In this document: positions 1 to 64,000 of the stretch, one piece after another
Position numbering within the stretch: the first letter of the stretch is position 1
Layout: every line of letters begins with the position of its first letter
The notes under the pieces: model-generated
What the model saw: the letters and a program-made list of their open reading frames with translations, nothing else
The model's database searches: none
Told to the model about the DNA's origin: nothing
Translations under genes and position numbers: made by a program
NCBI GenBank assembly: GCA_014685065.1
Contig: GCA_014685065.1_3930.1
Strand: one strand, 5' to 3'
From: a phage
Length of the DNA stretch: 64,000 nucleotides

Positions 1-516
1 AATGGTGAGTTTGGTACTCCAACTGGTATGCCGTGGCCTCGACATAAACAGGACATGCAAGAGTTTAAGAGACTCACTAAAAATAACTTAGTAGTGATGG
101 GTAATGAGACTTTTAAGACTCTGGGTAGTAAACCTCTACCAGAACGTGCAAACCTAATCTTAACAAATTCTGTACCATACTTAGGCATAGACTTTGGCAA
201 AGATGATGTAATGTATGCTAAAGCCAGTAAAGAGTCATTTGGAGCATTTTTGAAGTATCTTGATAGCTCTATTGATGAAGATGTCTTTGTAATTGGTGGT
301 GCAGGTGTCCTTGTCAATGCTTTACCGTATGCTGGTGTGGTATTCCATACAGTCTTCCATAAAGTTACTGAAGAGGCCACTGTGCATTTACCTTTTGAAA
401 ACTTCTTTGAGAAGCTGTATGATAGCCGTGTATTTGCAAAGGTACAGTCAAGGCCATCGGATGATGGTAAAGCAACCTTTGAAATTTATGTTCCACAAGT
501 AAAAGGACACTTTTGA
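1..516 (+). CDS. frd: dihydrofolate reductase (5' end outside window)
   Basis: Frame is open from nt 1 upstream of the first ATG (28); product has DHFR-like motifs (LPW..., VIGGA); sits directly upstream of thymidylate synthase as in T4-type phages. Confidence 0.7.
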   Translation, partial: NGEFGTPTGMPWPRHKQDMQEFKRLTKNNLVVMGNETFKTLGSKPLPERANLILTNSVPYLGIDFGKDDVMYAKASKESFGAFLKYLDSSIDEDVFVIGGAGVLVNALPYAGVVFHTVFHKVTEEATVHLPFENFFEKLYDSRVFAKVQSRPSDDGKATFEIYVPQVKGHF

Positions 517-517
517 T

Positions 518-1417
518 ATGTCACAAGCTGATTTGAGTTACAAAAATATCCTGAACCATGTTTTATCCGTTGGTGAACTGCGTACTACACGAACTGGAGA
601 TGTTATCTCTGCATTTGCTCCACCACAGTTTCGTTTTGATATGCGAACTGGTTTCCCACTCTTAACATCTAAACAGGTGTTTACACGGCAAGTTATTGGG
701 GAAGCTTTATGGTTCCTGAATGGTGAGAATAAACTTGGTGAACTTCGTTACCGTACTTGGGGTGAAAATGATGGGGAACGCTGGACTATCTGGTCAGATG
801 ATTTTAAACGCTGGTTAAGCTCTAATTATTCCTCTGAACAAGACTGGTTAGAGGATGCAGGTGGTAGAATCTACGGGGTTCAGTGGAGAAACTTTGAGGG
901 TCATGATGGTTGTGTTGTAGACCAGTTAGAGACCTTAGTAGCGAAGATGAAGGGTGATATCACAGACCGTTACATGCTTGTTAACGCTTGGAATGCAGCA
1001 GATATTGCAGCAAACTCAATGGCTTTAGCACCTTGTCATGTTCTGTTTCAGATTTATATCACCAACGAGGGTGAAGTTGACTTACAATGGTATCAGCGTT
1101 CTGTAGACACCTTTTTAGGACTTCCGTTTAACATTGCATCTTATGGTTTTATTCTGGAAGTTCTTTGCAAGATGACTGGATACACTCCACGGTACTTGAT
1201 AGGTGTCTTTGGAGATACTCAGATTTATCAGAACCATATGAAGCAGGTCTATGAACTGATGAACAATGAAGAGTTCCATGCACCAACTTTTGAGATTGGT
1301 ATCCCACTTAACACTTTAAGTGACCTAAAACATCTCACTGCAAGTGACTTTATCGGTGGAATTAACAACTACCAACATGCAGGAAAGATTGAAGCGCCTT
1401 TGTCAGTAGGTAAGTAA
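518..1417 (+). CDS. thyA: thymidylate synthase
   Basis: 299 aa; conserved TS motifs including active-site LAPCH and folate-binding region; ORF contiguous (no intron). Confidence 0.9.
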   Translation: MSQADLSYKNILNHVLSVGELRTTRTGDVISAFAPPQFRFDMRTGFPLLTSKQVFTRQVIGEALWFLNGENKLGELRYRTWGENDGERWTIWSDDFKRWLSSNYSSEQDWLEDAGGRIYGVQWRNFEGHDGCVVDQLETLVAKMKGDITDRYMLVNAWNAADIAANSMALAPCHVLFQIYITNEGEVDLQWYQRSVDTFLGLPFNIASYGFILEVLCKMTGYTPRYLIGVFGDTQIYQNHMKQVYELMNNEEFHAPTFEIGIPLNTLSDLKHLTASDFIGGINNYQHAGKIEAPLSVGK

Positions 1418-1419
1418 AA

Positions 1420-1460
1420 ACAAAAAAGGCTCCCGTCAAAAGGAGCCTTAAAATTTTATT
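1420..1460. terminator. bidirectional rho-independent terminator between convergent thyA and minus-strand genes
   Basis: Hairpin GGCTCC-CGTCAAAA-GGAGCC flanked by A-run upstream and T-run downstream, so a U-tract follows the stem on both strands. Confidence 0.6.
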
Positions 1461-1827
1461 TTTCAGTATTCTTTGTGTTCTTCTCAGTAATAGCTTGGAG
1501 GGCTGATACTGATTGAGCCAGATTATTCACACTGTCAGAGAATTTATCAAGAGTTTTGGTAAGTTTTGCGTTTTCACCCTTAACATTCTCTAACTGAACT
1601 TTCTGGTTCTCCATCCCTAGCTGAATCAGTCTCATGTCAGACTGTAAATCACGAATAGCTGAATAGTTACTTTTGGAATAATTATCTAGCTGCTGTAACT
1701 TTGTTGTGACAGACACTTCTTGTTTACCACTTGAAACTTGCATAGTGGTATACATCCCAATAACACTAAAAATACCAACTACAATTGCACCAATATTATT
1801 TTTAAAAGCTTCCTCTAGCCACTTCAT
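1456..1827 (-). CDS. membrane-anchored coiled-coil protein (possible lysis-timing/holin-like, uncertain)
   Basis: 123 aa; strong SD AGGGGGAGAAATAA before ATG; N-terminal TM segment then heptad-rich region; lies just after tail fibre genes. Confidence 0.5.
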   Translation of the reverse strand: MKWLEEAFKNNIGAIVVGIFSVIGMYTTMQVSSGKQEVSVTTKLQQLDNYSKSNYSAIRDLQSDMRLIQLGMENQKVQLENVKGENAKLTKTLDKFSDSVNNLAQSVSALQAITEKNTKNTEK

Positions 1828-2022
1828 TTATTTCTCCCCCTTAAAAGCTTTTTCTAAGTTATCTACGAACTCATCATCAATAGGTGTGTCTGTTTTACTC
1901 GCAAGGTATCTTGCAAGCTTAAAGAACACTTTCTCAATCATGTATTCACTTAGAAGGGATAAAATGAGTTTCCAGAAGAAGCTACCTAGATTTTTTAGAA
2001 GAATTGCTAGGATTGTAGGCAT
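1828..2022 (-). CDS. small membrane protein
   Basis: 64 aa; SD GAGGTGA before ATG; one hydrophobic helix and charged C-terminus. Confidence 0.45.
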   Translation of the reverse strand: MPTILAILLKNLGSFFWKLILSLLSEYMIEKVFFKLARYLASKTDTPIDDEFVDNLEKAFKGEK

Positions 2023-2101
2023 TTAATCACCTCATCAGCCAAGATGGTGAGAATACCCATAAAGAATATTAACACCATCTTAACAATCAGTCAACAAGGG
2101 A

Positions 2102-4486
2102 TTAAGCAGTTCTTACCCAAGCCATTAACTTGTAGAACTGGTTAGTAACACTAAATGCTGACCCAGAACCTGTACCACCAGTGTTACCACTGACTGTGTG
2201 GCTGTGAGCACCAATACCTACAGAGTGGGAATGGTCGCCAGCACCGCTTGTAGTACCAGACCATGTATGTGTATGGTTACCAGTTGTGTTAGTGTTAGGG
2301 AATTTATTGTCCCTTCTGTCAAGCCAGTCAAGTGTTCTAGGGAGACTGTTACCAACTGTTGTATAACCGTACAAAGCATCACCACCATTAACTAATAACA
2401 AACCTAAGTGGTGAGCGTGGTTACCAGCAGCACTTGTTGTACCACTTACAGAGTGAGCATGACCACCAGTACTGTTAGTTCCCTTCGTACCATAATCAAA
2501 AGATGAAGTGGTAGCAGAGAAACTATGGGTGTGTGATGGTAAGTTACCAACAGCTAACGTCACAGAATCTGAACCACCTGTTGTAGCAACATCTGAACCG
2601 TTTGCTGCTGCAATTCTGATAGTTCTACCAACACCATTGTTCAGGTACGTCCAAGTTAACCCAGGAAGTGCTGTATTAGGGTCAACATTGCTGTTAAACC
2701 ATGTCACAATACCTACTGGATAGATTTTATTAAGGTCTGTAGAGTCACTAATTGCTTCTGCAATCTTCTGGTCAGTCTCTGCTTTAGTATATGCACCAAG
2801 CTCATCAGGGGTTGGTTTCTGAGCTTCGTTGTAAACCTTAGACCATCCAGCCTCAAAACCAAGTCTGTCTCTGGCTGTTCTGTACCACATCCCACCATTT
2901 TTGTAATCAAACATTAATTGTGCAGCAGGTGTTGATGACAATGAATTAACGAACATGTGCGAAACTAAACGGCTTGCCCCACCACCTTTGATTGTCTCAA
3001 TATAGATTCCTGAAGGTTGATTCCAAGCTACGCCACCATCTTCTTCTCTTACTGTGCCTCTGGCTGCTGACCAGATATACTTCGCATCTGTTGCAGATTG
3101 AACGTAGTATCTAGCATCTAAGTTAGAGAAATCAGATGGTTGAACTTGACCAGTGATAGCAAGACTCTTGTTAGCCACAATTACTGATGGTTCAAGGGCA
3201 ATTTGAGTGCCAGAGTAGCTGTTGTTCCAAGTAACCACGTTGGAATTGTTTCCTCCTACACCAATCCACCATCTAGAGGTGTTTGCGGTGTCAACACCAC
3301 GGATATACAAAGGTTGATTTTGTGTTAAATTCTTTACAATCAACCCTTCATTGTTAGCAACAATAGTTTGTGTATTCGTGAAAGTATTAGACACATTAAG
3401 TTTAGGGAGATTACTCAAAGTTCCTGCTGGGATATATCTAGAATCTATATTAGTCCAATCAGACGGTTGAACTTGACCAGTGATTTGGACTGTTCTGCTC
3501 ATGGCAATGGTGTTACCTAGTGAGATTTGTGTGTTTGCTAAGTAGTTATAGATGTTTACAGTGTTTTCATCGGTATCATTACCAATATACCACTTACGAG
3601 TTCCATCTGATTTTTTTGCTTGGATATACAAAGCAGCAGTTGTATCTACATTTTGCAGAGTGATAGCATTAGCATTCTTCTTAACAACAAAGTTAGTGAA
3701 AATATTAGAGCCACTAAAAGTATTATCACCAGCCAACTGTGCAAATTTCTGATTAGCCACTGTCTGAGTAAAATATCTAGCATCTAAGTTAGAGAAATCC
3801 GAAGGTTGAACTTGACCCATAACTCTCAGTGTCTTATTAAACGATGCTGTTGCATCAAGTGTCAACATTGAGCCAGTGGCGTGATTGTACAAATAAACAT
3901 TAGTATTGTTTGCATTTCCTTGCCCAACATACCAAGTTTGCTGGTTATTAGCATCCCTACCTTGAATATATGAAGCACCTGCATTGGTTGCTTTCTTAAG
4001 GGTTAACTGCTCACCATCAGTTACAATTGCTTGCCTAATGCTGAAGTTATTTGTAACAGCAAGCCTTGCATATCTTGCATCATTCTCTTCATTAGTTCTC
4101 ATCCCAAGCTCATTAGGACTTGGCTTATTCAGAGTGTGGTAAACAGTTGCTGACCTTGAAGCATCTGCAATAGTTAGTTTAAGACCGTTTGCGTTAATTT
4201 TAAAAGTCTTTAAAACATCCCCGATAGTAATCTCAGAAGAACCTGTTGGGTCAAATACTGCCTTACCGCCATAGAGTAACTTAACAATCCCTAAGTCACC
4301 TGTCATAGTACTACCAGCAATCTGAACAAATCTCTCAAGTTTAAAAGATGCTAAGAAGTCTTGATAGGTCATTCGACGGTCTTCATCACCCAGCATTTCA
4401 GGTCTCTTTTTAACTCTGACATGAAGAAGGTCATCTGAACGGATTGTGTCGATTGAGTTTAATTGACTCAATTTGTAATCTGCCAT
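2102..4486 (-). CDS. long tail fibre protein (receptor-binding) with His-x-His metal-binding-type repeats
   Basis: 794 aa; three internal ~90-aa repeats (ITGQVQPSD[WF]xN[IL]D[SA]RY); C-terminal GNHTHTWSG...[18 protein letters not shown] HxH motifs; ends ...AWVRTA like the neighbouring fibre. Confidence 0.7.
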
Positions 4487-4499
4487 TATAAATTTTCCT

Positions 4500-4524
4500 C
4501 TTAAAAGGGGCTATAAAGCCCCTG
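4500..4524 (-). terminator. rho-independent terminator between the two tail fibre genes
   Basis: Minus-sense hairpin GGGGCT-TTAT-AGCCCC followed by UUUU, then SD AAGAGG of the next gene. Confidence 0.45.
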
Positions 4525-4532
4525 TAAAGAAA

Positions 4533-5720
4533 TTAAGCTGTTCTCTGCCATACATACAGTACGAAGGATGGCTGTTCAATGTTGAAAGCTTGTCCACCAC
4601 CAACACTGTTCGTGTTTCCACTATGCGTATGCTCAGAAGAAGAAACTGTCACAGTACCATTGTGCGTATGCGAACCAATACCAACTGTGTGACTGTGAGC
4701 ACCAATACCCACCATATGGTTGTGGTCACCAGTTGTGTTAGTGGTAACACTGAAAGAGTGGGTGTGCGCACCAGCGACTTCACAGACAACATCTGCTGAG
4801 TACCACGATTGGTCATTCCTTGAAGACCAGACCATTGCAGGTCTCTCCGACAGACCACCACCTGCTTCATAAGTCAATCTGTGGTTGTGAGCACCAGCAG
4901 CACTTGTTGACCCACTACCAACGTGATTGTGGTTACCAGTTGTGTTAGTGGTCTTTGTTCCATAGTCAAAAGAGTTGGTAGTCTTAGTTCCATAATCAAA
5001 AGCTGAGATTGAAACAGTTGCATTATGAGTATGACCACCACCACTAAGAGACACAGAGTGTGAGTGTTGAGGCATGTTATTAACTGACAAAGTGACAGTT
5101 GAAGCACCAAATACAGAACCTGCTGGCCTTGTATCAGAGTCATAACCAACCAACGCCCTACCTTTTGAAACTAACTCCCAAGTACCTCCACAAATTAAGT
5201 ATGTAGAAGGGTTTGCAGAGTTCATAGAAAGATGGATAGTACCTACTGGATAAGAAGCCTGAACAGCCTTGTACAAGTTATTTACTGCTCTTGCTGTAGC
5301 ATACTTATCTGCATCTTCATTATACAGGTTAGATGTTGTCCAGTTCTGAACATTACTTAAACCAACCTGTGCCTTAGTTGTATTGTGTGGGTTACTCTTG
5401 TCCTTGATATGTTGCTGGACAAGGTTATTAACCTCTTCTGAAGACATAATCTGTAGATTTGCTCTTGCCTCAGCTACATTAACAATATCTGATAAGTTAT
5501 TTGCAGCGACTAACTGAAGAGCATTAATAACATTATCTAAACCAATTTGTGTTTTAGTAACACCATGAGGGTTATTTTTTAGGCTTGAGTGTGGGGCAAG
5601 TAATTGCTCAAGAGTACATCTCTTATCCTCAATACCCTGCTTAAGATGGAAGATATCACTAAGGTCAATTGGTAAGGCTGCTTGAGGCAAGGCACTAATT
5701 TGAATTTCACCTACTGCCAT
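4533..5720 (-). CDS. tail fibre protein (second receptor-binding paralogue) with HxH repeats
   Basis: 395 aa; duplicated SAFDYGTKTTN unit; HSHSV, GNHNH, GAHNH, GAHTH, GDHNH, GAHSH, GSHTH motifs; C-terminus ...VWQRTA shared with the 794-aa fibre. Confidence 0.65.
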   Translation of the reverse strand: MAVGEIQISALPQAALPIDLSDIFHLKQGIEDKRCTLEQLLAPHSSLKNNPHGVTKTQIGLDNVINALQLVAANNLSDIVNVAEARANLQIMSSEEVNNLVQQHIKDKSNPHNTTKAQVGLSNVQNWTTSNLYNEDADKYATARAVNNLYKAVQASYPVGTIHLSMNSANPSTYLICGGTWELVSKGRALVGYDSDTRPAGSVFGASTVTLSVNNMPQHSHSVSLSGGGHTHNATVSISAFDYGTKTTNSFDYGTKTTNTTGNHNHVGSGSTSAAGAHNHRLTYEAGGGLSERPAMVWSSRNDQSWYSADVVCEVAGAHTHSFSVTTNTTGDHNHMVGIGAHSHTVGIGSHTHNGTVTVSSSEHTHSGNTNSVGGGQAFNIEQPSFVLYVWQRTA

Positions 5721-5722
5721 TA

Positions 5723-13738
<8,016 letters not shown>

Positions 13739-13739
<1 letters not shown>

Positions 13740-13978
13740 TACATTTTTCCTGCTCTTCTAAGTTCGTTGTAAGCAATTTCCTCTTTATACGACCTCTGAA
13801 TCTCAAGAAATTGTCTCAATGATAGTAAATCAGAGAATGTCATAGCAAAGAGTTGGTCAAGTGTTTCTTTACACCCTTCCATACCATAAATAGCAAGCAC
13901 AAATTTCATCTCGTCTGCTTCTTCATAGGTTGCCTCTACAGCAGCATCAGTTAGTGGTGTCTGTAGAGTGTTACCCAT
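13739..13978 (-). CDS. tail assembly chaperone C-terminal extension (reached by -1 frameshift from upstream ORF)
   Basis: 79-aa ORF in -1 frame relative to 13981-14379; no stop between slippery site and this ORF. Confidence 0.45.
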
Positions 13979-13980
13979 GT

Positions 13981-14379
13981 TTACTGAGAAGTTAGGCTTT
14001 TGAAAATGCTTGCTTCGAAAAAACTTCCGAAGTTTGCCTCCAGCGCAAATGCTAAGTAATCAATAAATTCACCGTAGTTTGCTTGGAAGTACGTATCAAT
14101 ATTAAGTGGGAAGTCGTCAACAGTTGCCCCTTGAAATAATAAGGTAGCCATCTCTTCAAGGTTAATTTCTTCAATTCTGTCAAAACAAGCTTCAACAAGC
14201 TCTTTAAATGGAACCATTGGAGCTTCCTTCTTACCCTTGTCAGTCAGACTTGATAGCATCTGTGCAAAGGTTGGAACAACAATTTTACCCAACTTCATAG
14301 ACATCTTAATACCATCTCTTGCCCCAAGCAGAACGATATTTACTTTCTTACCATTAATTACTCTAGATTCTGTTTTCAT
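13981..14379 (-). CDS. tail assembly chaperone
   Basis: 132 aa; between tube and tape measure genes; contains slippery heptamer near its 3' end. Confidence 0.5.
   Translation of the reverse strand: MKTESRVINGKKVNIVLLGARDGIKMSMKLGKIVVPTFAQMLSSLTDKGKKEAPMVPFKELVEACFDRIEEINLEEMATLLFQGATVDDFPLNIDTYFQANYGEFIDYLAFALEANFGSFFEASIFKSLTSQ
14017..14023 (-). other. candidate -1 programmed ribosomal frameshift site (U UUU UUC)
   Basis: Minus-sense AGT TTT TTC in frame of 13981-14379; -1 frame stays open into 13739-13978. Confidence 0.45.
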
Positions 14380-14402
14380 TGTGATTCCTTAATACTTTTA
14401 AA

Positions 14403-14441
14403 AGAAACAAAAAAGGGGAAGACCTTTTAAAGTCTCCCCCT
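14403..14441 (-). terminator. rho-independent terminator after tail tube gene
   Basis: Minus-sense hairpin GGGGGAGAC-TTTAAAAG-GTCTTCCCC followed by UUUUUUGUUUCUUU. Confidence 0.6.
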
Positions 14442-14452
14442 TATAGGATTTA

Positions 14453-14899
14453 TTAAACACTTGACGCTGGAATTGTAGAAGTGTAGTCTAGCTTCTCACA
14501 ACCAAAAATCCAAGTTTTAGAGTTCTGGTCACGACCAAGTTCAATCTGTGGTAATTCCTGCAACCAAGCATTAATACCAGTTGCCAGAACAGAGCCTGAT
14601 GGGTCGTAGATTACGAAGTTAGAAGAGATATCTTCTTCAAGTTCCATATTGTCTTGTTTAGCTTGAATTGCAGAAAGCATCTGGTTAGAGAGAGAAGTCT
14701 GCATTAACTCAATCTCAATAGTACCTGTCTTGTCTGCATTTCTTGTCAGAGCAACTTGACCACCTGCACCAACAACTGGTGTCACAAGCGGTGATGTTCT
14801 CTGTAGACGCAAGAATGAATCTGGGGCAAAGCCTTCAATGGCAATACCATTCCAGCTACATACAACGTCTTTAGGGGAATATTGCTGATACATAGCCAT
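14453..14899 (-). CDS. tail tube protein
   Basis: 148 aa; directly downstream of sheath gene, followed by strong terminator. Confidence 0.5.
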   Translation of the reverse strand: MAMYQQYSPKDVVCSWNGIAIEGFAPDSFLRLQRTSPLVTPVVGAGGQVALTRNADKTGTIEIELMQTSLSNQMLSAIQAKQDNMELEEDISSNFVIYDPSGSVLATGINAWLQELPQIELGRDQNSKTWIFGCEKLDYTSTIPASSV

Positions 14900-14914
14900 T
14901 CCAATTTACCTCTA

Positions 14915-16267
14915 TTATTCGTAAGCCACTGTACCTTTCAAGTCAACATCCAAGATAGCCCCTGCTAAGATACCTGCGAAGGTAACATCTTTCAGGATAC
15001 GAGCTTTCTTGTCTGCCAAAGCAACTTGAGAGGCTTTAGGAACATTAACTGTGTAAGATGACAGGAAGTTTCTGTTGACTGCTCTTTGTAGAGAGGTTTC
15101 AATGACTTGACGAATACGGGTAATACCAGTATCATCATAAGTAATCTTACCACCCTTCTGGTTAATTAGCAAGTCTCTCAGAGAAGTTTTCAGGTCTGAT
15201 TCTAACCAGTCAACGCCACGGACGATATCAATCCATTCCCCACCAGAAGTAATCCCTCTACGAACCACTGGAACACCACCATCAAGGTCAATAAAGTTAC
15301 AGTGACGTACATCTAAAGCAGACTTCTGAATACTTGTCAGAGGTCTCTGATTAGATGGTTGTAGAGAAGCTGCTACACCAGTTAGCTGAGCATTACCCCA
15401 AGCAATTGAACCTGCATCATATGGAGCACCATAAGCAATGTATGCCATCTCTGGGTAGTCTTCTGCTGCTGCGTGATGCCACAAGCAAACTGTACGAGTG
15501 TACATACTCTTAGCAAGCTGTGCTGGAACATCATTTGCACTGGCTAATTCTGTACCTTGCAGGGCTGTTACATCGGAGTTAGCTGTAAAGAAGATTTTCT
15601 TGCGAGCCTGAATCTCAGAAGCCATTGCTAAGACAAACTGTTGAGTTCTGTCTTCTGCTGCAATGAAATACCAGTCAGTAGAGTAAGCTTCGATAGCTGC
15701 CAGAGCAGTTGATGCTGTATCGGCAGTTGTACTTGCAATATACACAGTCTGTGCTGTAGTTGTTACTTTCACAAAGTCATTATCACCAGCTTTGGTAATA
15801 ATCATTGTGGCAGAGCCATTGCTACCAGTTACGTTCACAGAAACCTTATCTTTGATTGTTGGGTCAGCTTCAATCTGTGTTTTAAACTGTTGCAACACGT
15901 TTTCAGCAGTGTCTTCAGCTTGCGCTGTATACTGATATGGTTGAGAAATTCCACCGCCAGCAGCTACAGTAATTGAGTAGTCTGTACTTTCAGCAACGGC
16001 ATTAGGAATTGATACAGTGTACTGCATAGCACGTCTACCAATATAAAGCTGAGTTACTTTAGGAGTCTGACTCCAAAGTTGTTTAGCAGCCTTATATGCA
16101 GCAGAGTTTTCATCGAAATCTTCAGCAACTTCAGTTAAGGAAGTGTAACCACGGACTCTTTCTTCAAAGTTATCTGTTGAAGCTAAGAATAGTGGCAAAC
16201 CAAAACCTTCTCTTGTAGTTCCTGCGGTGTTCAATGTAATATCTACATTAACAATTGGATTCCACAT
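14915..16267 (-). CDS. tail sheath protein
   Basis: 450 aa; sheath-like C-terminal region (GGEWIDIVRGVDWL); sheath-tube-chaperone-tape measure order. Confidence 0.6.
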   Translation of the reverse strand: MWNPIVNVDITLNTAGTTREGFGLPLFLASTDNFEERVRGYTSLTEVAEDFDENSAAYKAAKQLWSQTPKVTQLYIGRRAMQYTVSIPNAVAESTDYSITVAAGGGISQPYQYTAQAEDTAENVLQQFKTQIEADPTIKDKVSVNVTGSNGSATMIITKAGDNDFVKVTTTAQTVYIASTTADTASTALAAIEAYSTDWYFIAAEDRTQQFVLAMASEIQARKKIFFTANSDVTALQGTELASANDVPAQLAKSMYTRTVCLWHHAAAEDYPEMAYIAYGAPYDAGSIAWGNAQLTGVAASLQPSNQRPLTSIQKSALDVRHCNFIDLDGGVPVVRRGITSGGEWIDIVRGVDWLESDLKTSLRDLLINQKGGKITYDDTGITRIRQVIETSLQRAVNRNFLSSYTVNVPKASQVALADKKARILKDVTFAGILAGAILDVDLKGTVAYE

Positions 16268-16867
16268 TTATTTTACCCCTTTGGAGTCTACATCTAGATG
16301 GATAGTATATTCTGGTGGCTCTTGTCCTTCTTCATAAACCAACTCACCATCAACAATGACACGCTCAATAATACTTCCACGTTCATCTTTCAGGACTGAA
16401 TTTTTTACAAGAGTTACAACAAGAGGCGCAGAATTTTCGAAATCTGTATTGAGATAAGTGTAGTCATTTGGGATGGCTCCAGTGTCTAGTACTGTAGCTC
16501 CTGTCTCTTCAAGAATTAAATCCCTGACTGAACTCATCTCTAATCGTTGTTTAAGCTCAAGCATAATACTGTGAGCACCTTTACCATTCACCGTAATTAA
16601 TACTGGAATCTGAAAAGCAATTCTGTAGCAAACTACATCATCCTCGACAAACTTATCAAGAACCCAACCATAAGGTGTTGCAGCATCTTGACAATATACG
16701 GTAATAAATGGCTGGTCAGGTTTTAAACCTTTGTCATTTGAGTTATCAGAAGGGTAAGCTCTAATTACATTCGGTCTATTATTTTTATCACGAGCTAGTC
16801 TGTGACCAATAACATCCACTAAGGTTCTAACTAGACCTTTTTCAAGTTCTGCTGTTTCTAACTGCAT
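16268..16867 (-). CDS. neck / tail completion protein (positional)
   Basis: 199 aa ORF between capsid and sheath genes. Confidence 0.4.
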   Translation of the reverse strand: MQLETAELEKGLVRTLVDVIGHRLARDKNNRPNVIRAYPSDNSNDKGLKPDQPFITVYCQDAATPYGWVLDKFVEDDVVCYRIAFQIPVLITVNGKGAHSIMLELKQRLEMSSVRDLILEETGATVLDTGAIPNDYTYLNTDFENSAPLVVTLVKNSVLKDERGSIIERVIVDGELVYEEGQEPPEYTIHLDVDSKGVK

Positions 16868-17243
16868 TCATTTTATCCCTTCTAATAATGATATATTCAT
16901 AATGGGACGTATGGGCTAATTGCTGTGACCAATCCATAGTCATAAATACTTCATACTCATGACCATCAATCATAACAATATCAGACTCATTCCACTCTAC
17001 ATCATCTGAAGTTCTAAGTTTATATGTGGTATACAGGATTCTTGTATCGGTAAGCCTAATACCTTCCGGTAAAGCAATCTGTGTACCATTCTTTACAGAA
17101 CCTTTGATATATGGCTGGATATTACCTTTACAGTTAACCTCTACAATATCTTGTGAAGCTACCCAATCACCATCATCATTGTAATAACCGTCTTCAGAGA
17201 CTTTACGCTTTACTACAAAGCTGTGTCTGTTTAAGAGTCTCAT
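16842..17243 (-). CDS. neck / tail completion protein (positional)
   Basis: 133 aa ORF overlapping neighbours. Confidence 0.4.
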   Translation of the reverse strand: MRLLNRHSFVVKRKVSEDGYYNDDGDWVASQDIVEVNCKGNIQPYIKGSVKNGTQIALPEGIRLTDTRILYTTYKLRTSDDVEWNESDIVMIDGHEYEVFMTMDWSQQLAHTSHYEYIIIRRDKMNAVRNSRT

Positions 17244-17722
17244 TTCTTAATACCCTTCTTAGTAGAAATTTTATAAGCAAGGTTATCTCTTAAGTCACCT
17301 GTCTCAACAAGAGGTGCGTTAAAGCCTTTTTTCTTGACTGTGGAAGGTGCGTTAGGAGGGAGGATAGCAGAATTACCAAAACCCCTTTTAATTGCCTTTT
17401 GAGTATTCTTTGCAAATGCTTCTAAGGTATTTGAAGGGTCTGTATTGAGACTGCTAAGTTGCTTATATAGATTCTTCTTAGTCTGCTCTAACAAGGTCTG
17501 TTTGTTTAGCATCATAGTGATTTCAAACAACCTACGATATACTTTACCAGAAGCTGAAGGAACCCCAATAACTTCTTGTAAATACATTAAAGCAGGATAA
17601 GAAAAACCAGAGCTATGTTGACCTTGTTCTTGAAAATACCCAACTTGAGCATTAGCCGTTTGCAAGTTCTTCATAGCCCCGACTAATTTTGCTCTCGCGG
17701 GGTGAATAACCCTTTTAACCAT
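17240..17722 (-). CDS. head-tail connector protein (positional)
   Basis: 160 aa ORF; ATGA start/stop overlap. Confidence 0.4.
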   Translation of the reverse strand: MVKRVIHPARAKLVGAMKNLQTANAQVGYFQEQGQHSSGFSYPALMYLQEVIGVPSASGKVYRRLFEITMMLNKQTLLEQTKKNLYKQLSSLNTDPSNTLEAFAKNTQKAIKRGFGNSAILPPNAPSTVKKKGFNAPLVETGDLRDNLAYKISTKKGIKK

Positions 17723-18171
17723 TATTCATCTCGCTCGATAATAAATACGCCATTAACACGGTTGCAGTAATCTCTGCCTTCGTATCTGGCAGCATCACCA
17801 TATTCTGTGTATTTCTTGACAGAGCAAGGATTTTGACGACGCATGTCAATATCACACTGATTAATACCACCTGCATAGGGTAGTCCTGAAACAGAGCTTT
17901 TAACAAGGTCGTCATAAACAGCTTTCAGAGATTTGAATCTGGAAGAGTTACGTAAATAAACACCACCAACCTTCTCATCTCCCATCTTGGCTACTTGAAA
18001 GAGTAAATATTTAAGAGCTTTGATGGCTGCTTTCTTTTCATCCTTTCCAGATTCTAGATAGAACCACTCTAGCACAGACTGTTCAATAAGAATTTCATCA
18101 TTATTGGTGTCTGTGCAGAGGATTCTTACTCTATCAAGAGGGTTATTGGCTGGGTCGCCTGTATAACACAT
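17722..18171 (-). CDS. head completion protein (positional)
   Basis: 149 aa ORF just downstream of major capsid gene. Confidence 0.4.
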   Translation of the reverse strand: MCYTGDPANNPLDRVRILCTDTNNDEILIEQSVLEWFYLESGKDEKKAAIKALKYLLFQVAKMGDEKVGGVYLRNSSRFKSLKAVYDDLVKSSVSGLPYAGGINQCDIDMRRQNPCSVKKYTEYGDAARYEGRDYCNRVNGVFIIERDE

Positions 18172-18192
18172 TAATAACCCTCCTTAAGAATA

Positions 18193-19296
18193 TTAGCCTT
18201 GAGCGTCAGCACGAACATCTACCAGCAACTGAGGACGAGTACAGTATGGCAGCATGTAAGAGTGAGCTTCGAAGTCAATACCTTCGTCACGGTCTTTTTC
18301 GTATTCGAATACGTATAGTTCCTGACCAAGTGTATTTGCATAACCCATCTTAGGACATGGGCCGTATGCAACTTCAAAGATGTTGTTAGCTTCACCCAAC
18401 ATAGATACGTTAGGGAAAGCGTGCCCTACACCAACGTCTGCACCAGCACCATCAATGCTAACCAGAGTATGAACCTTACCACGCTTGTCTTTAAACTTAC
18501 CGTTATACTGGACAAACTTAACGCCACCGTAGTAGAAAGTGTTCATGTGAGCCTGAACGCCGTCGGCACCACCAGTTCTCAGAGAACCAGTAATCTGTTG
18601 CCAAGCCAGCGGAGTCTGCTGTGCAAGATAAGCATCACGAATCTTAGGGTGCTTAGTCAGTTTGCTGAAGAATACACGGTCAACAACTACGTGAATTTCT
18701 TCACCGTTGATTACAGTGCCAGTCTTAGCTTCATCTTCCATGTGCATACGCAGTTCTTCAATAGAAGCGTCGATGTCAGCATTAGGGTTGTCAAGGTCGA
18801 AGTAAATAGTCTTCTTCTCAACGTCGAACTGCTTGTACAGGTCAGCGTACAGAGTACCACGAGCATCAACAACTTTACCCTTCAGAGCTTGCATAAACAG
18901 GAACTCACGAGTAATATCGAACTTGGTACGAATCTTCATCAGCTTCTTGGCACGTACTACAGCTTCAGTAGTCAGTTCGTTTGCAGTGCCTGGCTGACGT
19001 ACACCCTGAATCTCATCAGGAGTAATGCTTTCAACTTCTTTGAAGTACATCATTGGGAAGCTGATTTGACGAACACGCTCAGGTGCGCTAGTCTCTGCTT
19101 TACGGCTATCACGGTCTACCGCATCAAGCAAGCTAACATCCCAATCAGTCAAGTCCATAAGGAAAGTAGTTTGGGTGATTGGTGCTGAACGGAATAGACC
19201 TAAGTTGGAAATATACCCATAAGTATTTGGAATAGACTGGACTTCACCAGTCAGGTCAGCAAGGAAAAATCTGCTTTTTTCAGAATTAGTCAACAT
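18193..19296 (-). CDS. major capsid protein
   Basis: 367 aa; follows protease/scaffold gene; antisense 255-aa ORF inside it judged spurious. Confidence 0.6.
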   Translation of the reverse strand: MLTNSEKSRFFLADLTGEVQSIPNTYGYISNLGLFRSAPITQTTFLMDLTDWDVSLLDAVDRDSRKAETSAPERVRQISFPMMYFKEVESITPDEIQGVRQPGTANELTTEAVVRAKKLMKIRTKFDITREFLFMQALKGKVVDARGTLYADLYKQFDVEKKTIYFDLDNPNADIDASIEELRMHMEDEAKTGTVINGEEIHVVVDRVFFSKLTKHPKIRDAYLAQQTPLAWQQITGSLRTGGADGVQAHMNTFYYGGVKFVQYNGKFKDKRGKVHTLVSIDGAGADVGVGHAFPNVSMLGEANNIFEVAYGPCPKMGYANTLGQELYVFEYEKDRDEGIDFEAHSYMLPYCTRPQLLVDVRADAQG

Positions 19297-19329
19297 TGTA
19301 AAATTCTCCAGAATGTCTTATTATTGTTA

Positions 19330-19707
19330 TTACAGGCCAGTTGGTACGAAATCAATACCTTTAGCAGCCAGAGCTGTCTTGACTGCATCAGCATCAACAC
19401 CTGATTCAAGAGTAAGCAGGTCTTTTAGTTCTGCGTCACGGTAAATACCAACAACTTTCAACTGACCGTGGTAAGACAGTTGTAGGTCTGCGTAAAAGTT
19501 AACGATACATACAGAATCAGCCTGAGCTTCTTCCCCTGCTGCAACTTTAGTACCATCTGCTTTCAGGACTTCACCTACACGGTATTCTATTGAAGCAACT
19601 GGAGTGTACTCTTTGCGAGAGTGACCTGTTGGGGTAACCTGTTCCCAAAGAATGATATCATTCAGAGGTTCTCTTTTACCTAAGTGAGTAAAACCTTCAT
19701 ATGCCAT
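19330..19707 (-). CDS. hypothetical head protein (decoration/scaffold-associated)
   Basis: 125 aa ORF between protease/scaffold and capsid genes. Confidence 0.4.
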   Translation of the reverse strand: MAYEGFTHLGKREPLNDIILWEQVTPTGHSRKEYTPVASIEYRVGEVLKADGTKVAAGEEAQADSVCIVNFYADLQLSYHGQLKVVGIYRDAELKDLLTLESGVDADAVKTALAAKGIDFVPTGL

Positions 19708-19718
19708 TATTGTGTTCC

Positions 19719-21065
19719 TTATTTGATAAGAGATTTTAGAGCATTCTGGAGAGCCAGTTTGCGTTGTTCAGCGGTGTCTTCGGAAGCATTCTTAGCTGGT
19801 TCTTTTTCTTCTTCAACCAAATCAGCTTCGCCGTCATTACCCATTTCTTCCATAGCATTAGAATGTTCAAGAACAGCACCAGCAGTTTCTTTCAGCTTGG
19901 TAATTTCTGATTCTTTTTCTTCCATTGCAGAAGCATGGGACGCGATAGTTTCATTAAGTTTCTGGTTAGCACCTTCCATAGCATTCATAAACAGAACGCT
20001 CAGAGGGTTATCAAGACCAGCACCTAAAATAGTCGTTGCAGCTTCTTTTGCATCAAACCCAAAAGCTTCAGCAGAAGCAGAAATCTTATTAGTCAAATCT
20101 GACAAAGCAGCTTCCTGTTCTTTAGCTTTCATTTGAGCAACCTGAAGACGCAAAGCTTCTAGTTCTTGCTTTTCTTGTTCAGTCATTTCTTCACCTGAAT
20201 TGTTAACGTTTAAACTTACAGGAGCCTCTTCAGAACCTTGTAAGTAATTTAAGAAATCATCTTGAGACATGATTGAGTTAATTAAACCAAGTTCAAGAGC
20301 TTCCTGAGCAGAATAAACATTCGCCTCAGTATTCTTTACAGCTTCTTCAGAGAGATTACGAGATTCAGCTACAAAACCTGTAAAGGTTGCGTAGGTATCA
20401 TTAATTCTCTTTTGAAGTCTTTCTTTGCTTTCTTCTGAAAGTGCTTGGAATGGTGAACCCATACCTTTAAACTCACCAGCTTTGATGACGTTAATTGTTA
20501 CGCCATTCTTTTCAAATGCCTTAGTTAATTCCTGATGAACCATGATTACACCAATAGAACCAACATCTGCATCTGGTGATGCAATAATTTCTTCAGCAGA
20601 AGATGCAAGAGCGTATGCAGCGGAACAAGCGAACTCATCTACATAAGCAATAATTTTCTTTTGGCCTCTTGAAGCCATAATGTGACGTGCTAATTCAAAG
20701 CAACCTGAAGCTTCACCACCACCAGAATCGATGTGCAGAACAATAGTCTTGATTGACTCATCTGCTAAAGCTTCGTCAAAGCCTCTACGCAAACCTTCAT
20801 AAGAGCTTAATCCACCTGTACACATTGCATCAATGAATGTCATACGATGGGTTAAACCACCCATAATAGGGATAATAGCAATGTCATCTTTCACTTTTAA
20901 AAGACTTCTTGCTTCACCTTTGGGTTTATCAAAGTTTACTGCTGCTTGGACATCACCCAGCAATCTGTTATTCACATAAGTTGCTGCTGAGTGAGCTAAT
21001 GATTCAGTGGCTAGTAAAGGTTGGTTGAATAATCTATCAGCAAGTCTGAAGATATTCGAACTCAT
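19719..21065 (-). CDS. prohead protease (ClpP/S49 family) fused to scaffold-like coiled-coil domain
   Basis: 448 aa; N-terminal serine-protease motifs (LHIDSGGGEASG, IAYVDEFACSAAYALAS); C-terminal Glu/Lys/Ala-rich helical region. Confidence 0.65.
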   Translation of the reverse strand: MSSNIFRLADRLFNQPLLATESLAHSAATYVNNRLLGDVQAAVNFDKPKGEARSLLKVKDDIAIIPIMGGLTHRMTFIDAMCTGGLSSYEGLRRGFDEALADESIKTIVLHIDSGGGEASGCFELARHIMASRGQKKIIAYVDEFACSAAYALASSAEEIIASPDADVGSIGVIMVHQELTKAFEKNGVTINVIKAGEFKGMGSPFQALSEESKERLQKRINDTYATFTGFVAESRNLSEEAVKNTEANVYSAQEALELGLINSIMSQDDFLNYLQGSEEAPVSLNVNNSGEEMTEQEKQELEALRLQVAQMKAKEQEAALSDLTNKISASAEAFGFDAKEAATTILGAGLDNPLSVLFMNAMEGANQKLNETIASHASAMEEKESEITKLKETAGAVLEHSNAMEEMGNDGEADLVEEEKEPAKNASEDTAEQRKLALQNALKSLIK

Positions 21066-21076
21066 TTTTACTCACC

Positions 21077-21409
21077 CTATTTGTTTAAATCTACAGAGAC
21101 TGAAGAGATAACATAGATACCTTCTTCAGCGAAGAATTGAGGTTTGCTAAGAGCACCAGTTGCCACGCATTTATCGTTAGCATCCCACAAGCTATAGTGT
21201 GAGACCGTTGCAGAAGCTGGAACAGTAATATTAACTGTATCTTCTGAGGCAATTAAGCCATTATCCGGTTCAGAAAAATAAATAGCCACTGGCTGAGTAA
21301 CCTTATTTGCTGTAGGGTCTGCCGTTGGGTCTACATTGTGTAAAATAATAGTCGTTGGGGTTAGCGTGGCGAGGATTTTATTCTTACCATCAATAGTTAA
21401 TGTTCCCAT
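21077..21409 (-). CDS. hypothetical head-associated protein
   Basis: 110 aa ORF. Confidence 0.4.
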   Translation of the reverse strand: MGTLTIDGKNKILATLTPTTIILHNVDPTADPTANKVTQPVAIYFSEPDNGLIASEDTVNITVPASATVSHYSLWDANDKCVATGALSKPQFFAEEGIYVISSVSVDLNK

Positions 21410-21909
21410 TAATTAAACCTTACTTTTTGTTTAAGGACTGTTGAATGGTTACCAGATTCATCTACCACATTTACAATCATATCATATACTTTGCCTTTGA
21501 CAAGTACTTTGTAATCATTTTGTGAAAAAATGTATTCAAGTCTGTTTGTTTCTTTATTAACTGTCATTGGAGATTGAAATGCAGTGTCGAGGGTAATGAA
21601 AGCGGCTTCAATGCTATTAACATTGATACGTTTATTCTCGCAGTTATATAACTTTACACCCAAAAGGCATGAACTGTCAAATGGAATTTTAACAATTTCA
21701 CTACAATTTCCTAAAATAAACGGTTTTCCACTCATTGGTGCATCAAGTAACCTGCAAATAGTGAAAACGTCAGAGGTTCCACCATCACTTACATAACCTG
21801 AAAGGCTGACCCTTGAGCCAGCCTCTACAGATAATTTGTCAGTGATAATAAGAACACCTCTATACGAATGCACTCGTGTAGCATTTGAAATAGAGATAAC
21901 TTCAGCCAT
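21409..21909 (-). CDS. hypothetical head-associated protein
   Basis: 166 aa ORF; start overlaps portal stop. Confidence 0.4.
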   Translation of the reverse strand: MAEVISISNATRVHSYRGVLIITDKLSVEAGSRVSLSGYVSDGGTSDVFTICRLLDAPMSGKPFILGNCSEIVKIPFDSSCLLGVKLYNCENKRINVNSIEAAFITLDTAFQSPMTVNKETNRLEYIFSQNDYKVLVKGKVYDMIVNVVDESGNHSTVLKQKVRFN

Positions 21910-23384
21910 TATTTATTTGCCTTATTTGCTGTGCTTGGGTCTTTCGCTGAAGGTGTCTTTGCAGTACCTTCTCCAGCGGTCTTATAACCATCTCCTGAAC
22001 GGCTTTGACTATTTGGAGAAAGCTTTTCAGATACTGGCTGAGACTCATCAGCAGGAGGAAGACCAATATGCTCTCTAAGCTTGTTAGATAGCTCTTTGTC
22101 AACTTCCAAAGCACCTACTGCAACAGTCTTCTGGATATAAGAACCAATTGCTTCAAGGTCTGGAGTTTCGATATCATCATATGTGATTTGTACATGTTCT
22201 TCATCATCCCACATATTAAGAGCATAAGTCTGTGCAACTAAATCACGGTTAATTACGTTCTTAATTTGCTTCAGCAGAATATCCACTGACATTGCTAGTA
22301 AGCTTGTCTTAGAATCTGCAAGAGAGAATGAACCGTATTTTGACTGACCCATAGCAAGAACATCTGACATGAATGCCATCATAATCTGCTTGGAATATCT
22401 GTCAATAATAGAACCTGTATCATATGCTTTAGCACCCTGTCTAGAAACTAATGAGAACTCGAAAATATCCTCTTTAGTATCTGGGTCGATATATCTAGGC
22501 CAGATTAAACCTGCTCTATCATTAGCAATCATATCGTTAACAACAGTTTTGCAGTATTGTACGAAAGCTTTCTTTTCAGGTTCTGCATTTTCATCCAGAT
22601 AATCTGGTGGTAAACCAATCTTTGGCATACCTACCAAGTCTCTTGAAACACCAACGGCTTCGTACTCTTCAATCTGAACTTTATACTTCCACGGTACATA
22701 GGCATTAAGTAATGGTGAACGACCTTCTGGGTTTCCATATTCATCATCATACTTAAACAGCATGAATTTAGCTCGTGGAAGTTTTCTTGTTAGTGGCCTT
22801 TCTCCGAGATTAATTGCCCCAGCAATATGTGAAACATTTCTCAGATTCTGTCTAACACCAGTAACTTTTCTAAAGTCTTCGTCAAAATACCACTTATCAA
22901 GTGTTGATTGGTTTCTGATTGGTAATTTAGCCCATCCAATTAGACCATCATCAAATTTTGACTGGTACTTTCCTTTTTTACCCTGTCGCTTCTTATAAAC
23001 TTTCTCGTTAACACAGAACCCATAAGTGCAGAATGACATTACAGAATTAATAAAATCTGCCCAATCATGCTCCATGTCATCCATTAAAGAATTAAAGAAG
23101 TCTGCTCTTTCAAGCATTTTAGGGTCTTGCTCTTTTCCCTTTGGAGGTACGAATCTCCAGTTGACTTTTCTGACAAACATCTTAATAATATTTACAGATG
23201 CTGCTACAGCAGGGTCACGCATCATTAATTGGAAAGTTTTAATACTTTCAGGGAACCTTAGTGCCTGACGAGGTTCTTCATAGATTCTTCCATTCTTAAC
23301 CTTCAGACCCAAAGAACCTACTTCACCCATTCTAAATGGTGGTAAGCTTTCTTGTGTTTCTGTAATATCTGCCATTCTTCTCAC
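21909..23384 (-). CDS. portal protein
   Basis: 491 aa; immediately downstream of large terminase; acidic/basic C-terminal tail. Confidence 0.6.
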   Translation of the reverse strand: MRRMADITETQESLPPFRMGEVGSLGLKVKNGRIYEEPRQALRFPESIKTFQLMMRDPAVAASVNIIKMFVRKVNWRFVPPKGKEQDPKMLERADFFNSLMDDMEHDWADFINSVMSFCTYGFCVNEKVYKKRQGKKGKYQSKFDDGLIGWAKLPIRNQSTLDKWYFDEDFRKVTGVRQNLRNVSHIAGAINLGERPLTRKLPRAKFMLFKYDDEYGNPEGRSPLLNAYVPWKYKVQIEEYEAVGVSRDLVGMPKIGLPPDYLDENAEPEKKAFVQYCKTVVNDMIANDRAGLIWPRYIDPDTKEDIFEFSLVSRQGAKAYDTGSIIDRYSKQIMMAFMSDVLAMGQSKYGSFSLADSKTSLLAMSVDILLKQIKNVINRDLVAQTYALNMWDDEEHVQITYDDIETPDLEAIGSYIQKTVAVGALEVDKELSNKLREHIGLPPADESQPVSEKLSPNSQSRSGDGYKTAGEGTAKTPSAKDPSTANKANK

Positions 23385-23391
23385 CTAGCTA

Positions 23392-25008
23392 TCAACGTCT
23401 AAGCCCCTCATATGGGTTTCCTCTCACTAAATCTGTGTGAGCACCCATTGATGGTGGCTTGAATAATTTAACTTCGTTAAGACTGTTGAAAGCATCACTG
23501 GTAGCATCCACTTGGTCATCTTTAGTTTTACCGTCACCACAAAAGCCTTCAAGTTCTTGAAAGTAAGCTTCATTCCAACTACCTCTCAAGACTTTTACAA
23601 GTCCAGCTTCAGAAGCAGCAGAAAATCCCGCAAAGCGGGTAACTTTATCTTTATTTGTTGGTTTGGCTCTTGCTCGATAACCTTTCTCGGCAAGTTTCCT
23701 GATGAGGGATGTTGCGTAGGATTTACCAGCAGCGCCTGGGTCTTGAGGGATAAAAATACCAGTTCGCTTACCGTCACTTTCAGCAGTCAAATTAATTTGT
23801 GTTTCGACTCCAGAGGGTCTATCTCTAAATCTTACTACATCAATGATATAATAGCAACCGTCTTTTTTAGATTTACCCATCTTAACACCTGCTGTCCAGT
23901 CTGGATTAGGGTTAATCTCAGATGGTAAAGTTGCTGCTAAGTCCCATGCTCTAACATCAAATACATCTTCTGGGAGTGAATCAACAATTTCACACCATTG
24001 TCTTTGCCAATAGTTTGAACCTTCTGCACGAGCCTTCCAGTTACCGAAACGAAGTCTTGCAACGTTTACAGGAGTGTTGTTTTCCAACTTACCACGGTAC
24101 TTAGGCTCTAAGAAGTCAAGGATTGGGTTATCATCAATCGTACCAGAAATAAAGGTGTATGTTTGAGGAATCTCAAGGGGGAACATTTCAAGAATCTTGT
24201 CTCTCTCCCAATCAGAAACCATCACGCCATCGTGCATTACATACCAACGAATACGACCACATTTTTCAGGGTCTGGGTAGCCTTCTTCATCTAAGAATGG
24301 CTCTACCCAATCGTAAATAAAGTGGTCTCTGTCTGGGTTCATGGAAATCTTCATGTATGAATCGCCTTCAGCACCAGAACGTAGACGGGTTTGTAGGTAT
24401 GAAATCTGTGAAGCAGAGAAGTGTGTACCTTCGTCAAAGTAAATAGCTGAGTATTCAATACCCTGATGACCTTCAGCGTGCTTTTCAAGTTCTAGGTAGG
24501 TAAACTTGATAGTTGCCCCAGAAGGGAATGTGATAGTCATTTTCTGCTCGTGAGGAATCCCACCAAACTTACCAAATAGTTTCTTTGCAGCAGGCCATAA
24601 ACCACCTTGTAACTGTGTTGTATTTCGACGGAAATATACAGCATTATAGTTAGGGTCTTCAATAAATCTTAAAGAGTCCATTAACAATGCGGCAGTCTTA
24701 CCAGCACCAGCAGCACCACCATAGAGAACCAAGTCAGCATTAGTATTTAAAAAGACCTCTTGAGAACCCGGCTGAGGGGCTACATAGTTCTTATCAGTCA
24801 TCAATTTAAAGATAAGGCGAACTTGGTCTGGTGTGTATCTTAATAAAGTCAGAATTTGAGTTGGAAGGAATTTAGAGGGGTCTTTACCGAATGATTTAAT
24901 AATTTCTTTTACTTCATCAGAAAGCCCCAACTCTCCAGCTAGGACTTTCCTAACATCTTCCACTCGCTTCTGCTTAACAGCATTTAAGTCCATTAAGCGC
25001 CTCCGCAA
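23392..25008 (-). CDS. terminase large subunit
   Basis: 538 aa; Walker A (LVLYGGAAGAGKTAALL), Walker B-like (IYFDEGTHF) and C-terminal nuclease acidic motifs. Confidence 0.85.
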   Translation of the reverse strand: MRRRLMDLNAVKQKRVEDVRKVLAGELGLSDEVKEIIKSFGKDPSKFLPTQILTLLRYTPDQVRLIFKLMTDKNYVAPQPGSQEVFLNTNADLVLYGGAAGAGKTAALLMDSLRFIEDPNYNAVYFRRNTTQLQGGLWPAAKKLFGKFGGIPHEQKMTITFPSGATIKFTYLELEKHAEGHQGIEYSAIYFDEGTHFSASQISYLQTRLRSGAEGDSYMKISMNPDRDHFIYDWVEPFLDEEGYPDPEKCGRIRWYVMHDGVMVSDWERDKILEMFPLEIPQTYTFISGTIDDNPILDFLEPKYRGKLENNTPVNVARLRFGNWKARAEGSNYWQRQWCEIVDSLPEDVFDVRAWDLAATLPSEINPNPDWTAGVKMGKSKKDGCYYIIDVVRFRDRPSGVETQINLTAESDGKRTGIFIPQDPGAAGKSYATSLIRKLAEKGYRARAKPTNKDKVTRFAGFSAASEAGLVKVLRGSWNEAYFQELEGFCGDGKTKDDQVDATSDAFNSLNEVKLFKPPSMGAHTDLVRGNPYEGLRR

Positions 25009-25014
25009 ATAGAA

Positions 25015-25215
25015 TTATTCAGAGTCTGTAGCAGTCTCTTCTTTCTTAACTTCGAATTTAGCATCAACAGCATCAAGAAGTGCATCCATAGATGCCTCTT
25101 TAATATCAATACCTGTTGCTACAGATAATCTGTCTGCAATTGCCATGATAGTGTTCTGCATAAATTCCAGCTTTTTGTTAGCTTCATAAAGTTCTTTATA
25201 AACGGTCTCGCTCAT
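25015..25215 (-). CDS. hypothetical protein upstream of terminase (small-terminase candidate is unproven)
   Basis: 66 aa acidic ORF; SD GGAGAAAACATA before ATG. Confidence 0.4.
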   Translation of the reverse strand: MSETVYKELYEANKKLEFMQNTIMAIADRLSVATGIDIKEASMDALLDAVDAKFEVKKEETATDSE

Positions 25216-25249
25216 TATGTTTTCTCCAAATAATTAACCATGTTTCCCC

Positions 25250-25276
25250 TTAAAAAAGACGGCACAGAGACCGTCA
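25250..25276 (-). terminator. rho-independent terminator downstream of tRNA cluster
   Basis: Minus-sense hairpin GACGG-TCTCTGTG-CCGTC followed by UUUUUU. Confidence 0.5.
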
Positions 25277-25338
25277 AGGAGAAACCACAATGTACGTCAG
25301 AGACATACTGTATAAGTCTTCCTATAAAGTATAACTCT

Positions 25339-25401
25339 GTAAAAAAGCCCTGTCTAAAAATACTCTTCGGTAGCGAAAGGAAGAATACTTATAGCAGGGC
25401 A
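25339..25401 (-). terminator. long imperfect hairpin plus U-tract (terminator or processing site) after first tRNA
   Basis: Minus-sense GCCCTG...CAGGGC arms with internal AAGTATTCTTC/GAAGAGTATTT pairing, followed by UUUUUU. Confidence 0.45.
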
Positions 25402-25437
25402 TTATTATTATTTTAATTGAGAGAGAGTAAAATAACT

Positions 25438-25513
25438 TGGAGAATCCGAAGGGACTCGAACCCTTATAAACCTGTTTTGCAGACAGGCACATAGCCATTT
25501 CTGTCACGGATTC
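25438..25513 (-). tRNA. tRNA-Cys (anticodon GCA)
   Basis: Hand-folded cloverleaf: acceptor GAATCCG/CGGATTC, anticodon loop CTGCAAA, T-loop TTCGAGT, CCA encoded. Confidence 0.65.
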
Positions 25514-25517
25514 AAAT

Positions 25518-25610
25518 TGGAGGAAGATACCAGACTTGAACTGGTACACCGATTTCTCAGCTACTGGCAGTTTAGCAAACTGCTCCCTTACCTTTTAGGG
25601 TTAATCTTCC
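25518..25610 (-). tRNA. tRNA-Ser (anticodon GCU), class II
   Basis: 93 nt; acceptor GGAAGAT/ATCTTCC, anticodon loop TTGCTAA, long variable arm, T-loop TTCAAGT, CCA encoded. Confidence 0.6.
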
Positions 25611-25611
25611 A

Positions 25612-26346
25612 TTATTTCTGTAATGCGTTCTTCATTTCTGGTGTTGCAATAGTGTCAATTACACCAGTTTTACAGGCATCATCAAACCAGTCTGGTAAGA
25701 TACCTGCTAAGAACCCATTGATATTCGTTTTAAGGTACTCTGCAATAAGGGCAGCTTCTTCTTCAATCATCTGCACAACTTCATCTGCATAAGCTGTAAT
25801 CTTTGAGATACCTTCATTAATCTTACTGACAGCTTGGTTAGCTAAATCAGAAACAGTATCAAGACCCTTGTCAATAGCGTCTTGTAAGTCACTTAATACA
25901 TCGTTAACACTCTCTAGTGTACTGTTAATCGTATCAATAGCTTTTTGACCATATTCTGTAGCAACACCCATAATACCACTGAACGGTGTACAACCAACTT
26001 GTTCTCCTGCTGCACCCATAACATTGGAATATCCATTTGCTACCTGCATACGTGATGAAAACTCATCAATAGATTTTTGACCGTAGTCTGTCAGGGTCTT
26101 AGTAGTTGCTGTAGTGCTTGTAAGGCTTGTTGTAAAGCTGTTTAGAAGGACTGTTGTAAGTCCAGCAGCAACAAGTTTCTCCTGCATTGTAGGGTCTGTT
26201 ACAGAACTAATAGAGCTTACAAGTGATGTAGAAGCAGCTACGGTTCCACCGAGAACTGCTGCACCAGTAATAAGTGGGTTAGAAAACCCTTTACCGGTTT
26301 TTAAGAGATTAAAAATCTCCTTACCTTGTTCTGTCATCTCTTTCAT
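25612..26346 (-). CDS. hypothetical protein within tRNA cluster
   Basis: ORF track start 26409 overlaps tRNA-Phe; start moved to internal ATG (MKEMTEQ...); Ser/Thr-rich middle, helical C-terminus. Confidence 0.45.
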   Translation of the reverse strand: MKEMTEQGKEIFNLLKTGKGFSNPLITGAAVLGGTVAASTSLVSSISSVTDPTMQEKLVAAGLTTVLLNSFTTSLTSTTATTKTLTDYGQKSIDEFSSRMQVANGYSNVMGAAGEQVGCTPFSGIMGVATEYGQKAIDTINSTLESVNDVLSDLQDAIDKGLDTVSDLANQAVSKINEGISKITAYADEVVQMIEEEAALIAEYLKTNINGFLAGILPDWFDDACKTGVIDTIATPEMKNALQK

Positions 26347-26362
26347 TAAGCACCTTTGAAAT

Positions 26363-26439
26363 TGGTAGTCCAGTGGGATTTGAACCCTCTTCTCATGTTT
26401 TTCAGACACGCGCTTTAACCATATAAGCTACTTGGACTA
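26363..26439 (-). tRNA. tRNA-Phe (anticodon GAA)
   Basis: Acceptor TAGTCCA/TGGACTA, anticodon stem CGTGT/ACATG with loop CTGAAAA, T-loop TTCAAAT. Confidence 0.55.
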
Positions 26440-26444
26440 TAAAT

Positions 26445-26520
26445 TGGGGTGACCTACGGGATTTGAACCCGTATAGACCATGTTCACAGCATGGGTCATT
26501 GCCATTTATGATAAGGCCAC
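26445..26520 (-). tRNA. tRNA-His (anticodon GUG)
   Basis: Acceptor GTGGCCT/AGGTCAC, anticodon loop CTGTGAA, T-loop TTCAAAT, CCA encoded. Confidence 0.65.
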
Positions 26521-26551
26521 ATTTAAGGACTCTCGTAAGAACCCTTAGAAG

Positions 26552-26627
26552 TGGCAGCGGCATAAGGATTTGAACCTTAATAGGACAGCTTCAGAGACTG
26601 TTGCATTGCCAGTTATGCTATACCGCT
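26552..26627 (-). tRNA. tRNA-Gln (anticodon CUG)
   Basis: Acceptor AGCGGTA/TGCCGCT, D-stem GCAT/ATGC, anticodon loop CTCTGAA, T-stem TAAGG/CCTTA, CCA encoded. Confidence 0.6.
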
Positions 26628-26632
26628 AAATT

Positions 26633-26711
26633 TGGTACTCCATATCGGATTCGAACCGATACATAACACAGATTTTAAGTCTGGCCTCTCTGCCAATTGG
26701 AGTAATGGAGC
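26633..26711 (-). tRNA. tRNA with anticodon UAA (Leu-type) but class I architecture
   Basis: Acceptor GCTCCAT/ATGGAGT, A73, anticodon loop CTTAAAA, perfect T-arm ATCGG-TTCGAAT-CCGAT; short variable region. Confidence 0.45.
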
Positions 26712-26713
26712 AT

Positions 26714-26788
26714 TGGCGGGGGATGTTGGAATTGAACCAACTTCTTCGATTTCAAAGACCGAGGTTTTAACCTTGTAAACTAATCCCC
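26714..26788 (-). tRNA. tRNA-Gln (anticodon UUG)
   Basis: Anticodon stem TCGGT/ATCGA, loop CTTTGAA, T-arm GTTGG-TTCAATT-CCAAC, CCA encoded. Confidence 0.55.
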
Positions 26789-26797
26789 TTTAAATCT

Positions 26798-27355
26798 TTA
26801 CTTTCTCAGTGGATGAATAAAGAATGCCAACATAACTCTTTCCCTTGAGAATGCTCTTTCTTCTGGGACAACACTTTTTAGTTTCCATCCAATATAAATT
26901 CTCCAGTAAAACTGTTTACCAAAGACTTTAATTGATGGGATAAAAGCGAATAATCCCCAAGCATTACTGTTCCACATTAGGAGATAACCTGTCTGATTAT
27001 CTTCAGGGTCAGAACTTACGTTGATATTACCTTTCCACTTAGTAACATCTTTTACATCTCTTCCTAATACATGGTAAGAGAAGTTATAAGCTTTGTTTCT
27101 CCAGAGCCATCCGACTCTCTGCATGTAGACACCCAGCTTACCAATCTTTCTAATCTTAGCCCATCGTTCGATATGACCTTCGTCACCATCAATTGGATTG
27201 TCATATGTCTCCATCCATCTAAATCCGAAAGGTAAGTGGCCTTTCTTCTCACTGTAAAATGGAACTACGAAAGGTGCTAAGATAACTGCTAAGGTTGCTG
27301 CTAATGGTTCTAGCAAAGCTAGGAAAATCCATGAAGCATATTTTAAATATCTCAT
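26798..27355 (-). CDS. hypothetical membrane protein within tRNA cluster
   Basis: 185 aa; N-terminal hydrophobic segments, Trp-rich; sits exactly between two tRNAs. Confidence 0.5.
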   Translation of the reverse strand: MRYLKYASWIFLALLEPLAATLAVILAPFVVPFYSEKKGHLPFGFRWMETYDNPIDGDEGHIERWAKIRKIGKLGVYMQRVGWLWRNKAYNFSYHVLGRDVKDVTKWKGNINVSSDPEDNQTGYLLMWNSNAWGLFAFIPSIKVFGKQFYWRIYIGWKLKSVVPEERAFSRERVMLAFFIHPLRK

Positions 27356-27364
27356 CTAAATAGC

Positions 27365-27440
27365 CTCTTTAAATTGGCGCAGGATAAGGGATTCGAACCC
27401 CTATTAACAGCTTCGTAGACTGTTGCTCTATCCATTTGAA
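27365..27440 (-). tRNA. tRNA-Arg (anticodon ACG)
   Basis: Acceptor GCAGGAT/ATCCTGC, anticodon stem ACAGT/GCTGT, loop CTACGAA, T-loop TTCGAAT, CCA encoded. Confidence 0.65.
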
Positions 27441-27445
27441 CTAAT

Positions 27446-27523
27446 CCTGCAAAATTGGTGTTCCAAGACGGATTCGAACCGTCACTAGTACAAGGTTTGA
27501 GCTTGCATCCTCTGCCAATTGGG
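27446..27523 (-). tRNA. tRNA with anticodon CAA (Leu-type), class I architecture
   Basis: Acceptor GTTCCAG/TTGGAAC, A73, anticodon stem GCAAG/CTTGT, loop CTCAAAC, T-arm GACGG-TTCGAAT-CCGTC. Confidence 0.45.
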
Positions 27524-27524
27524 A

Positions 27525-27599
27525 TACTGGAACATGGTACTCACTAAAGGACTTGAACCTTTTTCTTCATCTTGTAAGGGTGGTGTTTTACCATATAAA
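27525..27599 (-). tRNA. tRNA, probable Val (anticodon UAC); weak anticodon stem
   Basis: Good acceptor, D and T arms (AAAGG-TTCAAGT-CCTTT); loop CTTACAA but anticodon stem has two C/A mismatches. Confidence 0.35.
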
Positions 27600-27604
27600 C
27601 TAAG

Positions 27605-27690
27605 CGAGTATGAAAGAGGTCTGAAGTTGTGCCGCTAACTCAACTCCGTGGAATTTGTTACGGTCTTCAGTTGACACCAGCGGTCTTTCA
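27605..27690 (-). repeat. structured spacer element (CUGAAGACCG family, copy e)
   Basis: Closing inverted repeat AGAGGTC...GACCTCT; internal CTGAAG...CTTCAG stem; contains ACGGTCTTCAG box shared with the other spacers. Confidence 0.4.
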
Positions 27691-27694
27691 CTTG

Positions 27695-27771
27695 ACCTCT
27701 GAATTGGTGCTGCTCACAGGACTCGAACCTGCATTTCCATCCTTACAAGGGATGTGTAATAGCCAATTATA
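27695..27771 (-). tRNA. tRNA-Thr (anticodon UGU)
   Basis: Acceptor GCTGCTT/GAGCAGC, anticodon stem CATCC/GGATG, loop CTTGTAA, CCA encoded. Confidence 0.65.
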
Positions 27772-27777
27772 CGAAAG

Positions 27778-27852
27778 CAGCATTGTTTGGAGCATCCAGA
27801 GGGAATCGAACCCTCAACCTCAGTTTGGAAGACTGTAATTTTCCCGTTTAAA
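27778..27852 (-). tRNA. tRNA-Gly (anticodon UCC)
   Basis: Acceptor GCATCCA/TGGATGC, anticodon loop CTTCCAA, T-arm GAGGG-TTCGATT-CCCTC. Confidence 0.6.
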
Positions 27853-27858
27853 CTATGG

Positions 27859-27934
27859 ATGCACTAATTGGTGGAGAAGCAGGGAATTGAACCCTGTACT
27901 TAAGTTTGCAAAACTTATGTTTTAACCATGTAAA
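27859..27934 (-). tRNA. tRNA-Ala (anticodon UGC)
   Basis: Anticodon stem TAAGT/ACTTA, loop TTTGCAA, T-arm CAGGG-TTCAATT-CCCTG, CCA encoded. Confidence 0.6.
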
Positions 27935-27940
27935 CTACAT

Positions 27941-28016
27941 CCCCAATGTTTGGTACAGGTGGAGGGAATTGAACCCATCGTCTTACTGATTAAGAGTCAG
28001 CCGCATAACCATTTTG
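27941..28016 (-). tRNA. tRNA-Lys (anticodon CUU)
   Basis: Acceptor GCAGGTG/CACCTGT, anticodon stem GCTGA/TCAGT, loop CTCTTAA, CCA encoded. Confidence 0.55.
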
Positions 28017-28023
28017 CTACACC

Positions 28024-28100
28024 TGCATTAATTTGGTACACCTAGAGAGATTCGAACTCACACTGAGCAGATTCTAAGTCTGCTGCCTCTACCAATTGGG
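28024..28100 (-). tRNA. tRNA with anticodon UAG (Leu-type), class I architecture
   Basis: Acceptor GCACCTA/TAGGTGT, A73, anticodon stem GCAGA/TCTGC, loop CTTAGAA, T-loop TTCGAAT. Confidence 0.45.
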
Positions 28101-28356
28101 CTATAGGTGCATTAAATCTTTTTAGAGAACTTCTAAGAACCTAAGCAACAAGGTTCCACAACAAGCTGTAATAACCTTAGAAGCCCTCTAAAAAGACCTA
28201 ATTTGGTCTTTGCATAGTCTTGTTTAATCCGGTGACTAGAACCTTTGGAGAGCTTGATATTATCTCTTCTCCGTGACACCTACTAGGTGCTTTACTGTGC
28301 GTGTACGACAATACACGAGGGATACCAAAGCAACATCCGAATGAAGCTTGGCTTTA

Positions 28357-28446
28357 AATCTTATTAGGCGGTAAGTAAAGGAGTCGAACCCTCACCGTAT
28401 CTCTACAGTGGCAACTGTTTTCAAGACAGTTTGGCTACCATTAGCC
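28357..28446 (-). tRNA. tRNA-Ser (anticodon UGA), class II
   Basis: ~90 nt; acceptor GGTAGGT/ACTTACC, perfect anticodon stem ACTGT/ACAGT, loop CTTGAAA, long variable arm; only CC of CCA encoded. Confidence 0.55.
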
Positions 28447-28459
28447 GCTACCTACCCCT

Positions 28460-28542
28460 AATAAGACTTTGGCATGGGACGGAGGAGTTGAACCACTTTG
28501 AAACGGTTTTGGAGGCCGTTGCTCATGCCTTAGAGTCTTAAC
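28460..28542 (-). tRNA. tRNA-like gene, possible Trp (anticodon CCA); atypical D-region and T-stem
   Basis: Perfect acceptor GTGGGAC/GTCCCAT with CCA; loop CTCCAAA; D-loop over-long and T-stem with mismatches, may be degenerate. Confidence 0.35.
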
Positions 28543-28684
28543 ATCGTCCCACACTATAATTCGAAGCTTACCGTATTTTCACAACACTGTAAAGCCCCTT
28601 CTCAGATTATTTACATGTTCTGGAAAACATGAGATACAGACCACCTCCTTACACGGAGACCCGATAAGGTCGTCTAAGCAATCT

Positions 28685-28761
28685 GCTAACTATTTGGCAC
28701 ACCCTACAGGATTCGAACCTGTAACTAACGATTTAGAAGACCGTTGCTCTATCCAATTGAA
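28685..28761 (-). tRNA. tRNA-Arg (anticodon UCU)
   Basis: Acceptor GCACCCT/AGGGTGT, anticodon stem ACGGT/ATCGT, loop CTTCTAA; D-arm near-identical to tRNA-Arg(ACG). Confidence 0.65.
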
Positions 28762-29008
28762 CTAAGGGTGCATTAATCTTTAAAGACTCTCTTAGAAAGC
28801 CCTTAAAGATGCCCACCTTATTAATCATACCGTGGGCGAGTACGCCAAATTCTTTGATGAGGGATTGGAAGACCTCACTGGTGTTTAGCCTATCAAGCTA
28901 CTGCCAGAAAAACATTGTCGTTTGCATTTATTTTAAATTTGCAAAATAGACGCTACGCAACGAAAACTAAGGTTACTATAAAGTGGTCACATCTCAATGT
29001 CAACAACT

Positions 29009-29084
29009 TTATTGAAATTGGTACTGTGAGAAGGATTCGAACCTTCTGCCTTTCGGTTATCAGCCGAATGCACATCCATATGTG
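29009..29084 (-). tRNA. tRNA-Ile (anticodon GAU)
   Basis: Acceptor GCTGTGA/TCACAGT, D-stem GCAC/GTGC, anticodon stem TTCGG/CCGAA, loop CTGATAA, CCA encoded. Confidence 0.65.
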
Positions 29085-29087
29085 CTT

Positions 29088-29573
29088 TCACAGCATTGTT
29101 ACCCCTTCGTGTACCTCTCTGTGGCAATTTGCACACAGTAATACACACTTATCAACTTCAGACTTCATTACCTCTATAGAGAAGTGTTTTTGTCCTACTG
29201 TGAAGTCCTTTGTATTAGGGTCTAAGTGGTGAAACTCTAAAGCCTTTATGCACTTATTGTATCCACAAATTGAGCAACAACCACCTTTGTAATCAACTAA
29301 AACCCTCTTAAGTTTGTCACGAGACTTTTTAACGTGTTGTGACTTCGCTTTCTTTTCTTCATCGGGGTTTTTGTATTGTTTCAGAATACCATTTGAAATA
29401 CATTCATCACAATACTTTCTTGATTTTGGTGTTTGTTTTCCACATGAATGACAAGAGCCTTCTTGTCTTCTTTTTGGATGACTCTTGTTGTTTACCCTTG
29501 CAGCACAAGAGCGTGAACAATATTTTCCGCCTTTAACGGCTTTGTTGTCACAATCTTTATTAGCACAAAACAT
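29088..29573 (-). CDS. HNH homing endonuclease with N-terminal Cys-rich zinc-finger repeats
   Basis: C-terminal HNH motif (CCSICGYN...LEFHHLDP...CVLLCANCHREVH); four CxxC-type pairs N-terminally; ORF-track start at 29732 would overlap tRNA-Met so start set at MFCANKDC. Confidence 0.7.
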   Translation of the reverse strand: MFCANKDCDNKAVKGGKYCSRSCAARVNNKSHPKRRQEGSCHSCGKQTPKSRKYCDECISNGILKQYKNPDEEKKAKSQHVKKSRDKLKRVLVDYKGGCCSICGYNKCIKALEFHHLDPNTKDFTVGQKHFSIEVMKSEVDKCVLLCANCHREVHEGVTML

Positions 29574-29589
29574 AATATCACCAACGAAT

Positions 29590-29666
29590 TGGAGGTTCAG
29601 ATGGGAATCGAACCCACATTCATAGGGCTTATGAGACCCCTGCATTACCTTATCTGCGACTGAACC
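29590..29666 (-). tRNA. tRNA-Met (anticodon CAU; elongator vs initiator vs Ile2 unresolved)
   Basis: Acceptor GGTTCAG/CTGAACC, anticodon stem GGGGT/GCCCT with G-U ends, loop CTCATAA, T-loop TTCGATT. Confidence 0.6.
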
Positions 29667-29670
29667 ATAT

Positions 29671-29746
29671 TGGTAGAAGTGGAGGGATTCGAACCCATCG
29701 CCTGTCAGATTAAAAGTCTGCCGCATCACCATTCTGCTACACTTCC
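29671..29746 (-). tRNA. tRNA-Lys (anticodon UUU)
   Basis: Anticodon loop CTTTTAA, T-arm similar to tRNA-Lys(CUU), CCA encoded. Confidence 0.6.
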
Positions 29747-29752
29747 ATTAAA

Positions 29753-29894
29753 ATTATCTTTGTAGATAAGCTATCCAGACTTGCTTAAGGTCTGTAGCGA
29801 TGTGCCTTGTTGGGTTTAAATCTAGAATTTACCCTTTCACTCTTTGTGGTCGCATACTCACAGGTAAGCTTAATAACTTATCTACAAAGATAAT
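29753..29894 (-). repeat. perfect 18-bp inverted repeat pair flanking a 106-bp core (hairpin RNA or MITE-like insertion)
   Basis: ATTATCTTTGTAGATAAG at 29753-29770 and exact reverse complement at 29877-29894; core holds CAGAC-TTGCTTAAG-GTCTG hairpin. Confidence 0.5.
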
Positions 29895-29895
29895 T

Positions 29896-30028
29896 ACCAG
29901 ACCGTTGTTTATCATCTTAAGTGCTACCATTACACCAACTCGACATCTGCCGAGTGAAGGAATCGAACCTTCGCCTTTTCTTTACCGGAGAAATAGATTG
30001 TTTAAGTTTTGCTGTAAACGGTCTTCTG
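29896..30028 (-). repeat. spacer element copy a (CCAGACC...GGTCTTCTG family) containing tRNA-like T-arm and D-arm in permuted order
   Basis: Closing stem AGACCGTT/AACGGTCT; internal GGCGAAGG-TTCGATT-CCTTC T-arm-like hairpin followed by GAGTTGGTGTAATGGTAGCAC D-arm-like segment. Confidence 0.4.
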
Positions 30029-30040
30029 TAAATTTGTTGA

Positions 30041-30116
30041 GCCAGACCAAGTTTTAAATTTTCAAAATTAAATTGGCTTGAAATTTCATACATTCTTGCT
30101 GTATTTGGTCTTCTGC
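30041..30116 (-). repeat. spacer element copy b (CCAGACC...GGTCTTCTG family)
   Basis: GCCAGACCAAG...TTGGTCTTCTG closing inverted repeat; conserved ACAGCAAG box in minus sense. Confidence 0.4.
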
Positions 30117-30202
30117 TCCTTTAAAGAATACTCGTAAGAACCCTTTAAGGGAGGGGCTAAATAGCCCTCTCAAAACATCATCTTGAAATACTTATTATAA
30201 TT

Positions 30203-30279
30203 TGGCGGTTACGAAGGGATTTGAACCCTCATCATCTCCCGTGACAGGGGAGTATTTTAACCAGTTAAACTACATAACC
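30203..30279 (-). tRNA. tRNA-Asp (anticodon GUC)
   Basis: Anticodon stem CTCCC/GGGAG, loop CTGTCAC, T-arm GAGGG-TTCAAAT-CCCTT, CCA encoded. Confidence 0.65.
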
Positions 30280-30285
30280 TTTATT

Positions 30286-30373
30286 TGGTGTGCCGTGTAG
30301 GAGTCGAACCTACCGAGTCTCAATGACAAGGGATTTACAGTCCCCACCGCTACCATCTACGGGATAACGACAC
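30286..30373 (-). tRNA. tRNA-Tyr (anticodon GUA), class II
   Basis: 88 nt; acceptor GTGTCGT/ACGGCAC, anticodon stem GGGGA/TCCCT, loop CTGTAAA, long variable arm, T-arm GTAGG-TTCGACT-CCTAC. Confidence 0.6.
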
Positions 30374-30442
30374 ATTTAATTTCTATTCAGGCTAAGGACT
30401 TGCACCTTACAAATCGGTGAGCAATCGCTTCTCTCCTAAATT

Positions 30443-30519
30443 TGGCGGTTAGTCAGGGATTCGAACCCTGTGCCATTCGCTTAACAGGCGACCGCACATA
30501 CCTTATGTGCTTCCTAACC
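30443..30519 (-). tRNA. tRNA-Asn (anticodon GUU)
   Basis: D-stem GCAC/GTGC, anticodon loop CTGTTAA, T-arm CAGGG-TTCGAAT-CCCTG, CCA encoded. Confidence 0.6.
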
Positions 30520-30529
30520 TTAATACATT

Positions 30530-30591
30530 GCCAGACCGTGTTTTTTCTTTTATCCGCAAAAAGTATTTTGTTGCTGAATACGGTCTTCTGC
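30530..30591 (-). repeat. spacer element copy c (CCAGACC...GGTCTTCTG family)
   Basis: GCCAGACCGTG...ATACGGTCTTCTG closing inverted repeat with ~45-nt structured loop. Confidence 0.4.
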
Positions 30592-30596
30592 AAAAT

Positions 30597-30672
30597 TGGA
30601 GGCGGGTGCAGGAGTCGAACCTGCCGATACCATGCTAATGAGACATGTGAGACGCCCTTTCTCTATACCCGC
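30597..30672 (-). tRNA. second CAU-anticodon tRNA (Met/fMet/Ile2 candidate)
   Basis: D-stem GAGA/TCTC, anticodon stem CATGT/GCATG, loop CTCATTA (unusual U at position 37), T-arm GCAGG-TTCGACT-CCTGC. Confidence 0.5.
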
Positions 30673-30683
30673 AATTCTTAATG

Positions 30684-30759
30684 ACCAGACCAAATCTCTT
30701 CTTTGTCCGATTTACCTTCAGATGAATAAGATTAAGTTTGCTGTAATTGGTCTTCTGTC
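30684..30759 (-). repeat. spacer element copy d (CCAGACC...GGTCTTCTG family)
   Basis: GACCAGACCAAA...ATTGGTCTTCTG closing inverted repeat; conserved ACAGCAAACTTAA box in minus sense. Confidence 0.4.
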
Positions 30760-30764
30760 AAAAC

Positions 30765-30842
30765 TGGCGTTCCAGAAGGGATTTGAACCCTCAAATATCC
30801 ACTTTGAAAGAGTGGTGACTTTACCATTTTGTCTACTGGAAC
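30765..30842 (-). tRNA. tRNA-Glu (anticodon UUC)
   Basis: Perfect acceptor GTTCCAG/CTGGAAC and anticodon stem CCACT/AGTGG, loop CTTTCAA, CCA encoded. Confidence 0.65.
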
Positions 30843-30849
30843 ATTAATT

Positions 30850-30929
30850 TGGTCTCCGTTGAAGGATTTGAACCCTCGACCCCTTGCTCCCAAAGCAAGT
30901 GCTGCTAAACCAAACTGAGCTAAACGGAG
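30850..30929 (-). tRNA. tRNA-Pro (anticodon UGG)
   Basis: Anticodon stem CTTGC/GCAAG, loop TTTGGGA; 3' half resembles bacterial tRNA-Pro (GGGGTCGAGGGTTCAAATCC); CCA encoded. Confidence 0.6.
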
Positions 30930-30954
30930 ATAAACTTTTCAAACTCTATGTAAC

Positions 30955-30986
30955 CACTTTAACATTATTTTTTAGTGGTTGTCAAG
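30955..30986 (-). promoter_or_regulatory. candidate sigma70-type promoter for the tRNA operon
   Basis: Minus-sense TTGACA-N17-TTAAAG with AT-rich upstream tract, ~25 nt before tRNA-Pro 5' end; AACCACT/AGTGGTT inverted repeat overlaps it. Confidence 0.35.
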
Positions 30987-31042
30987 AACTTTTTTAAAAT
31001 ATTTTTCAGTATCTTAGAAAAGCTCTCATTTCGTTTCTATGT

Positions 31043-31082
31043 AGAACATATTAAAGGGTATCAAACACATTGTCAATACCCT
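31043..31082. terminator. hairpin AAAGGGTAT...ATACCCTTT (terminator-like on plus strand)
   Basis: 9-bp perfect arms, T-run follows on plus strand; lies just downstream of the vWA gene stop. Confidence 0.3.
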
Positions 31083-31094
31083 TTTTAAAACTTT

Positions 31095-32510
31095 TTACCA
31101 GATGTAACGGTCAATCATTACTGCTTTGAGCATTACGCTGATTGGGTCAAACTTCTCACCACCAAGCAGAGCTTTTAAAGTGGCTGGAGAGAACCCTGAT
31201 ACCATTGCTACACCATTATCCTTAACAGATACTTCGCAAGTACCATTACGGTTTGCTAAGTACCAGAATACCAGTTGTGGCATTTTGTATCCAGCTTTTT
31301 TGTACTTACTACGAATCGCTTCAAAGTTTGTACGACCATTAGCTCCATCAACCTGATTGAACTCCATATCAGAGAAGATAATAAGCTTACTTGGCATATC
31401 TTTCTGAGTCAAGTTGTTTCTCTTACCTGTTTCAAGAATGCGGTCAAAAGCTGCTTGTAAGTTAGTTGAGCCATATTCAACGTGTCGCATCACCTGACGA
31501 TGACGGTTTCGTAAATCACCACTCAGTTCGATGAAGTGAGGGTTTGTCGAATAAACCATCAACTCATTCTTAAAGCAACCTGTATTGCGTTCTGCTACAT
31601 ACAAGGCAAGTGATACACCAATATCCAGAGCAGTAATGGAGCCAAAATTCACCCAAGACATTGAACTTGATACATCAGACATACACAAGATGTTTTCACC
31701 TTCTGCCATCCAGTTTGGTAGTGCTTTCCACTGCTCATTAGCAACATCTGCATTACCATACTTGACAGATTTAATCACATCGTATGGGTAAACAGCACCA
31801 GCGTTAATCTTAGTCTCACCTTTTGATAAGGACTCGATGTAAGCTTTGTAACGCTCTCCATCTTTACGGTTAAACAGTTTTTGGTAACGTGCAGCAGCAA
31901 GTGAAGGAATCTTACTGTAGTCAATCTTACCAAACTCATTAGCAGAGATTTTTTGCTCAACTGTATCAGATAGTGCAGACAACAGTGTGCGATACTCTTT
32001 CTCACTCAAGTTTGCAAACTTGCAGAAACGTTTTACAAACTGTTTGTGACGTGGTTTTACTCGTGGTAACCACTTAGCTGCTAAACCTGCTGTTGCAGGG
32101 TCTAGTAAAGCTGCTTCTAAATGTTTGAAGGCATCTGTCTCGAAACGAGTACCTACAAAGATTTTGAAGTCATCAAAGCGACCAAGCTCTGCAATCTTAT
32201 CCATAATGCGAAGAACCTGCGTAGGCTCTAAAACTTTATCTTCAATCGCTTGAAGTAAAACAGTTCGGAAAGCTTTACGCTCACCCATACCTTCTCGTAC
32301 ATCTCGCATATGCAGTAAAATACGAACTGCAACATCAACATCCTCATGCAAAGCTTTGTAGAACAAGTCTGGTAAGATTTCTACATTGCTACGGCTGGAA
32401 CCAGCAGCTTTGTAAAAGTCCACAAGAGCAGACATTGATGAAGTATGGTTTACAGCACCATTTTCAGTTCGACCTGCATGAAGGTGCGCATGTTTAAATA
32501 ATTCGCTCAT
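31095..32510 (-). CDS. von Willebrand factor A (vWA) domain protein with helical N-terminal domain
   Basis: 471 aa; MIDAS-like DxSxS motif (MSDVSSSMS) and downstream Thr/Asp positions (GSTNL, IIFSDMEF) typical of vWA. Confidence 0.55.
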   Translation of the reverse strand: MSELFKHAHLHAGRTENGAVNHTSSMSALVDFYKAAGSSRSNVEILPDLFYKALHEDVDVAVRILLHMRDVREGMGERKAFRTVLLQAIEDKVLEPTQVLRIMDKIAELGRFDDFKIFVGTRFETDAFKHLEAALLDPATAGLAAKWLPRVKPRHKQFVKRFCKFANLSEKEYRTLLSALSDTVEQKISANEFGKIDYSKIPSLAAARYQKLFNRKDGERYKAYIESLSKGETKINAGAVYPYDVIKSVKYGNADVANEQWKALPNWMAEGENILCMSDVSSSMSWVNFGSITALDIGVSLALYVAERNTGCFKNELMVYSTNPHFIELSGDLRNRHRQVMRHVEYGSTNLQAAFDRILETGKRNNLTQKDMPSKLIIFSDMEFNQVDGANGRTNFEAIRSKYKKAGYKMPQLVFWYLANRNGTCEVSVKDNGVAMVSGFSPATLKALLGGEKFDPISVMLKAVMIDRYIW

Positions 32511-32522
32511 ATTTTACTCTCT

Positions 32523-32560
32523 TCTCTCATTGTTGTTTGATGTGACAGACTTTAGAGCAA
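32523..32560 (-). promoter_or_regulatory. operator-like palindrome overlapping a TTGACA box upstream of the vWA gene
   Basis: TGACAGACT...AGTCTGTCA 9-bp perfect inverted repeat around CTATAAAGTTGCTCTAAAG; no U-tract. Confidence 0.35.
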
Positions 32561-32590
32561 CTTTATAGAGTCTGTCAACACCTTTTAAAA

Positions 32591-32962
32591 TTATTTTTTG
32601 AGGGTTGCAACAGCAGAGAACGTTGGTTTGTTATCTGTCTGAGACTGACCGCCGTTATCAGGGGTCTTCTTAGTGTCTGCTGCAATTGCTTTCATCTCAC
32701 CTGCTGAGTGAGTCATGATAGTTTTACCGACCTCAATCATACTCTTGATGGTTACGTCATCTGTGTTTAACCCGAACTCTGCAAGCTTAGCCGCGTCCCT
32801 TGTAACAATCGCCTCAAACAGCTTTGCAGCGAACTCAGCAGAATTATCAATGGTCAGTTGAGCTTTTACGAGTGAGCTTTTGTTACGAGAGCCTTTTGGT
32901 CTTCCAGATGGGTTTCCAGACTGGCCTTTTTTAAACTGGCCTTTGTTTGTTCTGTTTTTCAT
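32591..32962 (-). CDS. hypothetical protein with Gly/Pro-rich basic N-terminus
   Basis: 123 aa; SD AAGAGG before ATG; N-terminal GQSGNPSGRPKGSRNK motif. Confidence 0.5.
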   Translation of the reverse strand: MKNRTNKGQFKKGQSGNPSGRPKGSRNKSSLVKAQLTIDNSAEFAAKLFEAIVTRDAAKLAEFGLNTDDVTIKSMIEVGKTIMTHSAGEMKAIAADTKKTPDNGGQSQTDNKPTFSAVATLKK

Positions 32963-33190
32963 TGGTATGCCTCTTATAAGACCTCTTAAAAGGCTTTTAA
33001 GATAAAAGATAGATATCCAGAAAGATATCTGTTTAAATAGCCTTTTTAGAGGAACCTTTTAAGTTATCTTCTAAGTATTTATAAGCCTACACCTTGTCAA
33101 GTACTTTGTCAACAACTTTTTTAACTTGCAATAGTTCTTGACTTGTTGTATGGATTACTGTACCATCTTACTTAAAGCTGTAGGTCTGCC
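32963..33190. promoter_or_regulatory. divergent intergenic control region with two palindromes
   Basis: CTTAAAAG-G-CTTTTAAG and AGATATC-cagaaa-GATATCT inverted repeats; TTGTCA/TTGACT -35-like boxes on both strands. Confidence 0.35.
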
Positions 33191-33211
33191 TTGTTCTACA
33201 AAGGAGACTTA

Positions 33212-33373
33212 ATGAGAAAATCAAATAAACCGAAGAAAGGTAAGAATACCAATCACTGTAAGGAATCAAAAAGGGTAGAATTAATCTACTATTCGTCCTC
33301 TGAAATTGGTCTGTACCTGTTCTTTCAAAATTACAGAAGACAAGAGGATTATCTATGTGTAGTTCCCAATTAG
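33212..33373 (+). CDS. hypothetical small basic protein
   Basis: Start set at ATG preceded by SD AAAGGAGAC (track start 33191 lacks an RBS). Confidence 0.35.
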   Translation: MRKSNKPKKGKNTNHCKESKRVELIYYSSSEIGLYLFFQNYRRQEDYLCVVPN

Positions 33374-33588
33374 AAATCGCAGATATTATAGATTTATATC
33401 AAACTGCAAAGAGTCATGGCTATATAACCTCAATTGGAAAGAATAGTCACTATGATGCTTTGACTGGAATGTATTTCAGGGCAATGGCTCAATCTAGTGA
33501 ACAACACTTAATGGTTTCTTCCAGTGAGTTTACTTCGTTTCTCTATTGCAGCAAAATTATAAACCGCAGGAGAACTGAAAAATGTTAA
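33355..33588 (+). CDS. hypothetical protein
   Basis: 77 aa ORF overlapping neighbours on the plus-strand operon. Confidence 0.4.
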   Translation: MCSSQLEIADIIDLYQTAKSHGYITSIGKNSHYDALTGMYFRAMAQSSEQHLMVSSSEFTSFLYCSKIINRRRTEKC

Positions 33589-34172
33589 CAGTAAGTTTTA
33601 ATTACAATAGTGATGGCTCTGTATCAATTAATTCACCATATGCAAATGACCTGCTTAAAGAGCTAGTCAATCAGTGTGATAGAGGTCTTCACTATGTTCA
33701 AAATTCTTTTAAACAGAAGACTATTGCTAATAACTTGATGCGTGTAACAGTAACGGCATCGAATCAAAATTATGACTTTGATAGTGAAAGTCCGTACTCA
33801 TTAGTTGCGCTTGGAGAGAGCAGCCAATTCAAACTTGTTTGCCACGACTCAGAAACATTCCTTAAGGTATTTTCCAACCTTATCCATAATAATAAGTACA
33901 GCTACGTTGATGGTAGTGTAAATTTCTATCCAGCAAACTATACATGTTTGTTGGTTGATAATATGAGAAAAAGTAAGCAAGAGCCTACGGAAATTTCATT
34001 TGATGTGAACTCTAGTCCAGACGCAGAAACAAGTAAGAACTTTGATATGAGTTACGCATTGTCACTCAGTAAGAAATCCGAGTTCATTGATTATGTCAAT
34101 GGATTTGGTTTTAAGTTTGATGAGAGTATGAATCTTAAAAAACTTAAGAACCTACTTAAGACCAAAGCTTAA
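33582..34172 (+). CDS. hypothetical protein
   Basis: 196 aa ORF; start overlaps upstream stop. Confidence 0.5.
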   Translation: MLTVSFNYNSDGSVSINSPYANDLLKELVNQCDRGLHYVQNSFKQKTIANNLMRVTVTASNQNYDFDSESPYSLVALGESSQFKLVCHDSETFLKVFSNLIHNNKYSYVDGSVNFYPANYTCLLVDNMRKSKQEPTEISFDVNSSPDAETSKNFDMSYALSLSKKSEFIDYVNGFGFKFDESMNLKKLKNLLKTKA

Positions 34173-34219
34173 GTGTGAATAGGGGCTGATGCCCCTTTAA
34201 CTATTTATAAGGATATTTA

Positions 34220-34591
34220 ATGAAAGCTAAGAGTGCAAAAGACTTTTATTGCTTCCTACAATCCTATATCAATTCCGTGCAAAATGGTGAAAGATACAAC
34301 CTTAATGATGTTATCCCAACACCTTTGACATGGAGACTCAGTAAATGGCCTGAAGAAGACATTACACCAACAAGCAAACAACACACCTACAAACCTGAAA
34401 TCAATATTCCAGACTCTGAGAACCTATTATATCCAATGTTCCATATTGTTGGTCTTGGGAGATTCCTTATGGATATTCAGTATGTAATTGGTAAAGGTTA
34501 TAAGGTTAAAGGCATTGTTGTTGGTGATGTATCTCCACACCACAAAGGTTATTTTAGACTAAACGCACATTTAGAGGCTAAAAAGAAATGA
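34220..34591 (+). CDS. hypothetical protein (paralogue of N-terminal domain of next gene)
   Basis: 123 aa; shares motifs with 34588-35472 N-terminus (YKP, ELLY, FMDLQY.I..GK). Confidence 0.5.
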   Translation: MKAKSAKDFYCFLQSYINSVQNGERYNLNDVIPTPLTWRLSKWPEEDITPTSKQHTYKPEINIPDSENLLYPMFHIVGLGRFLMDIQYVIGKGYKVKGIVVGDVSPHHKGYFRLNAHLEAKKK

Positions 34592-35472
34592 TTAAAGCAA
34601 AGACTTACCCAGACTTTAAAGAGTTTGTGAAGGGCTTCATTGCAAACGTAAAGGCTGGTAAGAGATATGATTTTAGAACATATCAAGAGGCTATTTTACC
34701 ACTTACCTATAGTTCATATTGGCCTGAAGCTGATATTGCAGAAGTTGAGAAGTTTGACTATAAACCAGACTACAAAGTTCCATTTAGTGATGAATTGCTT
34801 TACAGTGTTGGTGCACAGATGAGAACTGCTGATTTCTTCATGGATTTGCAGTATGCAATCATCAATGGTAAAGATGTTGACACAATTTACTGTGAATGGT
34901 TGGCAAGAGTTAAGCCGTTCTCAATGTTGAATGCTAAGTTGAAAGATGTCATCACACCACCATCAATCACTCAGCAACCAACAAACCAAACAGTTAATGA
35001 GGGTGATACACTCACTCTAAGTGTTCTCGCAACTAACGCCACTGGATATCAGTGGAAGAAGGATGATGAGGATATCTCAAGTGCCACTTCTGCAACTTAC
35101 ACAAAACAGTCAGTAGCACCTTCTGATGCTGGCTCATACACTTGTGTTGTATCTGGAGAGGCTGGAACAAGTGTTACCTCAGATGCGGCAACAGTTACTG
35201 TGAATGCACTTCCAGTAATCACTCAACAGCCAGCAAATCAAGAAATCACTGAAGGTGAGACCTTAACGCTGAATGTTGTGGCTACTGGTGCAACAGGTTA
35301 TCAGTGGAAGAAAGGTGAGGAAGTCATCCCAGACGCAACTGCTGCAACTTACACCAAAGAAGGTGCAACCGCTGCTGATGCAGGAAGCTACACCTGTGTA
35401 GTTACTGGTGCAGGTGGCTCTGTAACATCTAATGCAGCAACAGTTACTGTTAACCCAGCAGGGGAGGCATAA
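34588..35472 (+). CDS. paralogue-domain protein fused to two tandem Ig-like domains
   Basis: 294 aa; C-terminal half has two ~85-aa repeats (ITQQP.NQ...GYQWKK...DAGSYTCVV.G..G.VTS.AATVTVN) with Ig I-set-like pattern. Confidence 0.55.
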   Translation: MIKAKTYPDFKEFVKGFIANVKAGKRYDFRTYQEAILPLTYSSYWPEADIAEVEKFDYKPDYKVPFSDELLYSVGAQMRTADFFMDLQYAIINGKDVDTIYCEWLARVKPFSMLNAKLKDVITPPSITQQPTNQTVNEGDTLTLSVLATNATGYQWKKDDEDISSATSATYTKQSVAPSDAGSYTCVVSGEAGTSVTSDAATVTVNALPVITQQPANQEITEGETLTLNVVATGATGYQWKKGEEVIPDATAATYTKEGATAADAGSYTCVVTGAGGSVTSNAATVTVNPAGEA

Positions 35473-35936
35473 TGCAACTCTCAAGAAAAGGTTTAGAAGC
35501 TATTAAGTTCTTTGAAGGTCTGAAGTTAGAGGCTTACGAAGACTCTGCCGGAATCCCAACAATCGGGTATGGTACAATCCGTATTGACGGAAAACCTGTT
35601 AAGATGGGTATGAAAATTACTGCTGAACAAGCTGAACAGTATCTTCTTGCAGATGTTGAAAAATTCGTTGCAGCAGTGAATAAAGCCATCAAGGTTCCAA
35701 CTTCTCAGAACGAGTTTGATGCACTTGTAAGTGAAACATACAACATTGGTATCACAGCTATGCAGGACTCTACATTTATCAAGCGCCACAACGCTGGTAA
35801 TAAGGTAGGTTGTGCAGAAGCTATGCAGTGGTGGAACAAGGTTACAGTCAAAGGTCAGAAGGTCACTTCAAACGGCCTGAAAAACAGACGTAGAATGGAA
35901 GCTGACATTTATCTTGACAGTGTATATCCAAAGTAA
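35472..35936 (+). CDS. endolysin, T4-lysozyme-like (GH24)
   Basis: 154 aa; N-terminal EG..L.AY.D..G..TIGYG catalytic motif of phage lysozymes. Confidence 0.75.
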   Translation: MQLSRKGLEAIKFFEGLKLEAYEDSAGIPTIGYGTIRIDGKPVKMGMKITAEQAEQYLLADVEKFVAAVNKAIKVPTSQNEFDALVSETYNIGITAMQDSTFIKRHNAGNKVGCAEAMQWWNKVTVKGQKVTSNGLKNRRRMEADIYLDSVYPK

Positions 35937-35944
35937 TATCTTCA

Positions 35945-35972
35945 TAGGCTCCTTCGGGAGCCTTTTTTATTT
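35945..35972 (+). terminator. rho-independent terminator after endolysin
   Basis: GGCTCC-TTCG-GGAGCC hairpin followed by TTTTTTATTTT. Confidence 0.65.
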
Positions 35973-35987
35973 TCTAAGGAGAAAACT

Positions 35988-36386
35988 ATGAAACTTTGGG
36001 CTAGTGACTTTGGAACTTTTAAGTACACTCGTAATGGCTCGCTTGTACGCATTGTCGGAAACAATGTGGTTTCAAGAGGTGACAAGGTGTATACACGGTT
36101 TACTGTAGAGCTTGTTGAGCTGTCTCCTATTGAGTCTGTTAACAATGGTCTGTTCAAGTTTGAGACTTACAATGTCAATGAACATGGACAATTCAACCCT
36201 CTTGGTGAAAGTGGACTTGATATTATTTCAGAACACCCATTGACAAAAGAGCAACTTGCAGGTTACTATAAAACTGTTCTGGAAAGGCAGTTAGCAACAC
36301 ATGAACAAGAAGCTAACTACCATCTACATCATTGCGAAACTTTAAGAGCAAAAATCGAACAAGCAGAGAGAGGTTTTTATGAATAA
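35988..36386 (+). CDS. hypothetical protein
   Basis: 132 aa; SD AAGGAGAAAA before ATG. Confidence 0.5.
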   Translation: MKLWASDFGTFKYTRNGSLVRIVGNNVVSRGDKVYTRFTVELVELSPIESVNNGLFKFETYNVNEHGQFNPLGESGLDIISEHPLTKEQLAGYYKTVLERQLATHEQEANYHLHHCETLRAKIEQAERGFYE

Positions 36387-36777
36387 AGATGTTAGAGATA
36401 TCCAAGTAAAAGTTGACACGTTTGGCCATGATGGTCGAGAAGATATAGGTTTTGCCGATGCAGTAATATACAAGTGCAACGGAGATTTATTCCTTCAGTT
36501 TACAGGGTCTGGAAGCACACTTCATCGAGTACGAGATGATGAAGATGGTTGTCCTGTATTTGGTTGGTTTGACAGGGAGTTCCCTCTTTACGCAATCCAC
36601 TACCCAGATGGTGGAGAAGACTGGACAACCCAATCCATCTTTGATGAGCTTAATGGTGTTCCAGTTGAGCAAGAAGAGCAAGAGCCTGTTGAACTTACCT
36701 TCACTTTTATCAAAGAAGAGAAAGTAGGTGACTTGTCAGTAACTGAAGCAATTCAAGTCTCACAGGTGATTCGTTAA
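36379..36777 (+). CDS. hypothetical acidic protein
   Basis: 132 aa ORF overlapping upstream stop. Confidence 0.5.
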   Translation: MNKDVRDIQVKVDTFGHDGREDIGFADAVIYKCNGDLFLQFTGSGSTLHRVRDDEDGCPVFGWFDREFPLYAIHYPDGGEDWTTQSIFDELNGVPVEQEEQEPVELTFTFIKEEKVGDLSVTEAIQVSQVIR

Positions 36778-37070
36778 TGAGTAAAGTGCAGGTTATTTTC
36801 CCTATTTGTGACTTCTCACTAGAGCGTGAACTTGACCTGTACGAAGAGATTACTGACGAAATTATCTGGTCGGTTGTAGAAGAGGCTATCAAGAAACTGT
36901 ATGGTGGCCTATTAAATCCATCAAGTAAAAAGCTCACTACTAAGCAAGTAGCTGATACGTACACTTCATATGATGCCTACAACAAGCCTTTTGAGAACAC
37001 CTGCTTTGACCTTATGGTAGGTAATAATAAAGTCAACTATTTCTTCGTCAGAGAGTTTAACGATGAGTAA
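36777..37070 (+). CDS. hypothetical protein
   Basis: 97 aa ORF, coupled starts/stops. Confidence 0.45.
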   Translation: MSKVQVIFPICDFSLERELDLYEEITDEIIWSVVEEAIKKLYGGLLNPSSKKLTTKQVADTYTSYDAYNKPFENTCFDLMVGNNKVNYFFVREFNDE

Positions 37071-37407
37071 GCTCCACGTCATAGTGTACAAAAACTTCTC
37101 AGATATCAAAGAGTCTTTAACAAATAAGCTTGACATGCAACGGAAAAGACTCTTTTTAATGTACGATATCGACAACTACGACCATCCTAAAGAGTTTAAC
37201 TACAAAGATGGTACAAAGGTTGTTGAGTTTGAAGACTCTGTAACGGTGTATGTCAAGCATGACTTACCAGCAAAGTATATAGGGATGTTAGAGTACTACA
37301 TATTCAAACATACTGGTATGCGTGGTGAATCTGTTAAGATATCTTCTATAGAAGTTTTTGAGAAACCTAACACACAACTTAAAAAGTATTTAATGAGGAA
37401 ACTGTAA
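37063..37407 (+). CDS. hypothetical protein
   Basis: 114 aa ORF. Confidence 0.45.
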   Translation: MSKLHVIVYKNFSDIKESLTNKLDMQRKRLFLMYDIDNYDHPKEFNYKDGTKVVEFEDSVTVYVKHDLPAKYIGMLEYYIFKHTGMRGESVKISSIEVFEKPNTQLKKYLMRKL

Positions 37408-37988
37408 TGTCCGAAGAGCAACAGAATATCACTCCACAAGTTACACTAGTCCAACACTTTGGAAACATTGAAGGGTGTGTTGCACTTTTTCAACCAAGTA
37501 TCAACTCTCCTGCAAAAGTTTGTAAGTTGACTATGAATATCAACAATATCAGTGTTTGTCTTGTTGATGAAGTTCAGTACTTCAAGTTCAATGACAGAGA
37601 AGTTGATGCAGCTTTGTTGAAGTATCGTGCAAATCTCGAAAAAGACATTGACCACAAAGAGCTTGTAACACTGTTTGGTGACCTTCACAAGCTTCTTGAA
37701 AAGGTTATGAAACGAACATACTACATGAACAATGGTTCAATCATCACCACTTTGATTTCACCATGTATTTCAGAGCCAATTTTAACTGATGACGGTGGAT
37801 ACTACGTGGTAGCATCAGCAGATTCTGATTGGTGGATGAAGAACACAGCACTTAAAACAGTGATTGAGGCTATCCGCGAACATATCCCTTCATTCAGCCC
37901 GTGGAAAGGTAAAAGTGATGATTTCATTGCACTGTTGAGTGAAGAGAGTAACAAGCGCAGTGCATTGCTGCCTAAAAAATACTCTTGA
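37407..37988 (+). CDS. hypothetical protein
   Basis: 193 aa ORF followed by terminator. Confidence 0.5.
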   Translation: MSEEQQNITPQVTLVQHFGNIEGCVALFQPSINSPAKVCKLTMNINNISVCLVDEVQYFKFNDREVDAALLKYRANLEKDIDHKELVTLFGDLHKLLEKVMKRTYYMNNGSIITTLISPCISEPILTDDGGYYVVASADSDWWMKNTALKTVIEAIREHIPSFSPWKGKSDDFIALLSEESNKRSALLPKKYS

Positions 37989-38011
37989 CCAAGTATACAA
38001 CACTTATTATG

Positions 38012-38045
38012 ATGGGAGCTATCGAGAGGTAGTTCCCTTTTTAGT
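38012..38045 (+). terminator. rho-independent terminator
   Basis: GGGAGCTA-TCGAGAGG-TAGTTCCC hairpin followed by TTTTTAG. Confidence 0.55.
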
Positions 38046-38071
38046 TTCTAGATAAGAGACATGGTGAAAGA

Positions 38072-38290
38072 ATGAAAAAGTTAACTACAGTTGAAGATTA
38101 CTACAAACTATCCCTGTTAGAGCAGTATCGCAGAAGCCAGAGTATCAGAAAATGCTATGGTAAAAACGCTGAAGGTGACTTTTACCGTTGCTATGATGCA
38201 GATTTAAATGGTGTAACACCTAGAGGGAAAGTCCTGCAAAGACTTGTTGACCTTGAGTGGAACAAAAGATTGAGAGGGGTTGGGAAATGA
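38072..38290 (+). CDS. hypothetical protein
   Basis: 72 aa; SD region GGTGAAAGA before ATG. Confidence 0.45.
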   Translation: MKKLTTVEDYYKLSLLEQYRRSQSIRKCYGKNAEGDFYRCYDADLNGVTPRGKVLQRLVDLEWNKRLRGVGK

Positions 38291-38790
38291 TTTACGAAGA
38301 AAGATACAAGATAGATTTTCAGGATACTCGCCATCACACTTCTTTAAGAGTGACGAAACCAAATGGAGAGACTGGTATCATAGCACATTTCGGTGGTGAT
38401 TATTGGTATGGTACAGGCTGCTTTGAAGGCTACACTCAAGAATACTTGAAAGCTTTCTACAGAGACTTTACAAATGACTACAACAGGGTTGTTGACGAAA
38501 AGAATAAGTGCATTAAGCATGAACACCATGCCAGAGGTTGTTTAAGTACGGTAATGGTACTGGCATTTTTCCTAGCAACATTACTAGCTGTATCAACAAT
38601 CAGTTCCATAGCTCAAGACTTAACCATTACACAGATTAATGCAAAGGTATATGATGTTTGGTACTTGTATGCTGTTCCTTTAGCTGGTATCATTATCTCA
38701 CTACTAAGATTCAGAGTTCATAAGAAACGACTTAAGGACTCGGAGATTAAACTTGAAGAGGTAAGTAAAGAATGCAACCTACAATTATAG
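38287..38790 (+). CDS. hypothetical membrane-anchored protein
   Basis: Start set at ATG overlapping upstream TGA (ATGA); two C-terminal hydrophobic helices. Confidence 0.45.
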   Translation: MIYEERYKIDFQDTRHHTSLRVTKPNGETGIIAHFGGDYWYGTGCFEGYTQEYLKAFYRDFTNDYNRVVDEKNKCIKHEHHARGCLSTVMVLAFFLATLLAVSTISSIAQDLTITQINAKVYDVWYLYAVPLAGIIISLLRFRVHKKRLKDSEIKLEEVSKECNLQL

Positions 38791-38866
38791 CTGTATGTGT
38801 TCGTTTTGCAATCGCTGAAATGATTAACAAGGCAATCTTGAAAGATGCCTATGGAGAGACTAAGTA

Positions 38867-39091
38867 ATGATTAAGACACCTGTACCAATTTTTGGATTTC
38901 CTTCTATTGAAGAGTTCAAAGTTTATCTTGACAAAAACTTCTACAATGAGCAACCTGTTACTCTGCTGAAGAGTGATTTATCAGAGCTTCTTGATATGGT
39001 TATCAAGGCAACTTCTGAGAAGGAACCTGAGCAGAAAGCTGAGAAGAAGACTAGTAAGAAATCCGATAAGAAGACTGAAAAGTCTGAGTAG
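38867..39091 (+). CDS. hypothetical protein with Lys/Glu-rich C-terminal tail
   Basis: 74 aa ORF. Confidence 0.45.
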   Translation: MIKTPVPIFGFPSIEEFKVYLDKNFYNEQPVTLLKSDLSELLDMVIKATSEKEPEQKAEKKTSKKSDKKTEKSE

Positions 39092-39144
39092 TAGCTTGAG
39101 GGGTTACTTGATAGCCCCTTTGTAGAAACTTAGAAGGTAGCGAA

Positions 39145-39573
39145 ATGAAAGAACTTATAGGTAAAGAGCTTGACGTTGTAGATGCAAAGACACAGAGGTA
39201 TATAGCTACTGTTAAGTTTCTTGGAATGAATGATGCAAGTGATGATTACCCTCTCAACTGCATAGTTTTAGATAAGTTTAAGGTTTGTGGTATTAATTTT
39301 AATGAGGATAACTTTATAAGCTTTGATAAGGACGGTTTCTGGCGTGGTAAGAACCATCCTCAAGCAAATGAGTTTGATATGCGTCTAGTGATACCACAAA
39401 AAGGTAAATCACAAAATGTAAAAGATATCCTTGTAGAAGCCTATGCAGAAGGTATAATAGATGTTGTGCATGATGTTGAAAAAGCTTTAAAGCTTGTTAT
39501 GCCACATTTAGAATCTGGAAAGCTGACTTTAGAGATGCTTAATAGGGTTATTCGGAGAGCTTATGAAAATTAA
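39145..39573 (+). CDS. hypothetical protein
   Basis: 142 aa; SD AAGGTAGCGAA before ATG. Confidence 0.5.
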   Translation: MKELIGKELDVVDAKTQRYIATVKFLGMNDASDDYPLNCIVLDKFKVCGINFNEDNFISFDKDGFWRGKNHPQANEFDMRLVIPQKGKSQNVKDILVEAYAEGIIDVVHDVEKALKLVMPHLESGKLTLEMLNRVIRRAYEN

Positions 39574-40027
39574 AGAAGTAGTGCAAAGAGCAATGCTTGA
39601 CAACTCAACTAAAGATGAGATGTACAAAGAGATTTGTGATAAGTTGAATTGCTCAAGACATGCTGCTAAGGTTCTTGTACATTGTTTTATCTGGGAATGC
39701 TCAGAAGCTTATATGAAACACGTAGCTTTTGAGAGTTCTCATTTACTCGGTGATGCAAAAATAGGTGTAGCACTAAAAGAGCCTGAGATGAAAACAGTAC
39801 CTAAAGTTGGTAATGTGTATAAACTAAAAAATTTTATTACAGGCGAGATTGTTGCAGAAGGTGAAGTGCAACAGGTTTATCATGATGGTAAATATCTGTT
39901 TAAGATATTCGAGTATGATAGTCGTTACAGACACTTATGTGGTATTACATTTTTAGTTTCAGAGGATGACATCATCAAGAACAATAGTAATAAATTCGCA
40001 GTACCAGAATATCAAGTTTTACGATAA
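39563..40027 (+). CDS. hypothetical protein
   Basis: 154 aa ORF overlapping upstream gene end. Confidence 0.5.
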   Translation: MKIKEVVQRAMLDNSTKDEMYKEICDKLNCSRHAAKVLVHCFIWECSEAYMKHVAFESSHLLGDAKIGVALKEPEMKTVPKVGNVYKLKNFITGEIVAEGEVQQVYHDGKYLFKIFEYDSRYRHLCGITFLVSEDDIIKNNSNKFAVPEYQVLR

Positions 40028-40589
40028 TGGTGTGATAGATATGGAAAAAGATAACTTAAAAGAAGTTGAAGGTAACTACTTAGTACTTGACTGGAAGGAT
40101 GTTCGGGAAGCACTCTCCGAAGAAAATCTTGACTGGTTCGAACAAATTATCTTTGCAGTACGGCATAACCGAGAAGTTGAAAATGGTAAAGAGCCACTTG
40201 AAGGAATCTTTGTAGAAAGGTCTTATCCATTCTATGAAGACACTTTGCAGAAAGTTAAAATGTACTTTAAACAGAAGAACCGTAAAGTGGTCACTATGGT
40301 ATCTCTTGGTGGACAGAGTATGTCTGTGATGGAAGATATCAACCCTAAGAGACCGAGTAAAGGCGTTTGTATAAAAATCACAGGTCATGAAGAGTATATC
40401 TCAGTGAATGACTTTAGTGCATTCTGTAATGGTTCTGCTGTCTTTAATGGGTTTCACTATGATATCCGAGTGTACCCAATCAAGGGAGATGATATCATGA
40501 TGCAGATATTCGATAACAATAATGGATTTACTCATTTTTATCAGACAACTAAGTCATCCCTAAAAACAGTTCTGGAAACACTGATTTAA
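39966..40589 (+). CDS. hypothetical protein (start uncertain; alternative ATG near 40041)
   Basis: 207 aa by ORF track, but first 25 codons overlap upstream gene; last gene of plus-strand operon. Confidence 0.45.
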   Translation: MTSSRTIVINSQYQNIKFYDNGVIDMEKDNLKEVEGNYLVLDWKDVREALSEENLDWFEQIIFAVRHNREVENGKEPLEGIFVERSYPFYEDTLQKVKMYFKQKNRKVVTMVSLGGQSMSVMEDINPKRPSKGVCIKITGHEEYISVNDFSAFCNGSAVFNGFHYDIRVYPIKGDDIMMQIFDNNNGFTHFYQTTKSSLKTVLETLI

Positions 40590-40597
40590 AATATCTT

Positions 40598-40632
40598 AAG
40601 AGCCTCCTTAATTGGGGGCTTTTTAATTTTTT
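40598..40632 (+). terminator. rho-independent terminator ending the plus-strand operon
   Basis: AGCCTCC-TTAATT-GGGGGCT hairpin followed by TTTTTAATTTTTT. Confidence 0.6.
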
Positions 40633-40639
40633 ATAAAAT

Positions 40640-42200
40640 TTTATCGGTTGTCCCAACCTCTGGGTCACCATCATATGTGAACAAAATATCTATCCTTCTT
40701 AACAACCTTTTTAATCTTACTCTCTATATAGTTATATAGTACTATATAGTATCTTAGTATCTATCTAGTGGTCTTAATAGCCCTCTATATAACCCTTCTA
40801 ACTAGCCTTCTAACAAGCCTTCTTAACAACCTATACAATCACCTTAACCATCTCTCTATACCCTCTTAGAAGCTCCTATACACCTCTTAATCTCTAGGTT
40901 AGATATGTTACCCTCTATAGGTGTTCACTAGGTATTACTAAGCCTCTATATAGACTGTTTTAACAAACTTAACAGGAATATCTTTACAGGCCTTATCTCA
41001 CAAGGTCTAACACGGTACTAACAAGGTATCTTATAAGCCTGTTTCTACCTGTATTTTTAAAAGACTGTATAGGTAATTATTCAGATTTTTAAAATTTTTA
41101 TAAAATAGGACTATCAAGTCATTTTTTAGGGTCTTTGAAGGAACTCAAAAATATCTGATTAGGATGTATATCTGCTTGGTAGCCCTTAACATCCCTGTAA
41201 CATCCCCTTTGCAGAATTTTAAAATATCCTTAACAATCTCTTAACAACTCTCTCAATCTCTTAACATCTCTTCAGAGGTCTTAACAGATTCTTAACATAA
41301 CTAACAAGGGCTTAACAGTTTCTTAACAGACGATACATGGTCTTTATAGTCTCTTAACAGATGACTAACAAGAGCTAACAAGTTAATTTTTAAGAGTTAT
41401 TTTGTTAAGATAATTAACAAGTTCCTAACAAGTGTTTAATCTTTTTAACAAGCTATTAACATGGTCACTATCTCTTTTCTTATCGTTCCCTTTCCTTTCT
41501 TAGTGAACTCTTAAACATACCTCTTAAAAGCTCTCTATAGCTCTGTATAGCCCCTTTTAAGCCTCTTCCTAGTAATTACACCCCAACTGTACAGATAGCT
41601 CTTTATAGGGCTTTACAGGAGCTTTTAAGGCTATGTCAAAGACTCTTACAAGGCTTTTACGTGGTCTTAACAGAGATTTAACAAGGGGCTAACAAGTTGC
41701 TAACAAGTGCCTTAAAAGCATAACTATGTAGGGATTGTTAAGAAATTGTTAAGAGAATGTTAAGGGGGCTAGCATTTACGTAACTTTGAAGATACATTTA
41801 CGTAACTTTTAAGCTACTTCAAAGTAACTTTATAACCCCTATAACATACTTTTTAGACACTATCAAGCCTTTTTAGATATTCACAAGAATACTAACGAGA
41901 CGATAAAGCTTACACCCTTATAAGATTCTTTTAAGTCTCTGGGAAGCTTTATAAAGGGCTTTTTAGGGTGAGTTAATGCAATCCCTTAAGTTAGGTTGAT
42001 AAGGCTGTTATAGAGCTTTATAGAGCGTTTAAACGGTTGCCCTTCCCTTTCGGGTTATGGGCTTATATTTAAGTTGATTTGATAAAAGGTTATAGAGTAG
42101 ACTATAGAGTTATTGCTTTTAAGGTATGAGATAGGTTCTATCGAATCAGTGGGAAGATTCTGGAAAGGAAAGGAAAGGGATTGTATAAGGATTCAATAGA
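40640..42200. repeat. ORF-free repeat-dense region (iteron-like CTTAACA arrays, TATAGAG boxes, tandem 15-mer)
   Basis: No ORF of 60 aa or more in 1.6 kb; at least 14 CTTAACA/CTAACAAG heptamers in 41221-41460, several ~11 bp apart; CCTCTATA(T)AG boxes; CATTTACGTAACTTT tandem at 41773/41795. Confidence 0.6.
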
Positions 42201-42202
42201 CG

Positions 42203-42230
42203 TAAAAAAGCCCCTTTAAATAGGGGCTGT
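42203..42230 (-). terminator. rho-independent terminator ending the minus-strand early cluster
   Basis: Perfect palindrome AGCCCCT-ATTTAA-AGGGGCT followed on minus strand by UUUUUU. Confidence 0.6.
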
Positions 42231-42266
42231 TCAGGTATCTGGGGCTATTTAGCCCCGTTGCGTCGA

Positions 42267-42515
42267 TTAGTTGTAACCTTGTTTATTGTAGTACAGGGAA
42301 ACAATCAAGTCACCCCAGTAATGATAGTGATGCTCGTCGTTTAATGCCTCTTTTACAGCATCTTTCCAGAAGTCATCAGTAGGGTTATAATCTGGAATAA
42401 CTTGTTTGATAACTGTCTTCACTAATGAAAAACACTCATCAGTTCCACCAATATCGAATTTAACGTCCAGAGTATAACAGCCATAGGCATTGACAGTTGC
42501 GCGGATAGTTGCCAT
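42267..42515 (-). CDS. hypothetical small protein (early cluster)
   Basis: 82 aa; preceded by type-A promoter/leader cassette and SD TAGGAGAT. Confidence 0.55.
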   Translation of the reverse strand: MATIRATVNAYGCYTLDVKFDIGGTDECFSLVKTVIKQVIPDYNPTDDFWKDAVKEALNDEHHYHYWGDLIVSLYYNKQGYN

Positions 42516-42607
42516 TTTAGAATCTCCTAGTTTAAGGGTTTTATTTAGTGGGGAGGTTATCGCCTCCCGTTGATTAGTAATTTACTGCATATTGGCGTAT
42601 GTTGCAA
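42516..42607 (-). promoter_or_regulatory. type-A cassette: promoter TTGCAA-N17-TAAATT plus conserved leader hairpin and SD
   Basis: Minus-sense -35/-10 at exact 17-bp spacing; transcribed hairpin CAACGGGAGG...CCTCCC; SD AGGAGAT. Confidence 0.55.
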
Positions 42608-42845
42608 GCCTTTTTTCGTTGTATTTTGTAAGAATCTCACAAGATACAACATCATACTTTGTGACAGCGTTGCCTTTGTCGAGGTCAAAAAAGCCAAACG
42701 CTTTACCATCTTTGAATCCGACAACTTCATAAGATTCTTTGATGATTTCACCATTGAATAAATCGCTTTCGATACGGTGAAACAGTGCTACATCTTCTTT
42801 GTCAGTTGCAATTTGTAAAAGTGTGGTTAATTCTACGTTTTCCAT
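42582..42845 (-). CDS. hypothetical small protein (early cluster)
   Basis: 87 aa; SD GGAG before ATG; type-A cassette upstream. Confidence 0.55.
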   Translation of the reverse strand: MENVELTTLLQIATDKEDVALFHRIESDLFNGEIIKESYEVVGFKDGKAFGFFDLDKGNAVTKYDVVSCEILTKYNEKRLATYANMQ

Positions 42846-42937
42846 CTTGATAACTCCAGTTTAGGACTTTATTTAGTGGGGAAGGTCATTCCCTCCCCGT
42901 TGATTGACAATTTACAGACTTTTTATTGTCTCGTCAA
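42846..42937 (-). promoter_or_regulatory. type-A cassette: promoter TTGACG-N17-TAAATT plus leader hairpin and SD
   Basis: Hairpin GGGGAGGGAATGACCTTCCCC in leader; same layout as other type-A copies. Confidence 0.55.
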
Positions 42938-43442
42938 TATCTTTTTCAATGTCTTTTAAAGTTTTTTCTAAGTTCTTGATATTGAAGGATAAACCTTCAC
43001 CGAGAGTCTTAGAGTAACCACTAGGACGTAAATTATACAGTTTAATTTCTTCCACTTTAAAGAGACTAACTAACTCACCGTTTACATCATAAGCCATTGA
43101 AACAGTATTTGCAGGTGCATTGTAAAACTTGTTTAGTGACTTGATAGAACGTTCATAAGCCATTTTATAACCGTTTAAAAGGCTTTTAACGTGGTTGTGA
43201 ACGTTTTTACACTCATCTAAGTAAATCTCTAAGAATAACGGTAATAATTCCGCTACAGCTTGCATAAAGTGAGAGACTACAACGGTTGAAACATTACGAC
43301 GATGAACGTAATAAGCCCCGTTTTCTGATTTGGTGATTGTTGCGAAATGTACCCCATTACAACGGAATTCGTATGTATCTTTTACAGGCTTAGACATTAC
43401 AGCATTTGAACGAATGAAGTTGATAGCTTGAAATTTGTTCAT
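42912..43442 (-). CDS. hypothetical protein (early cluster)
   Basis: 176 aa; type-A cassette upstream. Confidence 0.55.
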   Translation of the reverse strand: MNKFQAINFIRSNAVMSKPVKDTYEFRCNGVHFATITKSENGAYYVHRRNVSTVVVSHFMQAVAELLPLFLEIYLDECKNVHNHVKSLLNGYKMAYERSIKSLNKFYNAPANTVSMAYDVNGELVSLFKVEEIKLYNLRPSGYSKTLGEGLSFNIKNLEKTLKDIEKDIDETIKSL

Positions 43443-43530
43443 TTTAGAATCTCCAGTTTAGGACTTTATTTAGTGGGGAGGTTATTGCCTTCCCGTTGAT
43501 TAGTAATTTACTTGTTTTGATAGTTGATTG
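43443..43530 (-). promoter_or_regulatory. type-A cassette: promoter TTGCAA-N17-TAAATT plus leader hairpin and SD
   Basis: Conserved ACTAATCAACGGGAAGG...CCTCCCCACTAAATAAAG leader. Confidence 0.55.
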
Positions 43531-43662
43531 CAAGTAATTTTTTGAGCTTATCTATAAAGAATCTTTTAAGTGAATCCCTTTTAGATAAACCCCCTCGAAC
43601 AAAGTTACCAATGTCAAGGGGTATTGTCAACATTTTTTTAAAAGTTTTTTGTAAGTTATTGA

Positions 43663-44004
43663 TTAACTGATGAATATTTTTTCAGGTTTTACATAGCTGA
43701 TACGTTGGTTTTTTAGCAGGTCATCCCAGATTAACGCGGCGATATGGGCATAACCGGATTCACGTAAAAGCTTCATTGTTTTACTTCTCGTTTCAAAACG
43801 GCTTGCGTAGTACTCACTATTTAAAACCGTTTTATTCCCTTCGTTATCTACATGGATAATCTGCATCACTTGAAAGGGGCTTGTGTCCTCGCCTTTGTTC
43901 CACTGTTCAAAGTATTTTAGGCACTGCATAGGTGACATCTTATCACTTACTTGAGTTGACCAAGATGCGCCAGCTTTATCGGTAATTACGGTTACATAAG
44001 CCAT
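43663..44004 (-). CDS. hypothetical protein (early cluster)
   Basis: 113 aa; type-A cassette upstream; followed downstream by 160-bp spacer with tandem TTGACA boxes. Confidence 0.55.
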   Translation of the reverse strand: MAYVTVITDKAGASWSTQVSDKMSPMQCLKYFEQWNKGEDTSPFQVMQIIHVDNEGNKTVLNSEYYASRFETRSKTMKLLRESGYAHIAALIWDDLLKNQRISYVKPEKIFIS

Positions 44005-44100
44005 TTTTGAATCTCCTAGTTTAAGGACTTTATTTAGTGGGGAAGGTCATTCCCTCCCCGTTGATTGACAATTTACAGACTTTTATCAGGCTTGTCTAGT
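44005..44100 (-). promoter_or_regulatory. type-A cassette: promoter TAGACA-N17-TAAATT plus leader hairpin and SD
   Basis: Same conserved leader as other type-A copies. Confidence 0.5.
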
Positions 44101-44329
44101 CTTTTTCAATGATAATTTCATATTGACCGTCAACACTGTCGAAATAGATTCCGTCGTCATCTTCTGTCTTAAAGTAACATTGTATATCATCACTAGCGGG
44201 ATAGTCTTGTCTTGCTATCTGGCAAACTTGAATAGCATTTTCTTTACTTCCTGTAAACTCTTCAAGCCCTTTAAAATCGCATGAATGACCGTTACAAATA
44301 GAAAGGATGAGGTAAACGGTTGTAAGCAT
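44096..44329 (-). CDS. hypothetical small Cys-containing protein (early cluster)
   Basis: 77 aa; preceded by hairpin AGCCCCTTACAGGGGCT + UUUU and GGGAGG SD. Confidence 0.5.
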   Translation of the reverse strand: MLTTVYLILSICNGHSCDFKGLEEFTGSKENAIQVCQIARQDYPASDDIQCYFKTEDDDGIYFDSVDGQYEIIIEKD

Positions 44330-44339
44330 GATTTAAGCC

Positions 44340-44365
44340 TCCCAAAAGCCCCTGTAAGGGGCTAA
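44340..44365 (-). terminator. weak terminator/attenuator hairpin
   Basis: Minus-sense AGCCCCT-TACA-GGGGCT then UUUUGGGAGG (short U-tract). Confidence 0.35.
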
Positions 44366-44395
44366 ATAGTGTTTATAAGGTGATTGCATAGGTTT

Positions 44396-44938
44396 TTAGA
44401 AAAAGCTCTTTAAATCCTCTTCTGCGATGTTTCCTGTCAGTGTATCCATGATGTCACAAAAAACCTGAATATTGTCCGACTGTTGAACACTTTTAGCAAG
44501 TAGTTCTAATGTCTCATCAAGATAGTTCATATTTGGGTTATCCAGTGAAGGAAGACAAAAAGGCGAATACATAGCGTTAAACTCTGTTGTATAGACCTTT
44601 TTAATCCAGTTTACATCAAAGTACTCTGTAAAACTTGCTACACTCGACATATTATCACAAGAATAATCATCATTTAGCTCATCATCTGGAATATCGAGTT
44701 CTAAGATAACAATATTTTGGGTTTTCATCTGGAAGGCCGCCGTAATAGTGGCGTTCCCTAGAGCTTGCTGAATGCCCTCCGATGTTATCTCTTCATCATC
44801 GTCGCCATAGATTTTATTTTCTGGATACACGTAAAAATTGCCGTCCATATCCGAACAATTCCATGCGCCTGATGGTTTATCACCGTTATTAATCAGGTTG
44901 AGGAAATTTTCTTGAGTAGTTCCGTGATAACATTTCAT
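44396..44938 (-). CDS. hypothetical acidic protein (early cluster)
   Basis: 180 aa; type-B cassette upstream. Confidence 0.55.
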   Translation of the reverse strand: MKCYHGTTQENFLNLINNGDKPSGAWNCSDMDGNFYVYPENKIYGDDDEEITSEGIQQALGNATITAAFQMKTQNIVILELDIPDDELNDDYSCDNMSSVASFTEYFDVNWIKKVYTTEFNAMYSPFCLPSLDNPNMNYLDETLELLAKSVQQSDNIQVFCDIMDTLTGNIAEEDLKSFF

Positions 44939-45023
44939 TTTTGAATCTCCAGTTTAGGATTTAGTGGTAAAGCTCTTTATCTGAGGCTTAAGTTATCAAC
45001 TTTTAAGCCCCTTGTAAAGTACT
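44939..45023 (-). promoter_or_regulatory. type-B cassette: conserved palindrome + AGATAAAGAGCTTTACC box + SD
   Basis: GGGGCTTAA...TTAAGCC(T)C inverted repeat with variable loop, then conserved box and TGGAGATTC SD; TTTACA -35-like hexamer upstream. Confidence 0.45.
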
Positions 45024-45227
45024 TTATTTGTTATTTTTGACAACTTTTAAAACTGCAAGATAGCCTAAGCAATAAGAATCACCGAAGAGAGTCCTACCCA
45101 TGAAAGAATCCTCTTTGATATCCTTTGCAGTGACAGTTTTTTCTACGCCGTGGGAAAGGACTATATCACCAACTTTGATATCTTTGATGTGTGTAGTTTC
45201 AATGGTTAAACCATTAATAATATCCAT
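45024..45227 (-). CDS. hypothetical small protein (early cluster)
   Basis: 67 aa; type-A cassette upstream. Confidence 0.5.
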   Translation of the reverse strand: MDIINGLTIETTHIKDIKVGDIVLSHGVEKTVTAKDIKEDSFMGRTLFGDSYCLGYLAVLKVVKNNK

Positions 45228-45330
45228 TTTCAGAATCTCCAGTTTAGGACTTTATTTAGTGGGGGAGGTCATTCCCTCCCCGTTGATGTGTAATTTAGAC
45301 TATCTAAAAATCAGTGTCAACAAAAATTTT
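45228..45330 (-). promoter_or_regulatory. type-A cassette: consensus promoter TTGACA-N17-TAAATT plus leader hairpin and SD
   Basis: Exact TTGACA -35; leader hairpin GGGGAGGGAATGACCTCCCCC. Confidence 0.6.
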
Positions 45331-45735
45331 TTATAGTTCTGCATAAATTGCATCGCAGATATTACGGAAATCGTGATTTGCCAAATTACGCTGCAACCAA
45401 GTGGCGAAAAAGTCAGCGATTGCAAAGTTAGCATCATACTCGACAGATAACCACACTTTAACAGCAAATCGGAACATTTTCAAATCTAACTCTTTATTCA
45501 TTACCTTAGATTTGCCTAACATGTCGGCCATTTCATGTTGTGCACCGTCTAGCGTGATACCTGCTGCAACGTCAGTCAATGAGTTTTTTACGCTTTCAAC
45601 GTCTAAGATAACACTTTGAATCTTCCCAATAATGTTTTGCAGTGTTTCATCTGGTGCTGATGACGTGATAACATTAATCCGGTTAACGGTCAAACGTGCT
45701 TTTAAAATTGATAATTCACGGTTATTAATAGCCAT
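45331..45735 (-). CDS. hypothetical protein (early cluster)
   Basis: Start set at ATG (MAINN...) after SD TTGGAGAAC; ORF-track start is a TTG inside the SD. Confidence 0.5.
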   Translation of the reverse strand: MAINNRELSILKARLTVNRINVITSSAPDETLQNIIGKIQSVILDVESVKNSLTDVAAGITLDGAQHEMADMLGKSKVMNKELDLKMFRFAVKVWLSVEYDANFAIADFFATWLQRNLANHDFRNICDAIYAEL

Positions 45736-45821
45736 TTTTAAGTTCTCCAATTTAGGATTTAGTGGTAAAGCTCTTTATCTGGGGCTTACTTTATCGAACT
45801 ATAAGCCCCTTGTAAAGTACT
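45736..45821 (-). promoter_or_regulatory. type-B cassette
   Basis: GGGGCTTATAGTTCGATAAAGTAAGCCCC palindrome + AGATAAAGAGCTTTACC + SD. Confidence 0.45.
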
Positions 45822-46094
45822 TTACATTAAATGCAGTTTTTTGCCTTTTACTATAATGTAACTCGATGCGCTATTGCTTTGCAAATCTTGATAAATTCTG
45901 CGTAAACGTCCTTCGTAGTATACTTTCCAACTGGTTGGAATCTTTTTCCCGTATCCTGTAGCAGTTTTTTGGAGTCCTGCAACTTGCCAATTTAAGATGT
46001 GTTGCTCAGCCCGTAAATCTTCAAAGCACATCACACCGTCTACATAGTGACGCAAGGTGACATTTAAGGTGCGACCATTGTTAGTAGTGTACAT
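45822..46094 (-). CDS. hypothetical protein (early cluster)
   Basis: Start set at ATG (MYTTNNG...) after SD AGGAGC; track start is GTG overlapping upstream small ORF. Confidence 0.5.
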   Translation of the reverse strand: MYTTNNGRTLNVTLRHYVDGVMCFEDLRAEQHILNWQVAGLQKTATGYGKKIPTSWKVYYEGRLRRIYQDLQSNSASSYIIVKGKKLHLM

Positions 46095-46119
46095 TTTAAA
46101 AGCTCCTAGTTTAAGGGTT

Positions 46120-46278
46120 TTATTTTGACAGTTCACTAATTAAGACATCAAAGATTATATCATTATCTGCTACAGTTGCAACACCAGTGATATAATCAAT
46201 TTCTAGGATAACAACAACTTTCGTACATAAACCGTCATCTATATCATTCCAGACAACTTTATCACCTGCACAAAACAT
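46120..46278 (-). CDS. unlisted small ORF (~52 aa) with its own type-A cassette
   Basis: ATG preceded by TGGAGATTCTGAAA leader and full type-A promoter; below the 60-aa track cutoff. Confidence 0.45.
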   Translation of the reverse strand: MFCAGDKVVWNDIDDGLCTKVVVILEIDYITGVATVADNDIIFDVLISELSK

Positions 46279-46375
46279 TTTCAGAATCTCCAGTTTAGGA
46301 CTTTATTTAGTGGGGAAGGTCATTCCCTCCCCGTTGATGTGTAATTTAATCTATCTAAAAATCAGTGTCAACAGT
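46279..46375 (-). promoter_or_regulatory. type-A cassette: consensus promoter TTGACA-N17-TAAATT plus leader hairpin and SD
   Basis: Near-identical to cassette at 45228-45330. Confidence 0.6.
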
Positions 46376-46700
46376 TTTGTTTTCGTTTGCTCAATTCTTG
46401 AACAATTACAACGTAGTAGTCTTTTAAGTCACTGACATTTAAAGCATTTATCAGAGAATTATAATCATCAACTAACTGAAAATTATCTTTGAAGATGTCA
46501 CTTATCTGATAGGTTTTCGCTTTATATCTGAAGCTCATCTCTAGCCGCTTTATTTGCTCATCACTTAAACGCCCTAGAAAGCTTTCTACAAGGCTATTGC
46601 TAACCTGCTGGGTGGTTGCCTTATTTGCTAGATTATAGGCTTTATATGCCTTATATAGAGCGAAAATGGCAATGATTGCAGTGATACCAGTCATTAACAT
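46368..46700 (-). CDS. hypothetical membrane-anchored protein (early cluster)
   Basis: 110 aa; N-terminal hydrophobic helix. Confidence 0.5.
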   Translation of the reverse strand: MLMTGITAIIAIFALYKAYKAYNLANKATTQQVSNSLVESFLGRLSDEQIKRLEMSFRYKAKTYQISDIFKDNFQLVDDYNSLINALNVSDLKDYYVVIVQELSKRKQNC

Positions 46701-46990
46701 GGTGTTTCCTCTTTACGTGATACTTTGCCACTTACAGATATCTCATAAGATTCTAATAAATCGCTTTTAGACTTTACAGGACTTTTAAAAGTATCATCGT
46801 ATATATTAACTTGCAATACAGGTTTTTTATACTCCCTGCAACTATTCCATAAGCAAATTACTACACGACGGCCTTTTATTTTGCCATGTAACCATTCCAT
46901 AACATCATGACTATTTCTTGATGTCTCGATAAAATCAATTTTATTGAGTAATTTGCTAAGGTTTTCCCTAACTTTATTTGATAATTTCAT
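46694..46990 (-). CDS. hypothetical basic protein (early cluster)
   Basis: 98 aa; type-B cassette upstream. Confidence 0.5.
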   Translation of the reverse strand: MKLSNKVRENLSKLLNKIDFIETSRNSHDVMEWLHGKIKGRRVVICLWNSCREYKKPVLQVNIYDDTFKSPVKSKSDLLESYEISVSGKVSRKEETPC

Positions 46991-47081
46991 TTTTGAATCT
47001 CCTAGTTTAAGGGTTAATTTGATAAATCTCTTTATCTGGGGCTATCATATCCGCTTGTTAGCCCCGTGTAAAGAAATCTAT
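46991..47081 (-). promoter_or_regulatory. type-B cassette (variant)
   Basis: GGGGCTAACAAGCGGATATGATAGCCCC palindrome + AGATAAAGAGATTTATC + SD TAGGAGATTC. Confidence 0.4.
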
Positions 47082-47594
47082 TTAGTTCTTAAAGATATTC
47101 ATCACTGAATCTTTTAATGCTTCCAAGCGCTCTAATACTTCAGATTCTGCGTCTGCGTTGTTCACTTCCTCTTTTAGCCTGTCATCTAAATCATCGCCGT
47201 CACTGTAGCACCAATCGAAAGCGTAACCAATATAAAAACTTTCTAAAACAGTGCTGCCATTTGCATCTACAACTTTCGCGGCAATGTTATATTCTGAAGC
47301 CTCTAAATCTCTTTCTAGTTCTTTCTGTAAGCTGATGTAAGCCTCTTTTGATGGATTTGCCCGGCCTTGTTTTGCATAGTCACTTGAAAGCTGTTTAAGG
47401 CTGTAATGTAAAGGGATTGCATATTTAAATTCATTACGCTGACAGCTAGGATTTTTAATCGTCACACCGCCTTGATGGTCATCTGTAAATTCCCAATTAT
47501 CAAGATTATGGCTTGCTTCAAAGCAATTGACAGCTTCATAAATAATAGTGAATTTTTCTTTTACAACTTCAAAGGTAGCGTCTACAGTTTTCAT
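47082..47594 (-). CDS. hypothetical acidic protein (early cluster)
   Basis: 170 aa, Asp/Glu-rich C-terminus; type-B cassette upstream. Confidence 0.55.
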   Translation of the reverse strand: MKTVDATFEVVKEKFTIIYEAVNCFEASHNLDNWEFTDDHQGGVTIKNPSCQRNEFKYAIPLHYSLKQLSSDYAKQGRANPSKEAYISLQKELERDLEASEYNIAAKVVDANGSTVLESFYIGYAFDWCYSDGDDLDDRLKEEVNNADAESEVLERLEALKDSVMNIFKN

Positions 47595-47679
47595 TTTTGA
47601 ATCTCCAGTTTAGGATTGATTGGTAAAGCTCTTTATCTGGGGCTTAAGGTATCAGCTTTTAAGCCCCCTGTAAAGTACT
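47595..47679 (-). promoter_or_regulatory. type-B cassette
   Basis: GGGGGCTTAAAAGCTGATACCTTAAGCCCC palindrome + AGATAAAGAGCTTTACC + SD. Confidence 0.45.
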
Positions 47680-47973
47680 TTATTTGTTAATTTTCAGCTT
47701 TGCATAACTTCTCATTGTACGAATGGGGGATGTTAATGCTACGCGTCTAATGTATGCCTTTTTCGTGTATACATTTGTCTTCCCGATAGTGTTTACACAT
47801 GTAAAAAGGTTTATCGGTGAATTTTTTAACTTCAACTGTTTATCAACCTTCACGCCCCACCTTACAGCAGATTGTTTTCCATTGTCAACCACTTTCCCGC
47901 ATAACTTTTTAGCCATAACGCGAGCGTCATCACGAGTCTTTGCAGTAATTACAACGTTTTTGATAATAGCCAT
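47680..47973 (-). CDS. hypothetical basic protein (early cluster)
   Basis: Start set at ATG (MAIIKN...) after SD TTGGAGAAC; track start is a TTG inside the SD. Confidence 0.5.
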   Translation of the reverse strand: MAIIKNVVITAKTRDDARVMAKKLCGKVVDNGKQSAVRWGVKVDKQLKLKNSPINLFTCVNTIGKTNVYTKKAYIRRVALTSPIRTMRSYAKLKINK

Positions 47974-48058
47974 TTTTAAGTTCTCCAATTTAGGATTTAG
48001 TGGTAAAGCTCTTTATCTGGGCTTACTTTATCGAACTATAAGCCCCTTGTAAAGTTCT
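47974..48058 (-). promoter_or_regulatory. type-B cassette
   Basis: Near-identical to copy at 45736-45821. Confidence 0.45.
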
Positions 48059-48442
48059 TTATTTGTTAATTTTGAAGATAGTTACATAACCATCGCTGCC
48101 GATGATTTGTGATGCTCCAGCTTTTTCTACTTGATAGCCCATATTTTCAAGATGATAAACAGCATCATCATAACCATATGCGCCACCCTGATAACGTCTC
48201 TTATCGCATTTTATCAGGTTTTTACCACGTCCAGCAAGTGCATTCAGTACAGCTTTTTCACTTGATAGTGTGCCATCTAACATGGTTGCCGTGTAATGGT
48301 TGATTCTATTCCCGTTTACATCATACTTAAAATTGAATGCGTGAACAACGATAATGTTACCTTTAAAATTTTCATCAAGTGACTTCTCCAGTGCGTTGCG
48401 AAAGTTGTCTTTGTTGATGAATTTAGGTGCACGATATGCCAT
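48059..48442 (-). CDS. hypothetical protein (early cluster)
   Basis: 127 aa; type-B cassette upstream. Confidence 0.55.
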   Translation of the reverse strand: MAYRAPKFINKDNFRNALEKSLDENFKGNIIVVHAFNFKYDVNGNRINHYTATMLDGTLSSEKAVLNALAGRGKNLIKCDKRRYQGGAYGYDDAVYHLENMGYQVEKAGASQIIGSDGYVTIFKINK

Positions 48443-48532
48443 TTTTGAATCTCCTAGTTTAAGGGTTAATTTGGTAAAGCTCTTTATCTGGGGCTTACTT
48501 TATCGAACTATAAGCCCCATGTAAAGTACTTT
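48443..48532 (-). promoter_or_regulatory. type-B cassette
   Basis: GGGGCTTATAGTTCGATAAAGTAAGCCCC palindrome + AGATAAAGAGCTTTACC + SD TAGGAGATTC. Confidence 0.45.
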
Positions 48533-48754
48533 TTATTTATCGTAATAGTAAATCGCTGTTTGCCTTGTAAAATTCTTAGTATTTCTTGTAAGGTAGCAAT
48601 TAGAGTTTATAGCTGTTTCTACATAGTTGCAATAGTCAGCTTCTGATATTCTAGACCATACGCCACAAATTTGCATGTAAAAACGTTTTACCTTTGTGTT
48701 AACGTTAGTTGTAACCATCAATTCACGACTGTAAAGCATTATTTCGCGCTCCAT
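48533..48754 (-). CDS. hypothetical small protein (early cluster)
   Basis: 73 aa; overlaps upstream ORF by 16 nt; weak SD. Confidence 0.35.
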   Translation of the reverse strand: MEREIMLYSRELMVTTNVNTKVKRFYMQICGVWSRISEADYCNYVETAINSNCYLTRNTKNFTRQTAIYYYDK

Positions 48755-48927
48755 TTCTCAAAGAGTTCAGCAGGGAAACGTTCGCTATACCCTTTTAAGG
48801 AAAAAGTATTATCTTTGTGGATAGCTTCCACCTGATAAACCTTATAAGAGCGTATAGTTAGCATTTTGTAAGAGTATTCGTGCTTAATGTTAACCTCATC
48901 GCCAACTTTAATTTTTCTTGATGCCAT
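48739..48927 (-). CDS. hypothetical small protein, first gene of early cluster
   Basis: 62 aa; type-A cassette upstream. Confidence 0.5.
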   Translation of the reverse strand: MASRKIKVGDEVNIKHEYSYKMLTIRSYKVYQVEAIHKDNTFSLKGYSERFPAELFEKWSAK

Positions 48928-49035
48928 TTTTGAATCTCCAGTTTAGGATTTTATTTAGTGGGGAAGGTCATTCCCTCCCCGTTGATGTAAATATTAGATA
49001 ACCACGTTCAAAGAGTCAATAAAAATTTTAAAAAT
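48928..49035 (-). promoter_or_regulatory. type-A cassette: promoter TTGACT-N17-TAATAT plus leader hairpin and SD
   Basis: First cassette of the cluster; leader CAACGGGGAGGGAATGACCTTCCCC. Confidence 0.55.
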
Positions 49036-49129
49036 ATTTTTGGCAAAACTGTAATGAAACGGGTGCGCACGACTACCACAAAACAGAACGCAAATCAAGA
49101 ATTATTTTTCAATCCGCTACAAATTTTTC

Positions 49130-49400
49130 TCTTGACTTTTGGGGAGAGGGGGAGTAAGAGGGGGAGAGGGGTTGGGCTGGCTGTCTATAAAAACCTACCT
49201 GCACAATTCTAAAATGATTTTTCTTGCCCGACCTGAGCGGGGTCTGCACGTTTTGAAAATGAAAAAGCTCTTTGGAGATTACCTGCACAGTTTGAAAATG
49301 AATTTTCTCTTTGGAGTTCAAAATTTTCTCTATAGATTTCTCTACAGAACTCTACCTGCACAAATCTGAAATGAAAAAGCCCTCCTTACCTGAAAAATTT
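49130..49400. repeat. G-rich polypurine tract followed by four direct repeats of a ~22-bp box
   Basis: GGGGAGAGGGGGAGTAAGAGGGGGAGAGGGG at ~49142-49172; ACCTGCACA..T.TGAAAATGA-type box at ~49197, 49239, 49282, 49353. Confidence 0.5.
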
Positions 49401-49447
49401 ACCAGATAAGAAAGGCTTAGGCTATTGTGAATATCCTACAGAGTTTC

Positions 49448-50233
49448 TTAGTTCTTTGCGTCTAAGAAGGTAACTTCTGGTGAAGAGAAGATTGCCTCAA
49501 TACCCTCATCAGTTCTTGCATAGATATAAGCTTCTGCATCACTACCAAATGTTACAGCAATTCTGTGATTGCTCTTTGACAGGTGGGTAACTAGAGCGTT
49601 ACTTAGAGACATCTTTTCAACCGGAGGGTTACTTTGATGTGTCTTACCTTTTCTTCGTCTGAAGAGGGTAACTGCGTTATCTGTGAACACTGCTACACCT
49701 GCAAAGTATTCTGGTTCACAGTAGTTCTTCCAACCTGAGAGTAACTTGTGGTACATCTCTCCTTCATAGACATATAGATAAACATCTACACTCTTCATCA
49801 CCTGATTGATGATAACTGTGACGGCTTGAGGGTCAAGTCCACCGATACCTGCACCAATCATAGGTAAACCAACTTTCTTCAACTGATTAACTTCACAGTA
49901 TCTGTTAAGTTGCTTCAAAGACGACTCTAAAGCACTGTATCGGGCATCTTTACCAGTCTTAAGCTGAGTGTAAAGGTTAGCTATACGACCTTGTTTTAAG
50001 CGTGCTACAGAGAAATTACCTAGTAAATTCTCACAGGGTTTGTGACCTATACCACCTGCATAGAGATAAACTTCTGTATCGGTCTCATATGCTTTTGGGT
50101 AAAGTTTAGAAATCTTGTCAGCGATACCTGCACCCATTAGGTTCATGCAGTTACAACCATGACCAATGATGTCAAACTTACCTTTATCAAATGCAGCAAA
50201 GATATCACCATTGATGATTTTTACAATACCCAT
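49448..50233 (-). CDS. macro-domain protein (TARG1/DarG-like ADP-ribose hydrolase fold) with C-terminal extension
   Basis: 261 aa; N-terminal 150 aa has macro-domain signatures (IINGDIF, DIIGHGCNCMNLMGAGIA, LPMIGAGIGGLD) resembling TARG1-type macrodomains. Confidence 0.55.
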   Translation of the reverse strand: MGIVKIINGDIFAAFDKGKFDIIGHGCNCMNLMGAGIADKISKLYPKAYETDTEVYLYAGGIGHKPCENLLGNFSVARLKQGRIANLYTQLKTGKDARYSALESSLKQLNRYCEVNQLKKVGLPMIGAGIGGLDPQAVTVIINQVMKSVDVYLYVYEGEMYHKLLSGWKNYCEPEYFAGVAVFTDNAVTLFRRRKGKTHQSNPPVEKMSLSNALVTHLSKSNHRIAVTFGSDAEAYIYARTDEGIEAIFSSPEVTFLDAKN

Positions 50234-50434
50234 TTAGCATCTCTCCCAAGATTCTTTATCTTCTGAAGGTTTTACACGTTGCCCCTCATGGTCTACCCAG
50301 ATGCACCCACAACCTTCACAGATTACTGGCATTGCATAACCAGCTTTAAAATCATCTTCAGTGATAAGACCTTTTAAGTCACCTGTATCACGTCCGAACA
50401 TTTCGATAGAACAGTCTTTACAGAAGTCAGCCAT
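50234..50434 (-). CDS. small Cys-rich (zinc-binding-like) protein
   Basis: Start set at MADFCKDC... after SD AAGAGG; CxxC ... CEGCGC pattern. Confidence 0.4.
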   Translation of the reverse strand: MADFCKDCSIEMFGRDTGDLKGLITEDDFKAGYAMPVICEGCGCIWVDHEGQRVKPSEDKESWERC

Positions 50435-50654
50435 GAATAATTGCCTCTTGAATGATGATACCTTTACCACAACGACTTTTAAAGTCTTCCAATGGTTCAG
50501 AGATGAAGCCACGTAAGCAGTCAGTGAATACTAAGTTCTTCCTGTAAGCTATCACATCATTTGCTGTAAATGGGATGACCTCATTTCGTCCAATGAATAC
50601 TGCTGACCTTATAAGTTTTCGTGTCTTTTTATCTCTGGCTAGTATTACTTTCAT
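50427..50654 (-). CDS. hypothetical small protein
   Basis: 75 aa ORF coupled to neighbours. Confidence 0.4.
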   Translation of the reverse strand: MKVILARDKKTRKLIRSAVFIGRNEVIPFTANDVIAYRKNLVFTDCLRGFISEPLEDFKSRCGKGIIIQEAIIHG

Positions 50655-50955
50655 AGTTTACCTTCTCAGTTAGTTCATATAAATCAACATGCTCAATACT
50701 GTCAATGTTGATATCAATCTTTTTGAAACGCTCCATCACTTCGTTATCAGTCATCCATATCAGACACCAATGATTCTGGATGGATTCTTCAAGAAGGTCA
50801 ACACAATCTTTAAAGGTTTTTGTATCACTCCTTGTTCCTACTACTGCGATTGTTCCATATAGCCACTTACCATTGCCATAAGATACTTGTGCTACGCCAA
50901 CTTCTTTACCTTTCTCATAGTAAACGGCTACAAAGTCTCTTCCATTAATCTGCAT
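50629..50955 (-). CDS. hypothetical protein
   Basis: 108 aa ORF. Confidence 0.45.
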   Translation of the reverse strand: MQINGRDFVAVYYEKGKEVGVAQVSYGNGKWLYGTIAVVGTRSDTKTFKDCVDLLEESIQNHWCLIWMTDNEVMERFKKIDINIDSIEHVDLYELTEKVNYESNTSQR

Positions 50956-50957
50956 AG

Positions 50958-51227
50958 TTACTTCCTCGTTTTAAGAACTGCTAAGATTTCTTTAGAATCT
51001 GGTAAGAACCATGTGTAGTGATTCTCTTTGATTTCTGGATGAGTGTCAACCTTTATTTTGCAATCTTTACCAACATGTTTAAGCTGTGCTGTGACACCTT
51101 GCATAAAGATATGGCACATCACATTATCCATAATGGTTGGTGAGAAATCAATTCGCATATAAGTCTCTTTTGGTCGTGGTAACAGTAAGTACCCTTCTAC
51201 GTAAAAAGTATCTTGATTCTCTGTCAT
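50958..51227 (-). CDS. hypothetical protein
   Basis: 89 aa ORF. Confidence 0.45.
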   Translation of the reverse strand: MTENQDTFYVEGYLLLPRPKETYMRIDFSPTIMDNVMCHIFMQGVTAQLKHVGKDCKIKVDTHPEIKENHYTWFLPDSKEILAVLKTRK

Positions 51228-51493
51228 TGCTGCTTATTCCCTAATAAAATCATGTCAATAAGGTTGTTAGCTTTGATTGTGCACTGGTAAAAGCCGTCAC
51301 GATAGAACTCAAGGGCTGCTGCTACATCGCTGCCTGTGTTGCCTTTGATGATATACCGTGATTCTTCTTGGGTGTACTTATCACCCTCACTTACTTGGGA
51401 GTTTTTGAATGTACTGCTCACTTTGTTCGTTGAACACCCTGACATAGTTATCAGTAACACAAACATTATAAAACTCTGGCTTAGTTTTTTCAT
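51224..51493 (-). CDS. putative outer-membrane lipoprotein (o-spanin candidate)
   Basis: 89 aa; signal peptide with lipobox-like ITMSGC; starts inside the preceding TM-protein gene in another frame (overlapped spanin layout). Confidence 0.4.
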   Translation of the reverse strand: MKKLSQSFIMFVLLITMSGCSTNKVSSTFKNSQVSEGDKYTQEESRYIIKGNTGSDVAAALEFYRDGFYQCTIKANNLIDMILLGNKQQ

Positions 51494-51734
51494 ATGTTAG
51501 TACCTCTTTTGTATGCTTATTCTTAGCAAGCACATCTTTCAAATCATTTTTGTAATTGGTGCTGAGTGTGGCTAAACCTTCCTGATAAGCATCTTTAGCA
51601 ACACTTATTAGTTTCTCATTATTTAGCTCAGTTTCAGCAACTTGATAGTCTCTGTAAGAGTATCCTCCCCAGACACCTGCACCAACTAAGAAAACAATTA
51701 TGAAAGTAGCTTGACAGAACTCTTTAAATGTCAT
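51387..51734 (-). CDS. putative i-spanin (N-terminal TM helix plus helical periplasmic domain)
   Basis: 115 aa; TM segment FIIVFLVGAGVWGGY then coiled-coil-like sequence; overlaps lipoprotein ORF. Confidence 0.4.
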   Translation of the reverse strand: MTFKEFCQATFIIVFLVGAGVWGGYSYRDYQVAETELNNEKLISVAKDAYQEGLATLSTNYKNDLKDVLAKNKHTKEVLTYEKTKPEFYNVCVTDNYVRVFNEQSEQYIQKLPSK

Positions 51735-51749
51735 TTAACAATCTCCTAA

Positions 51750-51776
51750 AATGAAAAAGGCTCCCGAAGGAGCCTG
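51750..51776 (-). terminator. rho-independent terminator
   Basis: Minus-sense GGCTCC-TTCG-GGAGCC followed by UUUUUCAUUUU. Confidence 0.6.
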
Positions 51777-51786
51777 TATCTTAACC

Positions 51787-52251
51787 TTAACCGAGGACTT
51801 TAGCAAGGATATTCGCAGCCATCGAAGAAGCTTTTGCAGCAGCAACTACGCCAGCTTTGACAGTGCTATCCTTAATAGCAGATACCGTTGCAGCATCAGT
51901 AAAGAGATAAGTGATTGTTTTAGAACCACTTGTAAAGGAAAGCATAAGAGTAGTTTCCAGATTGAAAGAGCGATACGGAGCACCTTCTTTAACGATACCT
52001 TCAGCACCTAACTCTGAAGCCTTGCCCATATCATAGATAGTCATCAGGTTTTCTTTGTGTGCAGTAGTTGAACCAGCACCTTTTACGTGTTTTTTAACAT
52101 TCAATAATGCACGATATTCACGAATGCTGCCATCAGCTTTTACATTAACAGCACGAAAAATTTTACCTTCAAAGTTACCTTGAATCATTTTACGAACTAT
52201 TGCAGATTTGTTTACCGTATCGTCCAGTGCTACCGTAATGATATTGTTCAT
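51787..52251 (-). CDS. hypothetical protein
   Basis: 154 aa; followed by terminator. Confidence 0.5.
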   Translation of the reverse strand: MNNIITVALDDTVNKSAIVRKMIQGNFEGKIFRAVNVKADGSIREYRALLNVKKHVKGAGSTTAHKENLMTIYDMGKASELGAEGIVKEGAPYRSFNLETTLMLSFTSGSKTITYLFTDAATVSAIKDSTVKAGVVAAAKASSMAANILAKVLG

Positions 52252-52261
52252 AAGTTTTCTC

Positions 52262-52957
52262 TCAATGTTTAACTAACATGGTTTTAATGTGTGGAAGGAT
52301 TCTGTTCACCTTCTGCACATTCTTCTCTGTGTCTTCTATAAAACATACTATATTAAAGTAAGGCAGGATGCAAGACTGAATCATCCTCACTTTCAAACTT
52401 TCTGCACTTATAGAGTTAGTTCCAAAACCACGCATAAAAAGCATGTAGTCATGCTCTATGTTATGCCTTAAAAACATCTCAGTAGGTATTCTCTGAGATT
52501 CACCTCTCGCTGTCAAGAGTCCAATGGCAGCATGATTAGCAATTGCATCAATAATACTAAAAACATACGTTGGTTTTGCTCTTACAGAGTCAAGAAGATT
52601 AGTGTACTGTGAGAATGACCCATCAGTCAATTCCGTTGAGCAATCTTCGTGATTAAAATTTGTAAGAACACCATCAATATCTGCTAAGATGAGGTTACCT
52701 TTTTCTACAAGGTCTTTATTGACTATGACTAAACTATCACGACTTACCCCTATAGCTTGCCCAGTCTCTTTATCTACAGCATTCACAATTGGCTCTGATG
52801 TGTGGAACTCTTCAAGTGAACATACAACTTCTCTTGCAGTGTCTTCAAAATCCCTACACTGTTCTGGAGTCCATACACAGGAATCAAGACCTAACTCATG
52901 AGGATGTAAGTCATAAGCATGACACAGTACTTCATCAGACTTTCTTAATTTTTTCAT
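52262..52957 (-). CDS. HAD-superfamily phosphatase-like protein
   Basis: 231 aa; motif ILADIDGVLTNF resembles HAD motif I (DxDG[VT]). Confidence 0.4.
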   Translation of the reverse strand: MKKLRKSDEVLCHAYDLHPHELGLDSCVWTPEQCRDFEDTAREVVCSLEEFHTSEPIVNAVDKETGQAIGVSRDSLVIVNKDLVEKGNLILADIDGVLTNFNHEDCSTELTDGSFSQYTNLLDSVRAKPTYVFSIIDAIANHAAIGLLTARGESQRIPTEMFLRHNIEHDYMLFMRGFGTNSISAESLKVRMIQSCILPYFNIVCFIEDTEKNVQKVNRILPHIKTMLVKH

Positions 52958-53483
52958 GATTTACCTTAGAAATGTTTGTTGCAAATTCACATTGAGCAAT
53001 TACTTTCATGTTGTTATAGACATCTTGAGAATACTTCTTAGCTTTAGGGATTCTGTACGAATACCCAGCATTATATGATGCTAAAACTTTTTGTAAAGTC
53101 TTCTTTGACTTTGGCTGACCATGCACCTTTGTCCAAAACTCAAGCTCTTTGTGAGTTTCCTTCGCAGCATAATCAAAGTCTCTTAAGAGTTTCTTTTTAG
53201 CCACATTAGGGCTAATTTTGTTACGCTTTACAACAGTCTTCAAGTGATTCTGGAAAATACCATAATCATGTGTCTTTTTATTCTCTACCTTCAGACCTAA
53301 CTCTGACTCTTGTAAGGCTATAGCAGCTAGAGTGATACCCCAACCTTTACCCATGTTGTTCTCACCATACTGGTAAGCTTTTAACATGTTTACTTTTTGG
53401 CTAATTGATAGCTCTGGGCAGTCAACTGCATAAGATAAGTGTGCTGTAAACATTAAGCACAAACCTAGAATCAATTTCTTCAT
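52935..53483 (-). CDS. secreted lytic transglycosylase-like (lysozyme-like fold) protein
   Basis: 182 aa; N-terminal signal peptide; catalytic-type ALQESELG and DYGIFQ motifs typical of SLT domains. Confidence 0.45.
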   Translation of the reverse strand: MKKLILGLCLMFTAHLSYAVDCPELSISQKVNMLKAYQYGENNMGKGWGITLAAIALQESELGLKVENKKTHDYGIFQNHLKTVVKRNKISPNVAKKKLLRDFDYAAKETHKELEFWTKVHGQPKSKKTLQKVLASYNAGYSYRIPKAKKYSQDVYNNMKVIAQCEFATNISKVNHEKIKKV

Positions 53484-53583
53484 TGGTTCTCCTGTTTAGT
53501 TTATCGTGACAACAATTATACAGCACTCTGCACAAAATACAAATAAAAAAGGCCGCCGAAGCAGCCTTTTAAGAAATTACTTA

Positions 53584-54693
53584 TTAGATTTCACGTTTAC
53601 GCTGAGAGATAAGTTCACCAGCAGTGCCAACGATGACATGCAAAGCTTCAGTCTTGCCATTCCATGCTTTCAGTACTTTACGTTGATTATCAACGATTGC
53701 TGCAACTTCATAACGAGACGAGCGCATCTTCATATCGTTGTAATCAGTTGGTACGGATACAACGTCTCGTGGATGGACACGAACCTTCAGAATTGTATCA
53801 CCTGAGAAGTAACGAACATAATCCCAAGCACCAACGTGAAGACCTTGAGAGCAAGTCACGTTACGGTTATTATCAACCATCCAACGTGGCATTTCTACAA
53901 TGTTACCCAAATCATTAGGTACTTTGCAGGTGCGGGAGTCAACCAGCTTGCCTTCACGAGTAGAGACTTTCTTCCAACCAATGATGTAGCCTTCTTCATC
54001 AATTTCAACATCAAGGTGAGATATGAATCCCCAAAGTTGTTCTACAGAATCTTTAGATGGGTTTTCCATCAGTTTTTCGAAGAACATTACAAGTCGTTCA
54101 AAACCTTTATCACCAGTCTTCATCATGTGAAGGATACGGTCAACCAGAGTAGAACGCATCTCAACAGCACCGTAGAATAGCTTATCACCTTTGATTGTGA
54201 TAGCTCCCTGCGTGAAGTTTTCGATAGACTTACGAATGTTCATCAGTTCAAAGGCTTTCTTGAACTCACCTTTCACAACATGAACTACAATCTCTTGATA
54301 GTTCGGATGAGTAGACTCAACAATTTCAGATTCTGGACCGTAAGTCATAATTACAGAGTCGCCAGTAATCATGTACTCAATCTTGTCATCTTTCTGCATA
54401 GCTTCGTGCAGTTTATTTACTGGAGCTTTCTGTACAGAATCTTTAACAACCTTTTTAACTGGCTTGTCAGCTTTCTTTTTAAAGGTCTTAGCAACTTGCT
54501 TCAAAGTCTTCGTAGCTGGTTTAGAAGCTACCTTTTTCTTACCTTTTAAGGTTGCTTCATGACGCTCTACAGCACGACCAACTGAACGGGTTGAAGTATT
54601 GAACTTCTGTGCGATAGCTGTTTTAGTCAGCTTACCTTCTTTAACCAGTTCGTAAATTTCTGCGTCAATCTGTGCTTTAGTTTTAGTAGTCAT
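53584..54693 (-). CDS. rIIB: rIIB-like protein
   Basis: 369 aa directly downstream of rIIA-like gene; Lys-rich N-terminal region; assignment mainly by synteny. Confidence 0.4.
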   Translation of the reverse strand: MTTKTKAQIDAEIYELVKEGKLTKTAIAQKFNTSTRSVGRAVERHEATLKGKKKVASKPATKTLKQVAKTFKKKADKPVKKVVKDSVQKAPVNKLHEAMQKDDKIEYMITGDSVIMTYGPESEIVESTHPNYQEIVVHVVKGEFKKAFELMNIRKSIENFTQGAITIKGDKLFYGAVEMRSTLVDRILHMMKTGDKGFERLVMFFEKLMENPSKDSVEQLWGFISHLDVEIDEEGYIIGWKKVSTREGKLVDSRTCKVPNDLGNIVEMPRWMVDNNRNVTCSQGLHVGAWDYVRYFSGDTILKVRVHPRDVVSVPTDYNDMKMRSSRYEVAAIVDNQRKVLKAWNGKTEALHVIVGTAGELISQRKREI

Positions 54694-54772
54694 CTTATTA
54701 CTCTCTCTTGTTAGTTAATAAATCATTTTGTGAGGTTATTCTAAGGGGCTTTGAAGCCCCTTGTCAAATACT
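54694..54772 (-). promoter_or_regulatory. candidate promoter with hairpin in the spacer (TTGACA-N17-TTAGAAT)
   Basis: Minus-sense TTGACA, then AGGGGCTTCAAAGCCCC palindrome as 17-bp spacer, then TTAGAAT; upstream of rIIB-like gene. Confidence 0.4.
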
Positions 54773-57139
54773 TTAATCGTAAATTGTAGTCCCTTCTGGA
54801 ACACACTTCACATCAAAGCCTAAGAACTTACTCACTTCAATAGGTGACACTTTATTCCAATCTAAATGAGAAAGCAAGAAGTTCTCTTGTTTTCTTTTTG
54901 AAAGGTAGTTTGTCACCTTAATGACCATGCGGTCACCAGCTTTCTTAATTTTCTTGTACAGCTTTGTATCATTGTCAAGGCATTCTTTCAAAGTTTGCAA
55001 TCTACTAACAGTGTAAGTGTATGCAAACGGTGCAGCAACGTATTGGATTTTACCGAACATTGCCTCTACAGCCTCTTCATTACCTTCTAGGAAGATAGTT
55101 TTGTTTGTATCCCGTGAATAGCAATAACCACGAGAAATCTTCCTATTATTGAATGTAAAGTTTCTGGCAATAATCCAGCTACTTGTAAGGTCAAGAACAC
55201 CATTCATGTAGATGCGTGTCATATACCTGTTATGATTAATCCAATGAACATCAGTTAAGCTGTCATTCAAGAGCTTCTCATCTACTTCAATCCAGTCTTC
55301 TGGTATCTTTTTCCAATTTGCTTTTCGGAAAACATAGACTGTCTTTCCAATAACATTAGCAACTGACTTAGCTACATCTTCTGGGGATGAGCAAAAACAT
55401 CTACCATCAACTGTGTCGCCTACTGCCTTGATATAAAGCTGAGACTCTTCAATTGTGTCTAAGTCCTCTGACACCTCTTTGTAGGAGGCTACACCTTCTG
55501 CTGGAACAGCTTTCCAGAGTTTTACAACACCTCTTACAGCTTCTTTACGCTGGTAATGGTGTTCCTTATCAGACATTTTCACAATCTTTAACAAGCTTTT
55601 ATCAAGTTTGTGCAGATTGATTAAGTCATCTAACTCTTTTTCAGTCGAGAATACAAAGACAATACCATTGTATCTGTGAAACAGACTAGACTCACTTGCA
55701 TAGTCTCGACATGCACCACGCAAGATTTGGTTACGCCCAACAGTCTTCTCAGTGCCATTTTTATTTCGACGGTCATTAATCACGAACAAAAACTGTCCAA
55801 TCTGGCTTTTGCGCATTGCACCAAAGATGTTGAACATGCTTGCCTCTTGAGTGTAGGATAGTGCTGTTGCACGAATCTTACTCTCTAAAGAGTTAAACTT
55901 GACATAAGCAACTGGGTCATAAAGATAATCTACTTTAGGGATATTGTTCCCGTTCCTATCAACCTTAATATTACCTTTACCGTCACGTTCGTAAATGACT
56001 GAGCCGTCTTCTGCGTAGATAATTCCACGACGAATGTTTAGCAATTCTTCTTCCAGAGAATCAAGCTTAACGCCACCCCACTCTAGCTTTGGACACACAG
56101 CATTAAACATCTCTCGTGAGTTCAAACGTAACTCAGCATAAGCCTGTGCAGCATCCATGAGTGTAGGTTGGCTATTAACTTTCTTGATAACATCCTTTGT
56201 AATGGCTTCAGTTATCTTTTTAGTAGCCTCAATGATAACATTTTTTGTCGTGTCATTCATCTGCAATGCTTCACGAGAAGCTGCAATAGCAACTGAACCA
56301 ATAGGCATGTAGATGTTTACAAGGTCTACGCTCCTACGGAAAAACTCTGGCAAGACTTTGAAGAAATCATCACCAAGTAACGCTTCCATGTTCACTGGAT
56401 AGGCAATGTTACCCATCACCACATTAAACTCTGTCCTGTTATCACTAGAACGCCAGCTGTGCTTATGAATCATGGCATCATAAACACCTTCTTCACGGGC
56501 AATTACGTTCATATCTGCTAATACATCGTCGTACTCAATATTACTTTCTGGTTTTACAGTGAAGTATGAGTACACATTCCCAGCTTCTTCAAAGAACTTT
56601 GAGATACGGTGGTCAGCAACTGCCACACGTACAGCTAAACCATTAGGTTCTTTTGTTTGGTTAGTTGTCAGCTTAGTTACTTGAGGGATACCATTCTCAA
56701 GATAAACAGAGTACTTATTAACAACACCGTCAACATAACTAGATACTGTGAATGACTGAGCAATTGCAAATGGTGACTTTGAGCCGATACCCATTGCACC
56801 AATGTAGTCATTAGAGTCATTCTTCGTAGAAGCTCCATAGTTTAGGTACAAACTCATAACTTTATCATGAGTCAATCCAGTTCCAAAATCACGAACTTCG
56901 AAGTAAGGCTCAAAACGAGTAGGTAAATGCACATGGAATGGGATGTTCTCTTTTCCAGCTTCTTTCTGAGCATCTACTGCGTTACATGACAGTTCACGAA
57001 TCACTGCCCTTTCTTTAAAGGTATATACACCAGAACTCAAAAGGCTGAACATCTCAGGTGTCATTGTAATCTGTGCTTGAGACGTCTCTAAAGAAGTTGA
57101 ACTCTTAATCACTTCTGCGTGGTCATTTACCATGCGCAT
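54773..57139 (-). CDS. rIIA: rIIA-like protein with GHKL-type ATPase N-terminus
   Basis: 788 aa; N-terminal Bergerat-fold N-box-like motif (VIRELSCNAVDA) and G-rich loop (GAMGIGSKSPF). Confidence 0.55.
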   Translation of the reverse strand: MRMVNDHAEVIKSSTSLETSQAQITMTPEMFSLLSSGVYTFKERAVIRELSCNAVDAQKEAGKENIPFHVHLPTRFEPYFEVRDFGTGLTHDKVMSLYLNYGASTKNDSNDYIGAMGIGSKSPFAIAQSFTVSSYVDGVVNKYSVYLENGIPQVTKLTTNQTKEPNGLAVRVAVADHRISKFFEEAGNVYSYFTVKPESNIEYDDVLADMNVIAREEGVYDAMIHKHSWRSSDNRTEFNVVMGNIAYPVNMEALLGDDFFKVLPEFFRRSVDLVNIYMPIGSVAIAASREALQMNDTTKNVIIEATKKITEAITKDVIKKVNSQPTLMDAAQAYAELRLNSREMFNAVCPKLEWGGVKLDSLEEELLNIRRGIIYAEDGSVIYERDGKGNIKVDRNGNNIPKVDYLYDPVAYVKFNSLESKIRATALSYTQEASMFNIFGAMRKSQIGQFLFVINDRRNKNGTEKTVGRNQILRGACRDYASESSLFHRYNGIVFVFSTEKELDDLINLHKLDKSLLKIVKMSDKEHHYQRKEAVRGVVKLWKAVPAEGVASYKEVSEDLDTIEESQLYIKAVGDTVDGRCFCSSPEDVAKSVANVIGKTVYVFRKANWKKIPEDWIEVDEKLLNDSLTDVHWINHNRYMTRIYMNGVLDLTSSWIIARNFTFNNRKISRGYCYSRDTNKTIFLEGNEEAVEAMFGKIQYVAAPFAYTYTVSRLQTLKECLDNDTKLYKKIKKAGDRMVIKVTNYLSKRKQENFLLSHLDWNKVSPIEVSKFLGFDVKCVPEGTTIYD

Positions 57140-57167
57140 AATACTTTCCTCTCAGTTTACTGTTAAA

Positions 57168-57344
57168 TTACTTATTAAACATTTTACCAGAACCACCACA
57201 CATAGGGCAACATCCTGCCCTTATGTACCCCTCTCCATTACAGTAGTCACATTTTTTGTGCTCTGCAAAGTACTTACAAAGGAGGTAAACAAATACTGCT
57301 ACACTACCAAGTGACAGCAAAATTTCTATCCAATATGCTTGCAT
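57168..57344 (-). CDS. unlisted small membrane-anchored zinc-ribbon protein (~58 aa)
   Basis: Minus-strand ATG after SD GAGAGGTGA; N-terminal TM helix, then CDYCNGEG ... CCPMCGGSG (CxxCxGxG x2); antisense to track ORF 57132-57314. Confidence 0.4.
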   Translation of the reverse strand: MQAYWIEILLSLGSVAVFVYLLCKYFAEHKKCDYCNGEGYIRAGCCPMCGGSGKMFNK

Positions 57345-57673
57345 GACTCACCTCTCATATTCTTGTAAAGGATAAAGCTTCTGTCATGAACGATACTTGT
57401 AGACACTGCAAAGTTACTTTCAAGCATCTGTTTGTTTGGATTGTAGAAGCTTCCTTTAAACTCGTCAAGTGCAAATTGGTGATTGTCTGGAAGACCTTTT
57501 ACGCAGACCTTTATTGTGATTGCTGCTGCAATCTTACCAGTCAGTTCTTCTTTAGCTGCTACTAAAATTTTGTTAAGGAACTTATGACCATTTTCAGGTT
57601 TCTTAATATTCTCCCAACGTTCTTCTAAGACAATGTTGATATTCATCTCTTTGATTTTCATAGTTTTCACCAA
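57326..57673 (-). CDS. hypothetical protein
   Basis: 115 aa ORF. Confidence 0.45.
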   Translation of the reverse strand: MVKTMKIKEMNINIVLEERWENIKKPENGHKFLNKILVAAKEELTGKIAAAITIKVCVKGLPDNHQFALDEFKGSFYNPNKQMLESNFAVSTSIVHDRSFILYKNMRGESCKHIG

Positions 57674-58014
57674 GTCCAGTTAACGAGTATACCATCAAAA
57701 CCTTTTGCTAAAGGTACACCCTCATGTTCATAAAACTCAGGATTAACTTCGAATCCACGATTTTCAATATACTCTATCATGTATTTCATTACAAAGCTAA
57801 TCTCTTCATAGTCATCTGGGTCTCTGCCAAAGAATTGTTCTATGACAAACATACCTTCTTTTGTAGCAAATTGGCAGTGGTGATTGTAGATACCTTCACA
57901 AAACTTTTCAAACTTTTCTTTACCGAGAACTTCAAGGATGTCTGTATAGGCAACTTGTAAGTATTTTGGTTGCACAGGTTTCTTGTTAAACCATATAGAA
58001 AGGCTATCCATCAT
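57667..58014 (-). CDS. hypothetical protein
   Basis: 115 aa ORF. Confidence 0.45.
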   Translation of the reverse strand: MMDSLSIWFNKKPVQPKYLQVAYTDILEVLGKEKFEKFCEGIYNHHCQFATKEGMFVIEQFFGRDPDDYEEISFVMKYMIEYIENRGFEVNPEFYEHEGVPLAKGFDGILVNWTW

Positions 58015-58024
58015 CTTCTCCAGA

Positions 58025-58050
58025 AATTAAAAAGGCTCCCGTAGGAGCCT
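58025..58050 (-). terminator. rho-independent terminator after nadV
   Basis: Minus-sense GGCTCC-TACG-GGAGCC followed by UUUUUAAUUU. Confidence 0.6.
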
Positions 58051-58064
58051 CTTATCATATACTT

Positions 58065-59846
58065 TTAAAGCTGCTTGTCAATATTATTTCGAATATCACC
58101 AAGCGTTGTGTAACCGAACTGCTCAGAGTCACTAAAGACTAAACGTAAAGCACAAGCTGGGTGGTCAAGTGCATCTGCAAAACTCTGGAATCCATAGCCA
58201 TCTACAGCTTTCAGCTTATCACCATCCCACATAGGTGCTACACCACCAAAGGCAGATTTCTTAACACCACTATCTGTTTTAGGGTCTTTTGCAAGCATAA
58301 TCTCTTTACCACCAATGCTTGCAAGAGTTGCTTTGACAGCAAATGCAAAGGTGTCACGAGTCATGTACTGGTAAGTGTAAGAGCCTACACCAAACACTAC
58401 GTTAGAGCTTGCAAAACCCATTTCATACAGACGCTTCAGGATTTCGTTTGCACGTTCCAGCGTGATAGAGTCGCCATAGATAAGTCCGATATGCTCATCC
58501 AGTACCTTAAACCCTTTAGAGTTAATAGTTCCCCCAAAGATGCTGTACAGTGTCTTAATAGTTCCATCAATCTCCGCTACAGGGCGTGTTACAACGTTTG
58601 CAGAGCCAACCATATAAGCATTCTTCAACATCACTGTATCAGCAACTTCAAAGTCTTCTCTGTCAACAACCATTTCGTAGCCTTCTGACAGTAGCCATCC
58701 AGCAATACCATAGTTGACGTTTTCAAGCTTCATGTTCAGAACAGCATTCAACATTGTGTCACTGGCTTCCAGCTTGCTTAGGTGCTCGTAATAAGCCTTC
58801 TTAGCACATTCTAAGTGGATTGCTTTATAACCTGTGACAATATGTACAGGGTCTCCAGAGTCAGGACGAATTACCAGTTTACCGTCACGTTCCATAATTT
58901 CTTTACGAAGTGCTGGTAAGATTTCTGACACAGTTCTCCAGAAGTTATAAGTATCTGAAACAATACTTGCAATACCAGTTGGGTAAGTTTCTGTTAAGAA
59001 ACGACGGAAGGTTTGTAACTCACCTTTAAAGCGTCTTTCTTCTTCAATCAACTCATTACCACCTTCCCAAGCAATGTTTGCACACATTACAGAGTGCTCA
59101 GTGGCTGGTACAGAGCTACCAATATCAGAGATTGGGTAAGACTGTCCATAGATTCGTTTAGCCGTATACACAGCAGGGAAGCTATCAGTTCCTTTAAAGC
59201 TGGTTAAGTGACCTACAGCATTAAATGCGTCATCAGTAAAGCCGGACATACCACGCATAGCAAAGTCGTGGCACTGATAAGGTAAATGTAGGTCGTTGTC
59301 ACAAGTAAGGTCAGCCCACTTCTTACAGATGCGTTTGTAATGCAATGCAATAGTTGCAATGGTACAAGCTTTCCAAATCTCAGCAGAGAAAGCATCTTCC
59401 AGATAACCTGCTACCCAATGGAAACCTGAAACAGTGTTCTGGAAAACAATCATCGGAACACGCATAGGGACAACTGTGCCTTCTTCTACAGCGTATACTT
59501 CAACTGGTAGATAACCTAAGTCGTGAAGTGCTTCCCAATGCTCTCGACCGATAGCATCTTTGCCCAGAACACCATTCATGACTTCTAAGATTTCGTCAAT
59601 TGCTTCTTTTTTGTCACGTTCAAAGAACGTAGCATTCCAGTGGTCTATCAAGTAATCTTTAACGAAACGTTGAATACCAAAAGCTACTACACCATCAATT
59701 GCTAAGGGGCTGTTAAACCATTTGTCACTACGTGGTGTCAGGTTGAACATCAAGTACTCTGTTGCACTAGGGTACTGGTAAACATGACCAGATTTGTAAG
59801 CATCCGCGTTTAAACCTGCTGGTACTGCATAAAGTGATTTAGTCAT
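58065..59846 (-). CDS. nadV: nicotinamide phosphoribosyltransferase (NAMPT/NadV family)
   Basis: 593 aa; N-terminal DAYKSGH...YP motif and length typical of NAMPT; adjacent to PRPP synthetase. Confidence 0.7.
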   Translation of the reverse strand: MTKSLYAVPAGLNADAYKSGHVYQYPSATEYLMFNLTPRSDKWFNSPLAIDGVVAFGIQRFVKDYLIDHWNATFFERDKKEAIDEILEVMNGVLGKDAIGREHWEALHDLGYLPVEVYAVEEGTVVPMRVPMIVFQNTVSGFHWVAGYLEDAFSAEIWKACTIATIALHYKRICKKWADLTCDNDLHLPYQCHDFAMRGMSGFTDDAFNAVGHLTSFKGTDSFPAVYTAKRIYGQSYPISDIGSSVPATEHSVMCANIAWEGGNELIEEERRFKGELQTFRRFLTETYPTGIASIVSDTYNFWRTVSEILPALRKEIMERDGKLVIRPDSGDPVHIVTGYKAIHLECAKKAYYEHLSKLEASDTMLNAVLNMKLENVNYGIAGWLLSEGYEMVVDREDFEVADTVMLKNAYMVGSANVVTRPVAEIDGTIKTLYSIFGGTINSKGFKVLDEHIGLIYGDSITLERANEILKRLYEMGFASSNVVFGVGSYTYQYMTRDTFAFAVKATLASIGGKEIMLAKDPKTDSGVKKSAFGGVAPMWDGDKLKAVDGYGFQSFADALDHPACALRLVFSDSEQFGYTTLGDIRNNIDKQL

Positions 59847-59891
59847 CTTTTAATCTCTCTCAAAATGGGGCTTTTAAGCCCCTATAAACTC

Positions 59892-60788
59892 TCAATCAAG
59901 GTTTGCTACAGTAACTTGACTGTAATGTGTTAAGCCACGTTCTTTAGCTTCGCCTAAAGAGTTTGTAGTGTAAATATGGTCGATACCATTGTCAAGAAGG
60001 TTTTCAACATCTTTAGAGAAGATACCATGTGTTACATAAAGCTCTACACGTTTTGCACCTGCTTCACGTAGGTGTTTAGCTGCCTCTACGAAGGTTCGAC
60101 CACCATCACAGATATCATCAAGAATCATGACGGTTTTATCGGTCAAATCAACATCGTCAAGGATTCGCATACCAGTGATTTCTCCAGTCTTAAGATTTCG
60201 CACCTTAGACATTGTGATATATGGTTTATCAACCTCTTTAGCAGTCTCTGCAATCTTCTTAGAAGCACCTGCATCTGGGGCTACTAAGTAATCAATCAGA
60301 GGGTCATTTGCGTAATGGACTGCAATCTCCTTTTGAGGAATACTCTGGAAGCAATTGAAAAGGTTATCTGGAACGTAACTATGAGGGTCAACTGCACAGA
60401 CTGCATCAAAACCCATTGCATTAACCTGTTGTGCAAACACTTTCAAAGCTGCTGCATCACCTTTAAACATGTGACGGTCGTAACGTGCATTTGGCAAATA
60501 GTAAAAGATAGCAGTCTTCATAGCAAACTTATGAGGTACTAAATCATCAATTGCCTCTTTAGCAAGTGCCACAGCAAATAATGTGTCTTTGTCATAACCC
60601 TTTATAATCATAATCACGTTGTTGATGGATGATGCAGCATAAGCAGTAAAATCAACAAACTCTGGTGAAAAATGTCCACCAATCTCACCAGAAGGAAATT
60701 GGACGATGTTAAACTCTTCTTCGTGAGTCCCTTTAGTTGGTGAATGAACTGTAACACGGATAGATGTTTTCATAGTTTTCTCTCTCAA
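59892..60788 (-). CDS. prs: ribose-phosphate pyrophosphokinase (PRPP synthetase)
   Basis: 298 aa; PRPP-binding motif ILDDICDGGRT and VAPDAGASKK loop aligned to Prs family. Confidence 0.7.
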   Translation of the reverse strand: MREKTMKTSIRVTVHSPTKGTHEEEFNIVQFPSGEIGGHFSPEFVDFTAYAASSINNVIMIIKGYDKDTLFAVALAKEAIDDLVPHKFAMKTAIFYYLPNARYDRHMFKGDAAALKVFAQQVNAMGFDAVCAVDPHSYVPDNLFNCFQSIPQKEIAVHYANDPLIDYLVAPDAGASKKIAETAKEVDKPYITMSKVRNLKTGEITGMRILDDVDLTDKTVMILDDICDGGRTFVEAAKHLREAGAKRVELYVTHGIFSKDVENLLDNGIDHIYTTNSLGEAKERGLTHYSQVTVANLD

Positions 60789-61063
60789 TCAAAAGTTACG
60801 TTTGTTACTGCCATTGCAGATTTGCATTTTACAGGGTCTACAACGTGGTAAAGTACACTACAGTTACCTGTGCTGTCTGGTACAGGCTTTACCCATTGAT
60901 GCTTTATAGTTGGCTCTCCTAAGTCTTTGTAAGAACCATCTGTAAAGTTGTTTACCATCTCAAGTGCAATTGGTTCTGGAACATGACTACGTATCATGTA
61001 CATCTCACAACCGTTACCACCTTCACTGACTAATGGTAAAATCTCCCACTTTTCTTTAGCCAT
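60785..61063 (-). CDS. hypothetical protein
   Basis: 92 aa ORF coupled to prs. Confidence 0.45.
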   Translation of the reverse strand: MAKEKWEILPLVSEGGNGCEMYMIRSHVPEPIALEMVNNFTDGSYKDLGEPTIKHQWVKPVPDSTGNCSVLYHVVDPVKCKSAMAVTNVTFD

Positions 61064-61571
61064 TGTAAGTTGCCCTATAAACTGTCTCGAATTTCAACAG
61101 GAGAGATATTGCCAAATCTGTATAGTTATTGTCAAGCACATCTGGCATATTATTTTTGATATATTTCTCTTGCTCTTCGTAGGTCATCTTAGGGGTGCTT
61201 AGAAGGTTATCCCCTTGCTTCTGGTTATCAAGTTTAGTCTGAATAAACCAGTTTGCACAGTGATGCTCACCACCCTTTGTAACAGGTTTGTGGTGGCCTA
61301 ATGTGAAGGATTGACTACCTGTGTATCTGCAAAGTTTATTGAGCACTGCAATGGTGTTCTTAACAACAAAACATTCATACAGGTTATCTATAGTGTAGTG
61401 TGGGTAATAACGGAATAGTGCTCTTTCACGAGTACTTTCACGATTCCAGAGAATCATGTGATTGGAGTTTGAGGGGTCGTATTGGTGGGAGTCAATGAAC
61501 TCTTGACGTTCCTCAAAGCTGAGTCTTAGCACTGACATTGCAGCAGAACGTTTCAGGTTTGACAGATACAT
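61056..61571 (-). CDS. HNH-family endonuclease-like protein
   Basis: 171 aa; HNH-like core LGHHKPVTKGGEHHCANWFIQTKLDNQKQGD. Confidence 0.4.
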   Translation of the reverse strand: MYLSNLKRSAAMSVLRLSFEERQEFIDSHQYDPSNSNHMILWNRESTRERALFRYYPHYTIDNLYECFVVKNTIAVLNKLCRYTGSQSFTLGHHKPVTKGGEHHCANWFIQTKLDNQKQGDNLLSTPKMTYEEQEKYIKNNMPDVLDNNYTDLAISLLLKFETVYRATYNG

Positions 61572-61623
61572 ATTATCTCCAAAATAAAAAAGGGAACCTT
61601 TACAGTTCCCCTATAGTATCTGT

Positions 61624-61944
61624 TTACTGAGCTACTTTCAAGATGCTTGTGAATGAAATCTCACTCTCATCCATAAACTCTTTTGCTTCTCCAGTCACTT
61701 TTACAAAGTTATCTAGGCAGATAATCTTCTTATCTTTCTTGCTGTAAGTTAGCTTAACCTTTTCAATATCTTTCTTAGAGCTTTTCTCTTCATTAAAGAG
61801 CTTTACAGCTTCTTTGAATGGAAGGTATGAGCCATCATCATCACTAATAAAACCTGTGCCGCAATAGTAGAAGTTGTATTCTTTAGCCATAAACTGGCAC
61901 AGTACGAAAATCTGTAATTTGCGAGTGTTATAAACTTTGCTCAT
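61624..61944 (-). CDS. hypothetical protein
   Basis: 106 aa ORF. Confidence 0.45.
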   Translation of the reverse strand: MSKVYNTRKLQIFVLCQFMAKEYNFYYCGTGFISDDDGSYLPFKEAVKLFNEEKSSKKDIEKVKLTYSKKDKKIICLDNFVKVTGEAKEFMDESEISFTSILKVAQ

Positions 61945-61946
61945 GA

Positions 61947-62228
61947 TTATTTAGCCTTCTTATTACGTTTACGGTTACGAGCTTTTTTAGCTGCACGTTT
62001 AATTGCTGCTGCACCAGTTGGTCGATGTGCTTGTTTTTTACCACCTTTGCCACGGCCTACGTAGATGTAAGGTTGCTGTTCAATTTGGCTTGTAAGAACT
62101 TGTGCAACTGCTGAAGCATCTACACCAACCTGCTTTCCAGTCATAGAAATAATTGCTGCTGCTTTTGCCAGTGCCTTCAAGAAGCCAGCTTTCATATTAC
62201 CTAAAATTCCCATTTTAGTCTCTCTCAT
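61947..62228 (-). CDS. hypothetical protein with highly basic C-terminal tail
   Basis: 93 aa; C-terminus KRAAKKARNRKRNKKAK. Confidence 0.45.
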   Translation of the reverse strand: MRETKMGILGNMKAGFLKALAKAAAIISMTGKQVGVDASAVAQVLTSQIEQQPYIYVGRGKGGKKQAHRPTGAAAIKRAAKKARNRKRNKKAK

Positions 62229-62548
62229 TAAAGTTTAATACAGAACTTATGAAGTTCTTCTTCAGTAACTGCGACAACTTTATCATCAACACGTAAGTTT
62301 GTCGCGTAAAAATTTGAGAAATGTGCTTTGTGTTTTACTTTAAATACTCCAGCAGCCTCAATACATTTCAATGCTTCCATACCAGTGGAGTCAAACAGAC
62401 TTTTAGTATAGACTTTCCACTCTTCAATGGTTTCTGGATTTACTTTGTAACTACCAAATAGTGACATGTTACAGTACGACATAACAAACTCACAGCGTTT
62501 GAATCCACCGCTACTCTGCTCTCCATTGACAGTCACCTTGCCAGCCAT
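62228..62548 (-). CDS. hypothetical protein (start set at MAGKV...)
   Basis: Track ORF 62228-62629 overlaps nrdG; shorter start reduces overlap to ~38 nt. Confidence 0.35.
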   Translation of the reverse strand: MAGKVTVNGEQSSGGFKRCEFVMSYCNMSLFGSYKVNPETIEEWKVYTKSLFDSTGMEALKCIEAAGVFKVKHKAHFSNFYATNLRVDDKVVAVTEEELHKFCIKL

Positions 62549-62996
62549 ATTCTTTTCTCCACAAGTTTTGGTTGTCTGAACCACGATATGGTTTATTCGT
62601 TGGTTTAGAAGCATCATACTTACCATCAATCACCACGTCAACATATTTCATAACATCTAAGTGGATTTTTTCGTGCAGTTGAAAACCTGTCCAAAGCCAT
62701 ATAGACTTTTCTGGATAAACAGTTTTAATACGCTTGCATATGTTGGTAACCTCTTGAATATTTCTATCATCCAGAGGCTCTCCACCGAGTATTGACAACC
62801 CACTGATGGCCTCATCATCCATTAACTTAATAATACCGTAGAGGTTTGCATAAGTAAACTCTTTACCAGCATTAAACTTCCAAGACTCCCTATTAAAGCA
62901 GCCTTCACAGTGATGCTTACAACCAGCTACGAAGAGGCTTACACGAACCCCTTCACCATTAGCTGTGTCAAATGGTCGAATCTCCATGTAATTCAT
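62511..62996 (-). CDS. nrdG: anaerobic ribonucleotide reductase activating protein (radical SAM)
   Basis: 161 aa; CxxxCxxC-type cluster region (GCKHHCEGC) and glycine-rich SAM motif (ILGGEP). Confidence 0.7.
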   Translation of the reverse strand: MNYMEIRPFDTANGEGVRVSLFVAGCKHHCEGCFNRESWKFNAGKEFTYANLYGIIKLMDDEAISGLSILGGEPLDDRNIQEVTNICKRIKTVYPEKSIWLWTGFQLHEKIHLDVMKYVDVVIDGKYDASKPTNKPYRGSDNQNLWRKEYGWQGDCQWRAE

Positions 62997-63005
62997 CTAG
63001 TTACC

Positions 63006-63305
63006 TCACCAATACATATAAGTGTTCTTAGCAGCTTTCTTCGGAGACTTACTGTCAATGTCAAAGTCTTCATCTAAGAAGGATGTCTTAGAAAGCTGCC
63101 TTATTTGTGTTCTTGTAAGACGTTTAGTAGCCTTCTTAATCTCTCTACAAGGCTGACTTGTGAAGTCGTAAAAGCCACCTTTTCTGGACATCATATCAGA
63201 GTGGTAGTAGACCTCTGAAGCATTTTCTCTGTTACGTACCTCATTTCTCCACTCATAAAATCCATGAACGTTCTTTAAACCTTTTCTTCGAATTGTTTTA
63301 CTCAT
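63006..63305 (-). CDS. hypothetical protein
   Basis: 99 aa ORF. Confidence 0.45.
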   Translation of the reverse strand: MSKTIRRKGLKNVHGFYEWRNEVRNRENASEVYYHSDMMSRKGGFYDFTSQPCREIKKATKRLTRTQIRQLSKTSFLDEDFDIDSKSPKKAAKNTYMYW

Positions 63306-63697
63306 TCAAACACCACCTGACAAGGAACCTGTTTAGTAATAAATTCTTCACAGTGCTCTTTAATGAAGTTTTGTAATGGTACACAATCTTGTGCGCAAGT
63401 CATTAGCATAATGTACTCTGGATTCATGATGTTTTCAAGACTGTAGAAGACAATATCGTTAGATAGTTCATGACCGTCTTCTTCAGACCAAGTTCCAGTG
63501 ACTACAGCTAATTTGTCAAGCAATTCATTAGGCAATGCTACACCATCTTCTACAGAATCACTTAGAACGTTGTCGTCTATATACAATGTGAAGACCGTGT
63601 GGAATGTTGAATATCTTACGTGATTCTTTTCACAAGAGCCACACTCTGAGGCATAGTCTTTAATCCACTCTAACTGTTTTTGACTCAACTTAATCAT
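63302..63697 (-). CDS. hypothetical Cys-containing protein
   Basis: 131 aa ORF, ATGA coupling. Confidence 0.45.
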   Translation of the reverse strand: MIKLSQKQLEWIKDYASECGSCEKNHVRYSTFHTVFTLYIDDNVLSDSVEDGVALPNELLDKLAVVTGTWSEEDGHELSNDIVFYSLENIMNPEYIMLMTCAQDCVPLQNFIKEHCEEFITKQVPCQVVFE

Positions 63698-63894
63698 AAT
63701 TTCACCTTAGTTGGTAATGCACTGAATGCTATAGCTAACCCTAAAAATGGTTTGAAGCATGACCATAAATCCATCTGACCATGATATGATAAACTCCATT
63801 GTGGGTCTGAAAAACCCCATACCATAACACTAACCCCAAAGAAGAAGACTAGAATATGGAGTATGTATATCAACGCTTTTGATATCTTAAGCAT
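63694..63894 (-). CDS. small membrane protein
   Basis: 66 aa; two hydrophobic helices. Confidence 0.4.
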   Translation of the reverse strand: MLKISKALIYILHILVFFFGVSVMVWGFSDPQWSLSYHGQMDLWSCFKPFLGLAIAFSALPTKVKL

Positions 63895-64000
63895 TTTAAC
63901 TTACCTTTCAATTCACAATAAGAGAGTCCTAAAAAGAACCCTAGTAAGACAGAACCTATGAACAACCCAATAATACTCTCTGCCATATCTAACATCCAAT

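What the first reader, a model, noticed from the sequence alone, without database searches (positions are those of the whole stretch)
29753..29894. Perfect 18-bp inverted repeats flanking a 106-bp core inside the tRNA cluster
ATTATCTTTGTAGATAAG (29753-29770) is exactly reverse-complemented at 29877-29894. An 18-bp perfect stem is far beyond chance in an AT-rich genome. It could form a long RNA hairpin (RNase III substrate) in the polycistronic tRNA precursor, or be the terminal inverted repeats of a miniature mobile insertion. The core contains a CAGAC...GTCTG hairpin related to the spacer family.
Basis: seen in the sequence. Interest (0 to 1): 0.5.

Follow-up and report, generated by a model that had tools for sequence, protein, structure and literature searches.

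The report
Conserved structured RNA before phage tRNA-Lys
The inverted repeat is real and is the closing stem of a conserved, unannotated small structured RNA in the tRNA operon of Felix O1-like phages; it is not a mobile element, and it lies next to a tRNA mimic just downstream of a Ro60-like gene, which makes it a testable candidate for the RNA partner of that anti-defence protein.

Summary
The exact 18-nt arms extend to 23 nt with one G·U, enclosing 98 nt. It is the only inverted repeat of this size in the 64-kb window.

The window is a Felixounavirus, and the element lies on the transcribed (minus) strand of the tRNA operon, 5 nt before tRNA-Lys(UUU).

The mobile-element reading is rejected:
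- one copy per genome, always at the same position;
- no target-site duplication;
- absent from 5,426 E. coli genomes;
- the arms covary instead of being conserved (16 of 22 stem pairs changed on both sides, 96.7% paired).

Relatives whose neighbouring protein is only 54-63% identical keep a 22-27 bp stem of different sequence. They also keep a terminal hairpin with a CUUAAGCAA-like loop, always directly before tRNA-Lys(UUU). No Rfam family matches, and the overlapping ORFs are not conserved.

Context found here:
- the 471-aa ORF heading the operon is a Ro60 structural homologue, which a preprint already noted for phage Bas63 gp130;
- a circularly permuted, YrlA-like tRNA mimic lies immediately upstream of the hairpin.

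Best reading: a stable non-coding RNA excised from the tRNA precursor, possibly a Y-RNA-like partner of the Ro60-like protein. Its role as a partner is inferred, not shown. RNase III processing of the stem remains plausible.

The parts
29752..29895 (-). Whole structured RNA element (about 144 nt): closing stem plus a three-hairpin core, forming a four-way junction
   Evidence: Fold z = -6.1. Consensus folds of the Felix/L015-type and Susp/Moogle-type sets. Present in about 250 Ounavirinae records. No Rfam family matches.
29873..29895 (-). 5' strand of the closing stem (RNA sense AAUUAUCUUUGUAGAUAAGUUAU)
   Evidence: Covariation shown.
29752..29774 (-). 3' strand of the closing stem (AUAGCUUAUCUACAAAGAUAAUU); it ends 5 nt before tRNA-Lys
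29845..29862 (-). Core hairpin A (UGUG-AGUAUGCGAC-CACA) with the conserved loop GAGUAUGCGR
   Evidence: RNAalifold: UGUG/CACA becomes GGGG/CCCC in L015 and L124, with two pairs changed on both sides.
29812..29834 (-). Core hairpin B (GGGU...ACCC) with a conserved loop containing the palindrome CUAG (UUCUAGAUU)
   Evidence: In the Susp/Moogle type the enclosing 7-bp helix has two compensatory pairs.
29776..29794 (-). Terminal hairpin C (CAGAC CUUAAGCAA GUCUG); the loop is conserved and the stem covaries. It looks like a minimal version of the CAGAAGACC...GGTCTGG spacer module
   Evidence: Stems seen: CAGAC, CAAACC, CAGUC, AAGUC, GUUC, GAGAC.
29671..29746 (-). tRNA-Lys(UUU), always the immediate 3' neighbour; RNase P cleavage at its 5' end would define the 3' end of the element (inferred)
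29897..30028 (-). Immediate 5' neighbour: a circularly permuted tRNA mimic. Parts: V arm 29977-29993, T arm 29956-29972, 7-bp acceptor hairpin 29938-29955, D arm 29921-29935, enclosed by CAGAAGACCGTT / AACGGTCTGG. The topology is YrlA-like
   Evidence: Topology as described in PMC4201824.
31095..32510 (-). Ro60-like protein gene (DUF2828 + DUF7788) at the head of the tRNA operon, on the same strand and 1.2 kb upstream of the element
   Evidence: Pfam. AlphaFold2 model pLDDT 86.8. Foldseek top 9 hits are all Ro60/Rsr/phage Ro60. The Bas63 gp130 precedent is in the preprint.
30956..31076 (-). Two sigma-70-like promoters between the Ro60-like gene and tRNA-Pro, consistent with minus-strand transcription of the cluster
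   Evidence: 10 of 12 matches each; consensus matches only.

Best explanation
The inverted repeat is the 23-24 bp closing helix of a conserved non-coding RNA of about 145 nt, a four-way junction with three small hairpins. It is encoded on the transcribed strand of the phage tRNA operon, directly 5' of tRNA-Lys(UUU). It is made as part of the polycistronic tRNA precursor. RNase P cutting at the 5' end of tRNA-Lys leaves the element with a 3' end a few nucleotides past the stem. An endonuclease (RNase III in or near the stem, or RNase E in the AU-rich linker) frees the 5' side. The long helix then protects the RNA from 3' exonucleases, so it accumulates as a stable small RNA. The most likely role is as a Y-RNA-like partner or scaffold, together with the adjacent YrlA-like tRNA mimic, for the Ro60-like protein encoded at the head of the same operon. 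Shown here: the structure, its conservation by covariation, its strand, its synteny, its non-coding and non-mobile nature, and the Ro60 fold of the neighbouring protein. Inferred: the processing steps, stable accumulation and any binding to the Ro60-like protein. My confidence that it is a selected RNA structure is about 0.9. My confidence in the Ro60-partner role is about 0.3. The figure given below is for the whole statement.
For: Structure:
- Fold z = -6.1.
- Closing-stem test on 11 distinct sequences from four clades: 96.7% of cells paired against 35-45% when the partner is slid; 16 of 22 pairs changed on both sides; 0 of 500 shuffles reached any measure.
- The inner hairpins also show compensatory changes.

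Conservation and linkage:
- Homologues sit in the same place in Felixounavirus, Suspvirus and Mooglevirus. They also occur in phages whose Ro60-like protein is only 54-63% identical to the window's protein (L014, L015, L122-L125), with unrelated stem sequences but the same architecture and the same CUUAAGCAA-type loop.
- Of 796 distinct tRNA-upstream regions, 35 have such a long-stem leader, and 26 of those are tRNA-Lys(UUU). That is 26 of the 35 distinct tRNA-Lys(UUU) regions tested.

Non-coding: the 85-aa antisense ORF and the 33-aa sense ORF exist only in the Felix type.

Ro60 context:
- The upstream 471-aa ORF models with pLDDT 86.8, and its nine best PDB matches are all Ro60/Rsr/phage phiLo Ro60 over the full length.
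- A permuted tRNA mimic with the V-T-acceptor hairpin-D order of YrlA abuts the element.
- Similar mimics, several with an encoded N-CCA, lie beside DUF2828 genes in unrelated phages, always on the gene's strand, with 0 hits in reversed-sequence controls.
- Published precedent: bacterial and phage Ro60 loci encode two Y RNAs on the same strand within 4 kb, processed from one precursor (PMC4201824; PMC12135203).
- The Bas63 preprint predicted unidentified Y RNAs among the 'tRNA genes' downstream of gp130.
Against: - The element has no CGAA / GNCGAAN0-1G motif and no bulged Ro-binding helix. Rfam Y_RNA and YrlA models do not hit it, even at E <= 10.
- The Ro60-like gene heads tRNA clusters in many phages that lack this hairpin. 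Adjacency may therefore reflect a general tRNA link and not a specific partnership.
- The element tracks tRNA-Lys(UUU) more tightly than it tracks the tRNA mimic. L015 and L124 have the hairpin but no mimic, and in the P778-like clade a tRNA-Ala separates the two.
- Phage FG1m keeps the Ro60-like gene but has lost the whole Lys-to-Asn segment, so the RNA is dispensable at least in culture.
- A second long hairpin sits before tRNA-Leu(UAG), which fits a generic processing role.
- No expression, end-mapping or binding data were available.
Confidence: 0.45

Rival explanations
1. It is purely a processing and stability element of the precursor. The 23-bp helix is an RNase III site, and/or a barrier to 3' exonucleases once RNase P has cut at tRNA-Lys. 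It separates the upstream and downstream parts of the polycistronic tRNA transcript, and the core has no function of its own.
For: The stem is 22-27 bp in every clade, about two helical turns, which from general knowledge is the minimum for RNase III. It always ends 0-7 nt from a tRNA 5' end. A second hairpin with a 24-25 bp stem sits directly before tRNA-Leu(UAG), and shorter hairpins with similar AUCUUU/AAAGAU bases precede other tRNAs. The core diverges strongly between the Felix and Susp types while the stem is kept.
Against: The core is not free to vary. Three inner hairpins are kept by compensatory changes. Three loop motifs (GAGUAUGCGR, CUAG, CUUAAGCAA) persist across clades whose stems share no sequence. 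A plain cleavage site would not need a 98-nt four-way junction. The two roles are also not exclusive: RNase III stems flank functional RNAs such as 16S and 23S rRNA.
Confidence: 0.3
2. It is a leader specific to tRNA-Lys(UUU). It would tune maturation or the level of this tRNA, or act as a decoy for host nucleases that attack tRNA-Lys. Anticodon nucleases such as PrrC and PARIS target tRNA-Lys, according to general knowledge.
For: The linkage to tRNA-Lys(UUU) is strict across all clades, even where the upstream neighbour changes from tRNA-Asp plus mimic to tRNA-Ala. The terminal hairpin CAGAC-CUUAAGCAA-GUCUG loosely resembles the Felix-type tRNA-Lys anticodon arm GCAGA-CUUUUAA-UCUGA.
Against: The stem of the terminal hairpin does not covary with the tRNA-Lys anticodon stem in other clades. 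The loop is 8-9 nt, not 7, and lacks UUU. Linkage could simply be inherited synteny.
Confidence: 0.12
3. It is a miniature inverted-repeat mobile element, or the scar of one, inserted into the tRNA cluster.
For: It has perfect 18-nt terminal inverted repeats and an AT-rich context. The Felix-type and Susp-type cores differ sharply between otherwise similar flanks, which hints at cassette exchange by recombination.
Against: There is a single copy in the window, and nearly every matching genome has it at a single place (190 records, 193 places), always at the same locus. There is no match in 20,395 E. coli records and no flanking direct repeat. The arms covary instead of being conserved. Relatives that lack the element have lost more than 1 kb through tRNA-to-tRNA deletion, not by precise excision.
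Confidence: 0.02
4. The region encodes a small protein: the 85-aa plus-strand ORF annotated as a hypothetical protein in some records, or the 33-aa minus-strand ORF.
For: ORF 29800-30057 (+) is 85 aa. It is annotated as orf047 in phage AYO145A.
Against: Both ORFs are broken in the Susp/Moogle-type, L015-type and P778-type homologues, although the RNA structure is kept. The plus-strand ORF is antisense to the operon and runs through the tRNA mimic.
Confidence: 0.02

Closest known systems
Bacterial and phage Y RNAs bound by Ro60/Rsr (YrlA and YrlB of Salmonella and Mycobacterium; Yrl1 and Yrl2 of Thermus phage phiLo)
   Same: A small RNA whose 5' and 3' ends form a long stem around a large structured 'loop'. 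It is encoded on the same strand within a few kb of a Ro60-type gene. It sits next to a tRNA-mimicking RNA with V, T, acceptor-hairpin and D arms, and is probably cut from a common precursor (PMC4201824; PMC12135203).
   Different: It has no CGAA / GNCGAAN0-1G motif and no bulged Ro-binding helix, and gets no Rfam Y_RNA or YrlA hit. The protein is a DUF2828/DUF7788 family member only 12-16% identical to solved Ro60s. The RNA is embedded in a tRNA operon and fused to tRNA-Lys. Binding is untested.
Phage T4 species 1 and species 2 stable RNAs (rnaC, rnaD)
   Same: Small stable RNAs of about 120-140 nt and unknown function, encoded inside a phage tRNA cluster and co-transcribed with the tRNAs (annotation).
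   Different: There is no sequence or architectural similarity. T4 rnaC folds with a T arm and an acceptor-like end and lies 3' of tRNA-Arg. The present RNA has a 23-bp closing stem and lies 5' of tRNA-Lys.
RNase III processing stems that flank functional RNAs (16S/23S rRNA precursors, phage T7 early transcripts)
   Same: A helix of about two turns formed by sequences flanking a structured RNA within a polycistronic precursor (general knowledge).
   Different: Cleavage has not been demonstrated here. T7 sites usually carry an internal loop, whereas this stem is almost perfectly paired.
Bas63 gp130, the Ro60-like counter-defence protein of a Felixounavirus (PhageMaP preprint)
   Same: The same gene family at the same genomic position, heading the tRNA genes. 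The authors proposed that some downstream 'tRNA genes' are really Y RNAs.
   Different: The preprint names no RNA candidate. The hairpin and the permuted tRNA mimic described here are not called as tRNAs by ARAGORN, nor are they marked in the record annotations I inspected.

Membership tests
Y RNA / YrlA-YrlB class | 5' and 3' ends pair into a long stem that encloses a large internal loop or module | tested here: met
   23-24 bp stem around a 96-98 nt core, conserved by covariation.
Y RNA / YrlA-YrlB class | Conserved Ro-binding helix with the CGAA (GNCGAAN0-1G) motif or a bulged helix in the stem | tested here: not met
   There is no CGAA anywhere in 29752-29895, and the stem is essentially perfect. 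The only GGCGAAGG lies in the T stem of the neighbouring mimic and is absent from the Moogle version.
Y RNA / YrlA-YrlB class | Match to the curated covariance models (Rfam Y_RNA, YrlA) | tested here: not met
   No hit at E <= 10 in a 471-nt scan or a 6.5-kb scan. No YrlA hit at the gathering score in 10 related loci.
Y RNA / YrlA-YrlB class | Encoded near (<= 4 kb) a Ro60 orthologue and on the same strand | tested here: met
   The Ro60-like ORF 31095-32510 (-) ends 1.2 kb upstream on the same strand. The protein is Ro60-like by fold only (Pfam DUF2828/DUF7788).
Y RNA / YrlA-YrlB class | Physically bound by the Ro60 protein | not testable with these tools
   Needs immunoprecipitation, EMSA or CLIP.
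Miniature inverted-repeat transposable element | Multiple dispersed copies in a genome or in related genomes | tested here: not met
   One copy in the window. Nearly every matching phage record holds it at a single place (190 records, 193 places). None in E. coli genomes.
Miniature inverted-repeat transposable element | Target-site duplication flanking the terminal repeats | tested here: not met
   The flanks are ...CCATTAA and ACCAGAC..., with no direct repeat.
Miniature inverted-repeat transposable element | Empty sites in relatives with boundaries that coincide with the repeats | tested here: not met
   All Ounavirinae loci examined carry a homologue at this site. FG1m lacks it because it has lost the whole Lys-to-Asn segment.
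RNase III substrate | Roughly 20 bp or more of near-continuous double-stranded RNA | tested here: met
   22-27 bp with 0-3 mismatches in every clade.
RNase III substrate | Staggered cleavage in the stem that depends on rnc | not testable with these tools
   Needs 5'/3' end mapping in rnc+ and rnc- infections.
Intrinsic terminator | G+C-rich hairpin directly followed by a run of U | tested here: not met
   No terminator-like site is called at the element on the minus strand. The stem is AU-rich and is followed by UUUUAAU or UUUAAU only.
tRNA or tRNA-like RNA (the hairpin itself) | Cloverleaf or T-arm/acceptor features recognised by ARAGORN or Rfam | tested here: not met
   There is no ARAGORN or Rfam tRNA call within 29752-29895. 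The tRNA-like signal (22 bits) belongs to the neighbour at 29955-30005.

The most novel reading that the evidence does not exclude
The hairpin RNA and the adjacent permuted tRNA mimic are the missing Y-like RNA subunits of a phage Ro60-like ribonucleoprotein (Bas63 gp130 family) that is expressed together with the phage tRNA operon. This RNP would act on tRNA or RNA turnover to neutralise a host defence such as ppl. [quoted passage not shown]
Probability: 0.3. Interest if true: 0.8.

Novelty: new variant of a known kind. Interest (0 to 1): 0.58.

Why it matters
Felix O1-like phages are classic Salmonella and E. coli typing and therapy phages, yet this roughly 145-nt RNA is unannotated, or mis-annotated as a hypothetical protein, and absent from Rfam. 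A 2024 preprint showed that the Ro60-like protein encoded 1.2 kb upstream counters an anti-phage system, and guessed that unidentified Y RNAs hide among the downstream tRNA genes. This analysis supplies two concrete, covariation-supported candidates, the hairpin and the permuted tRNA mimic, with exact coordinates. The question 'what RNA does the phage Ro60-like protein use?' becomes directly testable by pull-down and deletion. It also shows that DUF2828 Ro60-like genes recurrently head tRNA or tmRNA clusters in diverse phages, which points to a general link between phage tRNA operons and Ro/Y-type RNA surveillance. If the element turns out to be only an RNase III processing stem, it is still a clean, conserved example of precursor architecture in a phage tRNA operon.

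Tried and rejected
- Rfam scans of the cluster and of the 471-nt neighbourhood at E <= 10 gave nothing for the hairpin. Weak hits (miRNA, snoRNA, IS605-orfB-II, Dictyostelium class I) are chance matches to hairpins.
- Rfam at gathering scores on 10 related loci found no YrlA.
- Mobile element: rejected.
- Coding: rejected.
- Decoy for the tRNA-Lys anticodon arm: the terminal-hairpin stem does not covary with the tRNA-Lys anticodon stem.
- Antisense targets: sites complementary to the conserved loops CUUAAGCAAG and AUUCUAGAUU are not enriched in the window.
- T4 rnaC and rnaD were fetched and folded and show no architectural similarity.
- A single MAFFT/RNAalifold alignment of all four types mis-aligned the divergent cores. 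I therefore analysed the stem on base-anchored arms and the cores within each type.
- A metagenome pattern scan recovered only the Felix and L015 types plus chance hits in coding DNA.
- A first fuzzy-regex script timed out.
- I did not build a covariance model, because the tool cannot accept a hand-curated alignment and the automatic one was poor.
- Supplementary tables of the YrlA paper were not available, so I could not check whether Felix O1-like phages were among its 22 phages.

Full report
OBSERVATION

The 18-nt sequence ATTATCTTTGTAGATAAG is at 29753-29770, and its exact reverse complement is at 29877-29894. Even with three mismatches allowed, shuffles give 0.15 matches on average. The repeat finder extends the arms to 23 nt (29752-29774 / 29873-29895) with one non-Watson-Crick position and 98 nt between them. 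It is the only inverted repeat of at least 18 nt within 400 nt anywhere in the 64-kb window. ARAGORN finds 26 tRNA genes at 25438-30929, all on the minus strand. The element lies between tRNA-Asp (30203-30279) and tRNA-Lys-UUU (29671-29746). Folded as minus-strand RNA, 29747-29900 gives -46.9 kcal/mol against -26.6 +/- 3.3 for shuffles (z = -6.1).

WHAT GENOME THIS IS

The region matches 294 phage records at 80-99% identity, led by Felix O1-like phages of Escherichia and Salmonella (Felixounavirus, Ounavirinae). Two sigma-70-like promoters lie on the minus strand upstream of tRNA-Pro. The element is therefore on the transcribed strand of a polycistronic tRNA operon.

IT IS NOT A MOBILE ELEMENT

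- The 154-nt element is found in 190 phage records at 93-99% identity. Nearly every record holds it at a single place (193 places in all), always between tRNA-Asp and tRNA-Lys.
- A second sequence type occupies the same site in Suspvirus, Mooglevirus and some Felixounavirus.
- There is no second copy in the window and no match in 20,395 E. coli records.
- There is no flanking direct repeat.
- Phages that lack the region (FG1m) have lost the whole Lys-to-Asn segment, not a unit bounded by the repeats.
- Phage warpig has lost Asp, Tyr and Asn but keeps the element.

IT IS A SELECTED RNA STRUCTURE

Alignment of the interval across genera shows paired changes in the arms. GUAG/CUAC becomes GCAG/CUGC. 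One base is deleted from both arms at the same stem position. A G-C pair becomes C-G.

More distant relatives were reached through the neighbouring protein gene: Yersinia phage P778 and five Logan contigs, whose protein is 54-63% identical to the window's. All of them carry a 22-27 bp helix enclosing 93-120 nt that ends 0-7 nt before tRNA-Lys(UUU). The arm sequences are unrelated to the Felix type.

I tested the stem on 11 distinct sequences aligned from the base of the helix:
- 96.7% of cells are standard pairs, against 35-45% when the partner is slid by 1-3 columns.
- 16 of 22 pairs have changes on both sides.
- None of 500 shuffles reaches any of the five measures.

One caveat applies. The arms were picked from each sequence's own fold, which inflates the percentage paired. 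It does not explain why a helix of this length recurs at the homologous position.

Within the core, RNAalifold supports three hairpins:
- Hairpin A (29845-29862): UGUG/CACA becomes GGGG/CCCC, with the conserved loop GAGUAUGCGR.
- Hairpin B (29812-29834): the conserved loop contains the palindrome CUAG. In the Susp type the enclosing 7-bp helix has two compensatory pairs.
- Hairpin C (29776-29794): the stem is CAGAC, CAAACC, CAGUC, AAGUC, GUUC or GAGAC, and the loop is CUUAAGCAA, CUUUAGCAA or CCUUAGCAA.

The element is thus a four-way junction of about 145 nt. No Rfam family matches it, even at E <= 10. The 85-aa plus-strand ORF, annotated as a hypothetical protein in AYO145A, and a 33-aa minus-strand ORF exist only in the Felix type. 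The region is therefore non-coding.

LINKAGE TO tRNA-Lys(UUU)

I folded the 190 nt upstream of every tRNA in all loci held, 796 distinct regions. Thirty-five have a stem of at least 16 bp that spans at least 90 nt and ends within 12 nt of the tRNA. Twenty-six of these precede tRNA-Lys(UUU), which is 26 of its 35 distinct upstream regions. Five precede tRNA-Leu(UAG). The upstream neighbour changes between clades (tRNA-Asp plus mimic, tRNA-Asp alone, tRNA-Ala), but the downstream tRNA-Lys does not. A metagenome pattern scan recovered only Felix-type and L015-type copies, each followed by tRNA-Lys(UUU).

CONTEXT THAT BEARS ON FUNCTION

(a) The tRNA mimic. Directly upstream of the hairpin (29897-30028, minus strand) is a circularly permuted tRNA-like RNA, built in this order:
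- a variable stem-loop (29977-29993);
- a canonical T arm GAAGG-UUCGAUU-CCUUC;
- a 7-bp acceptor helix closed by a short loop (ACUCGGC-AGAU-GUCGAGU);
- UG;
- a D arm GUGU-AAUGGUA-GCAC.

All of this is enclosed by CAGAAGACCGUU / AACGGUCUGG. The acceptor hairpin has six mutually compensating versions in relatives. In Moogle, L122, L067 and L082 the 3' strand is followed by N-CCA. This is the V-T-AS-D topology described for bacterial YrlA Y RNAs. The M. smegmatis YrlA has a 7-bp acceptor stem, is cut by RNase P and receives CCA (PMC4201824). Rfam's YrlA model does not reach it, so it resembles YrlA in design but is not shown to be a member.

(b) The Ro60-like protein. The ORF at 31095-32510 (minus strand, 471 aa) heads the operon and carries Pfam DUF2828 + DUF7788. 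Its AlphaFold2 model (pLDDT 86.8, pTM 0.87) has as its nine best PDB matches Xenopus and human Ro60, Deinococcus Rsr, a TROVE domain and the Ro60 of Thermus phage phiLo. These matches run over the full length at E = 2e-8 to 1e-6 and query-normalised TM-scores of 0.48-0.65. The resemblance has already been reported for Bas63 gp130, a Felixounavirus protein that counters the ppl defence system. Those authors suggested that some downstream 'tRNA genes' may be Y RNAs but named none.

(c) Generality. Among 40 diverse IMG/VR loci that encode this protein family, 22 have tRNA genes, all on the gene's strand and often starting within 100-600 nt of its stop. Five others have a tmRNA. My strict motif scan for the permuted mimic hits nine of the distant loci as well, always on the gene's strand, with no hits in reversed sequences.

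(d) Precedent. The phiLo Ro60 binds two Y-like RNAs encoded next to it (PMC12135203).

MECHANISM PROPOSED

Shown:
- a conserved four-way-junction RNA domain on the transcribed strand;
- its position abutting tRNA-Lys;
- a YrlA-like mimic next to it;
- a Ro60-fold gene 1.2 kb upstream on the same strand.

Inferred:
- The element is released from the precursor. RNase P at tRNA-Lys sets its 3' end, and RNase III or RNase E cuts on the 5' side.
- Its long helix makes it exonuclease-resistant, so it accumulates.
- It works with the mimic as an RNA partner of the Ro60-like protein.

The main rival is that it is only a processing or stability hairpin. Supporting that, a second hairpin with a 24-25 bp stem precedes tRNA-Leu(UAG) (28114-28199), and shorter hairpins with similar AUCUUU/AAAGAU bases precede other tRNAs. 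Against a purely structural role are the conserved loops and the covarying inner helices.

Against the Ro60-partner role:
- there is no CGAA or bulged Ro-binding site;
- linkage to tRNA-Lys is tighter than linkage to the mimic or the gene;
- FG1m keeps the gene without the RNA.

A tRNA-Lys anticodon-arm decoy was considered. The terminal-hairpin stem does not covary with the tRNA's anticodon stem. Complementary target sites for the conserved loops are not enriched in the window. T4 species 1 and 2 RNAs are analogous in setting only.

VERDICT

The RNA-hairpin reading is right and the transposon reading is wrong. The element is an unannotated, conserved structured RNA family restricted to Felix O1-like phages and their relatives. 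It is the best available candidate, with its tRNA-mimic neighbour, for the RNA component of the phage Ro60-like system. Function remains to be shown.

Noticed in passing
window 29897-30028 (-): A circularly permuted tRNA mimic: V stem-loop, T arm, 7-bp acceptor hairpin closed by a 4-nt loop, and D arm, enclosed by CAGAAGACCGTT / AACGGTCTGG. The acceptor hairpin has six covarying versions in relatives, some followed by an encoded N-CCA. The topology matches bacterial YrlA Y RNAs, but Rfam YrlA does not hit it. ARAGORN does not call it as a tRNA, and it is not marked in the record annotations I inspected.
   Followed up: partly
window 31095-32510 (-): A 471-aa DUF2828 + DUF7788 protein whose AlphaFold2 model matches Ro60/Rsr/phage Ro60 over its full length. 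It belongs to the same family as Bas63 gp130, reported to counter the ppl defence system. Records annotate it as hypothetical, 'vWFA protein' or 'RNA-binding protein'.
   Followed up: yes
IMG/VR loci L021-L060; L032, L035, L043, L067, L082, L088, L092, L093: In diverse phages the DUF2828 Ro60-like gene sits at the head of a tRNA cluster and points the same way (22 of 40 loci). Five others have a tmRNA nearby. Nine distant loci also carry permuted tRNA mimics on the same strand, and L067 and L082 have two each.
   Followed up: partly
window 30685-30757, 30531-30590, 30042-30115, 29897-30028 (-): Four copies of a spacer module, CAGAAGACC-N5-CAGCAA-[variable insert]-NNGGTCTGG. One encloses the tRNA mimic. 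The terminal hairpin of the finding looks like a minimal version. Function is unknown; they could be protein-binding or processing sites.
   Followed up: partly
window 28114-28199 (-): A second long hairpin (24-25 bp stem, about 40 nt inside) ends directly before tRNA-Leu(UAG). It is conserved in several Felixounavirus loci and gave a chance Rfam miRNA-like hit.
   Followed up: partly
window about 30119-30150, 26521-26551, 28772-28812 (-): A family of short hairpins, UUAAAGGGUUCUUACGAG..CUUUAA, in several tRNA spacers, some directly before a tRNA. A separate GAGAGGGCUAUUUAGCCCCUCCC hairpin follows tRNA-Asp.
   Followed up: no
window 29095-29589 (-): The 495-nt spacer between tRNA-Met and tRNA-Ile holds a cysteine-rich ORF that is annotated as an HNH endonuclease in Felix O1 records. 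It is a probable homing endonuclease inside the tRNA cluster.
   Followed up: no
window 28772-28961 and 28476-28550 (-): Weak Rfam hits to tmRNA (15.9 bits, E = 0.0026), permuted tmRNA and tRNA-Sec in two long spacers. The second contains a T-arm-like GGUUCAACUCC followed by ...CAUGCCA. These may be further degenerate or mimic tRNA-like RNAs.
   Followed up: no
L013 (Salmonella phage FG1m) and L012 (Escherichia phage warpig): Natural deletion variants. FG1m has lost the whole tRNA-Lys-to-Asn segment, including the hairpin and the mimic, but keeps the Ro60-like gene. Warpig has lost tRNA-Asp, Tyr and Asn but keeps the mimic and the hairpin.
   Followed up: partly
L011 (Escherichia phage tootiki) compared with the window: Within Felixounavirus some phages carry the Susp/Moogle-type core joined to a Felix-type stem base. 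This suggests the core is exchanged by recombination between genera.
   Followed up: no

What the first reader, a model, noticed from the sequence alone, without database searches (positions are those of the whole stretch)
29896..30028. Spacer copy a contains a T-arm and a D-arm in the wrong order (permuted or split tRNA-like element)
In minus sense the element reads closing-stem 5' arm, ACAGCAAAACTTAA box, a canonical T-arm hairpin (GGCGAAGG-TTCGATT-CCTTC), then ACTCGGC, a 4-nt linker, then GTCGAGT-TGGTGTAATGGTAGCAC (D-arm-like) and the closing-stem 3' arm. ACTCGGC and GTCGAGT can pair as a 7-bp acceptor-like stem, and the closing stem would then correspond to an anticodon stem. This is the topology of a circularly permuted tRNA gene, or else a degenerate tRNA captured inside a spacer repeat.
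Basis: inference. Interest (0 to 1): 0.6.

Follow-up and report, generated by a model that had tools for sequence, protein, structure and literature searches.

The report
Phage Y-RNA-like tRNA mimic
The "scrambled tRNA" is real: it is a conserved small RNA gene, built like a circularly permuted tRNA on a protein-docking stem, and it probably partners the Ro60-like protein encoded just upstream, as one member of a widespread phage RNA family that Rfam does not hold.

Summary
On the minus strand, 30028→29893 folds into a closing stem, a small hairpin, a canonical T arm, a 7-bp acceptor-like stem closed by a 4-nt loop, and a canonical D arm.

It is not a decayed tRNA. It is also not a permuted gene for a decoding tRNA. 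It has the architecture of bacterial YrlA "Y RNA-like" tRNA mimics.

The window is a Felixounavirus. The gene 1.07 kb upstream on the same strand (31095-32510, DUF2828+DUF7788) has a predicted Ro60 fold.

The closing stem carries a near-invariant motif: 5' AG-stem-UUYCAGCAA … stem'-CU-G 3'. The window holds four copies of this module, a to d. Only copy a carries the tRNA mimic.

Covariance models found the same module beside DUF2828 genes in very diverse phages and prophage-like contigs. There were 132 hits in one search and 84 in another, and every one lay on the gene's strand. The stems covary heavily. Rfam 15 has no matching family.

The protein's Ro60 likeness was already noted in a 2024 preprint (Bas63 gp130, a counter to the ppl defence), which guessed that some annotated tRNAs are Y RNAs. 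The actual RNAs lie in unannotated spacers.

Protein binding and function are inferred, not shown.

The parts
29893..30028 (-). Y-RNA-like / YrlA-like non-coding RNA, copy a: a closing module plus a permuted tRNA-like domain (136 nt)
   Evidence: Full-length covariance-model hits: R1 159.8 bits and R2 123.8 bits, E 2e-23. Minimum-free-energy fold.
30017..30024 (-). Closing stem, 5' strand AGACCGUU
   Evidence: Pairs with 29899-29906. All 7 modelled pairs covary across the family.
30009..30016 (-). Conserved single-stranded motif UACAGCAA (family consensus UUYCAGCAA)
   Evidence: In the CAGCAA core, C, G and C are each kept in 75 of 76 non-redundant family members, the last two A's in 74 and 70, and the first A in 65. 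Present in all four window copies.
29977..29993 (-). V hairpin UUUCU-CCGGUAA-AGAAA (variable-arm or anticodon-arm-like), preceded by CUAU
   Evidence: It is variable among relatives: a 6-nt loop in Felix O1, and absent in Mooglevirus.
29956..29972 (-). T arm GAAGG-UUCGAUU-CCUUC
   Evidence: The stem covaries across the family.
29938..29955 (-). Acceptor-like stem-loop ACUCGGC-AGAU-GUCGAGU, 7 bp, closed by a 4-nt loop, with no CCA
   Evidence: Fully compensatory replacements in Suspvirus and Mooglevirus. All 7 pairs covary.
29921..29935 (-). D arm GUGU-AAUGGUA-GCAC, preceded by U and G (the positions of tRNA nucleotides 8 and 9)
29898..29906 (-). Closing stem, 3' strand AACGGUCU, plus the near-invariant G that follows it (29898)
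   Evidence: The G after the 3' strand is kept in 74 of 76 family members.
30038..30115 (-). Short module copy b (closing stem + CAGCAA motif, no tRNA-like insert)
   Evidence: R2 33.2 bits, E 0.0016. Sequence.
30527..30590 (-). Short module copy c, which fills the spacer between tRNA-Met and tRNA-Asn
   Evidence: R1 37.9 bits and R2 37.5 bits. Sequence.
30681..30757 (-). Short module copy d, which fills the spacer between tRNA-Glu and tRNA-Met
   Evidence: R1 38.0 bits and R2 41.3 bits. Sequence.
31095..32510 (-). Gene for a 471-aa Ro60-like protein (DUF2828 + DUF7788, a vWA-type domain with a DxSxS motif); the presumed protein partner
   Evidence: Pfam. PHROG 850, 'RNA-binding protein'. AlphaFold2 model, pLDDT 88. 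The top 11 Foldseek PDB hits are all Ro60/Rsr/TROVE structures, E 2e-8 to 1e-6.
30956..31076 (-). Two sigma-70-like promoters between the Ro60-like gene and tRNA-Pro. They probably drive the tRNA / Y-like RNA cluster.
   Evidence: No minus-strand terminator-like site is predicted between 29600 and 31150.

Best explanation
The element is the gene for a ~130-nt non-coding RNA of the Y-RNA-like, YrlA type. I propose four steps.

(1) Transcription and release. It is transcribed with the phage tRNA cluster from the promoters just downstream of the Ro60-like gene. The enzymes that process the flanking tRNAs release it. This step is inferred.

(2) Protein docking. The RNA's 5' and 3' ends pair into a stem flanked by a near-invariant UUYCAGCAA on the 5' side and a G on the 3' side. 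This is the docking module for the phage's Ro60-like protein (31095-32510). The inference rests on strict co-location, shared strand and conservation. Binding was not tested.

(3) The tRNA mimic. The rest of the RNA folds as a circularly permuted tRNA: a V hairpin, a T arm, an acceptor-like stem closed by a loop, and a D arm. It probably presents an L-shaped tRNA mimic that recruits or occupies a tRNA-recognising factor. Candidates are an exoribonuclease, RNase P, the CCA-adding enzyme, or tRNA-modifying or tRNA-cleaving enzymes. In bacterial Ro60/Y-RNA particles this part of the RNA serves as the tether or gate. This step is by analogy.

(4) Paralogues. Three short copies (b, c, d) carry only the docking module, in the way that YrlB accompanies YrlA.

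The same RNA-protein pairing recurs in phages of Proteobacteria, Firmicutes, Actinobacteria and Campylobacterota, and in many prophage-like contigs.
For: Structure
- The fold and every arm are present. The strict pattern was found 0 times in 300 random windows.

Architecture
- Chen et al. 2014 describe YrlA as a 5' protein-binding motif, then V, T, a closed acceptor-like stem-loop (AS) and D stem-loops. It lies within 4 kb of the Ro60 gene on the same strand. The M. smegmatis form, with a 7-bp AS, is cut by RNase P and receives CCA (PMC4201824).
- The window element has the same order of parts and lies 1.07 kb downstream of the gene on the same strand.

Protein
- The AlphaFold2 model has pLDDT 88. 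Its 11 best PDB matches are all Ro60/Rsr/TROVE, aligned over the full length, with TM 0.41-0.65.
- Homologues in mycobacteriophages are annotated 'Ro-like RNA binding protein'.

Association with the gene
- Model R1, built from Ounavirinae only, found 83 hits at E<=10 in the window plus 80 further loci: 75 distant viral loci carrying the gene and 5 Ounavirinae records. 81 of the 83 were on the gene strand.
- Model R2 found 132 hits at E<=1, all on the gene strand. In an independent set of 80 genome contigs it found 84 hits at E<=0.1, again all on the gene strand and mostly 0-300 nt upstream of the gene.
- 39 of 74 distant viral loci have a hit at E<=0.01, and 58 of 74 at E<=1. 40 of the 63 strong hits lie within 300 nt of the gene.
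- Many of these loci have no tRNA genes at all. The module therefore follows the gene, not tRNA clusters.
- Named phages with hits next to the gene: Mycobacterium phage Gabriela (65 bits), Staphylococcus S-CoN_Ph3, Campylobacter CP8, Listeria LP-083-2 and Bacillus Izhevsk. Izhevsk's best hit (60 bits) lies about 2.2 kb upstream, within its tRNA cluster. Sinorhizobium phiN3 has a 50-bit hit about 1.3 kb upstream.

Covariation
- 98.2% of cells are paired, against 64% when shuffled and 36-43% when slid. 22 of 23 pairs show compensatory changes. The larger alignment gives 95.4% against 59%.
- Within Ounavirinae the acceptor-like stem is wholly replaced by compensating sequences.

Motif
- In CAGCAA, C, G, C and the two final A's are kept in 70-75 of 76 members, and the first A in 65. 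The 3' G is kept in 74 of 76.

Reverse test
- A scan for the 5' motif alone gave 81 sites. Sites that also have the closing stem have the gene in the stored stretch in 5 of 19 cases, all on the same strand. Sites without the stem do so in 1 of 62 cases.

Not coding
- The ORF annotated on the opposite strand is not conserved.
Against: - Nothing here shows that the RNA accumulates or binds the protein.
- The protein matches Ro60 only by fold. A sequence profile of the family finds no Ro60 chain in the PDB. Pfam assigns DUF2828/DUF7788, not TROVE.
- The YrlA/Y-RNA protein-binding motif (GNCGAAN0-1G, or CGAA) is absent from the 5' region. The window's GGCGAAG at the V/T junction is not conserved in Felix O1.
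- In the PhageMaP preprint, Bas63 gp130 alone, expressed from a plasmid or from T7, counters the ppl defence (PMC11482910). That phenotype therefore does not need the phage RNAs.
- Some bona fide modules lie in stored stretches of 3.6-12.7 kb with no DUF2828 gene.
- The covariation counts come from alignments fitted to the model, which leans them towards the structure.
- The folding-energy z-score of the single sequence is only -1.7.
Confidence: 0.72

Rival explanations
1. The modules are cis-acting elements rather than trans-acting partner RNAs. They would be structured spacers that guide or insulate processing of the polycistronic tRNA precursor, or operators in the UTRs through which the Ro60-like protein regulates its own mRNA. 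On this view the tRNA-like insert is just an extra RNase P / processing handle.
For: - In the window the modules exactly fill tRNA-tRNA spacers.
- In distant loci most copies abut the gene's start or stop, as UTR elements would.
- gp130 works against ppl without them.
Against: - They occur in loci with no tRNA genes. They occur in tandem arrays of 3 to 7. They also occur kilobases from the gene.
- The tRNA mimic keeps its T-loop and D-loop identity nucleotides and a covarying acceptor stem. That is more than a processing handle needs.
- Known Ro60 partners have the same layout and act in trans.
Confidence: 0.12
2. A free-standing tRNA decoy. The permuted tRNA-like RNA acts on its own, independently of the Ro60-like protein. 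It would soak up a host tRNA-targeting defence nuclease or tRNA-modifying enzyme, in the way phage tRNA clusters counter anticodon nucleases.
For: - It is embedded in a 26-tRNA cluster.
- The T, D and acceptor features are tRNA-grade.
- 4 of 18 strictly defined relatives encode N-CCA after the acceptor 3'-type strand. That suggests genuine tRNA-like end processing.
Against: - It has no conserved anticodon loop, which is the usual target of such nucleases.
- The decoy idea does not explain the near-invariant CAGCAA / G stem module, the insert-free copies, or the strict linkage to the DUF2828 gene.
Confidence: 0.09
3. A true circularly permuted or split tRNA gene. Its transcript would be rearranged or ligated into a decoding tRNA, for example tRNA-Thr(GGU), or used as a two-piece tRNA.
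For: - Re-joined in silico, it is called tRNA-Thr(GGU) by ARAGORN.
- A GenBank record (REP5) even annotates a 131-nt 'tRNA-Thr_GGT' over this region.
- Some relatives encode CCA.
Against: - The putative anticodon hairpin has C33 here, a 6-nt loop in Felix O1 and GAU in Henu11, and is missing in Mooglevirus.
- There is no bulge-helix-bulge motif at the junction (direct reading).
- Bacteria lack the splicing endonuclease that permuted tRNA genes need (established knowledge).
- The phage already has tRNA-Thr(UGU).
- ARAGORN and the Rfam tRNA model do not call it at threshold.
Confidence: 0.03
4. A decayed conventional tRNA (pseudogene) caught inside a repeated spacer. The D-like match and the acceptor pairing would be chance.
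For: - The T arm and variable region resemble the phage's own tRNA-Ile.
- Phage tRNA clusters do contain pseudo-tRNAs.
Against: - The strict pattern occurs 0 times in 300 random windows.
- The element is conserved across four Ounavirinae genera, with compensatory replacement of the whole acceptor stem.
- The same architecture is found in unrelated phages.
Confidence: 0.02

Closest known systems
[quoted passage not shown] 2014, PMC4201824; structure paper 10.1101/312249)
   Same: - Modular layout: the 5' and 3' ends form a protein-docking stem, and the interior is a tRNA mimic in the order V, T arm, closed acceptor-like stem-loop, D arm.
- It is encoded within a few kb of a Ro60-type gene, on the same strand.
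- Shorter paralogues lacking the full mimic accompany it (YrlB for YrlA; copies b-d here).
- Some members have a 7-bp acceptor stem and a CCA-type end. M. smegmatis YrlA is cut by RNase P and receives CCA.
- A YUAY precedes the V region (CUAU in the window).
   Different: - The docking motif is UUYCAGCAA plus a 3' G, not GNCGAAN0-1G / CGAA.
- The partner protein belongs to DUF2828/DUF7788. It resembles Ro60 by fold only and is not a Pfam TROVE protein.
- Several members encode N-CCA in the acceptor loop.
- Some relatives carry the tRNA-like unit in non-permuted order.
- The window's copies sit inside a tRNA operon.
- No Rfam 15 family matches it.
Thermus phage phiLo Ro60 with its Yrl1/Yrl2 RNAs (Hu et al. 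2025, PMC12135203)
   Same: A phage-encoded Ro60-fold protein with phage-encoded Y-like RNAs next to the gene. A role in taking over host RNA decay enzymes (PNPase) and evading defence has been proposed.
   Different: - The phiLo RNAs were picked out by a CGAA motif in a stem-bulge-stem and are not described as tRNA mimics.
- The phiLo protein is named a Ro60 homolog by its authors, and the PDB entry is titled 'Trove domain'. The window protein matches it only by fold.
Bas63 (Felixounavirus) gp130, a Ro60-like counter to the ppl defence (PhageMaP preprint, PMC11482910)
   Same: Very probably the orthologue of the window's 471-aa gene: a Felixounavirus gene with a Ro60-like structure, lying directly upstream of the tRNA genes. 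This is an inference; the Bas63 sequence was not compared.
   Different: - The preprint only guesses that 'some tRNA genes … are possibly Y RNAs'. It identifies no RNA.
- Here the candidates are four unannotated spacer elements, not annotated tRNAs.
Circularly permuted tRNA genes (Cyanidioschyzon merolae type) and archaeal split tRNAs
   Same: The 3' half (T arm and acceptor 3' strand) lies upstream of the 5' half (acceptor 5' strand and D arm). A short intervening loop lies where the mature ends would be.
   Different: - No functional anticodon loop and no bulge-helix-bulge junction.
- No splicing endonuclease in the host.
- The ends are extended into a conserved protein-docking stem.
Two-piece (permuted) tmRNA
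   Same: A permuted gene order of a tRNA-like domain, found in bacteria and phages.
   Different: - The window element has a true D stem, no tag reading frame and no pseudoknots.
- ARAGORN and the Rfam tmRNA / tmRNA_permuted models do not call it.

Membership tests
YrlA / bacterial Y RNA | Encoded near (<= ~4 kb) a Ro60 orthologue and on the same strand | tested here: met
   The element lies 1.07 kb downstream of the 471-aa gene, on the same strand. The protein has a Ro60 fold by Foldseek, with its 11 top hits all Ro60/Rsr/TROVE. It is not a Pfam TROVE protein, so the condition is met only if 'Ro60 orthologue' is widened to mean Ro60-fold.
YrlA / bacterial Y RNA | Interior tRNA-like domain in the order V, T arm, closed acceptor-like stem-loop, D arm, with tRNA identity nucleotides in the T and D loops | tested here: met
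   Covariation of all helices.
YrlA / bacterial Y RNA | Conserved GNCGAAN0-1G (CGAA) Ro60-binding motif near the 5' end | tested here: not met
   The 5' region reads CAGAAGACCGUUUACAGCAA. The family consensus is UUYCAGCAA. The only GGCGAAG in the window element lies at the V/T junction and is GGAGAGG in Felix O1.
YrlA / bacterial Y RNA | Match to a curated family model | tested here: not met
   No Rfam 15 family other than tRNA touches the element or its relatives, at gathering score or at E<=10. I could not verify whether Rfam contains a YrlA model at all.
YrlA / bacterial Y RNA | Bound by the Ro60 protein in vivo, and modified or processed by tRNA enzymes (TruB, DusA, RNase P, CCA-adding enzyme) | not testable with these tools
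   Needs immunoprecipitation, modification mapping and cleavage assays.
Circularly permuted tRNA gene (decoding tRNA) | 3' half upstream of the 5' half, with acceptor strands complementary across a short intervening sequence | tested here: met
   ACUCGGC-AGAU-GUCGAGU.
Circularly permuted tRNA gene (decoding tRNA) | A conserved 7-nt anticodon loop with U33 and a stable anticodon | tested here: not met
   The loop is CCGGUAA (C33) in the window, 6 nt in Felix O1, CUGGUAA in SUSP2 and CUGAUAA in Henu11. Mooglevirus has no hairpin there.
Circularly permuted tRNA gene (decoding tRNA) | Bulge-helix-bulge junction for the splicing endonuclease, and a circular intermediate | tested here: not met
   The junction is an 8-bp stem, a 10 x 9-nt internal loop, and a 5-bp helix that is not conserved in SUSP2. 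Whether the RNA is ever circular cannot be tested here.
Two-piece tmRNA | tRNA-like domain without a D stem, plus a tag reading frame and pseudoknots, detected by ARAGORN or Rfam | tested here: not met
   No tmRNA call in the window. No tmRNA or tmRNA_permuted match to the element. These tools do detect a permuted tmRNA in locus L027.
Ro60 / TROVE protein family (for the neighbouring gene) | HEAT-repeat ring closed by a vWA domain with a MIDAS motif | tested here: met
   Full-length Foldseek alignments to Ro60 structures. An invariant D279-x-S281-x-S283, plus T349 and D381, in 40 homologues.
Ro60 / TROVE protein family (for the neighbouring gene) | Sequence-level match to TROVE / Ro60 | tested here: not met
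   Pfam gives only DUF2828 and DUF7788. phmmer and a family-profile search of PDB sequences find no Ro60 chain.

The most novel reading that the evidence does not exclude
The window element is one member of a large RNA family that, as far as Rfam 15 and the searched literature show, has not been described. I call it the 'CAGCAA-stem' Y-like RNAs.

- These RNAs would be the dedicated partners of the DUF2828 branch of Ro60-fold proteins. They are found in phages of at least four bacterial phyla and in many prophage-like contigs.
- The family uses one conserved docking module to display interchangeable cargo: permuted tRNA mimics, non-permuted tRNA-like units, or small hairpins.
- A subset encodes N-CCA in the acceptor loop. 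RNase P and 3' trimming could turn these into two-piece, CCA-ended, possibly chargeable tRNA-like particles.
- One such protein (Bas63 gp130) already has an anti-defence phenotype, so these particles may form a widespread phage counter-defence or RNA-surveillance system.
Probability: 0.5. Interest if true: 0.78.

Novelty: new variant of a known kind. Interest (0 to 1): 0.68.

Why it matters
Ro60/Y-RNA particles are conserved from bacteria to humans. What the tRNA-like half of bacterial Y RNAs does is still an open question.

- This finding gives a second, much larger and phage-centred set of such RNAs. They have a different docking motif and a different branch of the protein family. The natural variation is rich: closed against CCA-encoding acceptor stems, permuted against non-permuted cargo, and cargo-free copies.
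- It turns a guess in a recent preprint, that a Felixounavirus anti-defence protein has Y-RNA partners among its tRNAs, into four precise and testable loci.
- It explains many unannotated "spacers" and tiny hypothetical ORFs next to DUF2828 genes in hundreds of phage genomes.
- It flags a recurring annotation error: spurious tRNA or ORF calls over these RNAs.

Tried and rejected
- **Two-piece tmRNA.** Rejected. There is no ARAGORN or Rfam call, a real D stem is present, and there is no tag frame.
- **Coding ORF on the opposite strand** (29800-30057, annotated in AYO145A). Rejected. It has no Pfam family and is broken in Suspvirus and Mooglevirus.
- **MAFFT alignment of 13 distant elements.** It was too ragged to give a structural seed. 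I instead seeded a covariance model from Ounavirinae and iterated.
- **The CUUAA/UUAAG helix as an 'anticodon stem'.** It is not conserved in SUSP2, so I left it out of the model.
- **The V hairpin as a real anticodon arm.** Rejected because of its variability.
- **Sequence-level link of the protein to Ro60.** Not found. Only the fold comparison shows it.
- **Supplementary tables of Chen et al. 2014.** I wanted to see which 22 phages they covered, but the files are not held.
- **Literature.** Nine searches found no description of these RNAs: DUF2828, YrlA, Ro60 with bacteriophage, Felix O1 with tRNA-like, Ro-like with mycobacteriophage, TROVE with RtcB, Bas63 and others.
- **Reverse test from the RNA motif to the gene.** It gave enrichment but also many modules with no DUF2828 gene in the stored stretch. 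Whole contigs could not be fetched, so this stays open.
- **Bas63 gp130.** I did not verify by sequence that it is the orthologue of the window gene.
Full report
**1. What the window is**

The region matches 336 phage records, nearly all Felixounavirus and other Ounavirinae that infect Escherichia, Salmonella, Shigella and Citrobacter. ARAGORN finds 26 tRNA genes on the minus strand between 25438 and 30929. Rfam confirms 24 of them and finds nothing else at gathering score. The finding lies in the 456-nt spacer between tRNA-Asp and tRNA-Lys.

**2. The observation**

- a closing stem, AGACCGUU / AACGGUCU;
- the box UACAGCAA;
- a T arm, GAAGG-UUCGAUU-CCUUC;
- ACUCGGC-AGAU-GUCGAGU, a 7-bp stem with one G·U closed by four bases;
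- U and G;
- a D arm, GUGU-AAUGGUA-GCAC.

RNAfold returns this multi-branch fold as the minimum-free-energy structure. The Rfam tRNA model aligns to that hairpin as an anticodon arm followed by a variable loop and T arm, at 22 bits, below the gathering score of 29.

A strict pattern for [quoted passage not shown] occurs once in the window. It occurs in none of 300 random 64-kb sequences of the same first-order composition. If the two halves are re-joined in normal order, ARAGORN calls a 74-nt tRNA-Thr(GGU).

**3. It is one of four copies of a stem module**

The closing stem and box recur four times in the cluster's spacers (minus sense):

- a, 30028-29893;
- b, 30115-30038;
- c, 30590-30527;
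- d, 30757-30681.

All four share CAGAAGACC-NNN-UWCAGCAA … NNN-GGUCUGG, and the NNN positions covary between copies. Only copy a carries the tRNA-like insert. Copies c and d fill entire tRNA-to-tRNA spacers.

Two sigma-70-like promoters lie upstream of the first tRNA. No minus-strand terminator is predicted through this stretch. The modules are therefore probably transcribed with the tRNAs and released by tRNA processing. That is an inference.

**4. The neighbouring gene has a Ro60 fold**

The 471-aa ORF at 31095-32510, on the same strand and directly upstream of the cluster, is DUF2828 + DUF7788. It belongs to PHROG 850, "RNA-binding protein". Neither the single sequence nor a family profile matches a Ro60 chain in the PDB.

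An AlphaFold2 model built on 40 homologues has mean pLDDT 88. Its 11 best Foldseek matches in the PDB are all Ro60 / Rsr / TROVE structures, aligned over the full length. They include the Thermus phage phiLo Ro60, with E 2e-8 to 1e-6 and TM 0.41-0.65. After these come isolated vWA domains. The alignment keeps a DxSxS…T…D set typical of a vWA metal site.

tblastn finds the family in 710 phage records. Among them are 95 mycobacteriophages, where it is annotated "Ro-like RNA binding protein".

**5. The known kind it resembles**

Chen et al. 2014 (PMC4201824) described YrlA RNAs. These have a protein-binding motif near the 5' end, then V, T, a closed acceptor-like stem-loop and D stem-loops that mimic tRNA. 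They are encoded within about 4 kb of Ro60 on the same strand. The M. smegmatis RNA, whose acceptor-like stem has 7 bp, is cut by RNase P and receives CCA in vivo.

[quoted passage not shown] The window element has this same order of parts, including a CUAU where YrlA has YUAY before the V region.

**6. Conservation in close relatives**

I extracted the element from Felix O1, SUSP2 (Suspvirus), and Henu11, Mordin and Moogle (Mooglevirus).

- The T arm, D arm, closing stem and box are kept.
- The acceptor-like stem is replaced wholesale by compensating sequences: ACUCGGC-AGAU-GUCGAGU, then ACACGU-UACG-GCGUGU, then ACCCUUC-GCCAAACA-GAAGGGU.
- The last form encodes G-CCA straight after the 3'-type strand, as a real tRNA gene of this phage would.
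- The V hairpin is not constrained like an anticodon arm. Its loop has 6 nt in Felix O1, reads GAU instead of GGU in Henu11, and is missing from Mordin and Moogle.
- The CUUAA/UUAAG helix is not conserved in SUSP2.

This rules out a decaying tRNA and argues against a decoding tRNA. The 85-aa ORF annotated on the opposite strand in one record is broken in the other genera.

**7. The same RNA sits next to the same gene in distant phages**

I fetched 80 viral contigs that encode homologues of the protein (38-98% identity).

*Pattern scan.* A simple scan already found permuted T / closed-acceptor / D units on the gene's strand near the gene in about ten distant loci. Folding them showed a shared closing module: 5' AG-stem-UUYCAGCAA … AAAA-stem'-CU-G-WUAA.

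*First model.* R1 was built only from seven Ounavirinae sequences. It found 83 hits at E<=10 in 842 kb, and 81 of them were on the gene's strand.

*Second model.* R2 was rebuilt from the 44 best hits. It found 132 hits at E<=1, all on the gene's strand.

- 39 of 74 distant loci have a hit at E<=0.01, and 58 of 74 at E<=1.
- 40 of the 63 strong hits lie within 300 nt of the gene, and none overlaps it.
- Many of these loci contain no tRNA gene, so the module follows the protein gene, not tRNA clusters.

*Named phages with R2 hits*:

| Phage | Hit | Position |
|---|---|---|
| Mycobacterium phage Gabriela | 65 bits | Unannotated gap just after its Ro-like gene |
| Bacillus phage Izhevsk | 60 bits | About 2.2 kb upstream, in the tRNA cluster; weaker copies just upstream of the gene |
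| Sinorhizobium phage phiN3 | 50 bits | About 1.3 kb upstream |
| Staphylococcus phage S-CoN_Ph3 | Three tandem short copies | Overlapping tiny annotated ORFs, just downstream of the gene |
| Campylobacter phage CP8 | One copy | Just upstream of the gene |
| Listeria phage LP-083-2 | Three copies | Upstream of the gene |

*Independent collection.* In 80 contigs from bacterial genome assemblies and MAGs that carry the gene, R2 gave 84 hits at E<=0.1. All were on the gene's strand, mostly in the 300 nt before it.

**8. Covariation and the motif**

On the 44-sequence alignment, 98.2% of cells are paired, against 64% after shuffling and 36-43% when the partners are slid. 22 of 23 pairs show changes on both sides. 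On the 132-sequence alignment the figures are 95.4% against 59%. These alignments were fitted to the model, which favours the structure. The slide control and the hand-read Ounavirinae replacements do not depend on that fitting.

In 76 non-redundant members, the C, G and C of CAGCAA are each kept in 75, its last two A's in 74 and 70, and its first A in 65. The G following the 3' strand is kept in 74. The base pair at the foot of the stem switches between A-U and U-A, while the next pair stays G-C.

This motif is not the GNCGAAN0-1G / CGAA motif of YrlA and of the phiLo Yrl RNAs.

No Rfam 15 family covers the module, either in the window or in 12 other loci.

**9. Variety within the family**

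- Among 18 strictly defined, distinct permuted elements, the acceptor loop is usually 3-8 nt, often a tetraloop (GAAA, GUAA, UACG). In 4 of them it begins N-CCA (p about 1.5e-4 at 1/64). This suggests that some members are opened by RNase P and 3' trimming, as M. smegmatis YrlA is.
- In L052 and L054 the same module encloses a D arm, anticodon arm and T arm in normal order, and tRNA finders call these tRNAs.
- About half of the strong hits are short, with no tRNA-like part.

**10. Reverse test**

I scanned viral contigs for a 15-base version of the 5' motif. The 80 loci returned hold 81 sites, and 19 of those also have the closing stem and G. R2 confirms most of the 19, often as tandem arrays. 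A DUF2828 gene lies in the stored stretch for 5 of these 19, always on the same strand. It does so for only 1 of the 62 sites without a stem.

The other 14 sites lie in stretches of 1.9-13.7 kb from contigs that are mostly much larger. The ORFs scanned in four of these stretches include ClpP, SPFH, FKBP and an ArgRS-like protein. The gene may lie elsewhere on those genomes, or the module may not always need it. I could not decide between these.

**11. What is already published**

A 2024 preprint (PMC11482910) reports several things about Bas63, a Felixounavirus:

- gp130 has a Ro60-like structure and lies directly upstream of the tRNA genes.
- It counters the ppl defence, and does so even when moved into T7.
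[quoted passage not shown]"

No RNA was identified there. The fact that gp130 works in T7 means the phage RNAs are not needed for that phenotype. Nine literature searches found no description of these RNAs.

**12. Verdict**

The element is a real, conserved, structured RNA gene. Its best description is a Y-RNA-like tRNA mimic of the YrlA type that belongs to a broad family with its own docking motif, tied to the DUF2828 branch of Ro60-fold proteins.

*Shown here:*
- the structure and its conservation;
- covariation in all helices;
- the near-invariant motif;
- strand and position linkage to the gene across many lineages;
- the Ro60 fold of the predicted protein model.

*Inferred:*
- that the RNA accumulates;
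- that it binds the protein through the stem module;
- that the tRNA-like part recruits or blocks a tRNA-recognising factor.

It fails one defining YrlA feature, the CGAA-type motif, and the protein fails sequence-level TROVE membership. I therefore file it as a new variant of a known kind rather than as a member of YrlA.

Noticed in passing
window 29747-29898 (minus strand): A ~150-nt long hairpin lies directly between Y-like RNA a and tRNA-Lys. Its stem of about 28 bp (arms 29752-29774 and 29873-29895) is conserved in five other Ounavirinae. RNAalifold reports 6 pairs changed on both sides, 4 of them in the long stem. There is no Rfam match. Function unknown.
   Followed up: partly
window ~28476-28550 (minus strand): A tRNA-like sequence with the anticodon loop CUCCAAA (CCA = Trp), the acceptor pair UGGGACG/CGUCCCA and an encoded GCCA, but an odd, long D region. 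ARAGORN does not call it, and the Rfam tRNA-Sec model gives only 21 bits. The 26 called tRNAs cover every amino acid except Trp.
   Followed up: partly
window 26522-26546, 28779-28803, 30121-30145: A 25-nt box (minus sense roughly AAGGGUUCUUACGAG.GU.CUUUAAA) is repeated three times in the cluster's spacers. One copy lies just before tRNA-His, one just before tRNA-Arg, and one at the 5' edge of module b. Purpose unknown.
   Followed up: no
L052 4730-4839; L054 4754-4859: The same CAGCAA closing module encloses a non-permuted D arm / anticodon arm / T arm unit with a weak or absent acceptor stem. ARAGORN and Rfam call these tRNA-Thr and tRNA-Asn. The module therefore carries tRNA-like cargo in both topologies.
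   Followed up: partly
L086 2127-2165 (Mordin), L054 6563-6618, L069 6843-6901 and 9527-9582: The acceptor loop of these permuted elements begins with N-CCA, as if a mature tRNA 3' end were encoded. This holds for 4 of 18 strictly defined distinct elements (p about 1.5e-4).
   Followed up: partly
L088 360-490 (Escherichia phage REP5); L001 3197-3454 (AYO145A): Public records mis-annotate this locus. REP5 has a 131-nt 'tRNA-Thr_GGT' spanning copies b and a. AYO145A has an 85-aa hypothetical protein on the opposite strand. In Staphylococcus phage S-CoN_Ph3, tiny 'hypothetical proteins' overlap three tandem modules.
   Followed up: yes
window 29095-29589 (minus strand); ORF 29088-29732: The 495-nt spacer between tRNA-Met and tRNA-Ile holds a Cys-rich ORF. 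The ORF at the same position in Felix O1 is annotated as an HNH endonuclease, and other records show HNH genes scattered through the cluster. Pfam found no family for the window ORF as I delimited it.
   Followed up: no
L091 6815-8026 (Listeria phage LP-083-2); L027 1257-1707: An RtcB-like RNA ligase gene lies 1.3 kb downstream of the DUF2828 gene in the Listeria phage. A permuted tmRNA gene lies about 3.3 kb upstream of the DUF2828 gene in L027. About half of the DUF2828 loci sit next to tRNA clusters. These are hints of a link to RNA repair or translation.
   Followed up: no
L176, L189, L192, L195, L219, L225, L237, L246: Bona fide modules with R2 hits, often in tandem arrays of 2-4, lie in stored stretches with no DUF2828 gene. 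ORFs scanned near the modules in four of these stretches (L192, L219, L237, L246) include ClpP, SPFH, FKBP and an ArgRS-like protein. Whether the gene is elsewhere on these contigs is unknown.
   Followed up: partly
window 28772-28961 (minus strand): A weak partial match to the Rfam tmRNA model (15.9 bits against a gathering score of 47) in the spacer between tRNA-Ile and tRNA-Arg. Probably noise.
   Followed up: no

What the first reader, a model, noticed from the sequence alone, without database searches (positions are those of the whole stretch)
31095..32580. vWA-domain protein preceded by a 9-bp perfect palindrome overlapping a promoter-like box
The 471-aa protein combines a helical N-terminal domain with a MIDAS-containing vWA domain; as I recall this architecture matches a domain of unknown function common in phages. 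Immediately upstream, TGACAGACT...AGTCTGTCA brackets a TTGACA box, suggesting operator control by a dimeric regulator.
Basis: partly seen in the sequence, partly recalled or inferred. Interest (0 to 1): 0.4.

Follow-up and report, generated by a model that had tools for sequence, protein, structure and literature searches.

The report
Phage Ro60-like gene and its promoter hairpin
This is the Ro60-like RNA-binding ring protein of a Felix O1-type phage, 98% identical to a protein reported to counter a bacterial defence system, and the palindrome in front of it is a promoter-overlapping hairpin, not a demonstrable repressor site.

Summary
The window comes from a Felixounavirus (wV8/Felix O1 type). 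The gene at 31095-32510 (- strand, 471 aa) is real. It matches Pfam DUF2828 and DUF7788 and PHROG 850 'RNA-binding protein'. All five MIDAS residues are invariant in 68 homologues. An AlphaFold model (pLDDT 91) matches full-length Ro60 structures, including a Thermus phage Ro60. The protein is 98% identical to Bas63 gp130. A 2024 preprint reports that gp130 counters the Ppl defence system and notes both its Ro60 fold and its position ahead of the tRNA cluster. So the protein part is correct but already known.

The 9-bp palindrome is also real (32543-32551 / 32569-32577). It overlaps a conserved sigma-70-type promoter (TTGACA-18-TAAAGT). A 9-bp inverted repeat is not rare by chance here: 13 observed against about 9 expected. 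The repeat extends to 13 imperfect pairs. In relatives every variable pair stays paired only through G·U on the sense strand. The half-site occurs nowhere else above chance. Neighbouring promoters carry hairpins of unrelated sequence. Several relatives keep the promoter but lack the hairpin. An operator for a dimeric regulator is therefore not supported. A hairpin in read-through RNA is the better, still unproven, reading.

The parts
31095..32510 (-). Gene for a 471-aa Ro60-like protein (DUF2828 + DUF7788; PHROG 850); orthologue of Bas63 gp130
   Evidence: ORF. Pfam and PHROG matches. 98% identity to bas63_0130 with the same neighbours. Foldseek top hits are all full-length Ro60 structures.
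31719..32510 (-). N-terminal all-helical (HEAT-repeat-like) part, residues about 1-264
   Evidence: Secondary structure of the AlphaFold model m71082b00d7a5, pLDDT 91. Aligned to the Ro60 ring in the Foldseek hits 2i91, 1yvp, 9l5y and 2nvo.
31146..31691 (-). C-terminal vWA-type domain (DUF7788), residues 274-455, with MIDAS residues D279/S281/S283 (31662-31676), T349 (31464-31466) and D381 (31368-31370)
   Evidence: Pfam DUF7788 over residues 274-455. MIDAS residues invariant in 68 sequences. A weak profile alignment places this motif on the Ro60 1yvp motif DVSASM.
32573..32578 (-). -35 hexamer TTGACA of the gene's sigma-70-type promoter, preceded by an A/T-rich tract and by GTG
   Evidence: Consensus scan: TTGACA-18-TAAAGT, 10 of 12 matches. 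Conserved in all Felixounavirus, Suspvirus and Mooglevirus relatives, in Yersinia phage P778 and in the metagenomic relatives at 47-63% protein identity; L126 has TTGACG. Annotated as a promoter in phage ASO1B by consensus similarity.
32549..32554 (-). -10 hexamer TAAAGT (TAGAGT or TAGGTT in relatives); predicted transcription start about 32541-32543
   Evidence: The start site is inferred from spacing only and has not been mapped.
32569..32582 (-).
   Evidence: Exact 9-bp repeat. Extended pairing in the RNA fold. Consensus fold of 13 variants.
32539..32551 (-).
   Evidence: AGTCTGTC is invariant in all 13 sequence variants although the 17-nt spacer diverges.
32591..32962 (-). Upstream gene (123 aa, DUF5681; Bas63 gp129) whose read-through transcript would contain the whole hairpin
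   Evidence: Adjacent to the Ro60-like gene only in Ounavirinae-type relatives.
31048..31084 (-). Terminator-like hairpin directly after the gene's stop codon (AAAGGGTAT...ATACCCTTT). Its 5' arm holds the next TTGACA and its T-rich tail is the next -10 (TAATAT).
   Evidence: Listed both as a promoter and as a terminator-like site. Repeat of 9-12 pairs. Hairpins of different sequence sit at the same place in L019, L032, P778, L124 and L125.
30956..30985 (-). Second promoter ahead of the tRNA cluster (TTGACA-18-TAAAGT) with a 7-bp inverted repeat AACCACT/AGTGGTT in the same geometry
25438..30929 (-). Cluster of 26 tRNA genes on the same strand, starting 165 nt downstream of the gene
   Evidence: ARAGORN. 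Rfam.

Best explanation
The gene encodes a Ro60-like ring protein: a HEAT-type helical domain closed by a MIDAS-bearing vWA domain. The window is from a Felixounavirus, and this gene is the second in the leftward unit that continues into the 26-tRNA cluster. It is the orthologue of Bas63 gp130, which is reported to neutralise the Ppl defence system. By analogy with Ro60 and with the Thermus phage Ro60, it most likely acts by binding structured or tRNA-like RNA (inferred).

The gene is transcribed from a host-type sigma-70 promoter (TTGACA-18-TAAAGT) and also by read-through from the upstream gene (both inferred). The palindrome is the core of a 13-pair imperfect inverted repeat wrapped around that promoter. 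It is most likely not a repressor binding site. It is better read as a hairpin that forms in the read-through RNA coming from the upstream gene. There it would act as a 3'-end, stability or insulation element between two transcription units (inferred). A clearer terminator-plus-promoter hairpin sits directly after the gene.

Shown here: the fold, MIDAS conservation, orthology, promoter conservation, the pairing pattern in relatives and the linkage to tRNA genes. Inferred: RNA binding, and the role of the hairpin.
For: Protein. Pfam DUF2828 and DUF7788. PHROG 850 at E = 1e-183. MIDAS residues invariant. AlphaFold model with pLDDT 91 and pTM 0.90. The eleven best Foldseek PDB hits are all full-length Ro60/TROVE proteins (E from 1.6e-8 to 1.2e-6, TM-score on the query 0.49-0.66), including the phage phiLo Ro60 9l5y. 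The protein is 98% identical to bas63_0130 with identical neighbours: a 123-aa gene upstream and tRNA-Pro downstream. The Bas63 gp130 deletion gives tiny plaques on a Ppl host, is complemented, and gp130 moved into T7 rescues T7 on that host (PMC11482910). The Thermus phage Ro60 binds Y-like RNAs and PNPase (PMC12135203). Of 75 non-Felix loci of the family in IMG/VR, 38 have tRNA or tmRNA genes within 10 kb. All 321 of these RNA genes lie on the gene's strand, and 19 loci have one within 1 kb. In Listeria phage LMTA-34 the gene lies between tRNA genes and an RtcB-type ligase.

Promoter. The -35 and -10 hexamers and their spacing are kept from Felixounavirus to relatives at 47-63% protein identity, while the flanking sequence diverges.

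Hairpin. The sense-strand RNA fold is -15.6 kcal/mol with z = -3.45. In the 13 sequence variants, 98% of cells are paired. The three variable pairs that stay paired do so via AU/GU/GC, AU to GU and CG to UG, which is compatible only with the sense strand. In L125 (62% protein identity) the outer TGACAG/CTGTCA is kept while the inner arm is replaced by a different complementary sequence. Hairpins of unrelated sequence overlap the neighbouring promoters.
Against: The mechanism of gp130 is unknown, and the Ppl result comes from a preprint. gp130 works in T7, which has no phage tRNAs, so phage tRNAs are not required for that activity. There is no sequence-level match to the TROVE family and no Y RNA was found.

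For the hairpin, covariation is statistically weak. No pair changes on both sides relative to the commonest pair, and 284 of 500 shuffles reach the observed score. One pair breaks in 3 of the 13 variants. The left arm lies entirely within the extended promoter consensus (G)TGTTGACA(G). The right arm covers the end of the -10 hexamer, the discriminator and the start site. Both arms could therefore be conserved for promoter reasons alone. The hairpin is absent at the orthologous promoter of P778, L032, L124 and L126. It has a 17-nt loop and no U-tract, so it is not a canonical terminator. There is no transcript mapping for any Felixounavirus.
Confidence: 0.6

Rival explanations
1. Operator. A dimeric phage or host regulator binds the two 9-bp half-sites and occludes the -35 and -10 hexamers. 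This would time expression of the Ro60-like gene and perhaps of the tRNA cluster.
For: The dyad is perfect at 9/9 and overlaps both promoter hexamers. The arms are more conserved than the spacer. With the extended 13-14-nt arms, the centres are about 30.5 bp apart, close to three helical turns. The temporal control of Felix O1 transcription is unexplained (PMC3185647).
Against: There are no further copies of the half-site above chance (19 against 22.6). The Mooglevirus version keeps only 6 of 9 positions as DNA symmetry, and all changes are G·U-compatible on one strand only. The 9-mer centres are 26 bp apart, about 2.5 turns. Neighbouring promoters have repeats of unrelated sequence, which would require a different regulator for each. 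The palindrome is absent in P778, L032, L124 and L126 although the promoter is kept. No candidate regulator was identified. The adjacent DUF5681 protein has no recognised DNA-binding fold in the libraries searched.
Confidence: 0.12
2. Incidental symmetry. The promoter's extended -35 (TGTTGACAG) and its conserved start region (CTGTCACAT) happen to be complementary. The palindrome would then have no function of its own.
For: 9-bp inverted repeats are about as frequent in the window as chance predicts (13 against 8.75). Other promoters of this phage share TGTTGACA upstream and yACAT at the start. The covariation test is not significant. The repeat is lost in several lineages with no loss of the promoter.
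Against: The pairing extends to 13 pairs with z = -3.45. Every substitution that keeps the pair is of the wobble-compatible type. L125 has a different inner arm that is again complementary. Four consecutive promoters in the tRNA region carry repeats of at least 7 bp, against 4 of 60 control TTGACA sites inside coding sequence.
Confidence: 0.25
3. Divergent antisense promoter. The symmetry creates a second promoter on the + strand (GTGACA-18-TAGAGT, 32542-32571) that fires rightward, antisense to the DUF5681 gene.
For: The consensus scan lists it with 9 of 12 matches.
Against: Its -10 hexamer loses the critical last T in the L007-type, Suspvirus and Mooglevirus variants (TAGAGC, CAGAAC), while the repeat is otherwise kept.
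Confidence: 0.03

Closest known systems
Bas63 (Escherichia phage JohannRWettstein, MZ501086) gp130, reported counter of the Ppl defence system (PhageMaP preprint, PMC11482910)
   Same: 98% identical over all 471 residues. Same neighbours: a 123-aa DUF5681 gene upstream and tRNA-Pro downstream. Same upstream promoter and palindrome.
   Different: 11 amino-acid differences. The phenotype was not tested for this allele. The preprint does not discuss the promoter or the palindrome.
Ro60 / Rsr (TROVE proteins: Xenopus 1yvp/2i91, human 9nfa, Deinococcus 2nvo) and Thermus phage phiLo Ro60 (9l5y, PMC12135203)
   Same: Same overall architecture: a helical repeat ring closed by a vWA domain with a MIDAS motif. 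Full-length Foldseek matches, E from 1.6e-8 to 1.2e-6, TM-score on the query 0.49-0.66. Encoded next to tRNA or tRNA-like genes, as bacterial Ro60 lies next to tRNA-like Y RNAs (PMC4201824).
   Different: 10-17% sequence identity. No Pfam TROVE match. The profile search against PDB sequences gives only E = 0.93 to 1yvp. The protein is about 60 residues shorter than animal Ro60. No Y RNA was detected nearby. RNA binding has not been shown for any DUF2828 protein.
Pfam DUF2828 / DUF7788 and PHROG 850 ('RNA-binding protein'; 'Ro-like RNA binding protein' in mycobacteriophage annotation)
   Same: Full-length member. Homologues in 710 phage records across hosts from Mycobacterium to Listeria.
   Different: None. 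This is simply the family the protein belongs to, and the family's function is inferred, not tested.
Overlapping intrinsic terminator and promoter modules in compact phage genomes
   Same: The hairpin directly after the gene (31048-31084) has a stem, a T-rich tail that doubles as the -10 hexamer, and a -35 hexamer inside the 5' arm.
   Different: It does not meet the definition of a terminator.

Membership tests
Pfam DUF2828 + DUF7788 / PHROG 850 | Score above the curated cut-off for both Pfam models; full-length match to the PHROG profile | tested here: met
   DUF7788 scores 147 bits (cut-off 27.1). DUF2828 scores 102.3 bits (cut-off 29). phrog_850 has E = 9.8e-184 over residues 1-471.
vWA domain with MIDAS | DxSxS...T...D metal-site residues present and conserved | tested here: met
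   D279, S281, S283, T349 and D381 are invariant in 68 homologues with 40-89% identity to the window protein. Metal binding itself was not tested.
Ro60 / TROVE | Sequence membership (Pfam TROVE model, or a significant match to Ro60 sequences) | tested here: not met
   No TROVE hit at E <= 0.01. phmmer finds no Ro60. The profile gives 1yvp at E = 0.93 only.
Ro60 / TROVE | Fold: helical-repeat ring plus C-terminal vWA domain, matched over the full length | tested here: met
   The eleven top Foldseek PDB hits are Ro60/TROVE proteins, with 504-559 alignment columns and probability 1.00. The model has pLDDT 91.
Ro60 / TROVE | Partner Y RNA (stem with a Ro-binding site, often a tRNA-like domain) encoded nearby | tested here: inconclusive
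   Rfam finds only tRNAs at gathering score and no Y-type family at E <= 5 in 25000-33500. Y RNAs are diverse and often escape models (PMC4201824). 26 tRNA genes follow the gene.
Ro60 / TROVE | Binds misfolded or Y RNA through the ring | not testable with these tools
   Needs RIP/CLIP or EMSA.
Anti-defence protein countering Ppl (Bas63 gp130) | Orthology to the tested protein | tested here: met
   460 of 471 residues identical, with the same gene order.
Anti-defence protein countering Ppl (Bas63 gp130) | Rescues phage growth on a Ppl-expressing host | not testable with these tools
   Reported for Bas63 gp130 only, in a preprint.
Sigma-70-type promoter | -35 and -10 hexamers at 16-18 bp spacing, conserved in relatives | tested here: met
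   TTGACA-18-TAAAGT. Kept in all relatives down to 47-63% protein identity. The start site is not mapped.
Operator of a dimeric regulator | DNA dyad symmetry maintained in relatives | tested here: not met
   Mooglevirus keeps 6 of 9 positions. The variants differ by changes that break DNA symmetry but keep G·U pairing. The palindrome is absent in P778, L032, L124 and L126.
Operator of a dimeric regulator | Half-site recurs at other regulated promoters | tested here: not met
   19 matches with up to 1 mismatch against 22.6 expected. The only exact copies outside the palindrome are one site at 26085.
Operator of a dimeric regulator | A cognate DNA-binding regulator that binds the site | not tested
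   No candidate was identified. Needs EMSA or footprinting.
Intrinsic (Rho-independent) terminator | G+C-rich stem, short loop, U-tract directly after the stem | tested here: not met
   For the upstream palindrome: a 17-nt loop, followed by CAUCAAACAAC, and not listed by the terminator scan. The hairpin after the gene (31053-31084) is listed.
Conserved RNA hairpin | Pairing kept through compensatory changes in relatives | tested here: inconclusive
   98.2% of cells are paired. Pair types are AU/GU/GC at one pair and AU/GU and CG/UG at two others. 284 of 500 shuffles do as well and the covariation term is only -0.64 kcal/mol. L125 has a different complementary inner arm.

The most novel reading that the evidence does not exclude
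DUF2828 Ro60-like proteins may be dedicated partners of phage tRNA clusters. They might guard or quality-control phage tRNAs, or use a tRNA-like transcript as a Y RNA. The sense-strand hairpin in front of the gene might be an RNA ligand or an autoregulatory site for the protein. The tight same-strand linkage to tRNA and tmRNA genes across very different phages (19 of 75 loci within 1 kb, 321 of 321 RNA genes co-oriented) is not excluded as a functional coupling. Only one phage has been discussed in this light so far.
Probability: 0.1. Interest if true: 0.6.

Novelty: already known. Interest (0 to 1): 0.25.

Why it matters
The practical value is correct annotation. In most of the 250-odd Felix O1-type genomes this gene is labelled 'hypothetical protein', 'vWFA protein' or 'RNA-binding protein'. 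It can now be tied to a Ro60 fold and to a reported anti-defence phenotype.

Felix O1-type phages are used for typing and biocontrol, so knowing which genes counter host defences is useful.

The broad linkage of this family to phage tRNA clusters gives a concrete handle on an open question: what Ro60-type proteins do in phages. That idea has already been raised for Bas63.

The promoter-overlapping hairpins are a small, testable feature of how these phages organise transcription, which the Felix O1 genome paper left unexplained.

Tried and rejected
1. Direct and profile sequence searches of the PDB found nothing significant. Only the fold comparison showed the Ro60 relationship.
2. NCBIfam gave no hits for either protein.
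3. Rfam scans at gathering score and at E <= 5 found no Y RNA or other family near the gene.
4. A CGAA motif, as used to find Y-like RNAs in phage phiLo, is present in the loop only in Suspvirus variants, so it was dropped.
5. A regulon of half-sites was rejected.
6. An antisense promoter created by the symmetry was rejected, because its -10 hexamer is lost in several relatives.
7. Cruciform extrusion at the promoter was considered and judged unlikely on general grounds (9-13-bp arms with a 17-bp spacer). It was not computed.
8. The upstream DUF5681 protein as a conserved partner was rejected. It is adjacent only in Ounavirinae-type relatives (L112, L032, L124-L126) and in none of the other 74 of the 75 non-Felix loci.
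9. The direct repeat CTATAAAG/CTCTAAAG inside the loop is not conserved in relatives.
10. A literature search for Felixounavirus transcription start mapping found nothing. DUF2828 has no functional literature.
Full report
WHAT THE WINDOW IS. The stretch 30900-32700 is 97-98% identical to Escherichia phage wV8 and matches 252 other Felix O1-type phage records. The window is therefore a Felixounavirus genome segment. A cluster of 26 tRNA genes lies at 25438-30929 on the - strand.

THE OBSERVATION. The ORF 31095..32510 (- strand, 471 aa) exists as described. The palindrome is exact: TGACAGACT at 32543-32551 and AGTCTGTCA at 32569-32577, 17 nt apart. Read on the gene's strand, the region is TTGACA (32578-32573), an 18-nt spacer, then TAAAGT (32554-32549). 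It is preceded by an A/T-rich tract. The TTGACA box overlaps the distal arm and is not bracketed by the arms. The -10-like hexamer overlaps the proximal arm.

As a bare event, a 9-bp inverted repeat with a spacer of up to 30 nt is not unusual. The window has 13, and first-order Markov resamples give 8.75 on average.

THE PROTEIN. Pfam gives DUF2828 (N-terminal) and DUF7788 (C-terminal), both far above cut-off. PHROGs gives phrog_850 'RNA-binding protein' at E = 1e-183. The family is large: more than 2,500 hits among the candidates scored. It is present in 710 phage records from hosts as different as Escherichia, Vibrio, Campylobacter, Mycobacterium, Listeria, Staphylococcus and Bacillus. Mycobacteriophage annotators call it 'Ro-like RNA binding protein'.

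In an alignment of 68 homologues (40-89% identity to the window protein), the MIDAS residues D279, S281, S283, T349 and D381 are invariant.

Sequence searches of the PDB are uninformative. phmmer finds nothing relevant, and the profile hits Ro60 1yvp only at E = 0.93, although it aligns the two MIDAS motifs. An AlphaFold model built on the alignment is confident (pLDDT 91.1, pTM 0.90). Its eleven best Foldseek matches in the PDB are all full-length Ro60/TROVE proteins: Xenopus and human Ro60, Deinococcus Rsr and the Ro60 of Thermus phage phiLo. Their E-values run from 1.6e-8 to 1.2e-6 and their TM-scores on the query from 0.49 to 0.66. Isolated vWA domains follow only at E >= 7e-4. The 'helical N-terminal domain plus vWA' is therefore a Ro60-type ring.

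ALREADY CHARACTERISED. Bas63 (phage JohannRWettstein, MZ501086) gene bas63_0130 encodes a 471-aa protein that is 98% identical to the window protein. It has the same neighbours and the same upstream sequence, palindrome included. The PhageMaP preprint (PMC11482910) reports several things about it. Deleting gene 130 reduces Bas63 to tiny plaques on a host carrying the Ppl defence system. Complementation restores growth. gp130 expressed from a plasmid or from the T7 genome rescues T7 on that host. The authors also note the Ro60-like structure and the position directly upstream of the tRNA genes. For the Thermus phage Ro60, binding of two Y-like RNAs encoded upstream of the gene, and of host PNPase, has been shown (PMC12135203).

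LINKAGE TO tRNA GENES. I fetched 80 loci of the family from IMG/VR. Of the 75 that are not Felix O1-type, 38 carry tRNA or tmRNA genes within the 10 kb available on either side. All 321 of these RNA genes lie on the same strand as the protein gene, and 19 loci have one within 1 kb, 15 of them immediately downstream. I had no whole genomes for a formal control, so the enrichment is semi-quantitative. A phage tRNA cluster usually covers a few percent of the genome.

In Listeria phage LMTA-34 the gene lies between tRNA genes and an RtcB-type 'tRNA splicing ligase'. This recalls the bacterial rsr-yrlA-rtcBA arrangement, a comparison I make from my own knowledge. No Y RNA family was detected near the gene in the window.

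THE PROMOTER. The hexamers and their spacing are kept in every relative examined. These include Felixounavirus, Suspvirus and Mooglevirus, Yersinia phage P778 at 53% protein identity (TTGACA-18-TAGAGT), and metagenomic relatives at 47-63% identity. The surrounding sequence diverges. This phylogenetic footprint supports a real host-type promoter. One GenBank record annotates it as a promoter by consensus similarity. No start-site mapping exists. The Felix O1 genome paper lists only a few predicted promoters and states that temporal control is unknown (PMC3185647).

THE PALINDROME. It extends beyond the nine bases. On the sense strand, GGUGU-U-GACAGACU pairs with AGUCUGUC-ACAUC, giving 13 pairs with one bulged U, at -15.6 kcal/mol and z = -3.45.

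Thirteen distinct sequence variants from relatives were aligned. The spacer diverges freely, apart from the -10 hexamer, and the arms are conserved. Four pairs vary. One is A-U, G·U or G-C in different lineages. One goes from A-U to G·U. One goes from C-G to U·G. One breaks in three variants. All the changes that keep a pair work only on the sense strand. As DNA, they degrade the dyad: Mooglevirus keeps 6 of 9 positions. The same pattern appears in the two promoters downstream of the gene, with C-to-T changes in the 5' arm and an A-to-G change in the 3' arm.

The formal test is not significant, however. 284 of 500 shuffles reach the observed score, and no pair changes on both sides relative to the commonest pair.

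A relative at 62% protein identity (L125) keeps TGACAG...CTGTCA, but its inner arm is a different complementary sequence that fills the whole spacer. A sister lineage (L124), P778, L126 and L032 lack the hairpin at this promoter.

AGAINST AN OPERATOR. The half-site is not over-represented (19 against 22.6 expected). The 9-mer centres lie 26 bp apart, about 2.5 helical turns. The neighbouring promoters at 31076, 30985 and 29003 carry inverted repeats of 7-9 bp of unrelated sequence. Only 4 of 60 TTGACA sites inside coding sequence reach 7 bp, and none reaches 9.

The hairpin directly after the gene (31048-31084) is present, with different sequences, in every lineage looked at. It has the form of an intrinsic terminator whose 5' arm contains the next -35 hexamer and whose T-tail is the next -10 hexamer. 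The picture is of hairpins interleaved with promoters on both sides of the Ro60-like gene, not of one regulator's binding site.

The upstream hairpin has a 17-nt loop and no U-tract, so it is not a canonical terminator. I infer a role at the RNA level in read-through transcripts, such as 3'-end protection or insulation. Incidental symmetry remains a serious rival, because both arms lie in promoter-constrained sequence.

VERDICT. The protein interpretation is right but incomplete, and the protein is already known through a 98%-identical characterised orthologue. The operator interpretation is not supported.

My probabilities for the palindrome are roughly: sense-strand RNA hairpin 0.4-0.45, incidental 0.25-0.3, operator about 0.12, antisense promoter about 0.03, and the remainder something else. 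Interest is low to moderate. The only part that reaches beyond what is published is the breadth of the tRNA linkage and the promoter-overlapping hairpins.

Noticed in passing
window 25438-30929 (- strand): A cluster of 26 tRNA genes interspersed with small ORFs and several sigma-70-like promoters (for example 29003: TTGACA-17-TATAGT with a 7-bp inverted repeat ATAAAGT/ACTTTAT around it). There are sub-threshold tRNA-like Rfam hits at 29955-30005 and 28476-28550.
   Followed up: partly
window, whole (for example 4511/4522, 28587, 41608/41618, 47668, 61605): The octamer CTNTAAAG occurs 57 times on both strands, against about 13 expected from base composition (33 against about 10 without the self-complementary CTTTAAAG). 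Several copies are intergenic and paired about 10-11 nt apart next to G/C runs. This may be a phage-specific promoter or regulatory motif.
   Followed up: no
window 42875-42910 and 44036-44071 (+ strand); 45270-45320 and 46320-46371 (- strand): A repeated element of about 25 nt, AGGTCATTCCCTCCCCGTTGA, sits next to TTGACA boxes in four copies, two in each orientation. This suggests duplicated promoter and leader modules in a region of small genes.
   Followed up: no
window 45781-45809, 47639-47667, 48489-48519: Three near-identical hairpins, GGGGCTTA...TAAGCCCC (8-9-bp stems with 11-15-nt loops), in intergenic positions.
   Followed up: no
window 32591-32962 (- strand): The upstream 123-aa DUF5681 protein starts with a basic GQSGNPSGRPKGSRNK segment resembling an AT-hook core (GRP). 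It is adjacent to the Ro60-like gene only in Ounavirinae-type relatives.
   Followed up: partly
window 33100-33112 (- strand) and the 32963-33354 divergent region: Tandem TTGACA boxes 12 nt apart lie in the divergent intergenic region between the leftward unit (DUF5681, Ro60-like gene, tRNAs) and the rightward genes starting at 33355. This is probably the P41-type promoter region of the Felix O1 paper.
   Followed up: no
loci L051, L053, L060, L063, L069, L083: In several unrelated phage contigs, a tmRNA gene lies 3-7 kb from the Ro60-like gene on the same strand: downstream in five of them, and 3.3 kb upstream in L051.
   Followed up: no
L123 (Listeria phage LMTA-34, NC_042048) 3959-8019: The family member lies between a tRNA cluster and genes annotated as metal-dependent phosphohydrolase and tRNA splicing ligase (RtcB type). 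This is an RNA-repair-like neighbourhood.
   Followed up: no
L121 (Mycobacterium phage Lolly9) 5419-5801: A 380-nt gap without an annotated gene lies directly after the 'Ro-like RNA binding protein' gene. This is the place where a Y-like RNA would be expected.
   Followed up: no

Follow-up and report, generated by a model that had tools for sequence, protein, structure and literature searches.

The window, i.e. the complete stretch of 64,000 nucleotides that was analysed, is a Felixounavirus genome of a Felix O1-like myovirus. It encodes the large terminase subunit (TerL) of the group, a Mu-type portal, an NAD-salvage function and 26 tRNAs. A gap from 40590 to 42266 separates the stop codon of a plus-strand gene (39966-40589) from the stop codon of a minus-strand gene (42267-42515). 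An earlier note on this DNA had described the gap as devoid of open reading frames (ORFs) of 60 or more amino acids (aa) and as bounded by the terminators of two convergent units, and both observations were confirmed. Only two ORFs of at least 30 aa touch the gap, the longest with 41 aa on the minus strand (40549-40674) and another with 33 aa on the plus strand (40768-40869). Stop codons are present at a density of 169 per kb in the gap versus 124 per kb window-wide. The left gene block on the plus strand is closed by an intrinsic terminator at 40598-40632, a hairpin (40598-40623) followed by a T-run, which is also annotated in AYO145A. The right block on the minus strand ends in two hairpins, one of them an intrinsic terminator (42228-42209); together they span 42209-42256 on the minus strand, and they are also annotated in AYO145A and Mijalis. 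In Felix O1, the gap is the convergence of the transcription units 97-131/1-23 and 40-24 (Felix O1 genome paper). Most GenBank records of Felix O1-type genomes leave the gap blank or fill it with spurious small ORF calls.

Short repeats are strongly overrepresented in the gap. TAACA was observed 29 times on the plus strand, where the remainder of the window predicts 2.8 occurrences (Poisson p about 7e-20). The heptamers CTTAACA (13 observed, 0.34 expected), TAACAAG (11 observed, 0.23 expected) and CTCTATA (6 observed, 0.15 expected) were enriched as well, and 24 of the 100 window-wide matches to TTAACA fall in a 1.07-kb part of the gap. Both strands of the gap together present 35 TAACA cores, 25 of which are located inside the direct terminal repeat (DTR) delimited below; the consensus of the box is approximately (C/T)T-TAACA-(A/G/T). 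The motif counts of the earlier note were reproduced. Where it had listed at least 14 CTTAACA-type copies in 41221-41460, we obtained 15 forward boxes and one reverse box with the TAACA core in 41221-41461. At least five boxes had been announced for 40700-40960, and five CTCTATA boxes are present in 40722-40944; the TATAGAG boxes placed in 42000-42110 amount to four in 42009-42103, and the tandem 15-mer was found as CATTTACGTAACTTT at 41773 and 41795. A second TAACA-rich bin of the window, at 2001-2500, was rejected as ordinary coding sequence. The two copies of TTTATAAAAT in the window are both in the gap, an enrichment that was not significant. Exactly 11 bp separate neighbouring TAACA copies of the gap in 12 of 28 cases, in agreement with the spacing noted before. 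The further suggestion that the copies lie on one DNA face was not supported across the array. For the 21 forward sites within the DTR, the phase coherence had its maximum at 10.25-10.5 bp (R = 0.64, P = 0.001 versus random placement). Keeping the 11-bp runs intact and shifting them only against each other gave no significant register between separate runs (P = 0.23), thus the helical phasing is a property of the local tandem spacing only.

The sequence of the gap matched 257 phage records at 78-93.5 % identity, nearly all of them from the Ounavirinae genera Felixounavirus and Mooglevirus; Felix O1, wV8 and UAB_Phi87 are among the matches. The record of Pr103Blw (Felixounavirus) annotates a 581-bp terminal repeat at both ends (1-581 = 87841-88421), the record of Citrobacter phage HP1 (Mooglevirus) a 570-bp repeat (1-570 = 88766-89335). 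Both end copies of either phage align to the window with base-identical boundaries. The alignment with relatives bearing both ends placed the DTR, as a single collapsed copy of 592 bp, at 41178-41769. Its start at 41178 lies in a left boundary box (41166-41191), delimited by alignment with the end copies of Pr103Blw and HP1, in which GTATATCTGCTT precedes and GGTAGCCCTTAACA follows the boundary. The left boundary is also read as ...ATATCTGCTT/GGTAGCCCTTAACA and the right one as TGTTAAGGGGGC/TAGCATTTACGTAA, the slash marking the boundary. The left boundary box is identical in 16 relatives, and its part GTATATCTGC is also kept in the Erwinia phage phiEa104. The boundaries of the DTR serve as start or end point in no fewer than 12 independent records: ECP2307, D4 (vB_EcoM_D4), ZX4221, H12, NJ12, GE_vB_7A, SeKF_63, ECOH1, SPJ41, EcSzw_1, Pr103Blw and HP1. 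Among these, the record of EcSzw_1 begins at the left boundary, opposite to the boundary used by SPJ41. In the relatives, the two boundary boxes are invariant and mark exactly where the chromosome ends. For the Felix O1-type group, the position of the ends is already known; PhageTerm gave two 581-bp terminal repeats for Pr103Blw (PMC8303462), and a 608-bp terminal repeat was determined for UAB_Phi87 by time-limited Bal31 digestion and run-off sequencing (PMC4837284). The boundary boxes of UAB_Phi87 are 614 bp apart, a difference of 6 bp to the published 608 bp, and the boundaries of Erwinia phage records are 2-3 bp off the homologous positions; hence, the exact cut positions are uncertain by a few bases.

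The window contains the DTR a single time, between genes homologous to the first and the last gene of Pr103Blw. One copy is to be expected when the two ends are merged into one during assembly. From homology with the relatives, we infer fixed, non-permuted chromosome ends at the boundaries 41178 and 41769. These boundaries divide the gap into the DTR (592 bp) and the subterminal segments to its left (588 bp) and right (497 bp). A headful pac site as in P1, SPP1 or P22 was considered and rejected, since the ends of the relatives are fixed at two defined boundaries and not permuted.

Within the repeat, a main array at 41187-41461 comprises 17 forward (C/T)T-TAACA-(A/G) boxes, mostly 11, 20 or 31 bp apart, and one reverse box. 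An imperfect palindrome with the boxes CTCTATAG, CTGTATAG and CTTTATAG occupies the middle of the DTR (41519-41635). In DNA folding its z-score of -2.9 was equalled by one of 200 shuffles, and values of about -2.6 to -3.0 were obtained on both strands. Four forward TAACA(A/G)G boxes at an exact spacing of 11 bp follow on the plus strand at 41668-41707. The last segment, 41735-41769, holds three boxes on the minus strand (TGTTAAG, 11 bp apart, 41736-41758) and ends in the right boundary TGTTAAGGGGGC/TAG. The left edge of the DTR, GCCCTTAACA, and the right edge read on the other strand, GCCCCCTTAACA, are mirror images. Due to this inversion of the box orientation at the two ends of the DTR, both virion ends, read inward, start with GCCC(CC)TTAACAT and have a second box 11 bp further on. 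The GC skew changes its sign at about 41700-41750, in line with the flip in box orientation.

The left unique subterminal segment (40590-41177) is non-coding; in virion DNA it directly adjoins one of the repeat copies on the inner side. It holds the five CTCTATA boxes, seven forward TAACA cores and a 12-bp tandem of the CCTTCTAACAAG type (40794-40829), and its mean conservation to the window was 0.907 in 18 aligned relatives. An AT-rich block with 21 % GC (41055-41135) is located 45-120 bp outside the left DTR boundary; its core, 41090-41108, is invariant in 19 aligned genomes (the window and 18 relatives). The right unique non-coding segment (41770-42266) contains the four TATAGAG boxes, the reverse complement of the CTCTATA boxes on the left side. 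Four bp outside the right DTR boundary begins a 22-bp tandem with 2.7 copies (41773-41831), conserved in Pr103Blw and in the Mooglevirus HP1. It includes two perfect palindromes, TTACGTAA, at 41776 and 41798, 22 bp apart.

The comparison with related genomes that had been proposed for the repeats was performed on an alignment of the window with 18 relatives of 77-94 % identity to it. Positions in motif cores matched the window in 0.951 of the relatives versus 0.842 for other non-coding positions, thus the cores are kept better, with a p value (1.5e-17) that is overstated because related genomes were counted as independent and their relatedness was ignored. The gap as a whole equals the flanking accessory genes in conservation; the core morphogenesis module is more strongly conserved (95-99 %). 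From boundary to boundary, the DTR measures 569, 570, 579, 591/592, 601/603, 613/614, 623/625, 638 or 659 bp in the different phages. Indels of more than 3 bp in the DTR had sizes of 10, 11 (five cases), 22 (four cases), 23 (two cases), 24, 26 and 48 bp. The steps of about 11 bp in DTR length and the clustering of indels at 11 and 22 bp indicate that whole 11-bp units are gained and lost.

Erwinia phages (Kolesnikvirus) have a syntenic ORF-free gap of 1.43 kb; only a stretch of about 100 bp, located at the left boundary, can be aligned to the gap of the window. The record of vEam_W_28 presents a repeat of 442-444 bp at both ends, with copies 99.3 % identical. Boxes of the TCTTAACA type, with the TAACA core, number 31 in the 1.43-kb Erwinia gap, compared with eight in 3.7 kb of flanking sequence. 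The repeat holds 21 of the 31, with forward boxes near its left edge and reverse boxes near its right edge. The outer box families of the Erwinia phages are TTAGAAG and GAGAAG, unlike the CTCTATA/TATAGAG boxes of the window, which marks the TAACA core as the deeply conserved element. Judged from these alignments, the comparison shows the TAACA boxes to be selectively conserved in three genera (Felixounavirus, Mooglevirus and Kolesnikvirus); selection acts on them, and they are associated with the DTR and its edges.

In our view, the gap is probably the concatemer junction of a Felix O1-like myovirus, consisting of one collapsed DTR of approximately 0.6 kb and two non-coding flanks, with the repeats as putative cis-acting sites for end cutting and packaging. 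Among the three functions offered for the region in the earlier note, the pac or terminus proposal is retained in the sense that the ends of relatives map here, as a DTR with fixed ends and not as a headful pac site, while for an origin of replication no positive support emerged. The TAACA boxes are predicted to be bound by the packaging machinery or by an accessory protein with DNA-binding activity, which would mark the junction on replicated concatemers. In the T7-type model, cuts on opposite strands at the edges of the repeat are followed by duplication of the repeat through strand-displacement synthesis. Mirror-image boundaries would allow the same nuclease to cut opposite strands at the two edges of the DTR. 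By analogy to the general T7-type model, strand-displacement synthesis would then duplicate the DTR, providing a copy at both ends of each packaged chromosome. The two terminators may keep transcription out of the junction.

TerL is encoded at 23392-25008 on the minus strand and matches Terminase_6N/6C; no sequence relative was present in the PDB. The placement of its clade among repeat-generating enzymes is taken from a published tree (PMC4837284). A small terminase subunit was neither annotated nor detectable near TerL or beside the gap in Pfam and PHROGs searches and in the records of other annotators. Nor did these searches yield another DNA-binding protein at either place; eight flanking or candidate ORFs matched only families of unknown function (Pfam, PHROGs), any of which could in principle act as an initiator. 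The TAACA boxes, arranged in mirror image at both ends and present in three genera, could be a loading platform for a sequence-specific protein, either a novel, cryptic kind of small terminase or a protein that pairs or protects the ends, and the platform might double as a replication origin; we put this forward as a speculative and rather unlikely proposal. If it were true, the recognition of the ends would differ from the T7 and lambda paradigms.

Many short repeats with a local spacing of 11 bp, next to a partly invariant block of 21 % GC (41055-41135) that adjoins the array, in a gap kept free of transcription by terminators, would also suit the iterons of a replication origin. An initiator would then bind the TAACA boxes and melt the AT-rich block, alone or besides the role in the DTR, and some DTR phages place their origins near the ends. 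The AT-rich block is weak support for this explanation, because AT-rich bends occur in packaging sites too. A search of the gap revealed no DnaA box, the flanking genes have no replication-protein domain (Pfam, PHROGs) and no replication data for the group were found in the literature searched. Further, the arrays coincide precisely with the DTR and flip their orientation at its edges, which is not predicted by the function of an origin. Origin iterons are considered unlikely. The same inward arrangement of boxes at both virion ends suits an end-binding protein, and separate box families in the unique flanks (CTCTATA/TATAGAG here, TTAGAAG/GAGAAG in Erwinia phages) as well as the palindromic TTACGTAA pairs just outside the DTR would be compatible with binding of a regulator, a nucleoid-type protein or an end-protection protein unrelated to cutting. 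Such a protein may shield or pair the ends after injection, or act as silencer. This explanation comes without a candidate protein, and the gap offers nothing obvious to regulate, since promoter-like sites were no commoner (10) than in shuffles (7.8 +/- 2.6); we consider it very unlikely.

Non-coding RNAs or very small proteins as products of the gap, with the repeats reflecting these products, had been named before as an observation that would speak against a role as recognition sites. The size and the conservation of the gap and mildly negative fold z-scores in some windows are in favour of such products. Yet no ORF exceeds 41 aa, the high density of stop codons (169 versus 124 per kb) argues against small proteins, and there was no excess of promoters. 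With a permissive threshold, the sole Rfam match was one below threshold over a terminator. In a sliding RNA fold, low z-scores were confined to the terminators and one DNA palindrome and were equal on both strands. Products of this kind are hardly credible. The reading as a terminal-repeat junction with putative packaging sites is thus preferred here.

The terminal-repeat junction overturns no current understanding. Published accounts of the DTR in Felixounavirus, Mooglevirus and Kolesnikvirus phages give the length of the repeat only. A description of the box arrays, the inverted edges, the 11-bp length quanta and the conservation across genera was not found in the searchable literature. The genome papers of Felix O1 and wV8 do not discuss the gap, and the text on the Bas63 knockout screen, as far as searched, contained no result for it. 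We suggest annotating the 1.7-kb gap of Felix O1-type phages as terminal-repeat junction, so that genomes could be opened at their true ends. Phages of the Felix O1-type are widely used for typing of Salmonella and E. coli, in biocontrol and in therapy. Concrete targets for binding studies and mutagenesis are available in the conserved boxes, in the boundaries with their mirror-image arrangement and in the TTACGTAA pair, all of which may also aid the design of packageable vectors.

Several known systems combine short repeats with an origin or with chromosome ends. Short-iteron origins are represented by the octamers of P4 ori/crr and by the SaPI ori. They share with the gap many copies of a 6-8-bp motif near an AT-rich block, but here an adjacent initiator or helicase-primase is not recognisable and the arrays coincide with the mapped chromosome ends of relatives. 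The pac site of P1 consists of hexamer repeats, four on one side and three on the other side of the cut, and serves headful packaging with permuted ends. Clusters of a short motif beside the cut are a common feature; here, the final 100 bp of the DTR, up to its right boundary, hold four forward and three reverse boxes. The ends are permuted in P1 and fixed here, and the P1 cut is within the cluster, whereas here it is beside the cluster. In the genome of T7, checked directly, about a dozen CCTAAAG heptamers with a spacing of 13 bp are situated beside the 160-bp repeat, and further copies are inside. The T7 junction is the closest functional parallel, with a fixed-end terminal repeat in a non-coding junction and a heptamer that occurs a dozen times or more, at near-helical spacing, in and beside the repeat. 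There is no sequence homology: the motif is CCTAAAG in T7 and CTTAACA here, the spacing 13 bp in T7 and 11 bp here. For the most part, the T7 arrays directly flank their repeat; in the present phage, 25 of the 35 boxes are inside the DTR, which is about four times longer than the 160 bp of T7. The small terminase subunit of T7 is gp18; none is detectable in the phage studied here. On the basis of these sequence features, the box arrays are to be considered as analogous to the arrays of T7 and not homologous. The DTRs reported for Felixounavirus, Mooglevirus and Kolesnikvirus (UAB_Phi87, 608 bp; Pr103Blw, 581 bp; HP1, 570 bp; vEam_W_28, about 443 bp) represent the homologous locus; their boundary sequences are identical, and they lie between the same gene blocks.

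The terminal repeat (41178-41769) differs in length among the relatives, spanning 569 to 659 bp in steps of about 11 bp across this window and the compared loci L001-L035. Indels within the repeat in the same set cluster at 11 and 22 bp, and the variation therefore reflects gain and loss of whole repeat units. The centre of the repeat is occupied by an imperfect palindrome (41519-41635) with a DNA fold z of -2.9. Just beyond the right boundary lie two copies of the perfect palindrome TTACGTAA (41776-41783 and 41798-41805), spaced by 22 bp and retained in Pr103Blw, a Felixounavirus, and in Mooglevirus HP1. Apart from this pair, the 64-kb window holds only one further copy, and a dimeric DNA-binding protein may recognise the pair. 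On the other side, 45-120 bp outside the left boundary, a block of 21% GC (41055-41135) has a 19-bp core that is invariant in all 19 aligned genomes, the window and 18 relatives; its possible roles are DNA bending, binding of a host factor or unwinding.

No small terminase subunit was recognisable anywhere near the large terminase (23392-25008, minus strand; with the ORF directly upstream, 23392-25215). The large subunit starts at a TTG codon and carries approximately 95 N-terminal residues beyond its Pfam domains. Directly upstream, the sole ORF encodes 66 amino acids and is labelled 'holin' in some records.

Many deposited genomes (JH2, UAB_Phi87, Meda, L27 and others) carry short 'hypothetical protein' ORFs of 25-50 aa annotated within the junction, the ORF-poor gap in which the two chromosome ends meet in the assembly. 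These calls are probably spurious, because the repeats are stop-rich and the ORFs are not conserved as ORFs. This junction, of Felix O1 type, was also present, at 87% identity, at 135357-137078 of GU169904.1, a record of 147 kb named Staphylococcus phage SA1; this record is probably chimeric or mislabelled.

Elsewhere in the genome, 26 clustered minus-strand tRNA genes are preceded by a gene for a 471-aa DUF2828/DUF7788 protein (25438-32510 in all). The latter probably has its counterpart in g130 of the relative Bas63, the gene upstream of the tRNA genes, which a preprint describes as Ro60-like, with the suggestion that some of the 'tRNAs' are perhaps Y-RNA-like partners. A further ORF (58065-59846) encodes a protein resembling nicotinamide/nicotinate phosphoribosyltransferase, an enzyme of NAD salvage. 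According to the Bas63 knockout screen, the NAD+-synthesising g79 and g80 counter several NAD-depleting defence systems; their match to this ORF is putative.

A syntenic gap exists in the Kolesnikvirus Erwinia phage phiEa104 (2080-3508 of locus L036), where the TCTTAACA boxes are retained. The outer boxes, CTCTATA to the left and TATAGAG to the right of the terminal repeat, are replaced there by GAGAAG and TTAGAAG boxes, which differ in lacking an inverted orientation.
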